DNA of 64,000 bases from Macrostomum hystrix. Its lineage: Eukaryota > Animalia > Platyhelminthes. The notes under the pieces are model-generated. The model searched no databases. It was not told where the DNA came from and worked only from the letters and a program-made list of their open reading frames with translations. Below, piece after piece: positions 1 to 64,000 of the stretch (its first letter is position 1; each line of letters starts with the position of its first letter). The stretch covers positions 124,001 through 188,000 of the forward strand of contig CATNEN010000030.1 in NCBI GenBank assembly GCA_950097015.1. The letters are read 5' to 3'. The translations under genes and the position numbers were made by a program.

Positions 1-405
1 ATTGGATGATACGAGACCCATTAGGGATATAGGGGATATAGCAAGATATAGGGAAGAGACAAGACATAGGAGAGATTGACACTGGATGGGGATACATTTT
101 AATGGCATCAGTAGCTTTTCGCGCCATATCGGGTTGGCACAGGTAAATGCCCCAGACTAGCGTGGTAAGTAAGCGGCAGGAGTAACTAGGGCTTGGACTT
201 CTTAGCCAAGTGCCTCGTCATGTAATTAGTAAAACAAACAGTTGCTATCCAAACCCAGAAACTTACATCCGCAACAGAATTGATGAAGACTTGCAGATTC
301 TAATGCTTAGACTACCCCTAACCGTTAGGAAGCTCACGAATCAGCTCACGAATCAGCTCATACAATAGCTCATACATCAGGTCGCAACGTCCGCACCTTT
401 CACAG

Positions 406-798
406 GCGGAGCTCAGCCAGTTGAAGTTGGATCGTCAGCAGCAGCGCCAGCTGGCCGATCAGCAGCTACTGGAGGCCAACGCCCGCCTTAGCGAACAAGT
501 TCAACTACTCGAAGCTGCTAATTCGGCCATGTCAGACGAGCTGGCGCAGAAGGCGGCCCTAGTCAACCGCTGTCTGCCAGTCGACGACGCCTCCGACTCT
601 CAGTCACAGTCCCAGGGTCACTCCGCTCGAAGCCTGCGAGACATTGCAGAAGAGCTGGCGCTAAAGAATGTACACCTGGAGGCCGCTGTTGAACGGCTAG
701 CCCTGGAGCTGCAGGAACTGCAGCAGCAGCAGCGGACTGACAGCTCCGTTCAGAATCCCGTGGTGTCTTCAGGTACAGGTGCAAATCGAACAGTTTGA
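406..798 (+). CDS. GRIPAP1: Terminal coding exon of a GRIP1-associated protein 1 (GRASP-1)-like coiled-coil protein; upstream exons not identified
   Basis: Acceptor ctttcacag at 397-405 is in frame (AELSQLKLDRQ...). NARLSEQVQLLEAANSAMSDELAQKAALV and EELALKNVHLEAAVERLALEL match the two C-terminal GRIPAP1 blocks as I recall them ([47 protein letters not shown]). Stop TGA 796-798. The track's TTG start at 421 is not the real start. Confidence 0.7.
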   Translation, partial: AELSQLKLDRQQQRQLADQQLLEANARLSEQVQLLEAANSAMSDELAQKAALVNRCLPVDDASDSQSQSQGHSARSLRDIAEELALKNVHLEAAVERLALELQELQQQQRTDSSVQNPVVSSGTGANRTV

Positions 799-832
799 CC
801 TCCAAACTAAACAGAGATATTTGAAAGAAGAT

Positions 833-890
833 AGATTGTACAGCTAGTGGCACAGCCCCAGCCAATTTTCAGTCCATGGACTGGGGGGTT
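833..890 (-). mobile_element. 3' fragment of SINE family A just downstream of the GRIPAP1 stop
   Basis: tgtacag...tggcacagcc...ttcagtccatggactggg resembles the reverse complement of 50835-50910 and the plus strand of 17565-17640; palindrome CAGTCCATGGACTG at 870-883. Confidence 0.55.
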
Positions 891-1633
891 AGGGCGCCAC
901 ACCCGCACAAATATCTGATTCACCAGCTAAACCCCGGAATGAGATTTGAACTTGAGATCTATTATTAAAGCAAAGTATTATTAATGACAGTGGTGTCACA
1001 AGCCACTTGCCTTATCTGCCTGGTATCTGTTCTAGTTTTTGTCCTAAACCCAACTACTTTAACCTAAACTATATTATTTAAGTAACTTTTACAAAACAAT
1101 ATGAAGGATTGTAAAAACAAATGCTACTACTTTTAGTAATATCGCATGATTTAGACAACAATATCATTGTTGCCTTAAATATTTTTGTAGTCAATTTTTT
1201 ACTCGAACTAGCATATTTATAAGTTGCAACGAATACTTACGACAAGATATATTCTCTCTCTGCTTGGATACTACTTAATACCTTTGTACTTCCAGCATTC
1301 CAACCGTATGACTTCACTTGGCATGACTTTGAGCTCACAAATTGACGCATTGGCTTGTTTTTTGTTTTATTTGACTACAGCTTTTTAGCCAGTTATGTCT
1401 ACCATAAATTACATGTACATACAAGGCATGCTCCTTTTTGTTTTCCAGTTTTCCTCTCATGTTATTTTCGCTAGCCAAATAATAAATCAATAAGTGGTTT
1501 TGTAGCACAATCATGTTAGTTTGTCCAAACTATATTGAAAAAACTAAGAAAATAGTTTCCTTCTCATTTTGCTTTGTCAAAACTCCAACTTGAATGTTTT
1601 ATGAGATTAATCTCATTTTAATCTCTCTAACAC

Positions 1634-2570
1634 CAGTTAACTGACTGCTCACTCCTATCTCAGATCCTCAGTTAACTGACTGCTCACTCCAATCTCAGAT
1701 CCTCAGTTAACTGACTGCTCACTCCAATCTCAGATCCTCAGTTAACTGACTGCTCACTCCTATCTCAGATCCTCAGTTAACTGACTGCTCACTCCAATCT
1801 CAGATCCCCAGTTAACTGACTGCTCACTCCAATCTCAGATCCTCAGTTAACTGACTGCTCACTCCAATCTCAGATCCTCAGTTAACTGACTGCTCACTCC
1901 AATCTCAGATCCCCAGTTAACTGACTGCTCACTCCAATCTCAGATCCTCAGTTAACTGACTGCTCACTCCAATCTCAGATCCTCAGTTAACTGACTGCTC
2001 ACTCCAATCTCAGATCCTCAGTTAACTGACTGCTCACTCCAATCTCAGATCCTCAGTTAACTGACTGCTCACTCCAATCTCAGATCCCCAGTTAACTGAC
2101 TGCTCACTCCAATCTCAGATCCTCAGTTAACTGACTGCTCACTCCAATCTCAGATCCTCATTTAACTGACTGCTCACTCCAATCTCAGATCCTCATTTAA
2201 CTGACTGCTCACTCCAATCTCAGATCCCCAGTTAACTGACTGCTCACTCCAATCTCAGTTAACTGACTGCTCACTCCAATCTCAGATCCTCAGTTAACTG
2301 ACTGCTCACTCCTATCTCAGATCCTCAGTTAACTGACTGCTCACTCCTATCTCAGATCCTCAGTTAACTGACTGCTCACTCCTATCTCAGATCCTCAGTT
2401 AACTGACTGCTCACTCCTATCTCAGATCCTCAGTTAACTGACTGCTCACTCCAATCTCAGATCCCCAGTTAACTGACTGCTCACTCCAATCTCAGTTAAC
2501 TGACTGCTCACTCCAATCTCAGATCCTCAGTTAACTGACTGCTCACTCCAATCTCAGATCCCCAGTTAAC
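1634..2570. repeat. 35-bp minisatellite, about 27 copies (cagttaactgactgctcactccaatctcagatcct)
   Basis: Units start at 1634, 1669, ...; two units lack 8 nt (atcctcag); no spacers. Confidence 0.97.
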
Positions 2571-3092
2571 GGTACTCCGATTTGAGTACATTCCCAGCGG
2601 GCTATTATTATCAAATCATTGAATACAGAACAAAAATGTTGATTTTCGGTGAGGCAAATTTAACGATCCTCAAAAAGCTTGAACGAATCTTTGAAACATA
2701 ACCGAGTGTATGAGTGTGCACAAATTTTATTTGTCAAACAAAATTCTGCATTGGATTAAATTAAATCAATGCAATTAGCTCCAAAAAGCAAGGCAGAATT
2801 TTTATATAAACACGAGAAAAAAATACAAGTTAGCCCAAATGTGAAGACGGATGGATACGAGTAGGAATAGTACGAGCTATGATTTCATCAATAACATCTA
2901 ACCCAAAGATGCAACTTTTAAGATTTTATATATGTATATTCCTCAGACAAAAGGTTGAATCCCGTTTTATCGCTAACAGGAAACAGAAAATTTGGTAAAA
3001 CTTTAAGCTGGTCCGCGCTTGCACTTTGTGGAGTGAAATAATACACAATAAGTACATTTAATATACTCGTAAACTCGAGTCAATATATCATC

Positions 3093-3897
3093 GGGTTCGA
3101 GGCGATTCTCATATGGTTTGAGGCGGTTCTCATAGGGTAGGAGGCGATTCTCATAGGGTAGGAGGCGATTCTCATATGGTTCGAGGCGATTCTCATAGGG
3201 TAGGAGGCGATTCTCATAGGGTAGGAGGCGATTCTCATATGGTTCGAGGCGATTCTCATAGGGTTGGAGGCGATTCTTATAGGGTAGGAGGCAATTCTTA
3301 TAGGGTTGGAGGCGATTCTCATAGGGTAGGAGGCGATTCTCATATGGTTCGAGGCGATTCTCATATGGTTGGAGGCGATTCTCATAGAGTAAAAGGCGAT
3401 TCTCATAGGGTAGGAGGCGATTCTCATATGGTTGGAGGCGATTCTCATATGGTTGGAGGCGATTCTCATATGGTTGGAGGCGATTCTCATAGGGTAGCAG
3501 GCGATTCTCATTTGGTTGGAGGCGATTCTCATAGGGTAGCAGGCGATTCTCATAGGCTTGGAGGCGATTCTCATAGGGTAGGAGGCGATTCTCATAGGGT
3601 TGGAGGCGATTTTCATATGGTTGGAGGCGATTCTCATAGGGTTGGGGGCGATTCTCATAGGCTTGGAGGCGATTCTCATAGGGTTGGAGGCGATTCTCAT
3701 AAGGTAGGAGGCGATTCTCATAGGGTTGGAGGCGATTCTCATAGGCTTGGAGGCGATTCTCATAGGGTAGGAGGCGATTCTCATATGGTTGGAGGCGATT
3801 CTCATATGGTTGGAGGCGATTCTCATAGGGTAGGAGGCGATTCTCATATGGTTCGAGGCGATTCTCATAGGGTAGGAGGCGATTCTCATAGGGTAGG
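3093..3897. repeat. 21-bp minisatellite, about 38 copies (ggaggcgattctcatagggta and variants)
   Basis: Direct tandem repeat; explains the 7-aa periodic ORFs on both strands. Confidence 0.97.
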
Positions 3898-6025
3898 ATG
3901 CATTTTAACCTTGATACCAAGGGTGAGATCGACCATTAAAACAGGAGAATCGACTATACCTTGAACTTGTTTAGTCGGGGTAGTTAAGAGGTAAAGATCT
4001 AAGCATTAAAGTGAGTTTGTGGAGGTTGCGCTAAAATAGGACTGTTGCCAAAGCTTGCATGTGATCATAGCGGACCAGATTTCCAATGAGGGCAAATCAT
4101 AGTTGACATTTTAATCTTTGCAAACAAGTGAACTGGTGGGAGTAGATAAGCAGTGCGAGAGGAAATAAAAATCAATTCCACAAAGGAAAGACTGGCCAGC
4201 AGATGAAGTAGGGGTCGATTTTTGTCCAACAGAGAAAAAGGCGAAGAAATCGCTCTCAACATTAATTAATTTAGTGGTCCGAGTGTGAAATCTGTAAAAA
4301 AAGAATCCTAGCAATATCAGAGGCAAATGAGCACAGAAGCCACATAAATAAATTCAATCTGGAAGGTCAAGTAGTTCATTAGCTTTGTACAAGTCTCGAG
4401 CCAATTCTTCGTGTGGCAAATAGTTACGCATAAGAATTCTATGAATAATATAGAAGAGTAAATATCATGTAAATGATAGCGCAAGCAGCACTGGACAAAG
4501 AAAGCACATGTCTAATAACAGTATAATATCTGATCAGTACGTATATGAGTAAACAAAATAAACACACGGGCTTTGACTAGATTCTCGCTAAATAACAACT
4601 TGATTGCCTTCATAATAGTCTGTTTTAATGTATCAGCAGCAAGGAACGAACAGCCAACACAATACGAGTAAAATAAAGCTGCTCTATTTTTCTTTTCTTT
4701 TAAAAGGCAGAAAAACGTGAACAAAAACCCATAACCAGCTGAAAAACCACTCCAAGACAAATTGAGAGAAAAAAAACAGAAGAAAGCACCAAAAAAGGTG
4801 GTTGAAAAACAAAAAACCTCGAGCAGTAGCCGCTGCTGCTGTTGCTTACTTGTTTTTTATGTTTTAAGCAACAGCAGAAATAAAAATCGGGCTTTTAAAA
4901 AAGATGAAACACAAAAGAAATCAGGCAATAAAAGCTGTTTAATTAATATTTTATGCCGAAGAAAAACAAGCAGCCAAATGTAGATTCTGACACATTTTCT
5001 TTCATCAGGAACTAGTTAATCAAAGGTGTAAAATAGAAGCGATGCGTTCAAATAGACGAGATTAAGGAAATTAAAACAAAACTCACATACAAGTGAGACC
5101 TAAATATTCCATCGCACATAATAAAAATAAAATTATCATAAGCCGTGTAATAAAATTATATATATGTTCAAACTGTAAATGTGCAAATAATTGCACACTG
5201 CAAATTGCACTCTGTGAAGCCTGGGCAAATAACATTTGTTTCCACAAGCAAAAGTGGAGAAAGATTATGATGAGTAGGTGAGAGCCAGTTTTAAACGCGA
5301 AGCACAGTTTTCAGCTAATTCGAACTAAAAAATAAGGACTTTGAAAGTTTTACAAGCAAGTTTTACCAGCTTCAATGTCAATAAAGGTCCGGGGTGCTAT
5401 AGGAATTACATTTTTATCAGTAGAAAGACCACGGATTTCAAATACGCAGTTTTCAGTTTTTTTCTGTATCTCCTAAAATATTCAACCAATAGACATGTAA
5501 GTCCAGAACACGGGCTAAAATTTTCCGCTCTATCCGATGAAACAACTTCCAGAATCAAGAAACATCGTGATACTCAACGATTCTCGTCGTGGCGTCTGGT
5601 GGCAAAAACCACCAATAAAGGCATGATTTTTCTGCTCACAAAATGCCATCACGTGACCACGTTGGCTATCATTTTTTACTATTTTAAATTGATTAAATTG
5701 TTGTTTTTTACTTTGAACATATATGGATTCGCCATACGACTATAGGCTTATACAGAGCAATGCCTGGCTCTGTATAAGCCTACTGGTACTGGCCTTGTCA
5801 CCAGGCTCTTCGAAAATAAGCGCCGACTTTGGTGGACTTTTACAAAAAATCGGTCATAGCGTGGTCTTTCTACTGTTACTGGATTTAAAAAGAGAAATAA
5901 GTCAAAACTTTAGAAATTTATTTTAAGAAATAGATTCCTAAAATTTACTGGAAGTGTCGTTCTTCGAATTCGATTTAAAAAGTGAGATTCCCTTTTCAGA
6001 CAGACATTGATAGATATAATACTAG

Positions 6026-8958
6026 TCACGCTTTATCTGGCAAACGTCGCGCAGAAGAGGCAGCAGCAGCAGCAGCAGCCGTGGAGGTTGCCGCCATAGT
6101 GATGGTGCCGCTGCCGCTAGCAACTGTTGAAGTAGCTGGCGCTGACGAACTCGAATCCAGACGACCATCGCCGCGGGCGGCAGCTGAAGCGCCCAGCTGG
6201 CCCAGAGCCCGTTCGCAGAAGTCGGCCAGCAGGCGCTCGACCAGCTGCGAGTCCGGACAGCACAGGTTGGGCAAGCCCAGCCGAGCCCGCAGACGGCTAA
6301 ACCGACTGTCCAGACGGTCGAGAAGTTCAGAGTCCAGCGAAGATAGCGGAGGCGATTCCAGCGAAGAGGCTTCAAGCGACATAAGTGCGAGGTTGAGCGC
6401 CTGATCTAGATTTTCCAAGGCCAGCTGGGCACATGTCGATGGACAGACGGTCTGAATGGAACATTCCAGAGTTGACGCAGCAGTAACTGGCGGAGGCGCC
6501 GGCGCCTCCGGTTGGCGCGCTGCTGGCGGTGGAGGCTGTCGATGATGAACGGCGGCCGCCGCTGGAGACGGCTTCGGATGCACCGGCGGAGGATGCGAGG
6601 GAGACGACTGAGCGGGGGCGCCAGCGGTGGAAGCCGCAGTTGGTCGGCTGGAGGAGCCGGCGGCCACGCGGCGACGGTTGCTGAGCATGCCGCTGAGCAT
6701 GCTGTTAACGTCGAGCTTGCGAGGCCGCCTAGACGATGCTGAAGACGGCGCCGATACAGACGTCGATGTGGAGGTCGACGGTGAAGCGGCTGAATTATTT
6801 GACGGAGATGGCGACGGTAATAGCGTGGCGCACGATACCGAGGTTGAAGTAGCATCTTCATCTTCGTGCTCGTCGATAACGTGCTCTCGAGCACGAGACG
6901 ATGATGCTGAGGCAATCACTGTCGTAGCGGCGGACGATGCAGCGGAAGTCGCAGTCGGAGTCGGCGTTGTAGACGGCGGTGGCAGCGGAGGTGTCGGCGT
7001 TGTGTCGACCGGAATGGCCACGATTGGCACCGGGGCGATGATAACATGAGCTGGTACTGCCGAAGACACGGAGGCCAGGGTGTGTGTGCTCTCCGTTAGG
7101 GAGTCGGTCGGCGAAATGGTCGATTCGCGAGTCGGTGAAACCGATGACAAGCGGTCGTCGTCAATGGCTGCAGCAGGGAGAGCTGCAGTAACGGTGGTAG
7201 ATTTTATTTCTAAAGACAACAGTGTCGACTCAAAAATTGTCGCCGTCGTGGGGACCGCAGCCGTTGACACAGCCGATTGAATTGTTGACTGTGTCGACGA
7301 CAGAGGCGGCGACGCCGACGGAGATGCGGCGGCTAGAAGTCGGCGCGCCTCCTGAACGTCGTCCGATGTGACGGGGCAGCTGAGCCGAGCCAGGCGCCGG
7401 GTCAGCTTGCTAGTTCGGTCCCAACGAGCGCGGACCGGCGGAACAGCTTCACCGGCGGCATCACTGCCAAGCCGCTCAGCCTCCGGATGATCAGCTACCT
7501 GGCTCTGATGAATTTCATCGACAGGTTTTGTTGGAAGCTCCACCTGCTTCTGCTGCTGCAATTCTGGCGTTGGTGACCGCGTCGACGGCACCTCGAAGGT
7601 GACACTCGGCCTAGTGTTGCTGCTGCTAGAAGAAGCCACAGACTTGCCAACAGACTGCGGCCGGCGGAAGCCGCGAAGACTCCTGGCGCCCAGGCTGGCA
7701 GAGGAGCGGCTGGCCTCGCGGCTCAGGTTACTACCGGCCGGCTGTCGATTCGCAGTCCGCGGCTTTGTAAACGACGACGAAGAGGACGAGGTCAACGGCG
7801 CAGGCAGCTCGTTACCACTGAGCGCCTGCAGGCGGCGGCGCGTGTTCTCCGCCATCTTTGCGAAGCTCTCTCGCGGTTTTCCAGCAATCACGGAGCCGCC
7901 GCCGCTTGCCGGCGAGGCTGTTGAAACCGGGCAAGAATCGGTGTTAGCTACAATCGATGACGACGTAGAAGAACGGCATCGAAGGCTCTGCGATCGAACC
8001 AATGGCTGGGAAGCAATAGTAGAAGCGGAGGAAGACGTTTGCTGCTGCGGAGAAGGCGGCTGCTGCTTTCTATTGGCGGCAAATCTGGCGCTTAGGCTGC
8101 GGCGGGCCGGATTGTCGCCAGGCAGCACCGAGGCGTCCAGCGCGAGAAGCAATGAGGCGGCCGGAGCCGGCGTGTCGAAGCTGCTGACACCATTTAGAGG
8201 ATCTTCATCAACGGGTGTCGGCGGATCTTCGGCTCCATCCTCGTCTAGGCCGGAGGCGCTCTTTGCTCGACGAACAATGCGCGACTGAACCACCGGGACG
8301 TCTCTACCGGCGTTAATGACGGCAAAGATAGGGAAATTCTGCTGCTGATCCGGCAGCTCAGCGGGTCCGGATTGACTGGTTGGTCCCGTTAGAAACTGCG
8401 CTGGCTGCGGAGGCGGCGAAGATGACGGCGAGAACGGATTGAAGGCATCACCGGACGCAATCGCCGCAGTGCAGATGGTGGGCTGGTCAGCAGCCAGCTT
8501 TCTCTGTGCCCAGGCGGGCAAGCCGAGGTTCAAGCTGAAGCCTTCAGCCTCAGCCTGGCCCATGATGCGAACTAATCCTGTGTCCAAGGAGCCGGCGCAG
8601 GACACCAGCTCAGAGACGCTCTCCGCCTCCTCAGACTCGGCACCATCAGTAGCTCCGCCGTAGTCTTCGCTCTCGCCGTAGCCATTACTAGCGTAGCTAT
8701 TGGACTCGTACAGCCTGTGACGCATGCGCATTGTCATAGAGACCGGTAGGCGCCAGACGAATACGCAACCGTCGGCGCCAGTGGACACCAGGTAGCGCAG
8801 GTTGGGCAGAAACGCAAGGCCAAGCGGAGACTCAGAATGGCCTTGACAGACAGCCACTGCTTGGCCAGTTTGGAAATCTATCACGCTAATGTCCTTGTCC
8901 GAGCTGGCTGTGGCCAGGAAACAGCCGGACGGATCCAGGGCGCAGTGAATCAGCGAGC
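6026..8958 (-). CDS. WDR62: WDR62/MAPKBP1 exon 5 (last WD40 repeats, long S/P/A-rich region, C-terminal helical domain)
   Basis: Acceptor ccctgtcgcag (AG 8960-8959), phase 1, joins EDG|SLIHCALDPSGCFLATASSDKD, matching MAPKBP1 EDGTLIKVQTDPSG..ATSCSDK. C-terminal LVERLLADFCERALGQL resembles the family's terminal helix. TGA at 6028-6026. Confidence 0.92.
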
Positions 8959-9124
8959 CTGCGACAGGGCAAGGGGAAATGAGTGAGCAAATGCCCTGAA
9001 TAAAAAAATACGAGTAACTGCAGGAGGGCTGTGGGCAATGGCACATCATTGTTTGACAGTAGACCCGCATCCAGCCAGGAGGCAATTCTGCCCATTTCGC
9101 TGACTCCTGAGCACACACGCACTA

Positions 9125-9524
9125 AGATAATAATAAAATATAATAATTGACACTAGACCCAAGGGCCAGTGCAGGTGTTGTGTCAGGCACACTAGCAGGT
9201 GGGGACTGCACACCTATTGTACTCCCCGGCTCTCTCGGACACCGGTTGACAGCCGCGTGTCAGCAATGGAATTTATTTTTCCAAACATATCGGCAGCATC
9301 CAAACCCCACAGAATTGCCGCACAGAACTGCTTTATTCCACGCCAGCCGGAATTATTATTACCCGACGAAATGTCGGTACTCATTTGCAGCTGAGTAGAC
9401 TGTGTGCACATCAGGGCAAAGCAGCTTGCCAAAGGCTGCACGAATATTTCTAGACTAGGTCGGGAGTCGAACTCAGGACCATCTGATCCAGAGTCCGACA
9501 CCTTACTGACTGAGCTATCCGCCC
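9125..9524 (-). mobile_element. tRNA-derived SINE, family A (MetaSINE-like), in WDR62 intron 4
   Basis: Minus strand: A box tagctcagtcagt, B box gttcgactcc (9472-9463), central cagtctactcagctgcaaatgagtacc (9402-9376), (TTA)-rich tail near 9127-9147. Confidence 0.7.
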
Positions 9525-9548
9525 ATAGCTCACTGAGATACCGTACGC

Positions 9549-9776
9549 AGGCACACGCTCACAGGTGTGTACATTTGCGCTGACTTTCTCATCGTCAGGG
9601 CAGTGTACACCTCACTAAGCCTTGGAGGTAAGCCCTCAGGCGTAAATTGCATGACAAGCCCCCAAGCCTTCTCTCCGTGGCTGCGCCCCAAATTAATGTG
9701 GCCTCGCCGCGGAATCGAACTTAGGGACCTTGGTGCAAGAGAGGCAGACGCGTTAATCGCTCTGCCACCGACCCCC
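9549..9776 (-). mobile_element. tRNA-derived SINE, family B, copy 1 (WDR62 intron 4)
   Basis: Minus strand: A box tggcagagcga, B box gttcgattcc (9720-9711); about 140-bp body aligns by eye with 12356-12497. Confidence 0.75.
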
Positions 9777-10228
9777 TAGCAGTAGAAAGACCAGGCTATT
9801 GTTCGACCTGGGGAAAAACCACGGGGATATTTCAAACACCCAATGCCTACTTAACGATAGATCCCAAACCGAATGACAGATTTTCGTGATAGTTCACAAT
9901 ATGTATAAAACTTTTCCGCCTTTTACGAGTATTACGATGAAATAATTTTTCAGACCGTTGGACGTCAGCAACGAGGACAACTTAGTGGTCTTTCTAGTGT
10001 TAACAGATAGTTCACTGTGTATTGGAGGATTTTCGGCAGGATACACGTACCAATTGGGTGGAGTTTTGTAGTGACATTTTCCTTTTCCTACCTGTCACTT
10101 TGATGGCCATACTTTGATAGTGTTTCTATTTAAACTGGTCAAATTATTATAACTTTCCAGGGCTTGATAAGTGAGATTGGAGCTCGTTTTTCAATGAATG
10201 AAAAATGAATAAATCAATCGAGTCATAC

Positions 10229-11399
10229 CATCCTCTCCCATAGCGCCGCGCAGTGTGCGCCGAAGCTTGCCACTCAGGGCGCTGTAGACTCGGACGCTGC
10301 GATCCTGGCAGGCCACAGCCAGTAACTGCCTGTGACAATCCATGGCGTACTGTGAGCAGCGGCTCTGCACATTGTGCTCTAAGCTGAGTTTAGGCGACCA
10401 AGGCTCTGTTAGGTCAAGCCGGCGCAGTAGCAGCGATTTGTCTGTGCCACAGGTGACTAGTCGCCGGCCGCCGTCGGCTAGTTCAACAACTTTAGCACCG
10501 TAGACTGCGCCGGAATGATCATCAATGGTAGCTAGCAGCTGCAGGCCACCGCCACCAACGCCATCAATGCCGAACAGGTGAACCAGGCGATCGCGAGAAG
10601 CCGACACCAGCAGGTCCGGCTCAGTCGGCACCCTGGACTGGTAATAATCCAATTGTAGCACTTCACCGTCGTGCGCCTCAACGCAGGCGGCCTCCTCCGG
10701 GTAGCCGTTCTCCAGAGCGAATAGGCGCAGATTGCCGGACCGGTCCCCGATGGCCAGCCAGCGACCGTCGGCGCTGAACCGGACGGCCCGAACGCCGCTA
10801 GCCGATGCGGAGTCGTCAATAGCGGCGCTCTGACTATTACTATTAGTATTGATAATGTTAACTGGAGATGCTGAGCCGCCAGAGCTGCTGCCAATTCTAC
10901 TAGAGCCGGTGCCGCCTGTACCGTTGCCGGCGCGCCGCAGATCGGCGAATCGATCCTCAACAAGTAGATCTCGCCTATCCAACAAGTACAGGATGCGTAC
11001 TAATGAGCCCTGAGGATTCCACATGCGGACTGTGTTATCAGCGCCGCAGGTGGCAAAGGTGTTGCCAGGCAGGCAGGCGGCACTGCGGATGGCGTCAACG
11101 CCCCACACGTAGCCATTGTGATAGTGCTGGGCCAGTACACGCTTGGCTTTAGCTGGCTCAGCAATGTCCCAAGCGTAGAGGCTGTGATCTGCGTAGACCG
11201 CAATAAGGCGCTTACGGTTGTTGTCTACGGCTACGGCGACAGCGTCGGGATAGTCGACAGTTTCGTCTGCTGGCAGAGACGTAGTCGGCGAATTCGGTCT
11301 GCCCAGCTGGTCGCCTGCGATGGCGTCGCGCAGATCGGCGCCCAGACTGTGCGGCAACGGCAGGGAGAAGAGAAAGCGGAGAGTCTGCTCGTCAAAGGC
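10229..11399 (-). CDS. WDR62: WDR62/MAPKBP1 exon 4 (WD40 repeats)
   Basis: Acceptor cctgcag|GCC (phase 0; GCVR|AFDEQTLRFLFSLPLPHSLG); donor GATG|gtatga at 10228; WD motifs LYAWD, TVRMWN, RSVRVY. Confidence 0.92.
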
Positions 11400-11700
11400 C
11401 TGCAGGCGTAGGTTAAATGGCAGCAATGATTTTCGATGCTTTAACAGTAGAAAGACCTATTTTTGCCACCAGACACCACGACGAGAATCGGTGAATATCT
11501 CGGTGATGCTGATGTTTTGTGATTCTGGAGTTGTTTCATCAAATTCCTTGAATAATGTCGAAGGCAGTGAGACGCCTTGAAAAAGTCCGAAATCTCCTAT
11601 ATTTAGGTCGGCAAACAACAGAGCAAACTACGACTATGCACCTGAAATTCCTATATAGATAGGGTAGCACTAAACGATACCCAAGCAGTCGAGCTCTTAC

Positions 11701-12184
11701 CCTGACGCAGCCTCTCGCGCAGCCGACAAACACCCGGCCGGCGGCGCCGTGAAGGCAGAAAGCCCGACTAGTTCGCAATTCGACAAAGCGTTCAACGTGT
11801 CGACGCTCAGAGAAATGACAGAGCTGGCCGCTGCTGCTGAGGGCAAGGAGACCGCCACCGTCTGGCAGCGGGTGCGCACCGACAAACGTGGCATTACGCA
11901 TGTCGCCCAAGATAGCGTTGCGGCTTTGAATTGGCACGGTGCCAACACGGCCGGATAGTTTAGGCGCGTCGAAATACCAGAAGCGAACGTGACGAACTCC
12001 GACGGTGACAAAATAGTGCGCATTGAAGGCGAACGCTACGGCAAATATGCGCGACGAGACTTTATTAGTTGCTAGGCGAGTCTCGGCGCGCCAGTCCCAC
12101 AGGCTGACGGTCATGTCTTGTTCAACGCCGACGCTGACTAGCAGGCGAGACGAGGGGCTGAAGTCCAGACAGCTGATAGCGTAT
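11701..12184 (-). CDS. WDR62: WDR62/MAPKBP1 exon 3 (WD40 repeats)
   Basis: Acceptor ctgtctag|A completes GHR|YAISCLDFSPSSRLLVSVGVEQDMTVSLWDW; donor AGG|gtaaga at 11700; NKVSSR and RHVRFWY match MAPKBP1. Confidence 0.92.
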
Positions 12185-12249
12185 CTAGACAGAGTCCAGG
12201 TGTTGGATTAGCTTCATGTTTTTATTGGCCTAGTACTCAAAAGGGTGGG

Positions 12250-12497
12250 TTGGAGCCCAGTGGTTAGAGCTGAAGACCTCTGACCGACAGGTCGGGTGTT
12301 CGAATCTCAAAATTCTAAAGAGAAGCAACTTGTGCCATTGAGTAAGGTAAGAGATAGGCGCAGCCGCGGAGAGAAGGCTTGGGGGCTTGTTGTGCAATTT
12401 AAGCTCCTGAGGGCCAACCTCCAAGGCACAGTAAAAGTGCATACTGCCTGACGATGAGAAACCCAGGGCAGATGTACACACCTGTGTGCGTGTGTGC
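12250..12497 (+). mobile_element. tRNA-derived SINE, family B, copy 2 (WDR62 intron 2)
   Basis: A-box-like cccagtggttagagc, B box gttcgaatct 12298-12307; body ggcgcagccgcggagagaaggcttgggggcttg... is the inverted homologue of 9549-9687. Confidence 0.75.
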
Positions 12498-12821
12498 TCT
12501 GGAGTTAGCGAAACGGGCAGAATTGCCTCTTCGCTGGCCGCAGGTCGTGTCACTAAATGATGCGCCATTGCCTGCAGCCCTCGTGCTAATAGTTAGATCG
12601 TGCTATCATCTGTATGGTACTCCAAGCAAATCATACTCAGCATTTGCTTGGAGTAGAAATTTGACTGGGCGCTGAGACCACACAAAAGTACATGGACCAG
12701 TGGCTGCACATCTGGCCAAACTCGGGTAGGTGCAATTTACCTGTCCATGAAATAAATTCCAATAAATTCTGTAACCATGAGCTTACGGAACAGCTTGCAG
12801 CAAGCATAGTCAAATAATTAC

Positions 12822-13138
12822 CTGTGCCCAGCCAGTTTGGCTACTAGGCTGCCTCCGTCCTCAACTGACCAGACTCGCACCAGCGGATCCTTGCCACTCT
12901 CACCTGTGGCTAAATGGCGGCCGTCGTGGCTAAATTTTAAACAGGTCAAAGACTTCTTATGCGAGCCTCGAACAAACGATTGACGATTGGCGGCCGGATC
13001 TAGCAGCACCACAGCCGCCCCGGCTGGGTAGGCCACTTTGCCGCTAACTGAGTCCAAACTGATGCTTCCCAGGGCTGTGAGGCCCAGCACCCGCTCTAGC
13101 GACACCTGGCCAAGCGGAGATGGGCGCTTCATCATGAG
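12822..13138 (-). CDS. WDR62: WDR62/MAPKBP1 exon 2
   Basis: Acceptor atatccag|CTC ATG; VSLERVLGLT..VAYPAGAAVVL..LATGESG..VRVW matches the MAPKBP1 N-terminus (VTLEKVLGIT..VAYPAGCVVVL..LVTGESG); donor CAG|gtaat at 12821, phase 2. Confidence 0.92.
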
Positions 13139-13220
13139 CTGGATATATTTTAATTGAACGCTAACTTGATCTATTGACTATTACAGTCTGTGATCATGAT
13201 CTCAAACTGGACCCAGAAAG

Positions 13221-14126
13221 GACTATGATCTCACACTGGTCATAGGAAGGACTATGATCTCACACTGGTCATAGGAAGGACTATGATCTCACACTGGTCA
13301 TAGGAAGGACTATTATCTCACACTGGTCATAGGAAGGACTATGATCTCACACTGGTCATAGGAAGGACTATGATTTCACACTGGTCATAGGAAGGACTAT
13401 TATCTCACACTGGTCATAGGAAGGACTATGATCTCACACTGGTCATAGGAAGGACTATGATCTCACACTGGTCATAGGAAGGACTATGATCTCACACTGG
13501 TCATAGGAAGGACTATGATCTCACACTGGTCATAGGAAGGACTATTATCTCACACTGGTCATAGGAAGGACTATGATCTCACACTGGTCATAGGAAGGAC
13601 TATGATCTCACACTGGTCATAGGAAGGACTATGATCTCACACTGGTCATAGGAAGGACTATTATCTCACACTGGTCATAGGAAGGACTATGATCTCACAC
13701 TGGTCATAGGAAGGACTATGATCTCACACTGGTCATAGGAAGGACTATGATCTCACACTGGTCATAGGAAGGACTATGATCTCACACTGGTCATAGGAAG
13801 GACTATGATCTCACACTGGTCATAGGAAGGACTATGATCTCACACTGGTCATAGGAAGGACTATTATCTCACACTGGTCATAGGAAGGACTATTATCTCA
13901 CACTGGTCATAGGAAGGACTATGATCTCACACTGGTCATAGGAAGGACTATGATCTCACACTGGTCATAGGAAGGACTATATCTCACACTGGTCATAGGA
14001 AGGACTATGATCTCACACTGGTCATAGGAAGGACTATGATCTCACACTGGTCATAGGAAGGACTATGATCTCACACTGGTCATAGGAAGGACTATGATCT
14101 CACACTGGTCATTGAAAGAACTATGA
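13221..14126. repeat. 29-bp minisatellite, about 31 copies (gactatgatctcacactggtcataggaag), filling WDR62 intron 1
   Basis: Direct tandem repeat with minor tat/tga variants. Confidence 0.97.
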
Positions 14127-14189
14127 CTTATTGCAAAATGCCACGATTAAGGAGGCCTATAAACAAAAATCCGTCATGTCATGTCTCAC

Positions 14190-14309
14190 CTGCTCCAGTT
14201 GACATCCTCCACCGCCGCCTCCGGCGAGACCTCCCAGGCCGCCGCGCTGTCTACCCTTTAACCGGCGGGCCCGACTAATTGAAGAGGCCGACGCCGAAGT
14301 GGAGCTCAT
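14190..14309 (-). CDS. WDR62: Predicted WDR62/MAPKBP1 coding exon 1 (MSSTSASASSISRARRLKGRQRGGLGGLAGGGGGGCQLEQ); joined CDS 5025 nt, 1674 aa
   Basis: ATG at 14309 is the first in frame after an upstream TGA; donor CAG|gtgaga at 14189 is phase 0 and matches the phase-0 acceptor at 13138. No homology support, so less certain than exons 2-5. Confidence 0.6.
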
Positions 14310-14842
14310 CGTACCGCTCGCGGGCCAGCCGCGACAACTAACGCCAACGTATCAAGGATGCTGCCCTCGACGCTGCTGATAATCTGGTCCGTAGCATGCG
14401 CATGCGGCAAACGCGCTGCTGCGGATATTGTCGGATAGAAAATTATTGATACTTCCTAGCCTATTACACAAGACCACTCACTACACTACTCAGACTACTC
14501 ATAAAAACCAGTAGAAACGGGACATAGAGATGTTTAGAGAAGCCAATCCTGATCTTGCTTGATGCTTTGGTGTAAAAGTCAACTAGAATTATCTACATTC
14601 TACTAGTGATCTCTAGACATTAAAACAAAAAACTAAGTACTACTTGAAAACACACAAGGCAAGAGACGCAGAACAAATTTCAATCCAAGAGCTACACAGC
14701 TCAAACGACTCAATCGCAGCCGCAGTGTTATTGCAGTGTTATTGATTATTTATTTAACTTTCAAATCCAACCGCAATCAGTTCGGTAATTATCAACAGTC
14801 GCTAGCTTAGTCCAAAACACTGCAAAAATCCTCGCCCCAATC

Positions 14843-15286
14843 TTAACGGTAGGACTTCTGGTAGCGAGCGCGGGCGCCTGGTCCGCCAAACTTCTTGGGC
14901 TCGCATCGGCGCGGATCGGCCACCAGCAGGGATTTGTCGTAGGAGATTAGCAAATCTTTAATCTCCTTCTTGCTGGCCTCGTCAACAAACTTCTGATAGT
15001 AGGCTACCAGGGCTTTGCTGAGAGCCTGTCTGACAGCGTACACCTGGGCGATGCGGCCGCCACCTTTGACTCGAATGCGAATGTCGACACCCTTGAACTT
15101 ATCCTCGCCCAGTAGTAGCACCGGCTCCTGCAGTTTGTACTGCAGAGCGCGCGGCTCAACTAGTTTCAAAGGCCGGCCGTTGACGCGAATAAGGCCGCGG
15201 CCAGACTTGCAGTGGGCAACAGCTGTTGCAGTCTTCTTACGGCCGAACACCTGCACAGCCTGGGATGGACTCGGACGAGTAGCCAT
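14843..15286 (-). CDS. RPS16: 40S ribosomal protein S16 (uS9), intronless CDS, 147 aa
   Basis: [53 protein letters not shown] are diagnostic. AATAAA on minus at 14754-14749; splice acceptor ttctcgccttgcag 20 nt upstream of the ATG. Confidence 0.98.
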
Positions 15287-15468
15287 GGTTCGCTAGCTGC
15301 TATTGGCTGCAAGGCGAGAAATTGTCGCATGAAGCCGTCAGGTACCGAATTGTATTAGCACTACCGACTATCAAGGTCATTGCTGATTTAACTCATTCAC
15401 CTTTCAATTGTTGGACAACAGTCAACTTGCAGTTAACCCTGATCCATCACTACTTGTCCCTGCTCAAC

Positions 15469-15730
15469 GACTAGTTATCCCTTGTTCATGGCTAGTTATC
15501 TCTTGTCTATGACTAGTTATCCCTTGTCCATGACTAGTTATCCCTTGTTCATGGCTAGTTATCTCGTCTATGACTAGTTATCCCTTGTCTATGACTAGTT
15601 ATCCCTTGTCTATGACTAGTTATCCCTTGTCCATGACTAGTTATCCCTTGTTCATGACTAGTTATCCCTTGTTCATGACTAGTTATCCCTTGTCCATGAC
15701 TAGTTATCCCTTGTTCATGGCTAGTTATTT
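15469..15730. repeat. 21-bp minisatellite, about 12 copies (gactagttatcccttgtccat), upstream of RPS16
   Basis: Direct tandem repeat. Confidence 0.93.
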
Positions 15731-16767
15731 CGGGTTTATGACTACATATCCCTGGTCAAGTTATCCCTTTATCATGTGCAGTTATCCATTGGTGAAAACT
15801 TTTAATTCAAAAAATCTAGTTTTTTTCTAACAGATCAATTCTCTATTGACTACTTCAAGTAGAACAGTCGAAATTGTTTTGTTAAAATTGACACAGATAC
15901 CTACGAATAGTTATAAAATTCTTATAGGGCCATAAAATCGCTCCGAAATTATGTAAAATATATTTCTATTCTGGTAAAATACTGCAATAAACTACGAATT
16001 ATTGCCCAGCAGTTAGACGACTTTTTGTATTCTACTATAAACGAGGCCTACACTAGCCAACGGGCAATCCGCCCTGTCTCTTAGATATATAAAACCTCAT
16101 TTCTCCCACCAGTAGCAGTAGAAATGTTTCGGGTTACAACTTATTCAGCCGTCCCAGTTCACGATTCGACATCGCTAATCACTAACAGGGATCTCCTTAC
16201 GTTTCTATCTTCGTCTTCATACCCAATGGCAATAGGCAGTAGCATTGAAGTCGAAAATTCGCTAGTATATCAGTGCAGCTTCTAAAGTCTGATCTACAAG
16301 TCGAAGCATAATAAACAATAACCACTTTTCCCGATGTAGAATACGTAGTGGGAAAATGCTAAAGAATATTAGTAAGAACAGTAATAAAAGGTGCACACCC
16401 TGGCAAATCTCTAACCAGAATTCTATTGGATACGATTGTAAAAGAGGTGGGAAATTCTGACTGGGCAAAAAACTCGATAATTACAAAGCAGAATTACCGA
16501 ATCCCAAACCGCTAAGTGTCGCCACGCGCCACAACTAGGGTTAATGGCAAAATAAATTAAATTTATAAAGGTAGCTGCGAATCCCAACATCTGCTCCGAG
16601 CTCTTTCAGTCACACTATCGCCAAAAATGGCTAAATTGCAAAATGCGCTGGCACTTTTAATGTTGGAGAGCACTTGAGAGGTTTCTATTAAATTAAGTCG
16701 AGCTCCGCCATATCCTTAACAGTTTTTGCTATTGTTAGAGAAACTATAATAATTAAGAGATCCGCCG

Positions 16768-17038
16768 ATAAATAATAATTATTGATTACACCAGCCCCGA
16801 CAGCACGGCCGCAGCAATTACGCGGCGCGTTTGAAGGCTGCGTACGGCTGTCCAGTCCATGGACTGGTGGACGCCACACCCAACCTCAATTACCCTAATC
16901 AATGCTGGAACCCATTTTTCTGCTGGCTGAACGGAAGCAAAGCAGGATTTAAGAGTCTTACACAATTGTTCCAGTGGTGACAAGAATCGAACCCACGACC
17001 TTCAAGTCTTAAGTCTGACGCTTTAACCACTAAACTAC
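16768..17038 (-). mobile_element. tRNA-derived SINE, family A
   Basis: Minus strand: gtagtttagtggttaaagcg (A box), ggttcgattct (B box), cagccagcagaaaaatgggttcc, palindrome CCAGTCCATGGACTGG 16852-16867, TA-rich tail. Confidence 0.7.
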
Positions 17039-17559
17039 AACAACGTCCTAATGGAAAAAAATGTTTTTCTATTGTTTATATCTAGAAATATAACACCCGA
17101 CCATATCCCGGCTATTGTGCGTGCACTTTAATCCAACAAATTTTAATTACTATTCCTATAAAAATTAGCAAACATACAAATAAAAAAACAACTCGAGAAA
17201 AGTCTTGGACTAGTGGACAAAGCGACATTACAACTCATGTTGTTTTAAACTTATAAAATAAAAAACAAAGAAAAAAAAAAAAATATGCGTCAACCGCAAA
17301 AAGGCCGATATAAAAAGCCTTGCTTAGTTAATAAAGCACACAAATAAAAACAAAATAAAATTTGATTAGGAGCACACAGGAATCACAGAACGCGCACAAC
17401 AGTTTTAAAAAACGCTCCAGAAATAGACAAAAAAGTTTGATAATATTTTAGCGCAGAAAGTTAATGGAAATGTTATGTATCTTCTCACGATAGATTGTTA
17501 ACACACATAATATTTTACTTACAGACAGATACATAGGTACATACAAATTAGACTTGTCG

Positions 17560-17782
17560 GGTTGAGCTAGATGTACAGCCAGTAGCGCAGGCACAGCTAT
17601 TCAAAAGGCTGCGTACAACTGTTCAGTCCGCTGACTGTGTCCGCCACACAAACCCACACGAATTTCTGCCCGAACAGCGAATTTAGCGACTTGACCCAAG
17701 AACACCAGTTGTTTCCTTTGGGCTGAGATTCGAACTAACGACCTCACATGAAGAAGCCCAAAGCTTTAACTACTGGGTGACA
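17560..17782 (-). mobile_element. tRNA-derived SINE, family A, diverged copy
   Basis: Minus strand cccagtagttaaagc and gttcgaatct boxes; aaggctgcgtac..ctgttcagtcc..gactg shared with the 16768-17038 copy. Confidence 0.6.
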
Positions 17783-18475
17783 AGATACTGTACCAGTAGA
17801 AAATATTTCGGTAGGATTTTTAGCCTCATCTCTACAGTCTAGTTGATTGCCAGAGCATGGCTTTTATCTTCCTTTGAAGCAGAAGCTGGCTAATCTAAAC
17901 TATTTTGTGCTCACGTCAATTTTGCTTCTATTCTATTTTGTCGATTGCTCGGTACACCTGCGCGCAAGATATAAATTAAACAATTCTTGATTAGTGTGCA
18001 AACTACTATGGTTTCTAAAACCAAAACAAAGTATAATACAGAAATACAGAAAGCTGACACACTTGCTGGTATTACAAGTAAAAGAAGAATATTGCGTCAA
18101 AAAATTGGCGCAAAAGAATTCAAACGATAAAAATGGATTTTTTATAGACGATATGACGTTTAAACAGCTCTGTGGGATGATCAAAATATACACCAATTAC
18201 ATTAGACGGCTAAATTAAAAAAAAGAAAATGGCTTGCTAAAGAACTACATACAGGTATATTTACAAAAAGACATGAAATTGATCAATTATCTTTTTTCCT
18301 ATGGAATTGGCAGTAAGAAGAAAAAGCTGCAAATTTTTGTACACTACGAGATCTTAACTTTCCAACGTGACAAAAGTACCACTTTTTAACTAAACTTTGT
18401 ATTATAAAGCTTTTTTTAACCAAAATAGTCTATAAGTTTAAGGGTCTTACGAGCGTAACTATGGGTATATTGGAA

Positions 18476-18868
18476 TTAGGGCTAGAGAGACTTGGCTAGC
18501 CTGCGTACATTGCGGGTAGGGCTAGAGAGGCTTGACTAGCCTGTGTACATTGTGGGTAGGGCTAGAGAGGCTCGGCTAGCCTGTGTACATTGCGGGTAGG
18601 GCTAGAGAGGCTCGGCTAGCCTGCGTACATTGTGGGTAGGGCTAGAGAGGCTCGGCTAGCCTGTGTACATTGCGGGTAGGGCTAGAGAGGCTCGGCTAGC
18701 CTGCGTACATTGTGGATAGGGCTAGAGAGGCTCGGCTAGCCTGCGTACATTGCGGGTAGGGCTAGAGAGGCTTGGCTAGCCTGTGTACATTGTGGGTAGG
18801 GCTAGAGAGGCTCGGCTAGCCTGCGTACATTGCGGGTAGGGCTAGAGAGGCTAGTCTGTGTACATTGG
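18476..18868. repeat. 40-bp minisatellite, about 10 copies (gtagggctagagaggctcggctagcctgcgtacattgcgg)
   Basis: 40-bp period (gctagagagg at 18561, 18601, ...). Confidence 0.95.
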
Positions 18869-19405
18869 GTACTCGTAAAGACAGTTATCGCTGAAAGGGA
18901 TTCAACTTTAGGATCCGCTCTAGAATGAAATGCTAAAACTTACCTTCAAAATATATCATTATATAATTAGAGCAACATCAACATGTTCTAAACATAAGCA
19001 TACAAATAAATATACAAACAAAACGAGGCGGGCGCCACTTTTTCACGTGAGTAAATATCAACTCTGACAAGCTTCTGTTTTTAGTCGAAAACAAACGAGC
19101 ATGAAAAACATTGAACATAAAAACACGGACAAAACTCCAAGTAAGTTGTTGGGAGAATTTTAAAGTAAGATAATTTAATATAAAAGGTTTTTAATCGATA
19201 AAATCACAAGCATCAATTTTAGCTACTTTATCACCTATTTCACAAAAAATAGTGTATATTGGCTTCGTAAAACACAGACGCATATAGATGGAAACCAGAC
19301 AACCTTATCACTCGTAAAATAAATTTTCAAAGACAGAATCTGACACACAAACACAAGAAAAACAGCGAATTTCTAATATCAAATTAAGCATTTACACTTG
19401 ACGAA

Positions 19406-19981
19406 TCATCGCAGAAGAATCTTAAACTTCTCTAACTCCTCCATTAGCTGTCGATTCTGCGCTGTAAGCAGGCGAACTCGCGACTCCAAGCACTTTATAT
19501 AATCCTTCTTTTTCTGGCGACACATTCTGGCTGCTTCGCGATTCTTCATAAGCCGAGTCTCGCGCTTCCGATTCAGATAGTCCAACTGGCCACCGCCGCC
19601 TCCGCCAGCGCCACCAGCGGAAGTTGAGGCAAAAGCGGCCGAAGATGATGACGAAGATGACGGACCGCTACCGCTCGTAACAGGCGCGGAGGCGGCGGTG
19701 GCCGCTGCAGCCGCCGCAGCAGCTGCGGCAGCCGTGGCCATCGAAAACGGAAATGAAAAACTTCCAGCTGCCGAACTTACGGGCGCAAAAGCTGCTGCAG
19801 CTGCGGAAACGCCTCCGCTGATACTTCCATTATTGTTACCAACGCCACCATACGCACCAATTGGAGCAGCTAGAAGCATGGGCATAGGTATCATGCCATT
19901 GCTACTGCCGCCAATACCGCTAGAGGCATCATCCGACCCGGGCGTCTCTGGGCCCGCGGTGTTGGCCTTGTTACCCGACGG
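19406..19981 (-). CDS. CREB: CREB/CREM/ATF1-family bZIP transcription factor, terminal exon
   Basis: RKRETRLMKNREAARMCRQKKKDYIKCLESRV..L..QN..LMEEL is the CREB basic region/zipper. Acceptor acacttcag (AG 19983-19982), phase 0. No KID (RRPSY) in this exon; upstream exons not found. Confidence 0.88.
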   Translation of the reverse strand, partial: PSGNKANTAGPETPGSDDASSGIGGSSNGMIPMPMLLAAPIGAYGGVGNNNGSISGGVSAAAAAFAPVSSAAGSFSFPFSMATAAAAAAAAAAATAASAPVTSGSGPSSSSSSSAAFASTSAGGAGGGGGGQLDYLNRKRETRLMKNREAARMCRQKKKDYIKCLESRVRLLTAQNRQLMEELEKFKILLR

Positions 19982-20115
19982 CTGAAGTGTCAATGTTTTA
20001 TTTTTAATAGAGTGATTCTGATACTAAGATATCAGAACCAGAATACTTACTGATTACTAAACTGCTTCGACTGATATAAAATGTGTAAAATCTGACGTTG
20101 ATTATTGGTACAAAT

Positions 20116-20782
20116 TGTTGTGATTTATAGTTTTCTATGTACTGTATTTTTCGGTGCCCTTTCACTGACGCGTTGAACTTTGAGTCGCTTACCCCTGCTC
20201 CTGTCTGTGCTCTGCGCCTGCCTGCCTACCAATTTCTCTCACCCCTGGCGTCTGATTGGTTGAGCCAAGACGTTTGCGTACCCCGGTTATTGTTATCTCT
20301 CGTTCCTGCCCTCTCATTGGTTAGCGTCTCGCCCAGTTGTCTCATTGACCCTGCGTGATTGGCGAGGCTGCAACTAGTTCACTCTCATGCTGTTTGTCTA
20401 CCCTGCAGCTTAGCCCCCCTGGGTGAGCAGGTATTATTTATTGGCGTGCGCGCGCTCGTTCCCCTCTGGCGAGACTGTTTTGGTTTTGTTTGAGCACTCC
20501 AACCACAGCCTACTCTGGAAAATACATCAACTCAGCCAGCTCTCCCGAGCGCAAACCAGAACTGCTAGCCTACGTAAGTGTCGTTCTGCCTCTGTCTTTT
20601 CGGGTTCAGTCACTAGGACTTTGTCACCAGGGCCTGTGCATTCGTTGCGACCTTGGTTGCCGGCTTACTGCCTGTGCGTCTAGTGCGACAGTAGGCCGAC
20701 ACATAGTAAGACGGAAGTGCTGAACCTCCCTGCTCGTCCTGAGCGAGAGCCGAAGCCGGCTGGCCCGTCTCGGGACACAACA
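20116..20782. mobile_element. Solo LTR (667 bp), Gypsy-type
   Basis: Termini TGTTGTG...CACAACA (perfect 7-bp inverted ends), 4-bp target duplication AAAT (20112-20115 / 20783-20786), several CCAAT/ATTGG boxes, GC-richer than flanks; unrelated to the 254-bp LTRs. Confidence 0.8.
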
Positions 20783-23700
20783 AAATTGTAAATGAACAGG
20801 TTCTAATAGATAAAAAACGTCTGCAAAATTTACTACAAATGACTATAGTAACTTCGCGTTTTACCAGTTGCAGAATATTTCTGCCTTGCTAGCAGAAACA
20901 GCCTAAATTACTGTCCATTATTCCACATACTGCATAGACAATTTATTGAAGCAAAAAGCCTTGTAGATCTGTGAATTTCAATTACCAAGCCATCCTGATT
21001 CAACAGGTTATAGCCAATTGAAGTAATTCCTTGAATCAATGAAGGAGGCTAAGCCCTTTTTTAACATGTCACCTTTGCAATAAAGACATTACATTTTAGA
21101 ATTGATTGTAAAAAGTCCAGTCTAGCAATTATGAGAGATCTAGATTTACAAAAAATAATAGAACTTTCTATTTGGAAATTCTAGTTGGAATGTCTACAGA
21201 AGACTTAAAATTACTTTTCTGGATAAAATAACAGCCTAAAGTATATAAAGTATATTCTTTATACTGCAATATATAGTATTGCTGATAATTAAAAAAATGA
21301 AAATGTATTAATTTTTCACTCATTACTTTCACATACTTTGTGATGGAGAGTCCTGTCACTTTATTTTATTTTGCTAAAAAGGCTTCAGTTTGAGAAAAAA
21401 CAAAGCCACACATTTTTAGCTATGAAAACCCTAAATTGCAAGTTCCAAATCATGCACTTAGTTGAGCCACTGTGACTAGATCTTTAGGCTAAATATTTGG
21501 TATAAAAAACGTTTAACTTACCAAAAGTAGATAGTTAATGCTTAGCACTAAGAATTTTATTTCTGTTTTTTATCTGGCTCTATAGTTAGTTTAATACTAA
21601 ATACAGCTTTGGGCCGCAATTAGCAGATGAATTGGCTTCAAACTTTGAATTATTTTTATACCAATGAAAATTATATACAGATTATTATAATAGAAATACT
21701 ACAACTACAAAAATCCTACATTGTTATTGCTATAAAAAAGTGGAAAACATTGTTACCAACTTTAAATGTTTAATTCCTACATTTATTTTTTGTGAATTCT
21801 TAAATAGATTTAAGAGGGTCATAAATACATTTAACCATGTCAACTAAGAGGCAAAGCAGTCAGTTTGTAATGCTTGTTTAAACATTTGTTGTAAGACAGT
21901 TTAAATGGTCACATTTCATAGTCACAGTGGGTGTACAGCAGAGATTTCTGTGAAATATGAAAATTGTCTTTAGTATGCATTTTACACAATAAAATAACCT
22001 TATTTATTGCAATAAGTATAGAAAACATGCAGACATGCAACATTGTCTAAAATTGTTGCTTAAAAATACAAAACAAAGCAGAATATGTTAACTTTAGTGT
22101 CAACCTCAAAAGGTTATTCAACAGCATAGCTACACTGTACCACACCACAACACTGCTTGCCTTGACACCACTGCAATGCAACACTAGAAAATTCAGAAAA
22201 TGCTATGGATAGTTGAACATTATTTGTCCATTTATTTCAAAAGTGAAAAATATACTGGGGCCTATCTTACAATTTTGTACCCCTATCAGAAAAAGTGGTT
22301 TATTTGCAGATGGGATCTAGTGTACAAGATCCTTTTCGTTAGGATCTCGAAATATGTATATCCTCCTTGTACTTTTCTTTGTTCAAAGCAGAGCTGCTTT
22401 GTGACCTTGACCTCTATTCTATTGAAGATGATAGTCAAGATCTTCATGATGAGTGAGAACTAGCAAGTGTCAATATAACATCTTCTAAAACTGAAATTCC
22501 GTCTTTGAACTTATCATAAAACAGTAGGATGACCATGTGGCAAGGCTGGGTATTTGAAAACCTTTTTCTCCAGACCATGAATCTCTTGAACCCTTGTACA
22601 AATGTTATGCTTTTTCAAATTTAAAACAACTTTCAAAGCCATCCGATATTGACATTATCAAGATAAACAATGATTGGTCTGGTCTGTAAAAAGGATATTC
22701 AAGTACCCCCGATGTCACGTTACTATTAGCTTGTAATTATTTCAGGTTTGCTAAAAATTGCAGTTTTAAACTGTTATGCTATGCAATAATGTATTGCCCA
22801 AGTAATTCTGAACTGGGAACTGAAAGCAAGCATTGCTTTCACTACACTACAAGTGTTCAAGCATTGTAGGCATGTTTAAATCATTTTCACATGGTTTGGT
22901 ATGGTAATGCATGAACTATGTATTAAGCATTTAACATTTATTTGTGTCTGCTAAAAGTGTCTAGAAGTGTCGGCGAATGTTTCATGAGTATATGAACTCT
23001 GTGGCTTTTCTGGATTTTGAGTGGCAACTGTGATTTCAACCATCTCTTAAGAACTATAAATGTATTATGGAAGCATTCAATTTGTTTTTGTAGTACTCGG
23101 ATCCATTTCCAAGCTTTTCACTTGTCACACATGCACAATAATATCGCTTAAAGTGGCAGGCGGCAGATTGTGCATTTGCAAGTTGCAAGTAATTTGTAAA
23201 AATTAATAAATGGAATGCTAAAATGCAGTGTTTATTCAACCAATAGAAATAAAACTGTTAAGATAGAATCTTTAAGAATAATTATTGAATTATTTTACAT
23301 CTTTAAAAGCATTGATAGGCAAGTGCTATACAATTAAATACTAACTACCTTTTTCTAGCTTTTGTTTTACCTTAAACAATTTGCATTGTAGGAATAGGGC
23401 TGACTACCAGGCGAATTAGGCTTAGCACTGCATTCATAAAACTAATTGCATTGAATATTTTAATTCATGAAAACAAAGCTCTCGGTTTCTTTTGCAATGT
23501 TCCTTTCTCATACATGCGCAACACCCGGCCAACCCAGCCGAACCGGCCGGGTGAAACGAGGGCCAAGCAAGGTAAGTCGCAAAAACCAATCGACCAAGTG
23601 CAAAAAATCAAAGGGGGGACCAAGGGACAAAAAAGGCATGAAGAAAAGAAAAAAAGGAGAGAAAAAGAGAACAAATGAGAGCAAACTAAGTTGCAAATAG

Positions 23701-24843
23701 AGCAATGAAACAAACTAAGTCGTAAATAGAGCAAAAACTAAGTTGCACGGCTGGCTAAGATTTGGGAGGTTGCGCATGTATGTTCCTTTCTTATGGCATA
23801 CTTACTTGGTAACTTGGGGCATAAGTATTGTTCTGTTTGTTAAACCATTTCAAATTCAAATTTGTTCAAAAATTAAGAAATACATTTCTTTGGTTTTAGC
23901 ACAAATTTAAATTCTAAATAGTTTAATGAATTGAACCATACTTATGTGTTATGCCACTTACTTTAGCTTTTTAAATAGGCCTAATGATATAATAAGAAAA
24001 TTATTAATTACTTATCCCAACAAAATTAGCAAATTTAGACATAGATGCAATTGCAAGTTGCATCCTGGTTTTCATATTTGCATCCCCATTTTTTGGCAGA
24101 AAAAAATTAATTATGGCACTGTTGCACTGTCCATAGTAGCTGAAAACTTAATATAATAGGGTCATGTAAAGTAGTTCAAATAACTATAGACAATTATAAT
24201 AATGAGTTCCATTGTCTTTTATTTGAATTTTTAGTATATCTTTATTAGTTGCAAATTTTATCCTAGGCCTACTTACTTGTAAGCTTTGAGATGTGGCATG
24301 AAATATCATTAGGGGGCCTATGCAGAATTCTCTAGTGTTGTTTTACTTTTCAGTCCTCAAACCATTTTTATAACATACAAATAATACACTCATTTTTAAC
24401 ATTTAGGCTTCCAAAATGAACATTTTTAACGTGAACTTTAGCCTTTCAGTTATTTGCATGCACCTGGGATGATATGGGCTATATGGATCACGATCACATC
24501 TAGCATTCTAGCTATTAGCTAATAATAGCTATGGGTCTAACTTCTTTCTCTCTACATAGTCATACATTTCTTGCAGAGCTTGCTTGAAAGTATTAAATGG
24601 AAGTTAGGGAAATAAGGAAGCCAAATCAATGCGACAAGCCAATTGTATGGCCGATTCAAAAAATTGACAAAAATGAATGACAATGCCTGTTAGACACAGG
24701 AATAAAATTACTTTTTCGACTCCAGATTTTATAATCAACTAAGCAAGCAGATACAGATACACAACGCATATAACAACGACACTAAATAGTACATATTTTA
24801 GACCTTAAACAAATCTGCTGTTTTTACATTTTTCTTTAATTTG

Positions 24844-25097
24844 TGTGACGGTGTAACTTTGAGTCAGTTAATTGCTTATTATTTTATTTTAATAATTCAT
24901 ACATATTAAGTTGCGGTCAAGATTATTTATTTGCTATGCGTGGTTACTAATTATTGTTATACTGTATCAGTCTAAGAAGCCTTTTTAAAAAGCAACGTAT
25001 GTATATTTTTCTTGTAGCCAGCGTGTGTGCATCGAGAGCACTTTGACAATATACTCACAAACTTAATTACATAACATCCTTACATTTATTCGTCACA
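24844..25097 (+). repeat. 5' LTR
   Basis: By eye identical to the 3' LTR except one T/G substitution (tatactcaca vs tatacgcaca). Confidence 0.97.
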
Positions 25098-25103
25098 TAA
25101 ATT

Positions 25104-25117
25104 TGGAGGGTCCCACC
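25104..25117 (+). promoter_or_regulatory. Primer-binding site, tRNA-Gln-like
   Basis: TGGAGGGTCCCACC, 6 nt after the LTR, matches the complement of the metazoan tRNA-Gln(UUG) 3' end (...GGUGGGACCUCCA) with one extra G. Confidence 0.7.
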
Positions 25118-25771
25118 TCGAAGACAGAAGCAAAATTGCTACCGCTACACGTTCTGCTACACACTACACATCATCGGCGTCTAACCCTGACCAAAAAAAA
25201 ACAAGTGCCGACTTAAAGGGCATAAGCACCGTCATAGTTGCCTGTTTGTCTGGCTGCGACCGCCTAGTTTGGAGTACTAGCAGCTTGAAGTTAGAAGCCG
25301 CAGCAACCCAATTGGCTGATTACCCAATTGGCTGCCAACCAATCAGAGACGACCTTACTAGTGGCCGACCTCAAGCGCAACGTAATTGTACGTCCTCAGC
25401 CAGAGCGACAACACCCCACGAGCTCAACACGCCGCGGCACTGGCAGTACTGGCTTGGTGAGGCTGTCTCGTTTTTAGGCTTAGAAATAGTTTTTTGCATA
25501 GGGCCCGTCTGGCAGAGTTTAGCACATAAAATTTTGGTCGTTCACCAGTGTTTCCTAGAATTTGAATAGGGGCCTCTTTCTCTGCCAGGCAATTCTGTTT
25601 ATGCCTTCACCTTTAATCTTCCTATCTCCTCTTTTCCTATTCTCATTCCGCTTTTCTAAATGATCGGAGAGGGTGACGAGGCACTGCCGCCTGATGGTGC
25701 TGGAGCTCAGGTGATCTTACAGGCAGGAGATAACCAAACTCAGTCAGCTCCACCAGGGAGGGAACAGTGAT

Positions 25772-28700
25772 GTGAAGCCACCTGAATTAAACGTAGGCCA
25801 GTTAGAACTGCAAAAAGTGCTCCAGACTCTGACTATGATACTAGAAAAAACGTGTGACAGAGAAGCATCAACAGCAGCTGAGAAAATCTCTAATTCAAGC
25901 CCTAAACTGCGACCACCACCACCATTCCAACCAGAAATGAATTTCGAGCTTTGGGAAACACAGTTCCTAACGTATGTTGATGCACACCACGTGCCAACCC
26001 CACAACAACCAGCAGTCCTGCTGTCCATGCTGGCACCTGAGTGCCAAGAATTCATCTTCAACAACTCATTGCACCATGAATCCATTCAGACAGCTCTGAT
26101 GAGGCTTAAAGAGCGATTTACAGACTCAGGAACTGAACAAAAGAGCTTTTTAGAACTAGCTTCAGCGACTCAGACAAATCTAGAATCCACACAAGAGTTC
26201 TTTGACAGGTTGATAAGGCTGTCAAAAACAGCGAACAGGAAAAAATGTGATGCTGAACCTCTAGTCCGAGCAAGGTTCTGCTATGGGCTGCGAGACAAGG
26301 CCCTTGCAGAAAGGCTGATACTTCTCGGACAAGAGAACCCATCATGGACAGCTGAAGATCTTGCAAAGAAGGCTAGGGAAATAGCAGGCGTCAAGAAGCT
26401 CCTGTCCGGTGAAACTGTCCCTCTTGTCAGGACAGCAGCCCCTGACAGAACAGCAGAGCTGGAAGCCCGTATTCGTGAACTAGAGAAACTGGTTCAGCAA
26501 AATCAGGCTTCTTTGCCAGCCTTCCAGACAGAGTCCCAATTAAAAGGGCATGCAAATCTTAATTCTACCTGTGGCCAAGGACCGCAGATACACAAAATGG
26601 ATAGTTATAGGACCAAAAACAGTCACCAATCTCGCAAGATGCGCAGGTCCTGCAACCGATGTGGTGTTGGTGATCATCATACCGCGGACTGCCCACAGCC
26701 ATTGCCCTTCGGCGGCACAGGTGGTGGAAGACTAAACACCACCGTGTCTCAGAGTCAGGTGATGGAGACAGGTACCATCACGGCTTTGAAGACTGGATTT
26801 GGCTTCATCCAACCAAGCCAAATACCAGGCTCCATCTTCTTTCATCAATCCAGCTTAGACAATGAGCTACAGCAGTTAGCCAATCAGCGCCAACTGGTAG
26901 GTACACTCGTACAGTTCTGGCGTCAAACGGACCCAGCTCACAACCGAGATAAGGCGATAGGAGTCTGCCGCTATCCATTCCCTGTCCGTTGTGATCAAAC
27001 GCTGACTAACGAGGCTAGAGTCGAGTCCAGCATGTTCGTGCAGTTAGAAATAGGTAACGATAAGTACATCGCTTGCCTTGATTCAGGTTGCAATGCTAGT
27101 GTCGTTGGAACTAAAATCAAGGACCAGCTGATCGCAAATGATCCCATAAATCACAAATTTGTCCCTGCTAGACAATACCGAGCCGCGACAGCTTTCAATG
27201 GAACCTCGTCACAGATTTTGGGCACGCTTCACTGTGAGGTCAAACTTGGAAAGAAGAAGCAGACCCACGTTTTCCTGGTAACGGAAGGTCAGGTCTCAGA
27301 TTTGCTGTTAGGAATAGACTTTATGAGAAGTTTTAGCGTTAACTTGCTTGTGGCTGATGGTCAGGTAACTGTAGCTGGAGAGCCTGTACCAGTCATTGAA
27401 GGTGACAAAGGAGTTTTCCAGGCACGCAGAGTCACAGCCGCCTGCAACGTGCACCTACCCCCCAGGTCAGAGACCATGGTGCCAAGCCGGGTCTCAGGTG
27501 CTGATCCTGGCACTCAGGGTGTTCTAGGCACTAAACTCTTCTGCCGGGACTCAGAGCTGTTTGTAGCACACTCCGTTGACAGTGTAAGCACCACTAACCA
27601 TGTACTCGTGCGCCTATTAAACAGTAGTGACCAGCCATCATCGATCTCCATGGGGCAGGAAATCGCCTCTTTTAGGAGCCTTGAACATGGGGATTCAATT
27701 TCTGTCACGCCTGTATCTGAGAAAGATTTCTCCATCAGCAGCTCTGAAGATCTTGGAGCCAAGCTTGCAAAACTCCCTGACCCAGACCCAGGAATAGCAT
27801 CTTGGCTGACGACACAGTTTAAGCTCAATGAGACCACCCTATCGAAAAACCAGCTGACAGTAACACTTAAACTGCTGAACTATTTTAGTAGTCAGATATC
27901 GCTAAACGAAACAGACCTAGGAAAAACACATGTACACGAGATGACAATTGAGCTGCAGGAGTCGGCTTGCCGCCCCATCTGGCAGCCATCTAGGCGCACG
28001 ACTCCCTCGCAGAAAGAATTTTTAGACAAACATATAAGCCAGTTAGTAAACCAAGGAATCATTGAAGAGTGTGACTCTGAGTGGTCCTCTCCAATAGTCT
28101 TAGTTCGAAAAAAAGATGGTTCCCAACGACTGTGTATTGACTATCGACAGGTCAACAAAGTAATCAAGCCATGCACCTTTCCTTTACCACTAATAGAAGA
28201 ATCGTTTGATAGCCTAGCAGAGTCGAAAATATTTTCCAGTTTAGATCTCACCGCAGCTTATTGGCAAGTAGGTATTCGCGAATGCGATCGAGACATCACA
28301 GCATTCTCATGCCCCCAGGGCACCTTCCGATGGAAGGTCGTACCCTTTGGCATCAAGACAGCACCGGCAAACTTTGCCAAGCTTATGCACAAAGTGTTCA
28401 GGCCTTTACTCATGCGCGTTAGTCTTATTTATCTAGATGATATAATCATAAAGGCCAGGGACAATGACGAAATGATCGTCCACTTGGCGCTTGTCCTCTG
28501 GCAACTTAAAAAGGCAAACCTTAAAATTAAACCAGCTAAATGTGAACTTTTCAAGGATCGCGTTCGGTTCTTAGGCTTCGTTGTTTCAGCTCATGGAATC
28601 GAAGCCGACCCAGCGAAGATCGACGCGGTTAAGAATTGGTGCAAACCATCAGATAAAAAGCAATTATTAGCGTTCCTAGGATTCGCGAACTATTATAGAA

Positions 28701-31700
28701 AGTTCGTGCAACGTTTTTCCGTGATCGCATCGCCGCTGTATGCGCTAGCTAAAGGATCGTCGACATTCTGCTGGCTGGAGCAGCATGACAAAGCTTTCGA
28801 AGAGCTGAAAGCAAATTTGTGCGCGCCTCCAATCCTTGCGTACCCTAACCTCAGTCCGTCAGCTAGACTCTTCATCTTAGATTGCGACTCCTCGCTGGAA
28901 GGAGTTGGCGGCGTTTTGTCACAAGAAGGTCCAGGTGGTCAGGAGCACGTCGTTGCATATGCTTCGAAAAAATTCACTCAATCGCAGAGGAATTACTGCG
29001 CCACGATGCGTGAATTACTTGGACTTGTCATCATGCTGGAACATTTTCGAACATATCTGCTGGACCGTAAGTTTCTTGTGCGCTCAGACGCAGCCGCCCT
29101 ACAATGGCTACACACTAAGAAGCACTCCACAGGTATGCTAGCACAATGGCTAGCTACGATCGAAGTGTATGACTTCAGCGTGAGTCAAACACCCCTAGAG
29201 CGGCTGGCTGAATATGACTTCTCTGTTGAGCATCGTGCAGGAGTCAAGCATGTCAACGCAGATGTGCTTAGTCGTAATCCAAGATTTAGGGCTGACCATC
29301 ACGACTGTCCTACATGTAGCCAGATCGAAGCTTTCAATGAGAAGTTTAGAAGCTTAGAAGGAAAAGAAAACCAGAAGGATCAAGAGTTCGTTCAGGTACC
29401 AGTACAACTGAGAGCCACACGAACAGACACTTCCAGTCAAACAGAACCACCACCAGAACTCTGCAAGACACAACCTCAGTCAGGTAGCGACTCTGTAGTC
29501 ACAAAAACTGAATTGACGACCAGAGATAGACATGAAGCCGACGCAAAAATGGCGACAACAGAAACGCAAACGGAGCAACCAAATGTCATCAGTCGAACAT
29601 CAAACATTCCTGTACAACAGGACAGTACATGCACATTACCATCATCTGCAACCGTACTATCTGATCAACCCAATGAGGTGTCAGAAAATCAGTTTGCGCT
29701 TGCTCCCATACCTCAGATGTCAGGTGAGATCGGAGCCAATCAAAGCCAACACACGTCTCGGACAGATCAAGTAGAACAATTGGAAGAAGACTCAGACGAA
29801 GATGAGATGTCTCAGGAAGCTGAGAACATTTGGGCCAGAGATGCACAAGAGTCTAGCACGGACCTAGTCAGGCTCATCGAAGCTGTTGCAGGGAAATCTC
29901 CGAAGCTAAAGAAAGAGGAAGTTCAGGACTGTAGTCGTGAAATCCGAACGTTGTGGGCCATGTTTGACGAGCTTGAGGTTGTGGACGGTCTGTTGATTCG
30001 CGTCAAGCCCGCCAAGCAAGGTCAAATAGCCAAACGTCTCGTCATTATACCTGAAACTGCGGATATCGACGAGCTAGTGTCCTGCTATCACAGGGAAATC
30101 AACCACTGTGGAACTGGTAAAACAGTTCGAGCATTGAAGCAGAGGTTTCAAATCACAAACCTGGAAGTGTTTGTCAAAGGTGTAATAGCGGAGTGCGAGA
30201 TCTGTAGTCGGACGAAGAAAAGCAAACGCTTGAATAAAGAACCTCTGAAACCAATCCAATCAGGATACCCGAATCAAATCGTACATGCAGACCACGCAGG
30301 TCCATTCCCTGAACTAGACGGCAGTCGGTACCTGCTAATCTTAGTCGACAATTTTTCAGGATTTGTGGAGATCATACCTGTCTCTGATGTGTCTGCCGAA
30401 ACAACTGCTACAGCCATTCTAACTGAGTGGGTTGTCCGCTATGGTGCCATGGAGAGCTTGATTTCAGATAATGGAACAGCATTTGTAAACAAGACCATTG
30501 CCGAACTCGCCCGTCTACTAGAAGTAGACCTATCGCGAATCACCGCGCGCAGACCACAGGCAAACGGCAAAGCGGAGCGAACAGTGCAGACGATCAAAGC
30601 CCAGATCCGCGCTGTTTGCCTTGAAAAAAGAATAAACTGGCCGTTTGCAGCCCAGCTAGTAGGCCTCTCTATCAGAAGCACCACGGCCGAATCAACAGGA
30701 TGGACTCCAGCCAGACTCTTCTTTGGCCGCGAGCTCACCCTGCCACTGGATCTAAAGTTCAACCCTCCAAGACAAGACCGGTATAATCCAGACTCCTACG
30801 CCCACAGGCTTCACAAACTCTTGGTGGAGGTGTCTGCAATTGCTCGTCAGGTGCGAGGCAAGGCCCAGCAAAGACAAAGGCGGAATTATGACCGCAACAC
30901 CATCCATTCTAACTTCGAAATCGGCGAACTTGTCTGGGTTCTGAACCCTGACCATCGAGGATTGGACACGGCTGTGTGGCTAGGGCCGTACAAGGTGGTT
31001 CAAAAGATTTCCGAGCGAAACTACCGCCTCATACCCGAGTTCGCCCGGGTTAACCCACTTTGCCAAGCCCCGAATCCAAATCACAACATTTACAATGTAG
31101 ACCGCATTAAGCGCTGCATTCGTAAACAGACGTATCAGGATGTTGTGGACAGATTTGGACTGAGGGTTCCAGCCATGATCCCACCATCGCGGTTGGGCCT
31201 GTTAGATGATCAGTCAGTGGGTCGAGCTGACCCTAGTCCAGGAACGACCAGCGAGTCAGAAGAGCATCACCCATGCGAAAGACGCGCCAGTGAAAGTTCG
31301 GACTCCTCAGAGGACGAAGTCCGATGTCCATCTTACGCTGCGGTGTCGGTTGTGTCGGCACACACCGAGCCGCCTGAGCCACGACGCGCATCGTCGCCTG
31401 AACTACAACACATCTTGCCGACTGAACCACCGCGTGTGACGTCGCCTGACTCACGACGCACCTTGCCTCCGGATTCGCCGCCAGCAGCCTTGGAAACTTC
31501 TCTTGTAGCGATACGGCCGGATGAAGTACCTGAGGTCGGAGCGGAGGTGCAAATCCTAGCTGAACAGGGGTTTGAACCCCAGGTGATTCACTCCAACAGC
31601 ACCATTGCAGCAGTAGACGAAAGTATAAGCTCGAAAAGCTTAGGTGATAACAGTGACACCAGGCCTGGGGCGTCATTAGATGAAGACGCCGTGGAAAGTT

Positions 31701-31882
31701 CCGGCGCAGATCAACAAGCTGAGGACTTGGTGGCACCAAGTGAACCGGCAAGTGCTGGTTCCACACTTTCTCCGGTCATGACGACCCGTTCCGGTCGTCA
31801 GGTGCGCAAGCCTCAACGTTTTCTAAACAGAGTGGTGCGATTTTGTACTAGACGTTCGACAAACGCGCCTACGTGCACCTAG
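25772..31882 (+). CDS. Gag-Pol polyprotein in one ORF: Gag, CCHC knuckle, cold-shock domain, aspartic protease, dUTPase-like remnant, RT, RNase H, integrase with GPY motif
   Basis: Frame open from 25715; first ATG 25832. CNRCGVGDHHTADC (26651-26692), LDSG (DSG 27080-27088), LCIDYR, YLDD (28430-28441), FILDCDSS/RELLG/RSD (RNase H), H-X4-H..CEIC, D30290/D30467-X35-E30575, WLGPY, terminal TRSGRQVRKPQRF. Confidence 0.95.
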   Translation: MKPPELNVGQLELQKVLQTLTMILEKTCDREASTAAEKISNSSPKLRPPPPFQPEMNFELWETQFLTYVDAHHVPTPQQPAVLLSMLAPECQEFIFNNSLHHESIQTALMRLKERFTDSGTEQKSFLELASATQTNLESTQEFFDRLIRLSKTANRKKCDAEPLVRARFCYGLRDKALAERLILLGQENPSWTAEDLAKKAREIAGVKKLLSGETVPLVRTAAPDRTAELEARIRELEKLVQQNQASLPAFQTESQLKGHANLNSTCGQGPQIHKMDSYRTKNSHQSRKMRRSCNRCGVGDHHTADCPQPLPFGGTGGGRLNTTVSQSQVMETGTITALKTGFGFIQPSQIPGSIFFHQSSLDNELQQLANQRQLVGTLVQFWRQTDPAHNRDKAIGVCRYPFPVRCDQTLTNEARVESSMFVQLEIGNDKYIACLDSGCNASVVGTKIKDQLIANDPINHKFVPARQYRAATAFNGTSSQILGTLHCEVKLGKKKQTHVFLVTEGQVSDLLLGIDFMRSFSVNLLVADGQVTVAGEPVPVIEGDKGVFQARRVTAACNVHLPPRSETMVPSRVSGADPGTQGVLGTKLFCRDSELFVAHSVDSVSTTNHVLVRLLNSSDQPSSISMGQEIASFRSLEHGDSISVTPVSEKDFSISSSEDLGAKLAKLPDPDPGIASWLTTQFKLNETTLSKNQLTVTLKLLNYFSSQISLNETDLGKTHVHEMTIELQESACRPIWQPSRRTTPSQKEFLDKHISQLVNQGIIEECDSEWSSPIVLVRKKDGSQRLCIDYRQVNKVIKPCTFPLPLIEESFDSLAESKIFSSLDLTAAYWQVGIRECDRDITAFSCPQGTFRWKVVPFGIKTAPANFAKLMHKVFRPLLMRVSLIYLDDIIIKARDNDEMIVHLALVLWQLKKANLKIKPAKCELFKDRVRFLGFVVSAHGIEADPAKIDAVKNWCKPSDKKQLLAFLGFANYYRKFVQRFSVIASPLYALAKGSSTFCWLEQHDKAFEELKANLCAPPILAYPNLSPSARLFILDCDSSLEGVGGVLSQEGPGGQEHVVAYASKKFTQSQRNYCATMRELLGLVIMLEHFRTYLLDRKFLVRSDAAALQWLHTKKHSTGMLAQWLATIEVYDFSVSQTPLERLAEYDFSVEHRAGVKHVNADVLSRNPRFRADHHDCPTCSQIEAFNEKFRSLEGKENQKDQEFVQVPVQLRATRTDTSSQTEPPPELCKTQPQSGSDSVVTKTELTTRDRHEADAKMATTETQTEQPNVISRTSNIPVQQDSTCTLPSSATVLSDQPNEVSENQFALAPIPQMSGEIGANQSQHTSRTDQVEQLEEDSDEDEMSQEAENIWARDAQESSTDLVRLIEAVAGKSPKLKKEEVQDCSREIRTLWAMFDELEVVDGLLIRVKPAKQGQIAKRLVIIPETADIDELVSCYHREINHCGTGKTVRALKQRFQITNLEVFVKGVIAECEICSRTKKSKRLNKEPLKPIQSGYPNQIVHADHAGPFPELDGSRYLLILVDNFSGFVEIIPVSDVSAETTATAILTEWVVRYGAMESLISDNGTAFVNKTIAELARLLEVDLSRITARRPQANGKAERTVQTIKAQIRAVCLEKRINWPFAAQLVGLSIRSTTAESTGWTPARLFFGRELTLPLDLKFNPPRQDRYNPDSYAHRLHKLLVEVSAIARQVRGKAQQRQRRNYDRNTIHSNFEIGELVWVLNPDHRGLDTAVWLGPYKVVQKISERNYRLIPEFARVNPLCQAPNPNHNIYNVDRIKRCIRKQTYQDVVDRFGLRVPAMIPPSRLGLLDDQSVGRADPSPGTTSESEEHHPCERRASESSDSSEDEVRCPSYAAVSVVSAHTEPPEPRRASSPELQHILPTEPPRVTSPDSRRTLPPDSPPAALETSLVAIRPDEVPEVGAEVQILAEQGFEPQVIHSNSTIAAVDESISSKSLGDNSDTRPGASLDEDAVESSGADQQAEDLVAPSEPASAGSTLSPVMTTRSGRQVRKPQRFLNRVVRFCTRRSTNAPTCT

Positions 31883-32387
31883 GGAGTTAGCTCATACATG
31901 TAGCAAATATTTCGCCGCCTACATCTCAAGTTCTTACTGTATTAAACTAGGTAATAAGTTTATCTTGTTAATGAGAAAATATGAAAAAAAACGTCAAAAA
32001 AAATAGAAGAAAAGTTTTTCAGAAAATTAAAAGAAGTAATGATAATAAAAACAATTTGAAGGAACTAAAATTTGACATTATGTTATTTCTTTGTATCGGA
32101 TACCAGGTTGCTGTTAGTCCGTGGAGATTGCAGGCGCTGCGTTGATCGGGTTGCGTCGCTTGCCGCACTTACTGTTCAGTGAGATGCCTGCACTTCGGGC
32201 TGTAGGGTTGGCGGTGCAGCGAGCACTCTCTGTTCATTTCTCGGGTTCCTGGCATCATTTTCGTGAGTTTAGGTCGTCGGTTTTGTCTTCTCTCTCCTTT
32301 CCTTCTCTTCTCGGGCGGGTGGCTCAGTTAGTTAGTAAAGGGGCGGGCAGGCCAGTGCCGCCAGCTGCCAAGACGTCGGTGGCTGCT

Positions 32388-32594
32388 GCACAACAGGCGA
32401 TCAAGGCCACAACAGGCGTTCCAGGGCCACAACAGGCGATCAAGGCCACAACAGGCGTTCCAGGGCCACAACAGGCGATCAAGGCCACAACAGGCGTTCC
32501 AGGGCCACCACAGGCGATCAAGGCCACAACAGGCGTTCCAGGGCCACCACAGGCGATCAAGGCCACAACAGGCGTTCCAGGGTCACCACAGGCG
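32388..32594. repeat. 39-bp tandem repeat x5 inside the retrotransposon 3' region
   Basis: caggcgatcaaggccacaacaggcgttccagggccacaa; units start at 32394 + 39n; each is a dimer of related 19/20-bp subunits. Confidence 0.93.
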
Positions 32595-33006
32595 CGACCG
32601 TGACGTTGCCTCGAACTCCGTAAATGACTTGTAGAGCACCACATCGTACAACGATCTAGTCAGAAATTTTTTATATGATAACTTGGACTATAATCAATAC
32701 TAAAACAGTTCTAACAAATATCTCTAATACAATATTTTTTCATATCGTGTTTCCGCCATAAACTTCAGTGCATTTTAATTTCCTAAATCAGTCAAATATT
32801 TTCGTGCCAATTTTGTGACCAAGAATATTCGTTTTCGATTGTCGTTTCCAGCAATATTACTCGTAGTAGGTTGCTTGCGAAGAAAAATTTAGTTTGCTTC
32901 GTTTTTAAACACCCTTTCACGTTGTTCGACGCTTAGAGACATTTATACTAGCTATTTATCGTAATTTAATGCTTTCGATTTTTTTGCGCCCACCTACCGC
33001 CTTTTC

Positions 33007-33020
33007 GGGAGGGAGGCGGG
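33007..33020 (+). promoter_or_regulatory. Polypurine tract
   Basis: gggagggaggcggg directly abuts the 3' LTR TG at 33021. Confidence 0.9.
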
Positions 33021-33274
33021 TGTGACGGTGTAACTTTGAGTCAGTTAATTGCTTATTATTTTATTTTAATAATTCATACATATTAAGTTGCGGTCAAGAT
33101 TATTTATTTGCTATGCGTGGTTACTAATTATTGTTATACTGTATCAGTCTAAGAAGCCTTTTTAAAAAGCAACGTATGTATATTTTTCTTGTAGCCAGCG
33201 TGTGTGCATCGAGAGCACTTTGACAATATACGCACAAACTTAATTACATAACATCCTTACATTTATTCGTCACA
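33021..33274 (+). repeat. 3' LTR
   Basis: Copy of 24844-25097 followed by TSD TTTG. Confidence 0.97.
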
Positions 33275-36053
33275 TTTGGATTCTAAAGGTTATTGAAATT
33301 TCAAATGCTTGTTTTAAAAGCAGTCACGTATAACGAAGTAAACCATTTTTTTTATTTTTCCGAGATTAAATCGCTTTCAGCTAGCATATTTGGTTTAATG
33401 GGCTTTTAGAGATTTATAATGTTTTTTGATGCGCAAAGAAAAAAGTTTAAGATGACAAACAACGTTTTTATGTCAATGTCAGAGCATGCCATTTTCACTT
33501 TTTTCTTTTTTTATGAATCTTGACAATAACAGAAAATGACATCGTGAATTATATCAATGTCGAGCTTTTGTTTTTATCTTTTTAGTCAACCGAATTTGTT
33601 GCACCAGCAGCTAGGCATTCGAAGTTACCGTACGTAATTGTCTTAAGTTTTACGTCACAAAGTGCCATTTATGTCATGTTATTGCTCTAGGGCTCTCTCT
33701 TCAATATTCTCCACTGTAATGTTAAACTCATACTATTACCCTTTAGTTACCAAAAGTTACTATTTATTACTAGTAGTGCTGCCACCAAGCAGAACGAACT
33801 GCTATCAAAGGAATGTTCCGAAGATATTCCTTAATTATTTGCACTTTTATTCTCTAGGGTAGTGTTTCTCTCTCTCTCTCTTGTACGTGTATACGTGGCC
33901 TGAGAGGTCTTTTAGCACCGGTTATGCACTTAATCCGTCAGGCGTACCTGTGGATTAGAGGGTCACAGCAACAGGCCTTTTATAATTGAACCACCTATAA
34001 ATAAACTCCGAAATTCGGGTATTTATACTTTCGTTGTCCTCTAAGTATTCTAAACACTCCTCTTCGTGCAAATCATTCCCTTCTCTGAATATTCTGCTTC
34101 AGGTATAGTTTCATAATAATTAAATTTCAAAAGATTTCGGATGTTTGCTTGTTTGTAAGGAAGCTTGTCCCGAAGGCACACGATGAATTCCTCTCTCCAG
34201 AATTCCTGCTCATATAATGTTTTATTTGCAATTGTTTAACAAAATTTTATTACAATATATATATTTTGGTTCGCGCCTATTTTAACAGCCATTTGAGAAA
34301 ATATTTTTGACTGTTCGACAATTTAAACAAATCGGAAAATATTTTTTACTTGTTTCGCTTAAACAAATTATTTTTTCTCGCGTGATTTTTACTTGCACAA
34401 CTTTGTTTTAGAGGCCTATTACATTAGGTCGTGTCATGTTATTTTAGTTAATAGTTGTCCTTGCTTGTTTTATACCCCCACGGCCTATAGGGCTGGCTAC
34501 TGCATGGCAGCTTGGAAATAACCACAGATACTAGAATAACTAGTATCTAGTTATTCTAGTATCTGTGGAAATAACTAATCGAAATTGTCTATTTAGTTAT
34601 AAAACTAAACAAGATCACTCATTGCTTTCCTGAGAGACACTTGAACAGCACTCGAACTGCATTTCACTAATAAAGTTATCTGTGAATTTCAAGTCCAATA
34701 GTATGCAAAACAATTTGCGTAACTTTTGTATTGCGATTACAAGGAATTCAATATACTACGGCTAGCAATATGAGTTTTGATTCGAAGTGAATTTACAACT
34801 TTTTTGGCATGTCAGATATTATGTTGAATTCACTTTTGATTTCAACCTAATCTAATCAATTTGATTTGAAACGTCGTAGATTTAGGGAAGTCCACTCAGG
34901 CTCACTCAGACCTACCGTGGCTCCCGTCGGGAAGCTATTTGGACTTGGATCCGGAGCGAACTGCTGCTGCTAGGAGGCACAATCAGCACAATGAACTAGC
35001 TGCTAAAGTATTTTGTAACTGCTGATAAATCTGTCCGTTAACACCATCCTGCAGCTGGACAATGCCCTATATGGCTCTGGTGCGAGGCTGTGTGACCAGG
35101 CACATTGAGCATGCAAGCGCTGCCAGCTGGCCTGCCAATATTCGGACCGACCTTAAATCCAATAAGGTTTCAGCAGCGAGCCCTGTCAAACACGGGACCA
35201 CCTAGAGTTATGTTAAGAGCATAATAGGAAATTCTTGGTATTGGGCTAGTAAAAATGTATGATTCGTTTCATTGTTTTCTAGCTAATCGACAACTATATA
35301 TTGACCTTTAAGCGACCTAAATTTTTGCCTCCGGCTCCCTATTTTTAATTGAAAAGTTCAAGTGAATCATATGAATTGCGAATTGTTATTGTTTACCCAA
35401 TAGCTACGAGTCATAGTTTTATTAAACTGAGAAGCAAGCTTTTTAAGATAGGAAATTGTGTATTAATCAGCTTGTTTATCAACAAACTGTTATTTAAACT
35501 TTGCTCATTCAGATAGTTGAACGCCACAGACTGTTTCCTCAGTGTAAGAATAGACACGGGGCACTTCGTTTCTTGGAAAATGTATTAAAGACAGATTTTC
35601 GCGGAAAAAATGCACAAGCGAGATAGGAACTTTTAACTTTTTTTCACACTAAAATGTTCATTACTTTTTATTTGAAGCAGATAAAATGCTGTTATTTTAA
35701 TATATCCTGCAAAACATGTTGCTTCGACGAAATTTATAAAGCTTCATTCGCGAATAATTGATCTTCGTTGAACGTGTTTATCTTCATTTTTCATGAAGCA
35801 CAATAGCTAGTCAAAAGCTATATCTACGAAAATGGTAAAAATCGAAAATAAAATGAAGATTTCCTGTCCTTCCCCTAGTTGCCCTTGGTAATTAATGCCA
35901 CAATTTAATTTTAAATACGAAAATTACGTACTGACTTTGAATCACGCATTTTGATTAACAAAATATTATATAACGAAGCTGAAAAGCAGAGGCTCTGAAT
36001 AAACAAGTTGCCAATTAGTTAATTAGTCCGAATTTTAATTGTGTCTGACAAAT

Positions 36054-36539
36054 TTACGAGCCAATCGAGCAAGGTTTTTCGCCACTATAAAAGCAACCGG
36101 CCTGCACTTCTACGAATACCGATTTCAACTGCAGCGGATTTGCAGCTACAATTTGACAGGCCTCAACTTTAATTATCTTTGTGCGACAATGAGGCTCGCC
36201 ACAGGCGCACCTCTGGTGGAACAGGAGTCTGGGCAGTAGGTCCGGTCGACTCTCAAAGCAAGAGTGACTCCCGCAGGTCTTGCTGCTCATCCACTCCCTG
36301 CTGCACTCAGCAGAGTCGCCGCTATTGTTGCAAACTGGCGCGGCTTTGAATAACCGGCTCATGTTTTTCAATTGCAGCGAAAACGATTCCATGAGGTCTC
36401 CGTCTTCTTCGAGCTGCAGACCGTTGAAGCGACTGCAGTTGAGGGCTTCGGGCATCGAAGATAGCAGCAGCAGCACCAGCAGCACCAGAAGCACCGGCGG
36501 GGCAGGTTGACAGGTGTTCGATTTTTTTCGCAGAAACAT
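36054..36539 (-). CDS. Small secreted cysteine-rich protein (161 aa), IL-17/PTTH-Trunk cystine-knot-like
   Basis: ATG start, single open exon, hydrophobic VLLVLLVLLLLSS signal-like stretch, 11 Cys after it; C-X13-P-X7-C-X-C and terminal VEVQAGC resemble IL-17 family spacing. Confidence 0.55.
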   Translation of the reverse strand: MFLRKKSNTCQPAPPVLLVLLVLLLLSSMPEALNCSRFNGLQLEEDGDLMESFSLQLKNMSRLFKAAPVCNNSGDSAECSREWMSSKTCGSHSCFESRPDLLPRLLFHQRCACGEPHCRTKIIKVEACQIVAANPLQLKSVFVEVQAGCFYSGEKPCSIGS

Positions 36540-37790
36540 GTCGAATGTTCAATTTAGTGAAGCGAGTAAGGCTGTGCTGGATTTTTTCGAGGTTCGTCCT
36601 TGGCTATATATTGACCGCCAGCTACCGGATGTCTGGTGAATTATCTCTCTTATTTTATCTATGTCAAAATGGCCTGAAGTAGCCACGATGTTTGAGTTTT
36701 TTGTACTTGGTGAGACAGCTGCTATATATACAGCTGTATTCATATATTGTAAGCTTTAGATTTCGCATTCCATCAGGTGATAAGCAATGACTATCCAGGA
36801 AGAGAAATAAACCCTGAGTTTTTATCTTAGCTATGCAGCAACAAGAAATGAGTCAAATTCAAATAGTCAGTTGTTTTTAGTTCAGATAGTTGCCGCTACG
36901 AGCTCGTACTGACTACCAATGAATCGATGGATGTTTGTGATAAATGTTCATCAGCTCGTACTTCAAGTAGAAAGCATAGCAAAATTTAGCTTTGTATAAA
37001 TTCTTTTTTTTCAGAATCTTAACTCAAGCTACAAATTTCTATGACGAAATATTTTTCGTTTGCTTACTAAAAGAAAGGGAAAATAGGGATGCTAGGTATC
37101 ACGAGTGGTTGCCTAAACTTGAGCAGCAAGCTTCATACGCCTGCATGTGCCTTTCTGATCGGCAGAACTCGAGGAAAAGTTTTGTTAACCAGCACTTTGA
37201 TTGGTACTGCACTGGAGCATGGGCTTGCTGCTGGTACTTTATAGAAGCACACAGAGGGGCCTAATGAGTGTCTTTGGGCTAATCTCGGAGCTGATGGAGT
37301 TGGAAATTGGGAAGTAAAAAAATTCTGTCAGAGAAGACAGCGAGGCAACAACGCGAATTGGAGGCCAGTGTCTAAAGCACGGCATTGGCCAGGGGCGCCT
37401 GGACCAATGAGAGGCCGTGACGGACCACCCAGTGGCTGCAAATTTGAGGACAATGAACACAGAAAATGGCTCGGAGCTTTTTTAGACACCCAGCAATTAG
37501 GCGTGGGCAGTGGATAAAAGCACTCGGCACAATCATCAACCATTGAGCTGTGACTACGAATGGAGAATGGCTACAGCCTCTGCAGCTAGGCGATAAGCGT
37601 GTATTATACTGCAGGCATTACCCAGCGGACTTCAGCACTCATTCCTGAATTGGCTTTCGTTGCTTTCTCACGCTCGCCTAAACTCTCAGCGACTCAGATC
37701 AGCTGAGAAGCAGTCGAACAAGTCTCGGCTCGCAACGCAATTGAGTATAGGCTGGCGAGCCGCATGCTCCGCCCGTAAATCATCCGCCCC

Positions 37791-40700
37791 ATGAAGCATG
37801 CAGCCGCCTGCACCCGCCTGGCATCCCTGCTGCTGCTGCTGCTCGCGCTCGCGCAGACGTCGGCCGCGTCACCTGGCCGCTACAACTTCACGGTGCACGA
37901 GAACCGGCCAGCGGGATTTCAGGTCGGCCAGGTGAAGCTGAGCTCGGGCTTTGCTTATCAGCTCAGCCCGGCCTCGTCCTTGTTCAGCTTCGACAGCGCA
38001 ACCGGCATCATCACAACAAAGCTGTCTATCGATCGCGAGACTCTTGGCTCCGACACTGTCGACCTATTAATCATCGGCTCGTCGACCTCTTCCGTTGTGT
38101 CGCTTAGTGTTCGCATTCACATTCTTGATGAGAATGACAATAGTCCGCGCTTCCCTGAGCCATTAATAACCTGGGAGATCTCCGAAAATGCCATCGTTGG
38201 CAGTGCGAGAATCTTGCCCGTGGCAACAGACCCTGATGTCGGAGCTAATTCAGTGACGCTTAATTACAAAATCACGTCAGGCAACGCAGAAGGCAAGTTT
38301 CACCTGCGAGTCGAAAATTCGCTGGGCTTTTTGCAACTGAAGCTGCTGACTGTCGGACGGCTTGACCGAGAGAAAACCAGCTCCTACAGCCTCAACATAT
38401 CGGCAGAAGACGGCGGCCACCCGATACTTTATGGCTACCTGGCTGTCCAGGTAACAGTCGAGGACTACAATGATGAGCGTCCTAGGTTTGAGCAGCAGAT
38501 TTACCAGGCGTTGATCAACGAGACTGTCGCGATTGGCCAAGAGATCGCCCGGGTTAAAGCAACTGACGCGGATCAGACAGGTACAGTGAACTCACTGGTC
38601 ACTTATAGATTCAAGGAAACGCCACACAAGAGCGAATTCGAAGTGGATGCCAGAACTGGGGCTGTTCGAGTCGCCAAGCCGCTAAGCTGCTTTCGCACCA
38701 CTGATGGCTGCTCACTGAGCATCGAGGCAACGGATAACGGCGTGCCACAGCTTCATTCCGAGAATTCCTGCACCGTCCAGATCACTGTACTGCGTTCCAA
38801 TGATCATAGCCCGGAAATCCGCGTAATCCTAAGCACAAAGAAGGACGACTATGCCGTCATTGATGAGACTTCAAAGCCAGATGACCCTATCGGAGTCGTC
38901 CAAGTGACTGATGCTGACTCAGGCAGCAACGGCCAGACCAGCTTGGCTTTGCTACAGTCTTCTGGTTACTTTGCACTGCGCCTTTTAGCAGCAAATTACT
39001 ATCGGATTGTCACTGCCAGGACATTCACGGCGGACTCACCAAAAGACTTTCAGCTGCTCCTTAGGGCGGAGGACAAAGGTCAACCGCCGAGGATTTCAAC
39101 TCTGACTGTTACAGTGCGAGTAAACAAGGCAAACCAGTTCGCGCCCAGCTTTAATGAGAGTCTAAAGGCGGTGCGTCTGTCTCAGCTGGCGCCCGTTGGA
39201 TCATTTGTTGCCAGCATGACCGCGCATGACAACGACTCGCAGGGTATTAACTCCGAGGTGCGCTACCAAATTGTTGGTGGCAACGATGGCGACTATTTTC
39301 GAATCGTGCATGACTCGGGTTTGGTGTTGACGAAAAAGCTTCTAAAACTGATGAAGCAGTCAGTCTTCCGCTTGAACATCAGCGCCAGTGACAGCGGGCC
39401 GAAGCGGCTCGTTTCGTACGCAATGCTCCAGGTGCAAGTGGAGCGCGGCAATCATGCACCTGTTTGCAAAGACGGCCGACTTGAGTTCCAGGTACAACAG
39501 GGCAATGCGTTCCACTCTTCACTCAATGAAATTTGCCATGACTCCGATGCTGGTCCTAATGGCGCACTCACCTTTAGTATCCAGCGTCAGACAGCGTTGA
39601 GCAGTGTCAACAAGTGCCAGATAAGTGCAGGGCGATTCAGTTGCCCCAGAGTAAAGGAAGAGGCGCAATACGTCATTGTTGTCAGCGATCAGGCTCAGAC
39701 ACCGTTGCAAACTCGCGTACACCTGAAAATCCGTGTCGTAAAAAACGAGTCAATTGAGTTGCAGTTTTATCCACTTCGCTATCATGTGACAACGCCGGCA
39801 GGTGTGTCCAACTTTGGCAAGACACTGACACGGCTGAGGGCTTCGGCCAGTGGTACTCTTCACTACACCATGCAGAGTCTGCGCCCAGACTTCATGATCG
39901 ATTCCAATGATGGAGCGGTGAGAATGGCCAACTACACCGCTGTAGATGTGGCTACGTTGCTCTTTCTGGTCAATGATGAGCACGGGAACATAGCCAAGAA
40001 TCCGGCCATTGTGCGCGTTTATCCTGAGCCAGTGACTTCTACCGGTAGGCCGGTGTTTCTACAGGCGCAGTACCAATTTAAGCTACCCGAGGACAACGGT
40101 CCCGCAACCAGTTCCAAGGAAACTCGCAACATTGGTTTCATTTCGGCTTCCGGTGTTTACGGATACGAGATTGTCGCTGGCGATCCGGAGGGTATTTTTA
40201 GTGTGTCCAGCTCAGGTGCTTTAAGTGTGGTCAAACATTTGGATCGGGAGCAGACCTCCAACTTTAACCTAACAATTGTTGGACTCGCAAGCGCAGATGT
40301 ATGTACGTGTCATGTGAGCATCAAAGTCATTGACCAAAACGACAACGCACCTGGATTCGAGTGGACAGCGTATGAGTTTAACATTAGCGACTCAACTCCG
40401 ATTGGTCAAGCCATAGGCACTACCAAGGCATTGGATTCTGACGAGGGAATGAACTCGAAGCTAAGCTACGAACTTCTTGGAAGACGAGCTGCTTACTTTG
40501 AGCTCGACAAGGATAGCGGTCTACTCAAATTGTCTTATCCTGTGTCAAAGTGGCTGGATGCGGAACTGAAGCAGGGAATCAGTCTTACAGTGTCAGTGAG
40601 CGACGCCGGGAAGCCATCAAGGAACAGCTCGGTGGAAGTTCGCGTCACCGTCGACCCCAGCTATAATGACTATCCAATACTGGACGAGATAAAGAACGAA

Positions 40701-42602
40701 TTCTTCGTAAGAGAAGACGCTGCAGTCAATAGCATCATTGGACAGCTGAATGCAAGTGGAAAGTACTCGATTGTTTACTCACTGAGTCCATTTTTCTCAT
40801 CCGAGCAACCAGAATCTGATATTTCAGTACTGCCAACAGGCGAGTTGTACATTAGCAATGCACTAGATCGAGAAACGCGTGACACCTACGAAATAGAAGT
40901 TTACGCAACGTTTTTTGAGCCGTCATTGAACTCGCAACCGGAGTGGATGACTTCAAGCACCACTGTGACAGTGTACGTACAAGATGTGAACGACTGTAGC
41001 CCGATTTTCTCACGGAGCAACTATGTGTTTGAGCTGCCAGAGAATTCAACACACAATCACCTGGTTGGACGTGTCTTTGCTGCCGACGCTGATGAAGGTG
41101 CAAACGGGCACATTCTCTACTACCTAGCAGATTTGCCTCATCAGGGGTTGTTCTACATAGACCCTGTCCTGGGTGAGATCCGATCTCTCCGTCGGTTTGA
41201 CTTTGAGAATCCTGGAGACAGGGAGTTCGAATTCGCAGTGGTTGCTAAAGACCGTGGAAGTAGCGAAGACGCAGTCAGGAGCGGTCACGCTCGTGTTCGA
41301 GTGCTCATTACGGACGTGAACGATCACAGGCCAAGATTCAAATCGTCCGTTTTCCGCTTTGAGATCGCAGAAAATACCACAGAAGGCAGCATTGTAGCTC
41401 AACTGTCTGCGAATGATGCAGACAGCGGGCTTAACGGAGCGATGGTGTTCAGCTTCCTCGGCGGGAACGAGCTAGGTAACTTTGCCATTGGTGAGAACAC
41501 TGGAGAGCTAAGAATAAGTAAACTGCTCGATAGAGAACTGAAAGAAAGATTTGAGCTTGTTGTGAGCGTGTCAGACAAGGGCGAACCAAAACTGTCAACA
41601 ACAGCCGTGGTCTTCATTCAGGTGCTTGACTGCAATGACCAGAAGCCAGTGTTCTACAACACACAAGTTGGTCAAATAGCGGTGTCGGAAGACATTAGAC
41701 CGGGAACAGGCATTCATAGGTTCTATGCAACTGACAGAGATTCTGGTAACTATTCGAAGTTTTACTTTTCCATCGCATTCGGTAACATTGACGAGGTTTT
41801 CGGCATGGATCTAGTGACTGGCAAGCTGTACATCGCGAAACCGTTAGATTACGAAATTCGGTCTCTGTACCACTTGGTAATTCGAGCTACTGATTTTGGC
41901 GGCCAGTTTACCCAAATTAATTTCACAGTTCGCGTTGAGAACGTAGATGACAATGCGCCCGAATTCATTGGATCTCCGCTGGTTATTCAAGTTGAAGAAA
42001 ATTTGAGCGGACGCACAATAGGCAAGGTGGTTGCCAAGGACGCCGACGGAGATGAGATCTCGTACCACCTGGTGTTTCAAGAGCCGTACGGAACCGATTT
42101 CAGAGTCGACAGCCTGACTGGCGCAATAGTCGTAGAAAAGGCACTGGACCGTGAGCGAGTGGCCGTCTACAAGCTGCACATTGAGGCCAGGGACAGGCCG
42201 ACCAAGGCTGCAGGGAGGCGGCTCACATCAGCTGTCACAATCGCCACTGTCATTGTTGACGATGTTGACGATAACAGGCCGGTTCTGCACACGCAGGCCG
42301 GATTGCTCCTGCCGCTAACCCTGACGCCCGGGGCCAAGGTGGCGCGCCTCATCGCTTCGGATGCTGATCAAGGTGAGAACGCGAAAATTTTCTTTGCAAT
42401 CTCCGGCCCGGACGCCGCCTACTTCGCCGTAGACAAGCTCACGGGCGAGCTGACGCTGCTAACGCAGCCGGTAGAAGCAAAGACATACTTCGATCTGCTC
42501 GTGAAGCTGAATAAAGAAGATAGCGGCCAGCCGGTGAAGCTGATTGTGCCCTCCAGGGAGAATAATGGTCCAATCTTCTCGCAATCGTCCTACACAGGCG
42601 AG
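37791..42602 (+). CDS. FAT4: FAT4/fat-like giant cadherin, coding exon 1 (signal peptide plus about 15 cadherin repeats, 1604 aa)
   Basis: GFAYQL, IDRETLGSDTVDLLII, DENDNSPRFPEP, ATDPDVGAN, GNAEGKFHL, GRLDRE align with FAT4 EC1-2 as I recall them (GFTYRL, IDRESLPSDVINLVV, DLNDNAPVFPDP, ATDSDIGSN, GNEAGRFRL); donor GAG|gtgagt at 42603. Confidence 0.88.
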
Positions 42603-43498
42603 GTGAGTCTTCAATTTCTCCTCCTCGCAAGTTTCATATGGAATAAAAAGCAGAATCGATCCCAGCTAAGAGTGGGGAAAAGAAGATGAAACGAGAGAAT
42701 CCTGAGAGCTTAGGCAGACAATGGGATGGGAAGATCTCATTCAGCATCCCCACTGTGTGCTCTGGTTTGCCCAGCAGGCCGCCCATCTTAGCTGGCCCGA
42801 CGCTGTGTTTCTCAGCTTCCTTGGAAAGAGACTTGGGTTGGGTTTAGACCGGGCCACGCGGATGAGTCACATTGCAGGGGCACAACCGGTTGTTTGCTCT
42901 AAAGACCCCTTTTTCTCCTCGGTTGCAACTTGCCAGTCACGCCGACAATTTCTCATTCTCCAGCTTTCTATCGAGGCCTTCCGTCTCCACCCACCTAGTG
43001 AGAAGCCCCTCGCCTCCTCTCCACTGCTAGGGTCTGCTATTCGCACGTATCGCACGCTGAGATAATTGTCTCTGATCGTTCGCCCCACGAACGGCGCTAA
43101 CAATAATGTGTTTGCACAGTTCTGGAGGGGAGAAAATGGTGTCGAATAGTGAATTTGGGAGGCAGTAATTCAAGATTTCCTGTAGGGCTCTGACTAGAAA
43201 GAATAAGGCCGGATCACAGGATGTGATCGGTGAAACCTGAGCTCCACTCTCATCCCACTCATCTATTTCGTTATTCCCCCCTCTCCTGTTTCTCATTGAT
43301 AACAGTTGCAAAGCCTTCATTCAGATAGTAATATCAACCGGTTCAACATTAGTGATAAAAAGTTTTTTTTGTAAACCTAAATCGATCTCTGCCCACGGAT
43401 TCATGCGCAATGATCAAAAGTTGAGCTCTAGCTTCGAAGCCATGCCCTGGCCCTATAATCCGCCTTAAACTTTTCCCGATCGAATCCTGGAATTAAAG

Positions 43499-43789
43499 GT
43501 GGCCGAGGGCACGACAGCCGGCCGGGAGGTCCTCCGCATGCGGGCCCTGTACGCAGGCAATCCGCGGTCAGCCGTGCAGTACCTCATCACCGGCGTGTTC
43601 GCCGGCAACCGCAGCGAGCCGGAGCCCCGAGGCCTCTTCCACCTGGTGAACTCAGCGGCCTCCGAGTACGGCCTCCTGCAGACCGGGCCGCGGCCTCTAG
43701 ACCGGGAGGCCACCCGCACCGGGCAGTACCAGCTGGAGGTCACGGCCCTGGACACTGGAAGCCGACTGCCCAGGACGCGGACAGCTAGT
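43499..43789 (+). CDS. FAT4: FAT4-like exon 2
   Basis: aattaaag|GTG gives YTGE|VAEGTTAGREVL; LDRE motif; donor AGT|gtaagc, phase 0. Confidence 0.9.
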
Positions 43790-46700
43790 GTAAGCAGCGC
43801 TGAATTTAATATACAGCCATCCAGATAGATGGATAGGGATGACATCTAGGCGCAGCTGTTCAGTCCATGGACTGTGTAGGCCAGAGCCACCCAATTTTTT
43901 TAAGCCCGATTCTGGTACCATTTTACAGCAGAGTGGACTGAAGCTATTGCGAACTAAGGGTTTCGAGGTGTTGAGATTTGAACTCTCGACGTCTCGTTGA
44001 GAATTCTGCAGCTCGAACCACTGGGCTGCGAGCTCCCTAGCCTAATCAATTCTGAATTCAATTTTCGCTCTGGTCTGAGATAATCTAGCTTGCATTTAAG
44101 ATGTCGATGGAAAGCTTCAGCGAAGAAGCTTCTCAAAACGCTTAGCACTTTGATTTAGGCAAATAATAAAATTACGACCTAGCTCGTATATATTATCTAC
44201 CTCTTCATTCAAGAGTTCTCACTTCCTAAGTCACTTCCGCGTCAGCGCTTGGATACAATTTGGGTGCAATTTGGCATCATAGATTAGCGCTACATAAACT
44301 GTATAGCATTATATTGACATGATTATTCGGTCACTGGCTAAAAAACTTGCTTCAAAGACGAATTGACGGCGTTGCGGCGAAATCTGATCACAAAAAAGTA
44401 GAAAGAAGGCAAAAACTGCTTGCCAGTGTACAGTTCAGTGATACAAAGTCACACCTGTTTTATATTCTGCGGAGACCTGATAGCTATTGGCTGTGGCTTT
44501 GCTCATCAGAATGCAAGTATATAAGAAACATAGCATGGTTTTAGCTCAGGTGCAACTATAGTCTTTGTCATTCAAGTCAAACAGCCAGGTATTTTCCATT
44601 CCAGTCTCGCCTACTATACCTCTACTACAGAGTTGTTCGTGATTTTATTCACAAAACGAAAATTAGTAATGAATTTTGGCTTGTCAAACGAGACGACATT
44701 GCCATTTTTTTTCCAAAAATATAGATTTCCCGGACAGTGAGGATGGGATTTGGGGCAAAGACCTATCATCGGGCTCCATCTATATCCCATTAGCGACCCC
44801 GATAGGTGTGTTACTCCCCATCGCCCTCCTCTGCCGGCCTGTTTCGCTGAAACCCCGTGTTTTACACACCAGCGAACTCCCTGGCGACACCGAACGGCAT
44901 TGCCGGGGGCTGCCACCCACCTTGCAGGCCCCGTCCGACAGCTCGTTAGCAGCAGGTATAGCATCCGTGGCTATAGCCATGCCCCTAACACGTGCAGAGC
45001 AGGCGGTGCCTACCGCCAGTTCCCGGCATTTTGTCGACCCCTTCCCATCCCAGCTGCATCGCAGGGATCTTCCTCCCCCCGAGGGCCCGAGGTAGCTGGC
45101 GGGAGCGCGAGGTGACAAAAAATATTTCTTATAGCTCCTCCACTTGGCTGCCAATTTTAACTGCCGCTTCGCTGATCTCCAGGGAGTCGAGGGCGGCAAC
45201 TGAAGCCGTTTAATTTCCTAAGTTTCTTTGTCTCGCTCTGCAGTAGCAATTGTGTAAGGAAGAGCTAGAGAAGAGAACCCCCAGCAAGACAAGGCTGTGG
45301 GAGAGGAACTGTTGGTCCCTATGGGTAATGAAGAGACGGAGGTTGAGAAAGTTGGAAGTGAGTCCCTGGTCAAACACGCCAGGTGTGATTGCCCCCACCC
45401 CAATGCACACACCGCACAAACGGAGCTCCTAGGAAACCTGGCTGTGTCATCTCTAAAAGCATGGCGGATTAGGGAAAGAAAGGGCCAGAATTCTCTGCTC
45501 CATTAGCTCCACTTTCCAGTCCACCCACCCCTGACTAACAGACAGGTGCATTGTCTTTCCAGCTTACCAAGCTCTGTACTCACTTTCTTTCCTCGTCGTC
45601 TTCTTTCACACGCTCTCTCTCCCTACATTGAACCCCTATAATCCTGGGAAGACAGCAAGGTTGGAAGATTTATTTTCGCATAATCTTGGGCTATTACTGC
45701 ATTATTACTGTTTTACTATTGCAGTAATTTTGTGTAATTTAGCATATCAATTTATTACGCTGCAATTTCAGCTGTGCCATCAAATCCAACCAATAGATTA
45801 GTTACTATATTAAGTGATGTTCAGCGCTGCTTACTTACTCGTAAGTGGCAACTCAGCCCCTTCACTCTCTCACTCTCTCCCTTTCCCTTCTATTGAGGAG
45901 TTCGCGTGTCAGTCAAACGGGTCAGGAATGGCTGGGGGAGGGTGTTTTTGAGACAGGGCAGACATTTTTTATATTGACAAAAAATTGTTCCCGGCTGCCT
46001 GACTGAGTCAGTGTCTAATTATGGTGAGCACACAATGAGAAGTTTCTATATTCTACTCTTTCTTCTCTAGTCGACATACAATTTATACCTATATATAAAA
46101 ACTTATTAGTTTCCAATGACCAAAAGCAGAGGGGGGAAACAGGACCCGGCTGAGCATAGAGTTACATGGGTCCGTTTTTGGCTTCCTCTGCAGTGCAGTC
46201 CAGACACTTGAATGCACCTCCAGTGTTTCACCTGTGTGCACTCAGCCCCGTACTCACCCCAATAAGTATGGCGCTCAACTCTATCGTTCACTTTCAGCAG
46301 CGAATTTGTTGGAGTGAAAGCCAGACTTAGTCAGACTCTCTAAAATACACGCGCGGTGGGTAAAATTCACTTACTTCTGAAGATCTGAAGAAAAAAATAC
46401 ATTTTCGCTGAGTCAAATTACTTCTCAGTAATTTTTTACGATCTGATTTAGATACCAACTTAGAGACTATCCGAGAGGTACAATCAGTGGCACAGCTACA
46501 TCCAAAGGCCACTGGAGTGGCGCCGAAGTACCTCACTTATATTCAGGAATCCAGGAATTAATGCGATGTTTACGCTTGTTTTCTTTTTCTCCTTCTCCTG
46601 ACAAAAAAATGGTTGTCTCTAAACTATTTGGCGAGAAGACTCTGGCGCTTTAGTCAATCCTGTTCAGTGCTCAAAACAAGCTTCACTCTGGATGTATTTA

Positions 46701-47153
46701 GTTATTTTATATGTCCAAGTTGTCAGCCATTCTATAGCTGCATTTCAATTTGCCATTTCATTACATTGTTGAGCAAGAGAAACGCGCAGATTTCAAATGA
46801 ATCTCTTTGAATAGAAAGCGCAGAAGAGATGATGAAAAAAGGCTAGCTATAAAAATATTTCAAGCGCTGTCCTGTCAGTGAAACTAAACTGTGAGAAGCT
46901 TAGAATAACAAGATTATTCTTTTCAAAAAGATGCTTTTTTTACGAGTGCAAGGTTAGACTGCAACCCGAATCAGAGTGGCAATTTACGAACAACCGACCA
47001 CAGAGTTCATCTGTATGGAATAGAGACCCAAATACCAGACAAATGCGGGCTCGTGTATCGCTTCCATGACTCGGTACTGGCACGACTTTTAGTCTTAAAT
47101 TACTTTATCACAAAAGTTGTGACTTTTAAGGGACACATTTCTACGTATTGCCG

Positions 47154-47154
<1 letters not shown>

Positions 47155-47252
<98 letters not shown>

Positions 47253-47259
47253 AAGGTAC

Positions 47260-47332
<73 letters not shown>

Positions 47333-47459
47333 AAGGTACATAGATAGATAGATAGATATATAGATAGATAGATAGATAGATAGATATATAGATAGATACA
47401 TAGATAGATAGATAGATAGATAGATAGAATGACAAATAGATAGATAGATAGAAAGGTAC

Positions 47460-47493
<34 letters not shown>
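47155..47493. repeat. (GATA)n microsatellite with recurring gaaaggtaca interruptions
   Basis: Interruptions at 47251, 47331 and 47451. Confidence 0.98.
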
Positions 47494-48734
47494 CTCCCTC
47501 TGAATCGTTGCGCAATTAAAAATCCTGTCCAGACTTGCTCCTCTATCTTTATTCACGGTGAACCCTTAATTAGACCATGGGAAGATGAAATATGAAACCT
47601 TCAAGCCATCTGATTGGCAAGGCAAGCCCCTTTTCCCGCATATGATATCACATGGCCCATGCAGCTGGCGTCACTAATGTATCTTTTCTTTCTCATTCGA
47701 ATATTTTAGGCAACTGATAAACCTAAGAGTTAACTTCTAATTCTTAGTGCGGCAGAGTCTAGCAAGGGAATATAGGTGATATTTTCTATATTGTTTTAGT
47801 ATTCCGAAATCACTAATTTCTGAATTAGAAGATTCCAACATTTTTCGTACAATTGTTCAGTCCGTATAGACTAGGAAGGTCACCAAATTCGGTTCAATAC
47901 TTTTATCCAGTTAGGTAATAAAAAAGTACAAATTGATTAATAATTGAGTACTTTGTGAGTACAGTGCAGCCACGCAATTACACTGGTATATGCGAGTAAA
48001 GCTGCAAACCCTTAATTACTCGGACAACTCGTAGAATTTTACTATCCCAGGGATAATCCCGCGTTAACCACTATATAAGAACCATCAACTGCCGTTTATA
48101 ATCAATTATTGATTGCAGTTGTAAAACTTTCTGTATACGAACATCGCAGAACAGATAATTGCAGTTCAAGCGGCTAGTTATATTCTCTCAAGGTAAACGT
48201 AAAAGCGGGAAGATAAGCACCCTATTTATGGACACTGTGAAATGCCCGATTTAATAATCGGTCAAAAATTTGTTATACTTAATTGCCGATAAAATTCAGA
48301 AATACAGCTACCCTATAATACCCTAGTAGGTGTGCTGCGCATTTTCGTTGAATAATTTTTCCGATTACTATTGAATTTCTCTGTGACTTTATGTTCGCAA
48401 AGCTGTTCGCTATGACTTGCTGTGCATTTTTTCACTTTCATTGTGAAGAAGTAAAAATGCGAAAATGTACGAACACTTTAAGGTCTGTCTGATTCATTGC
48501 TCGCACACATTGTAGCTTCAATTCGCAATTTCAAACAGATCTTTTATAATGAACAAAAGTCTGTTTCTTTTTCTTGGAGGCAATTAACAGCCTTTTTGAA
48601 AATTCTAGCATTCAATTCGTTAAGACTAGATAGATAGATCTACGATCTTTCGTTAAGCTGATCAGTTAAGTCAGTTAAGGTGAAAAAACACAATTCAATT
48701 TTATGTCTCTCCCACTTTTAAAGCCAAAATTCCC

Positions 48735-49290
48735 AAATCACCGATATTCCCAAAATGGCCAATATTGCCAAAAATGGCCAATATTCCCAAAATGGCCAAT
48801 ATTCCCAAAATGGCCAATATTCCCAAAATGGCCAATATTCCCAAAATGGCCAATATTCCCAAAATGGCCAATATTCCTAAAATGGCCAATATTTCCGAAA
48901 CGGCCAATAATCCAAAAATGGCCAATTTTCCTAGAATGGCTGATATTCCCAAAATGGCTGATATTCCTAAAATCGCCTATATTCCCAACAATGGCCGAAA
49001 TTCCCAACAATCGCTGATATTCCCAACAATGGCCGATATTCCCAACAATCGCCGATATTCCCAACAATGGCCGATATTCCCAACAATCACCGATATTCCC
49101 AACAATCACCGATATTCCCAACAATCATCGATATTCCCAACAATCACCGATATTCCCAACAATCACCGATATTCCCAACAATCACCGATATTCCCAACAA
49201 TGGCCGATATTTCCAACAATCCCGATATTCCCAACAATGGCCGATATTCCCAACAATCGCCGATATTTCCAACAATCCCGATATTCCTTG
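48735..49290. repeat. Compound minisatellite: 18-bp aaaatggccaatattccc grading into 19-bp aacaatcaccgatattccc
   Basis: Directly visible unit change across 48900-49020. Confidence 0.93.
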
Positions 49291-50686
49291 ACTAGCTCGT
49301 ATTGATCGACGGCGTCTTAATTTCTCGTGCTTAAGACAATAGCTCGTGCAGATGGACCCCTTAATTGCAAGCAAAGCGGTTGAATAAACCATACCAAATA
49401 AATGAACAATGGACACAAATAATATGAGCATAGATATTTCTAAGAAATAGCAGTGGCTTCATGAGACCCATATTTGCCAATGATAGGAGATGAGCTGGAA
49501 CTGGTAGTTGGCGGCTCACTATCGTAGCTCCGCCCATGTCTATCTAGTCGCATCTGCGAGCATGATCTCAACTGTGCTCATCCCCATTAGCACTGAGCGT
49601 CCTCTCCATTTGGTCATCGTATAGCAACAAACCGAGCCAACCACCCAGCCTCTTGTAGGTGGCACAGCTTTAATAATCTATTATATTTGAAAATCTCACA
49701 CCTCAAGTCTCGGTATAGTGAGCTGTGCTGTGTTTGTCCCGAGCAAACACCAGTCAAATGCCTTGGTCTCACCATACAGATAGTACTGCGGCCGTTGGAT
49801 TTGGAGCTATGCTTCTTTTGAAGCCCTGTTACTAGGCGATTAATTAAAAAGAAACAGTGGATGCAAGAACACGAGGAGCAGAGACTCACAGTTGCAACTC
49901 AAGCTCTCTAGGAGTTTTTGACACAAGCTCTGTTAAGAGACTGCGCATACGAGCGTTTAGTCTAAGCTATGTTTAGCTCGATCAGCTTGATCGATAAGGT
50001 CCAATCCTTGCTGCCACCCTAAAAATTCCATTCTCGCACGCAGCAGTGTTTCTAATTGCCTCACTCACCCCACACTATAGGGAGAAATAGACACGGGAAA
50101 CTCTCTTCAGTCTCACTGCCTATCCGACACACTTTCTCTTCCTCATTTCATTCCGCACACACACACTGCTCTGTGATCAGTCAGCCACAAGTCAGGTCAG
50201 CTGATTGGGTAGTCTCAGCAGCAGCAGCAGCGACCTTCGTCCTGAATTGCCCTCTCGACTGCCGGAGGGTGGTTTGGGGATTCTGAGGATCTGAGCTTGC
50301 GCCATCCCGTGCATTCATTCTCCGCATGAATGCGGTGTCAGGATTCTCCCCGTCAGATCCCTCAGATCCCCATCAAGTCATTCTCGCCACGCCCTCCCCT
50401 CTCCTCCCTAATTCTCAGCCCTATGTTCTCATTAAGCATTTTTGTTTAAAATTCAGTTAGTTAAGGGTCACTTGAGTTCGTCTGAGCGCCCGAGGTGAAT
50501 ATTTTTGGGTTGTAATTAACTTGCGAGTCGAGCAACTCAAGCCAGCTGATCCCGGACTCACAATTGCCTCATTGTCTCTGTCTATCCATCCGACCTAATG
50601 TGAGGATTTAATTGATCAGTTAGACAGATACAAAACATGCACGCAATATTCACACAACAGTTTCCCATTTTTATAGTTGCTTTACT

Positions 50687-50910
50687 GGGAGCTTGCAGCC
50701 CAATGGTTGAAGCTTTGCACTTCTGATTGAGAGGTCGGGAGTTCGAATCTCATCACAATGGAAACAAGTTGTATGCTTCAGCAAGGCACATTGTTTAACC
50801 GGCTGTGAAATGGGTAGCAGCAGGCAGCACTAGACCCAGTCCACGGACTGAACCAGCCTCTAAAAGTGGCTGTGCCATGGTCTGTACACCTGGCCCCATC
50901 TAGGTCTGGC
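50687..50910 (+). mobile_element. tRNA-derived SINE, family A
   Basis: cccaatggttgaagc A-box-like, gttcgaatct 50741-50750, cttcagcaaggcac and ggctgtgaaatgggtag central motifs, cccagtccacggactg. Confidence 0.7.
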
Positions 50911-52960
50911 TGCGGTTTCTTTCTATCCACATCTACAGTCGCTCGCACATTCCCCTGACATATATTTATTCCAGTCTAAAATCATTCAGCAACTGTATTC
51001 AATCCCTGATGGCTAATTAAAGGCAGGCTATTCTGCTTTCAAGACTAAAAAGGATGAAGAAATTACACAGCAGAGACACTTAGGAGCCCAGCAATTGGCT
51101 CGCAGCCCATGATTTACTGCTTGCCGTTTTCCCCCTAGTCATCTAGTAAATACGCTCGTAGTTATCCCCGTGCGGATCGCGGCTGGTTGCCGGGCAGAGC
51201 TGGCAAGCATGAAAGAAAGAATAAATTGTGCGACGCTAATCCTAAGAAAGTGATGAGGAAGTTAATTGACAATAAAGAGATAGGGATCCCACCTAGCCTG
51301 GGGCAAAAAAACTTTCAGCCATAAAGAGGCTGCCATAAGAGGCTCTCCAATGCTTGCATCCAATCTTTCAAATTCATCGCATTGGAAGCGACAATCTGTG
51401 AGGAATTGTGCCCGGGCCATGACAAATCTAATACCTCTTCGGGCGACTCTGACGACTACTCGAGCTGTCGAGCTGCAGTGATTGCGTCATCATCGTACGA
51501 ACTTGGCTAGACAGTTCAAGACAGTCTCTGGACCGCTGACCCCCTTCAAAAACTTGACAATTTCAGCTGATTATCCCATCGTAGCAGGCCTCCGTTCTTT
51601 CGCTGAAAAGCTAATTCAAGGATATAGGCTACTCGCGATCATGGAATACGACTATATTTGCATTCGGCATTAATGCTTTGACACCGGGAAAATTGGCTCC
51701 GAAAAGAAAATATATTCACTTATCTCAAGGCCACCTCATTCTCTTCTCCATTCTATAGGGGCTGTCAAATCCCATTTCAAAACGACCCTCCTCCTTCATC
51801 TAGTGGGGATCTTATTCCCCCCCTAGGCTTGTCTGGCTTCCCCCGCCCACACACAACGAGCCCACACAAGCGCCTCTGCCGCCTGTCAAGTCTCCTATCT
51901 GGACCATAGACAAACAGACTTCATTCTGACAGATTCCAGGGAAGTTGCTGGAGAAACACTGTTTGTTTTTAATCAGACTCTGGCGAACCATTGAATCGCA
52001 ATAAAAGAAGCTTGAAATCAGAGATTATATCGCTTCTCAGAATTAAATATCGATTTTTTTATCTTTTCTCCAGTCTTTTCTGCTTAATTATCGCAAGCAA
52101 AATAATAGACCAGATGTACAGTCGCATCTATATCGTGGCCCTTTTAAGCCATATTATTTCATGTAGTACACGTGAGACAGCTCCAGTGTTAGTATTTGAG
52201 TAGCTATTTTACAGCCGCGTGACCTAGTCTGAAGTTTCAACCAGCTCTGAGCAACAAGCTCAGCAATACTGCTCATAAGCCTAGCTAAACCTACAGCATC
52301 ACATAAGATTGAGTCGAGGACAAGTGAAGCAGGCATTCAGTCAAGACTAAGGAATTCCCATCATTAAAATTTGCGATTCGATGGGGGGGCCGGAGGCCCG
52401 TTCGACATTCGACTGTCTTTTTTGTAGGGGCGGCGTTGCTCATTAACGATGATCAACTTCGGCCGTCTGATGGGAACAGACCTGGTGCTTCTGCTGCTTC
52501 GAATATTGGGGCAGCTTCCCGTTTTTGCTTTTTGCCTCCATGTCTTTTTCCTTTCTACTGCTTCCCAATCAGGCGGCAAGTTGCGTGAGTCACCCAGTCA
52601 CATCCCAGCGGGACCTCACTTGATCCCTACTGTTGCATCATGGCGGGGACTTGCCCGACCAAGCTTCTCTTCTCTTCTTCTTTCCCCATCTTGTGTTGCC
52701 CAAACTTTTTTTCCAGTCAGAGGTGACGAAACAGGATGGCGAACAATGCTGGCAGTGAGTTTGGTTCTCACTCCTCATCAGCTCCAGCCTCTTAGTACTC
52801 AACCTATCCCTTCTTCTCTTTTATAAAGAGAAGAAACGTGAATTTTTTTTAATTTCCTTAATTAGCATTCTTGTAGGGGCCACTATGAAGCTCTATCATA
52901 TTGCTATTTCTCTTTTAGCTCACACCTAAAGGCTTAGCAATGAGTTTTATGGCTAAATGA

Positions 52961-53369
52961 GGATTTGGGAACCATCACCATGGATTTGGGAACCATCACC
53001 ATGGATTTGGGAACCATCACCATGCATTTGGGAACCATCACCATGGATTTGGGAAACATCACCATGCATTTGGGAACCATCACCATGGATTTGGGAACCA
53101 TCACCATGGATTTGGGAACCATCACCGTGCATTTGGGAACCATCACCATGGATTTGGGAAACATCACCATGCATTTGGGAACCATCACCGTGCATTTGGG
53201 AACCATCACCATGGATTTGGGAACCATCACCGTGCATTTGGGAACCATCACCATGGATTTGGGAACCATCACCATGCATTTGGGAACCATCACCATGGAT
53301 TTGGGAACCATCACCATGCATTTGGGAACCATCACCATGGATTTGGGAACCATCACCATGGATTTGGGA
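52961..53369. repeat. 21-bp minisatellite, about 19 copies (gatttgggaaccatcaccatg)
   Basis: Direct tandem repeat; source of four periodic ORFs. Confidence 0.97.
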
Positions 53370-54671
53370 GAAAAGACAACACATTTTGGGGTCGGTGGTC
53401 ATCCGATTGCCTCCCAATGCCCCCCATGGCTACGCCACGGCTTTCCACGAGTAATAAGTAATATTCGAGCAGCACAGACCCTGTCTTGAGCAGGACATAA
53501 GCGTGACAGCTGCTCTCCAATCGATCGATATCGAAATTTTTGCCTCCGAGTCCATTTGCAGTTGCGTCACACTGAAAACTTTGAGAGTGAAAAATAACTT
53601 TGGCCCGTAAGAAGCTTTTCCTTGTTTCCGACCACAGTTTCCTATCTTCATCCTCATCCCCCACAATCCACATCCCCTACTTTGTCAGCAGCGGAGCGGT
53701 CATCAGTCTCATTGCTAACAATCATGAATACCCATGAGATTGGGGACAAGCATTAGTCTTCAAGGCAAACTGACCCCGAAAATATCCCAGTTTGCACGTC
53801 TGTGGTGAGATCAATCGGTCAAACAGATCCACGCAGATAATGCCCTCTCAGTGGCTCCGTCAGTTTACAATTGCATAATAGTTAGCTCGTCGGATGGTCG
53901 GTCTTAGACTATTGGCCAAAAAAACTTAACACGAAGCAGACTGGAAAATACAAAGCACACAGTTGGACCGAATTGGACCTTATCAGATAAGCATACGATC
54001 GTGATTTATTAGCCACAAATAGAATTCTTTCTGCGTAACGTTTATTTGTTGATAAATATATTTTCTGGGAGGTCTATGGTTCGAATCACAGCCAGGGTCA
54101 TGACACTTAATAATACCCCATTTCTTCTTTTAATATATGCTTACATTTTGTATTAACTAATTTCAGCTAGATCAAAATGTTTTCAAGGGCCAATAAGCCG
54201 GATCAAAGACTCCATGCTGGGCTTGACTTTTCTCGCAGAATAGGTGAGGCAATACCTTTTAGAAGCTCCTTAAGGTAACAAAAGGTGGACGCCAAAAAAT
54301 TGAAGTCGAGAAGCTGTCCGGAAGCTGCGGACCCCGCGGGGCAGAGCCAAGATTCTGCTGGTCGATGCTGCTGAGACTGCGGGATTTGAGAATCTTTAAC
54401 TGAGATCCCAACCCACCCCAGGGGGAAGGGTGGGGCAGGTCAGTGAGGGCTCACCCCATACTCACTAACTCATACTCACCCCATAGTGTGGTAGAGAGCT
54501 AAAGTCAACTTCAGCCTTTAGGGCATGGCAACTATAAGTCTTTGAAAGATATGAATCGATATCTGTAAATTCAAATCATGATGGCAGATTGTGCTTAATT
54601 ACGGACTTCTTACAGTAGCACAATGGCTTAGTTATACCATTGCGAAGGTTTCAAGTTACAGTTTCTATAAC

Positions 54672-54858
54672 TCATACTCAAAGTCAGTTGAGCTCATACT
54701 TAAAGCCAGTTGAGCTCATACTCAAAGCCAGTTGAGCTCATTCTTAAAGCCAGTTGAGCTCATACTCAAAGCCAGTTGAGCTCATACTCAAAGCCAGTTG
54801 AGCTCATTCTTAAAGTCAGTTGAGCTCATTCTCAAAGCCAGTTGAGCTCATACTCAAA
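54672..54858. repeat. 22-bp minisatellite, about 8 copies (aaagccagttgagctcatactc)
   Basis: 22-bp period (g54683, g54705); ends 17 nt before the exon 3 start. Confidence 0.93.
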
Positions 54859-54875
54859 CCACACAACTCTGACAG

Positions 54876-55098
54876 GTGTACATCCTCGTCCAAGATGTCA
54901 ACGACTCGCCGCCAACCGTGTCTGCCAGCACGCTGGAGGTGCAGCTTCCGGACGCTGATGAGGAAGCTAACGCCGACGTCAGCTGGCCGATTCCGCTGGC
55001 GCAGGTGCTGGCTAACGATGCTGATGATGAAGACACGCCGCTCAGGTGGCGGACAATTGGAGACAGCTGGCCTGAGGTGGCGGTCCAGGAGCGAACAG
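54876..55098 (+). CDS. FAT4: FAT4-like exon 3
   Basis: ctctgacag|GTG gives TRTAS|VYILVQDVNDSPP; LANDADD motif; donor ACAG|gtgagg, phase 1. Confidence 0.9.
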
Positions 55099-56021
55099 GT
55101 GAGGGAGCTTCGTGCGGATCTGAACATTTTAGCATTCTGTTATTAGTTCCAAACTTTCCTTAATCAAAACGCCCTATAATAGATCCAATAGGACGTACAG
55201 GAGGGTGACTGAGTGCATGACTCAGTGTGACACAAGTTCCCGTCCCCTCTCTTTCTTTACATTCATTATAATAATTGCTTTAAAGTGATAAGTGAGTCGT
55301 GCATTCCCCCCAACTACACAGCAGATCTAAATGAATTAAGGAGAGGCAAGCAGCAGAATACAATAACGCGCATGCTCATTAAAAAATAGTGCAGACTCAA
55401 AGCCATCATTGGCTGTTTGAACTACGCGAAGATTTTTCGCCTCCGGGGCTAGTCAGACAATGGAGTTGGGCGCCAGCAACGATGCGTGGATGGAAGGAAC
55501 TGACGTTTATAGGAACGGATCTAGCAGTTTTTTGGGCATTAAACTACATTAGGGGAAGGAGGGCTGGCGTGCTTCATCTGGAAGTGGGCGGAGCTGTTGT
55601 AGTATGGAGCAGTTCTACCCTCACCTACCTAAGCCTCCGTCCCCATTGTCAGTATTGTTCCAAATATTCCACGCCTTGGTCTGAATACTTTGCCAGGAAA
55701 AAATTATAGAACTCATGGGAGCGCGTGACAGACGTGTTTGCGGGACACAAACCAAAAGATCTCAAAAAAGGATTTCAACTGAAAAAATCTAAATCTGCCC
55801 TTGTTTCTGGCCTATACGCTCTTTGAGTTTTTTTTGGGCACTTCAGTTTTGGCAGCTCTGCTGTCGCACATTATCGCCAATGCGAATCGCGTGTCGAGAG
55901 GTCAAGAATAGTTTTTGACATGCGGGTCGAGTCGCTTTTTTGTGTTTTGTGAAAAAAATTATACGCTTGCGCGTTTCAGCTTTTTGCGTGAGTAAAAGCT
56001 CCAGTAGTTTTATTGCCGGAA

Positions 56022-56982
56022 TAGGCGGATATTCCACCCCTTGGCTCATAGAGGAGTAGGCGGATATTCCACCCCTTGGCTCATAGAGGAGTAGGCAGAT
56101 ATTCCACCCCTTGGCTCATAGAGGAGTAGGCGGATATTCCACCCCTTGGCTCATAGAGGAGTAGGCGGATATTCCACCCCTTGGCTCATAGAGGAGTAGG
56201 CGGATATTCCACCCCTTGGCTCATAGAGGAGTAGGCAGATATTCCACCCCTTGGCTCATAGAGGAGTAGGCGGATATTCCACCCCTTGGCTCATAGAGGA
56301 GTAGGCAGATATTCCACCCCTTGGCTCATAGAGGAGTAGGCAGATATTCCACCCCTTGGCTCATAGAGGAGTAGGCGGATATTCCACCCCTTGGCTCATA
56401 GAGGAGTAGGCAGATATTCCGCCCCTTGGCTCATAGAGGAGTAGGCAGATATTCCACCCCTTGGCTCATAGAGGAGTAGGCAGATATTCCACCCCTTGGC
56501 TCATAGAGGAGTCGGCGGTTATTCCACCCCTTGGCTCATAGAGGAGTCGGCGGTTATTCCGCCCCTTGGCTCATAGAGGAGTAGGCAGATATTCCACCCC
56601 TTGGCTCATAGAGGAGTAGGCAGATATTCCACCCCTTGGCTCATAGAGGAGTAGGCAGATATTCCACCCCTTGGCTCATAGAGGAGTAGGCGGATATTCC
56701 ACCCCTTGGCTCATAGAGGAGTAGGCAGATATTCCGCCCCTTGGCTCATAGAGGAGTAGGCAGATATTCCACCCCTTGGCTCATAGAGGAGTAGGCAGAT
56801 ATTCCACCCCTTGGCTCATAGAGGAGTCGGCGGTTATTCCACCCCTTGGCTCATAGAGGAGTCGGCGGTTATTCCGCCCCTTGGCTCATAGAGGAGTCGG
56901 CGGTTATTCCGCCCCTTGGCTCATAGAGGAGTCGGCGGTTATTCCGCCCCTTGGCTCATAGAGGAGTAGGCAGATATTCCAC
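56022..56982. repeat. 35-bp minisatellite, about 27 copies (ggcggatattccaccccttggctcatagaggagta)
   Basis: 35-bp period (ttggctcata at 56041, 56076). Confidence 0.97.
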
Positions 56983-57051
56983 TCCAATAGTCATTCGTTA
57001 TCAAACAGTTTTCACACCCTGATGCTCATAGCCGCCGCTCCTATCCCGCAG

Positions 57052-57576
57052 GCCTCCTGACGCTGGTGTCCCGTCCGCCTTCGGACGCCGCCCAGACGCG
57101 GCCGCAGCTCCAGCTGGAAGTGTCGGACTCGCAAAGCCACATCGATAGAGTCTTAGTCCGCTTCCTGCCCTCGCCGCAGCGTCGCCATCGCCCTCCAACC
57201 TTTCAGACGATGTCGGCAATGTCATTCAACGTGACGGAGTCGGCGCCACCAGGCAGTATGGTCGGCCGTCTGGCGGCAGTTGAGGCTGCCAGCTACCGCC
57301 TGCTAATGCCCTGGGCGGCGCCCTTTGATCTGGACTCTCGTTGGGGCATCCTGCGCACTAATGGCCGGCTAGACTACGAGCTTCGAACTCACTACCTCTT
57401 GGTTGCCGTGGCAACCGACACCGAGAGTGGCCTGACATCAACTGCCGAGTTTGTCGTCAACGTGCTAGACGAGAATGACAACGCCCCAGTGTGCCGAGTG
57501 TCAGTCTTCGAAGTGACGATGAGTGCTCCAGGTCGAGTGGGGGAGGTCCTGCTCACGGTGCAGGCCGACGATGCTG
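57052..57576 (+). CDS. FAT4: FAT4-like exon 4; gene continues beyond the window
   Basis: cctatcccgcag|GC completes ERTG|LLTL in phase 1; VTESAPPG, RLDYE, DENDNAPV motifs; donor GCTG|gtgagt at 57577. Confidence 0.9.
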
Positions 57577-60314
57577 GTGAGTTTTAGTGCTCAGCCTTCC
57601 TATTACCGCCTAACAGAACCCAGATGCTCGTACGCATGTTCTTTAAATAAATTTTATTTAAATTGATCAAACACTGTTCTCTTGTTGCCACGCAAATTTA
57701 TGAGCTGGTTGTGATGAGTCACGCCTGAATTAAAGCGTCTCAGTTAGCAAAATAAAAAAATTGTCACAGTTTTCGCTTCCGACTATAAGAATAAACAAAG
57801 CCATAGGTAACGTGTGGAATCCAACTCAAACATCATCGATTACTCGCTGCTTATGCAAACGCTTTTATTGTGAATGCGGTTGCCAGCCTGACAGGCGGGG
57901 GTTCCGCTACCTGCGCTGCGATAGAAACACAAGGCGAATTGAAAAGAAAATATTTTCCATTTCTTAGCTTGAGTTCGCTCGATTTAGTTACTCTCCGGGC
58001 CTTTTGTCTGCATAGCCGGGCCTGTTACATCATCACTCGGAAGGGAGAGAAAACGAAAGCCGAAACAAAACAAAAATCGAAGAGAGAAAAAGGAAAGGAG
58101 AGACAGAGAGAGAGAGGCATTGTGGGGGGGGGGTCGCACCCGAGCCCCAGCATCTCGTGTTGCTCATGGAAATCCGCCAGGATATTCAATATGGTCTCAA
58201 TATTTTTTGTGGTCTCATCGATTTTCTCTCGCTTCTTTACTCTCAATCTGGTCTTCTGGCATCTTAGCGCAGAGGCACGCGCGTAACACGATCGCATTGT
58301 GACAAATCTTTACTTAAAGGATAAAAATAATATTTCAAAATAAGAGTCGTGAGCTGAGTATCGCTGCGACGTATTAGTCATCGAAACATTGAACATTGTG
58401 AGTTTAACACCGATTATGAAACCCAACTCCCAAGATGCAGTGAGAATGTACACTGCCTGATAATAAAAAAGTCAGGGCAGATGTCTCAAAATGATGTACA
58501 AGTGCTCACAGGACTCGCACTTAATTATAACGGATATTACTAAATTATTTATGAACACATTTTAATGATTTCGATCAGAACATGTCTTAGCAACAATGTC
58601 CCCATACCAATTCATGATCAATCTGCTACTCTTTGTTCCAAACGTCAGAGTTTTTTGTCAAAACATTTATCCATTGTAAACAGTTGCAGAGAGAGCCCAA
58701 TAGCCTACGCAATTGTGTATAGTTAATCCCTACTATAACTATATTTTGCAGCTTGCTTTTAGACTCAGCGTGGGGTCTACGTGTATCAGCAGCGTCACAG
58801 CAACGCTGAAGTGGCAATTAGTGTTGGACAGACCTGCAATGGGGAGTCGTTCTGCCTGTCAGTCAATGCCTCCTATGATAGTTGTTAAGCTTTGACAAGT
58901 GTACGTAAGCTATGTGGTTGAGGTGAGGTGCCAAAACGTCTAAAACAGAAAGTTACGAATTTGGCACTGGGCTAGACAGTTTACCAGCTATTTCTAAAAT
59001 GCGGTGGGTCCCGCTGAGGCAAAGTATGGGTTGTTTAGTAGAGCATGCAATTACTTATGCTCAATATGAGCTAACTGAATACTAGTAATAAAATCACTAG
59101 CTTTTTTCAACTAGAAGAAAGTTATGCTTTTCACAGTGTTCATGATGAGATTAAACAGCAAGTATAAAGCATAAAAACTTTTTGCTAAAATCCTGAATAA
59201 ACACACTCGCCAACCATGCGCTGGAATTGAGCAAAAATCTTTATCCTAAGCAATAAATCACCAAAAGGGGTCCCGCCAGATAAGAGGGCCACTTGAAAAG
59301 CAGTAAAGAATGAAAAGCAGCTGCATGACTTGAGTACTCGACTCAAATTTGCTAAAAAATGCACACAAATTTTAGTAACTTAAACCAATGTTATTTTTGG
59401 CAATAAATTAACAAAACCAGATGAAGCTGGCACTTTGTTCGAATTGTACGCCAACTAGGCCAGTCAGCCAACGGAGCTTATTTACGAGACGAGACCGCGA
59501 TGGCAATAATAGGAAATCTTTGAACCACCGCCGGGGCTCATTGTGTTGCAACGGTTTGGCGGCGGGTTTAAATTTCATTTATTTGCTGGACTAACATGGC
59601 ATTGTTGTTGCATTGCATTTGGAAACGGACTGCGCGGGATAACTGGTGGTGGCGGAGTCTCAAGCGATAATAATTCATGAGTCCCAGTACTCCAACTAAA
59701 ACCCAAGGGTCTGAGCACACTCGCACAGTGGGCGGCTGAAGGTTTCTGAGTCACAGCTCACAAAACTATTGCTAATCAGTCCAGTATTGGCAGCCGCTGT
59801 GTCTAGAACATGTTTCCACACTTGGGGGAGGGAACCAGCGCGCAATCGGACAATTCATTTTGCCACAACGCGGCGGGTAGTCCGCGGCTCCGCATGAAAA
59901 ATTTATTTAGAAGAAAGTAGAGTAAGAATGAGGAAGCAGTTTTTATTTTAATTTGATTTTTCCCTTCTATTGTCGGCTGGGTCCCGCTGAAGGCCTTTAA
60001 TTTGTCCGCCATTGAAAGTAAGAGAGAGTTTTTCAATTTGAACCCGGAGTAGAAAGAATAATGACCGACTGAAAATGAGTCAGTGGCTTGACCCATCATT
60101 CTTCACTGCCAGACTTCACCACCAAGCTCCTAGCGGCCAGAGAACCGATGACAAATGAAATGCAGTGCAAGCTGAGCCTTGACGCATCCCCGCCTTCTCA
60201 TCCCCCTCCCAAGTCTTTGTTCCCTCACAAAGCTCTTGCTTTAATTCACACCGCCTCCTCTACCTCCTTAATTGCATCTGATTAAACTTTACCTTCTGTG
60301 CTACATTCTCCCAT

Positions 60315-60925
60315 TAAGTATAAGTCTCCACTCCCATTTCCCTTTCTCTTCCCTTTTTCATTCTCTCCCATCTCCTTCTCTCCCATCTCCCTCTCTCCCA
60401 TCTCACTCTCTCTCATCTCCCTCTCTCCCATCTCACTCTCTCCCATCTCACTCTCTCCCATCTCAGTGGAGACTAAGTATAAGTCTCCACTCCCATTTCC
60501 CTTTCTCTTCCCTTTTTCATTCTCTCCCATCTCCTTCTCTCCCATCTCCCTCTCTCCCATCTCCCTCTCTCCCATCTCACTCTCTCCTATCTCCCTCTCT
60601 CCCATCTCACTCTCTCCCATCTCCCTCTCTCCCATCTCCCTCTCTCCCATCTCCCTCTCTCCCCATCTCCTTCTCTCCCATCTGCTTCTTTCCCATCTTC
60701 TTCTCTCCCACCTGCTTCTCTCCCATCTCACTCTCTCTCATCTTCCTCTCTCCCATCTCCCTCTCTCCCATCTCCCTCTCTCCCATCTCCCTCTCTCCCA
60801 TCTCCCTCTCTCCCATCTCCCTCTCTCTCATCTCCCTCTCTCCCATCTCCCTCTCTCCCATCTCCCTCTCTCCCATCTCCCTCTCTACCATCTCCCTCTC
60901 TCCCATCTCTTTCTCCTCTCCCATC
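60315..60925. repeat. 15-bp pyrimidine-rich satellite (ctccctctctcccat) including a 159-bp direct duplication
   Basis: taagtataagtctccactcccatttccc... occurs at 60315 and 60474. Confidence 0.93.
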
Positions 60926-61588
60926 GTATTTCTGGATATTCCCCCCCTATTCCAGGCTGAAGCCATGCCAAGCCATGCCATAACTTTTTAAGGTCCAACT
61001 AAAAGGAAGGCTGAACTTTGTTATATTGCCGCGCGGAATTTCAGTAGAAGCCACGGGTGCCATCAGCATTGCCTCATTGCTTTATTTGCCACAATAGCCA
61101 AACATTGCGTGCCTTGGCCCGCACAGCGGCTTATTTACAACCGTGGACTCCAATCACCAGTGACGGCCGTGTTACTGATGGATTAAAAGAAAATTCTTCC
61201 CGCCAGCAATTCAAGCATTTTTTATCAACGTCAAGTACCGAATTCTGGACGACTTCGGTGCAATTCAGCGTCCGGATATTTTAAAGAGAATTATGACGTG
61301 CTTGCGCGGAACAAAGACCAGTACAGAATCAATACAATAGATGATGATTGTGCGATCTTGAAAGGACTTAAACGAGTAGGTTTCTGCCATGTTGCAGCTA
61401 GACAAAAAAGAGGCCAAGCTTCACTGCCCTGAGTGCTTAGCAAAGAAAATTTCTCATTATTCTCATCGAAATTTATGAATTTTGCGGCTCGCTATTTTAT
61501 GAAATTTCGTCAATCTGTTACGTCATAGCCTACCGGGTGTTGGACAAGCAAGTTTAGTCAACCAGTTGCAATTGTTTCGTGACAAATT

Positions 61589-61636
61589 TAACCCTAACCC
61601 TAACCCTAACCCTAACCCTAACCCTAACCCTAACCT
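61589..61636 (-). repeat. Interstitial telomeric repeat (TTAGGG)7 plus one variant unit
   Basis: taaccc x7 at 61589-61630, then taacct. Confidence 0.95.
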
Positions 61637-62186
61637 TAGCAGAGCCCCAGTCCCGGCAATCTCGTGTGCTTTTTGTCGTTGGGGGGTCCCTTATGGGATC
61701 TCAAAGGCCCGGGATTTTTTTCCGTCCCCCGCCCACGACACAAAGATTCCCCGTCGAGTTGCAACTCAAATATCAGACATTTTCGCCTGACCTGTCTGAG
61801 TGCGTGAGCCAAGCGACTCGCGCTTTGGGAATTCCATGCTCCAAGTTCTATCAATTTTTATGACCGTATGGGATGGGATCGGAGGCCTGCAACAGAGCAT
61901 CGCTTTGGGAAGCGGGCAGTGCACCGACTGCTTTTGATTGCATAATCCTCAAACATTGCTTCACGAAAGATGAAAGCTGGAGAAAATAGGAACAGGTCAC
62001 AGCTTCATTTCTTCATCTCAAATGTTGGAAAACTTTAACCTTTAGAATTCTTATTAAGTTTAAGATCACAACTTAATTATAACAAAAATACGAGATTAAA
62101 ATAGCAATGTCAACTTTCAGCTTTCACGAAGAAACATTGAAGGATTAAAAGCAAAAATATTAATTACGATTATCTGAATCACGACC

Positions 62187-62608
62187 CTCCCATCTCCCTC
62201 TCTCCCATCTCCCTCTCTCCCATCTCCCACTCTCCCATCTCCCTCTCTCCTATCTCCCACTCTCCCATCTCACTTTCTCCCATCTCCCTCTCTCCCATCT
62301 CCCTCTCTCCCATCTCCCTCTCTCCCATCTCCCTCTCTCCCATCTCCCTCTCTCCCATCTCCCTCTCTCCCATCTCCCTCTCTCCCATCTCCCTCTCTCC
62401 CATCTCCCTCTCTCCCATCTCCCTCTCTCCCATCTCCCACTCTCCCATCTCCCTCTCTCCCATCTCCCTCTCTCCCATCTCCCTCTCTCCCCATCTCCCT
62501 CTCTCCCATCTCCCTCTCTCCCCATCTCCCTCTCTCCCATCTCCCTCTCTTCCATCTTCCTCTCTCCCATCTCACTCTCTCCCATCTCCCTCTCTCCCAT
62601 CTCACTCA
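62187..62608. repeat. Second array of the 15-bp ctccctctctcccat satellite
   Basis: Same unit as 60350-60925, about 1.3 kb downstream. Confidence 0.95.
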
Positions 62609-64000
62609 TCCATTGAACGGAGTGCAAAAAAAATTGCCAAGATAAGGCTATTGAAAACGCGCAATGCCTGTGCTCTGTGTGTGCTCAGGTTTATTTCGAT
62701 ATCAATTAAAAACTGCACAGCTGGCCTGCTGCATGCTTCTGGGTCGTTAAAACCTATTCAACATCCACTTGAAGTCATAAAATGGTCATTACACTCATTG
62801 GGCTGGACTGGACCTGTCTTCAAACCCTATACACTACTCAAACGCTCGCTATAATAAACTCAACCCACTTGACTGTGCCGGTTCCAGTAGCCATTTCCTC
62901 ACAAACGTCGCTACCTTTTCATAGACTCATCTTTTGCCTTTATAAGTATATATAAACATATGAGCTTTTATTGCCACCATTGGACTATGTTATTGAGTTG
63001 TAAAACAACTCAACTCTAGCAGTGGCTGTAAACTTGAGAACCTCTTCCCCCCGAGTGCAGTTTTGTACCAGCTGACTAGTTTGGTGTTTATGAACTACAT
63101 GCAGAATGAAATACTCGTAGGAAAACTGAAAGACGGAAGAAGGTAGGGGAGATGAGAGACGGTCGAGTAGAGAATATATGGAGATAAGCGAATCGATGTT
63201 CTGCGAGCAAATAAATTTGGTTGGCATGATTTCAGATGATTACATGTGAGCTGGAAAGCGGGGTGGCTTGAATTTGACAAAACGGCAGAAGCAAATTATT
63301 TGAAGTATTGGCAAGCAGGAAATGTCAGAAATAAATGTAGCGTGCATCACTTATCATTCTGGCTGGAAACATTGAAAGCCATTAGACTGTCTAAAATAAT
63401 TTCTAACCAAATGCGAACGTAAGAAACTTTTCAGACAATTGCGGGATCGATTTAGCTGGGCCAGAAAGTGCCTGCCTTCACTACATTTGCTTCGACGGAA
63501 ATTGAATTGATTCGCCTACCTAGCCAGAAATATGAGAAATATGGAGCTCGTTAATGCTTTTGTTTTAGCCCTGGGCGCGTGTGCGGACAGCAGGGTGCAG
63601 TTTGAGTAGAGCGAATTAGTGAGAGTGAAAGCTTCTCAAGCTGGAGCAGCTGCTTGATTGACAGCCCTGAATTGTACTCAGCTCAGCACTCAGCTTTCAC
63701 TGTTCCGCCACTCTTGCTGATTTTTTTTCTGCTGAAATAACCAGGAAAAATAGAATCCATCTGCTAATGTCCTAATTTTATTCTTAGCAACTGGCTCTGC
63801 CATCACCAGCTGACATGCCGAGCGGAGTGGGCAATGGGAGATGGGATAAATGCACATTCGAGAGACCAATTAGTGCAACTGTGTCTGCGGCGCGCACCTT
63901 CGTTAGAGACAGTAAAGAGGGCAGCCCAGATTAAGTGCCCCGGCAGGGCTCAGCCGCGTTGAGAAAGATTTCTCCGTCTTCAAATCGTTTGGGATCTGAC

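What the first reader, a model, noticed from the sequence alone, without database searches (positions are those of the whole stretch)
26762..26968. Cold-shock domain embedded in a Gypsy Gag-Pol next to the CCHC zinc knuckle
Seen: between the single CCHC knuckle (26651-26692) and the protease (DSG at 27080) the polyprotein reads METGTITALKTGFGFIQPSQIPGSIFFHQSSLDNEL...LVGTLVQFWRQTDPAHNRDKAIGV, in frame, in an otherwise intact element. Known: this fits a cold-shock domain, with TG-hydrophobic strand, RNP1 (K-GFGFI), RNP2 (IFFH-S), a G-x-x-V-x-F strand and a final K-A-x-x-V strand. FFH and the missing KWFN resemble Unr/CSDE1-type CSDs more than CspA or YB-1. CSD plus CCHC is the LIN28 and plant CSP combination, here in reverse order, and CSDs are single-stranded RNA/DNA chaperones. 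I know of no standard Gypsy architecture with a CSD. Inference: the element captured a host RNA-chaperone module that extends its nucleocapsid, perhaps aiding genome packaging, tRNA-Gln annealing, strand transfer or translational control of its own RNA.
Basis: partly seen in the sequence, partly recalled or inferred. Interest (0 to 1): 0.88.

Follow-up and report, generated by a model that had tools for sequence, protein, structure and literature searches.

The report
Cold-shock domain inside flatworm Gypsy retrotransposons
A young Gypsy-type jumping gene in a Macrostomum-like flatworm genome carries a real cold-shock RNA-binding domain between its zinc knuckle and its protease; related active elements in Macrostomum lignano keep the same domain under selection, and I found no earlier description of this design.

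Summary
Window 26762-26968 encodes a 69-residue cold-shock domain (CSD) in frame in a 2036-codon Gag-Pol ORF. It lies between the single CCHC knuckle (26651-26692) and the protease (DSG at 27080).

- **Domain identity:** Pfam PF00313 scores 33.0 bits (cut-off 27). AlphaFold gives a five-stranded barrel (pLDDT 92.6). Its best structural matches are CSD1 of Drosophila and human Unr/CSDE1.
- **The element:** it spans 24844-33274, with 254-nt LTRs differing at one base and a 4-bp target duplication, so the insertion is recent.
- **Host:** a relative of Macrostomum lignano, not M. lignano itself.
- **Other copies:** three M. lignano families (66-85% identical in PR-RT-RNase H, at least 30 annotated copies) have the same CCHC-CSD-PR layout. 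So does a fifth, far more distant M. lignano lineage.
- **Selection:** synonymous sites are saturated, yet the CSD is 43-68% identical while its N-terminal linker is 11-25% (C-terminal 35-57%).
- **Absence elsewhere:** 117 other related Gypsy polyproteins and three neighbouring non-Macrostomum loci have no CSD.
- **Not settled:** no close cellular donor was found. One versus two acquisitions is unresolved. RNA binding and its role in replication are inferred.
- **Literature:** searches found no prior description.

Verdict: a new variant of a known kind.

The parts
24840..24843 (+). Target-site duplication TTTG (left copy); right copy at 33275-33278
24844..25097 (+). 5' LTR, 254 nt, TG...CA, one mismatch to the 3' LTR
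25104..25123 (+). Primer-binding-site-like sequence (TGGAGGGTCCCACC...), 6 nt after the LTR. The tRNA-Gln assignment was judged by eye only and not tested.
   Evidence: assignment is inference
25660..25770 (+). 36-codon ATG ORF homologous to residues 7-37 of the M. lignano polyprotein P0001, in a different frame from the main ORF. The frame changes between about 25755 and 25772.
25772..31882 (+). Gag-Pol ORF, 2036 codons without a stop; first in-frame ATG at 25835
26651..26692 (+). Single CCHC zinc knuckle (nucleocapsid), preceded by a basic stretch (net +6 over residues 270-293)
26693..26761 (+). Gly-rich linker, poorly conserved (11-25% identity to the M. lignano families)
26762..26968 (+). 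Cold-shock domain (residues 331-399). Predicted b1-b2-b3-helix-b4-b5. RNP1 K-T-G-F-G-F-I and RNP2 I-F-F-H.
27032..27361 (+). Aspartic protease (residues ~421-530), DSG at 27080-27088
28103..28582 (+). Reverse transcriptase (PF00078, residues 778-937; YLDD at 28430)
28772..29170 (+). RNase H (PF17917/PF17919, residues 1001-1133)
30065..30607 (+). Integrase zinc-binding and core domains (residues 1432-1612)
32350..32633 (+). 39-nt (19+20) tandem array in the 3' untranslated part of the element
33007..33020 (+). Polypurine tract GGGAGGGAGGCGGG directly before the 3' LTR
33021..33274 (+). 3' LTR

Best explanation
A lineage of Ty3/Gypsy LTR retrotransposons in Macrostomum flatworms acquired a eukaryotic, Unr/CSDE1-like cold-shock domain. 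It sits between the nucleocapsid CCHC knuckle and the protease. The domain has been kept under purifying selection while the lineage split into at least four to five families that were recently active in at least two host species. The most likely role is a single-stranded RNA/DNA-binding module in Gag-Pol that works beside the lone zinc knuckle. It would add affinity or chaperone activity for the element's own RNA, in packaging, primer annealing or strand transfer, or in control of its translation. Shown here: domain identity, position, conservation, distribution, and recent activity of the carriers. Inferred: capture from a cellular gene, nucleic-acid binding, and the replication step served.
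For: - **Identity:** PF00313 is above its cut-off for the window piece, and all four related pieces match at E <= 0.01, best 4.2e-9. The L004 piece scores 30 bits.
- **Fold:** the AlphaFold model has pLDDT 92.6 and pTM 0.80 with CSD topology. Foldseek top hits are 4qqb_X and 1wfq (TM 0.76-0.81), and all 50 best hits are CSDs.
- **Binding residues:** F/Y and F of RNP1 and F and H of RNP2 are invariant in five sequences.
- **Same position:** CCHC-CSD-PR is found in P0001, P0011, P0012/P0155 and L004.
- **Selection:** pS is 0.76-0.82 (saturated) against pN 0.18-0.46 in the CSD. CSD identity is 68/49/43%, against 25/11/17% in the upstream linker.
- **Gain within Gypsy:** none of 117 other relatives has a CSD. 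In about 30 fused relatives the CCHC-to-PR start-to-start distance is mostly ~50-90 aa, against 127-130 here. L005, L006 and L007 have none in any frame. The four close carriers form one clade with 100% support.
- **Activity:** LTR pairs are 99.6-100% identical, and the long polyprotein/pol reading frames are open in the window and in L001-L004.
- **Family sizes:** clusters of 10, 7 and 13 annotated copies.
- **Parallel in trans:** host Unr/CSDE1 binds HIV-1 NC and Gag and promotes IRES-driven translation and early infection (PMC9413769).
Against: - No binding or functional data exist.
- The CSD is near neutral in charge, net 0 to +4.
- The last aromatic position of canonical RNP2 is not conserved.
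- No close cellular donor was found. The best single cellular domain scores about 40 bits, and the best matches whose source is named are protist or algal multi-CSD proteins rather than flatworm proteins.
- In L004 the CSD lies after the gag stop in the -1 pol frame. It would then be present only in Gag-Pol, which fits an N-terminal Pol or transframe role at least as well as an NC extension.
- dN/dS could not be computed because synonymous sites are saturated.
- The high-confidence model used an alignment made of CSD homologues, which favours that fold. The two-sequence model reached only pLDDT 69.6, though it gave the same top hits.
Confidence: 0.6

Rival explanations
1. The CSD acts on translation or host factors rather than as a capsid-associated chaperone. 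As a cis-encoded mimic of one Unr/CSDE1 module it would bind the element's own leader or poly(A)-proximal RNA to drive or time Gag-Pol translation. Alternatively it would compete with host CSD proteins.
For: The nearest solved relatives by sequence and by structure are Unr/CSDE1 CSDs, CSD1 above all. Unr acts as an IRES trans-acting factor for HIV-1 and interacts with NC and Gag (PMC9413769). The element has a leader of about 560-740 nt between the LTR and the first candidate start codons.
Against: Only one CSD is present, whereas Unr works as a multi-CSD array. The domain sits inside a polyprotein next to NC. No element-specific RNA motif was examined.
Confidence: 0.2
2. The CSD belongs functionally to the N-terminus of Pol, a transframe-like region. 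There it would modulate protease activation or Gag-Pol incorporation, with or without nucleic-acid binding.
For: In L004 the CSD is encoded downstream of the gag stop in the -1 pol frame, followed by a coiled coil and then PR. In all carriers it is the last folded unit before PR.
Against: The nucleic-acid-contacting aromatic residues are invariant, which a purely structural spacer would not need. The window clade has a single ORF, so there the domain is made in every polyprotein.
Confidence: 0.13
3. The match is a chance resemblance, an assembly chimera, or a decaying passenger with no function.
For: The Pfam score inside the full polyprotein (26.0) is just below the cut-off, and two of the M. 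lignano pieces score 22-23 bits in 600-aa context.
Against: The excised pieces are above the cut-off or all hit PF00313. Fold prediction and fold search agree. The domain is at the same place in five lineages from two genomes with intact ORFs. It is far better conserved than its linkers.
Confidence: 0.02

Closest known systems
Unr/CSDE1 cold-shock domains (human and Drosophila; PDB 1wfq, 4qqb, 2yty, 2ytx, 7zhh)
   Same: They are the best sequence matches in the PDB, both for the single sequence and for the profile. They are also the best structural matches (TM 0.76-0.81, 27-32% identity). They share the pattern E-x-G-x-I ... (F/Y)-G-F-I ... (I/L)-F-F-H-x-S, and they lack the bacterial KWFN motif.
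   Different: Unr/CSDE1 proteins are cellular and carry five canonical plus four non-canonical CSDs. Here there is one CSD inside a retrotransposon polyprotein. No PF23456 (CSDE1) region is present. Identity is only about 30%, so no donor is identified.
Ty3/Gypsy (Metaviridae) LTR retrotransposons of animals, including the Macrostomum lignano families surveyed in PMC12801592
   Same: LTRs with TG..CA ends, a 4-bp target duplication, PBS and PPT, a Gag with one CCHC knuckle, and the order PR-RT-RNase H-IN.
   Different: There is an extra folded CSD between the knuckle and PR. It is absent from the 117 other relatives examined and is not mentioned in the M. lignano LTR-retrotransposon survey or the DARTS paper.
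LIN28 and plant CSD/zinc-knuckle proteins (for example AtGRP2/CSP)
   Same: They combine a CSD with CCHC knuckle(s) joined by a flexible, sometimes Gly-rich linker. This is a two-module single-strand RNA binder or chaperone.
   Different: The order is reversed (knuckle, then CSD). There is one knuckle, of retroelement origin, since CSD-less neighbours have it at the same place. LIN28 CSDs are not among the sequence hits at E <= 1 and appear only at rank 37 and below in the fold search.
Other domain gains by LTR retrotransposons (chromodomain in chromoviruses, dUTPase, additional RNase H, env-like ORFs); from general knowledge
   Same: A cellular or foreign module is fused into Gag-Pol and then fixed in a lineage.
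   Different: I know of none that is a CSD/OB-fold RNA-binding module placed next to the nucleocapsid.

Membership tests
Cold-shock domain (Pfam PF00313, S1-like OB fold) | Match to the family HMM above the curated cut-off | tested here: met
   33.0 bits against a cut-off of 27, E 5.4e-8, on the excised domain. All four related pieces match PF00313 at E <= 0.01, best 4.2e-9. L004 scores 30 bits. Within the full polyprotein the score is 26.0, just below the cut-off.
Cold-shock domain (Pfam PF00313, S1-like OB fold) | Five-stranded antiparallel beta-barrel | tested here: met
   This is a prediction only. The AlphaFold model has pLDDT 92.6 with b1-b2-b3-helix-b4-b5. All top 50 Foldseek PDB hits are CSDs, the best at TM 0.81 and rmsd 1.9.
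Cold-shock domain (Pfam PF00313, S1-like OB fold) | RNP1 (K/R-G-F/Y-G-F-I) and RNP2 (V/I-F-x-H-F) nucleic-acid-binding motifs | tested here: met
   RNP1 (F/Y)-G-F and RNP2 F-x-H are invariant in five sequences. The final aromatic of RNP2 is variable, as it is in Unr CSD1.
Cold-shock domain (Pfam PF00313, S1-like OB fold) | Binding of single-stranded RNA/DNA | not testable with these tools
   Needs a binding assay with the recombinant domain.
Unr/CSDE1 protein family | Array of multiple CSDs with interspersed non-canonical CSDs (PF23456) | tested here: not met
   There is a single CSD and no PF23456 hit in the polyprotein. The resemblance holds at the level of the individual domain only.
Ty3/Gypsy (Metaviridae) LTR retrotransposon | Paired LTRs, target duplication, PBS/PPT, and Gag-PR-RT-RNase H-IN order | tested here: met
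   Placement in a named clade (Mag, Osvaldo and so on) was not tested because no reference set was at hand.
LIN28 / plant CSP type CSD-zinc-knuckle proteins | N-terminal CSD followed by CCHC knuckles in a stand-alone cellular protein | tested here: not met
   The order is reversed, there is one knuckle, and the unit is embedded in a polyprotein. No LIN28 chain appears among the profile hits at E <= 1.

The most novel reading that the evidence does not exclude
A flatworm-specific radiation of currently active Gypsy elements has built into its own polyprotein a copy of the kind of host factor (an Unr/CSDE1-type CSD) that retroviruses recruit in trans through nucleocapsid. The domain was gained once or even twice independently at the same NC-PR junction, and it is required for packaging or translation of the element's RNA. 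If so, this is a natural cis experiment on why retroelements need cold-shock proteins.
Probability: 0.25. Interest if true: 0.8.

Novelty: new variant of a known kind. Interest (0 to 1): 0.68.

Why it matters
Nucleocapsid chaperone activity is central to retroelement replication and is normally supplied by zinc knuckles and basic tails. A lineage that added a canonical cold-shock domain at this spot, and kept it through deep divergence while staying active, shows another way to supply RNA-binding capacity.

It links to reports that retroviral NC and Gag use host Unr/CSDE1. It also occurs in Macrostomum lignano, a flatworm with working transgenesis and documented LTR-retrotransposon transcription, so the role of the domain can be tested directly.

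There is a practical point too. In at least one lineage the domain lies upstream of the annotated gene start, so protein-based surveys under-count it.

Tried and rejected
- **Word-indexed search** with the CCHC-CSD region found only one cluster, P0001. The wider picture came from searching with the Pol region and from the exhaustive profile search.
- **Donor search:** the best 150 of 260 profile hits were, apart from two M. lignano polyproteins, cellular multi-CSD proteins. Their high scores come from summing several domains. The best single domain is about 40 bits. The named ones are fish CSDE1, dinoflagellate and green-algal proteins, so no donor can be named. Hits ranked 151-260 were not shown and remain unexamined.
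- **dN/dS:** not computable because synonymous sites are saturated in every pair. I report pN, pS and identity by region instead.
- **One or two acquisitions:** the Pol tree pairs L004's element with the window clade (SH-aLRT 82, with a long-branch warning). The CSD tree places L004's CSD elsewhere. The AU test does not reject a single clade (p 0.32). This stays unresolved.
- **Metagenome scans:** two scans, with the CSD profile and with CSD+PR, confirmed nothing.
- **P0102:** its contig could not be read because the file was too large.
- **Supplements:** the supplementary tables of PMC12801592 are not held.
- **Host species:** it could be bounded only as 'not M. lignano, but related'.
- **Handling:** the contig is not human.
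Full report
**1. The observation**

Window 26762-26968 reads METGTITALKTGFGFIQPSQIPGSIFFHQSS...DKAIGVC. It is in frame within a 2036-codon open reading frame, 25772-31882 on the + strand. The single CCHC knuckle is at 26651-26692 and the protease DSG at 27080.

Pfam finds the usual Gypsy order in this ORF: aspartic protease, RT (residues 778-937), RNase H (1001-1133) and integrase (1432-1612). It finds PF00313 (cold-shock domain) between the knuckle and the protease. On the excised 77-78 residues the CSD scores 33.0 bits (E 5.4e-8, curated cut-off 27). Inside the whole polyprotein it scores 26.0, just under the cut-off.

**2. The element**

The ORF lies in an LTR retrotransposon spanning 24844-33274.
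- The two 254-nt LTRs begin TG and end CA, and they differ at one position.
- They are flanked by a TTTG target duplication (24840-24843 and 33275-33278).
- A primer-binding-site-like sequence starts 6 nt after the 5' LTR.
- A polypurine tract (33007-33020) abuts the 3' LTR.

The insertion is therefore recent.

One qualification applies to 'otherwise intact'. A 36-codon ORF starting at ATG 25660 is homologous to residues 7-37 of the closest M. lignano polyprotein, but it is in a different frame from the long ORF. The frame changes between about 25755 and 25772, and the first in-frame ATG of the long ORF is at 25835. This could be a real defect, an assembly error, or of no consequence because the N-terminal tail is not conserved among families. 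I cannot tell which, and I give no correction.

**3. The host**

The window carries metazoan genes: a WDR62/MABP1-like gene, a bZIP gene, a FAT4-like cadherin exon and one tRNA-Leu. The C-terminal WDR62-like exon is 56% identical over 91% of its length to a Macrostomum lignano protein, and nothing else comes close. The host is therefore a relative of M. lignano and not that species. The contig is not human.

**4. Is it a real cold-shock domain?**

Sequence evidence:
- phmmer of the piece against PDB sequences puts human UNR CSD1 (1wfq) first, followed by other Unr/CSDE1 CSDs, then AtGRP2 and bacterial Csps.
- A profile of the four related element CSDs puts Unr/CSDE1 domains in 9 of the top 10 places (best E 6.9e-6). 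CspA sits near E 0.02 and YB-1 near 0.1. No LIN28 chain appears at E <= 1.

Structure evidence:
- With only two sequences, AlphaFold gave a modest model (pLDDT 69.6) that already had CSD topology and CSD top hits.
- With a 64-row alignment of the element CSDs and the best cellular domains, the model reached pLDDT 92.6 and pTM 0.80. Its strands are at 4-14, 17-22, 29-32, 53-61 and 66-74, with a short helix between b3 and b4.
- Foldseek against the PDB returns Drosophila Unr CSD1 (4qqb_X, TM 0.76/0.81) and human UNR CSD1 (1wfq, TMq 0.81, rmsd 1.9 A, 32% identity) first. All 50 best hits are CSDs.

That alignment consists of CSD homologues and so favours the CSD fold, but the sequence evidence stands without it.

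**5. Is it confined to this copy?**

No. The closest database protein is an M. lignano polyprotein, P0001 (PAA63164.1). It is 70% identical overall and 85% in PR-RT-RNase H, and it has the CSD at the same place.

A search with the Pol region found two further M. lignano families: P0011 (70% identical) and P0012 (66%, with P0155 from the same family). All have CCHC-CSD-PR. Their 90%-identity clusters hold 10, 7 and 13 annotated proteins.

The genomic loci L001, L002 and L003 have uninterrupted reading frames of 1796-2076 codons and LTR pairs 99.8-100% identical. These are recently active families.

**6. Selection**

In codon alignments of the window against L001, L003 and L002, synonymous differences are saturated everywhere (pS 0.75-1.0). 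A dN/dS value therefore cannot be given.

| Region | Amino-acid identity (vs L001 / L003 / L002) | pN |
|---|---|---|
| CSD | 68 / 49 / 43% | 0.18 / 0.37 / 0.46 |
| Gag | 76 / 38 / 37% | not quoted here |
| Protease | 83 / 55 / 48% | not quoted here |
| Linker before the CSD | 25 / 11 / 17% | 0.54-0.71 |
| Linker after the CSD | 57 / 40 / 35% | not quoted here |

The CSD is conserved much like Gag and protease, and clearly better than the linker before it. Invariant positions include the aromatic residues of RNP1 ((F/Y)-G-F-I) and RNP2 (F-x-H). This is the pattern of a domain under purifying selection that keeps its nucleic-acid-binding face.

**7. How far does it extend?**

*Exhaustive profile search.* A search of 1.84 billion representative proteins gave 260 hits at E <= 0.001. 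Among the best 150, only P0011 and P0155 have Gag/Pol homology. All the others are cellular multi-CSD proteins.

*Other Gypsy polyproteins.* Among the 117 other Gypsy polyproteins most similar in Pol, none has a CSD-like segment. Where knuckle and protease are in one protein, the knuckle-to-protease distance is mostly about 50-90 residues, against 127-130 in the carriers.

*Pol tree.* In an RT-RNase H tree the four carriers form a clade with 100% SH-aLRT support on a long stem. Its nearest neighbour is another M. lignano element, P0044, which is only about 35% identical in Pol.

*The P0044 element.* The annotated P0044 protein starts just before the protease, so I read its locus, L004.
- The gag ORF ends about 20 residues after its CCHC knuckle.
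- The pol frame (-1) is open from 3323.
- That frame encodes a CSD at about 3455-3673, upstream of the annotated start. PF00313 scores 30 bits, E 4.8e-7.
- A coiled-coil stretch and then the protease follow.

A fifth, very distant lineage therefore has the same layout, and its gene model hides the domain.

*Non-Macrostomum neighbours.* Three neighbours have no CSD in any frame: L005 (a TARA metagenome contig), L006 (Pinctada) and L007 (a JGI metagenome contig). Two metagenome scans found nothing. The viral structure library holds only stand-alone CSD proteins of giant viruses and phages among the top matches, and no reverse-transcribing element.

**8. One gain or two, and from where?**

- **Pol tree:** it joins L004's element to the carrier clade with 82% support, but long branches meet there.
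- **CSD tree:** on 83 columns, the four close CSDs group together (98/94) and the L004 CSD is placed elsewhere.
- **AU test:** it does not reject a single clade of all five (p 0.32).

One gain is the simpler reading, given the identical position, but two gains are not excluded.

No donor can be named. The best single cellular domain reaches only about 40 bits. The best matches with a named source are fish CSDE1, dinoflagellate and green-algal multi-CSD proteins. The statement that the domain came from a cellular gene rests on two things: CSDs are cellular domains, and the carriers nest among CSD-less Gypsy elements.

**9. Mechanism**

What is shown is a canonical-looking CSD with intact RNP1/RNP2 aromatics. 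It sits 23 residues after a single zinc knuckle and its basic lead-in, and about 20 residues before the protease. It has been conserved in elements that transposed recently.

CSDs bind single-stranded RNA and DNA and act as chaperones (review PMC7825780). Nucleocapsid knuckles do the same for retroelements. The most likely role is therefore added single-strand binding or chaperone capacity for the element's RNA.

Two alternatives remain open. The first is a role in translation of the element's RNA, by analogy with host Unr/CSDE1. Unr binds HIV-1 NC and Gag and stimulates the viral IRES (PMC9413769). The second is a role at the N-terminus of Pol, as the L004 arrangement suggests. None of these could be tested here.

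**10. Prior knowledge**

- Full-text searches combining cold-shock domain with retrotransposon, gag, Gypsy, LTR, polyprotein and nucleocapsid found no description of such an element.
- The survey of M. lignano LTR retrotransposons (PMC12801592) and the DARTS paper do not mention it.
- The 2021 review of CSDs contains no mention of retroelements.
- Automated Pfam annotation already lists PF00313 on one of the M. lignano proteins. The fact is therefore latent in databases but, as far as I could find, undescribed.
- The library does not cover most subscription journals, so an earlier report cannot be excluded.

**11. Verdict**

The finding is real and robust at the level of domain identity, position, conservation and distribution. 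Its function is inferred. It is a new variant of a known kind: a Ty3/Gypsy lineage with an added RNA-binding module.

Noticed in passing
window 25660-25835: A 36-codon ATG ORF homologous to the N-terminus of the M. lignano polyprotein is out of frame with the 2036-codon ORF. The first in-frame ATG of the long ORF is at 25835.
   Followed up: partly
window 32350-32633 (ORF 32121-32603); L001 9488-10310: There is a tandem array of alternating 19- and 20-nt units between the pol stop and the polypurine tract. The related M. lignano element has a repeat array at the same place. Function unknown.
   Followed up: no
L004 3323-3700 (M. lignano NIVC01000738.1): The CSD of this distant Gypsy element lies in the -1 pol frame, upstream of the annotated start of the gene model. 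The deposited protein lacks it, so protein-database surveys will under-count CSD-bearing elements.
   Followed up: yes
window 6026-12114 (-), 19406-19993 (-), 37791-42689 (+), 16971-17045 (-): Host genes: WDR62/MABP1-like exons, a bZIP gene, a 1632-codon FAT4-like cadherin exon and tRNA-Leu(TAA). The WDR62-like exon is only 56% identical to M. lignano, so the host is a different macrostomid.
   Followed up: partly
window 3003-3964: Three overlapping ORFs of 262-305 codons lie on both strands, with coiled-coil (tropomyosin-like) matches. This suggests a repetitive coding region.
   Followed up: no
window 60001-64000: Strong negative GC skew (-0.25 to -0.39) with a GLTT-repeat ORF at 60272-60991.
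   Followed up: no
window aa 1200-1370 and 1760-2036 of the polyprotein (about 29369-29881 and 31049-31879): There is a long acidic spacer between RNase H and integrase, and a Ser/Pro/Glu-rich C-terminal tail. Both are poorly conserved between families (28-45% identity).
   Followed up: no
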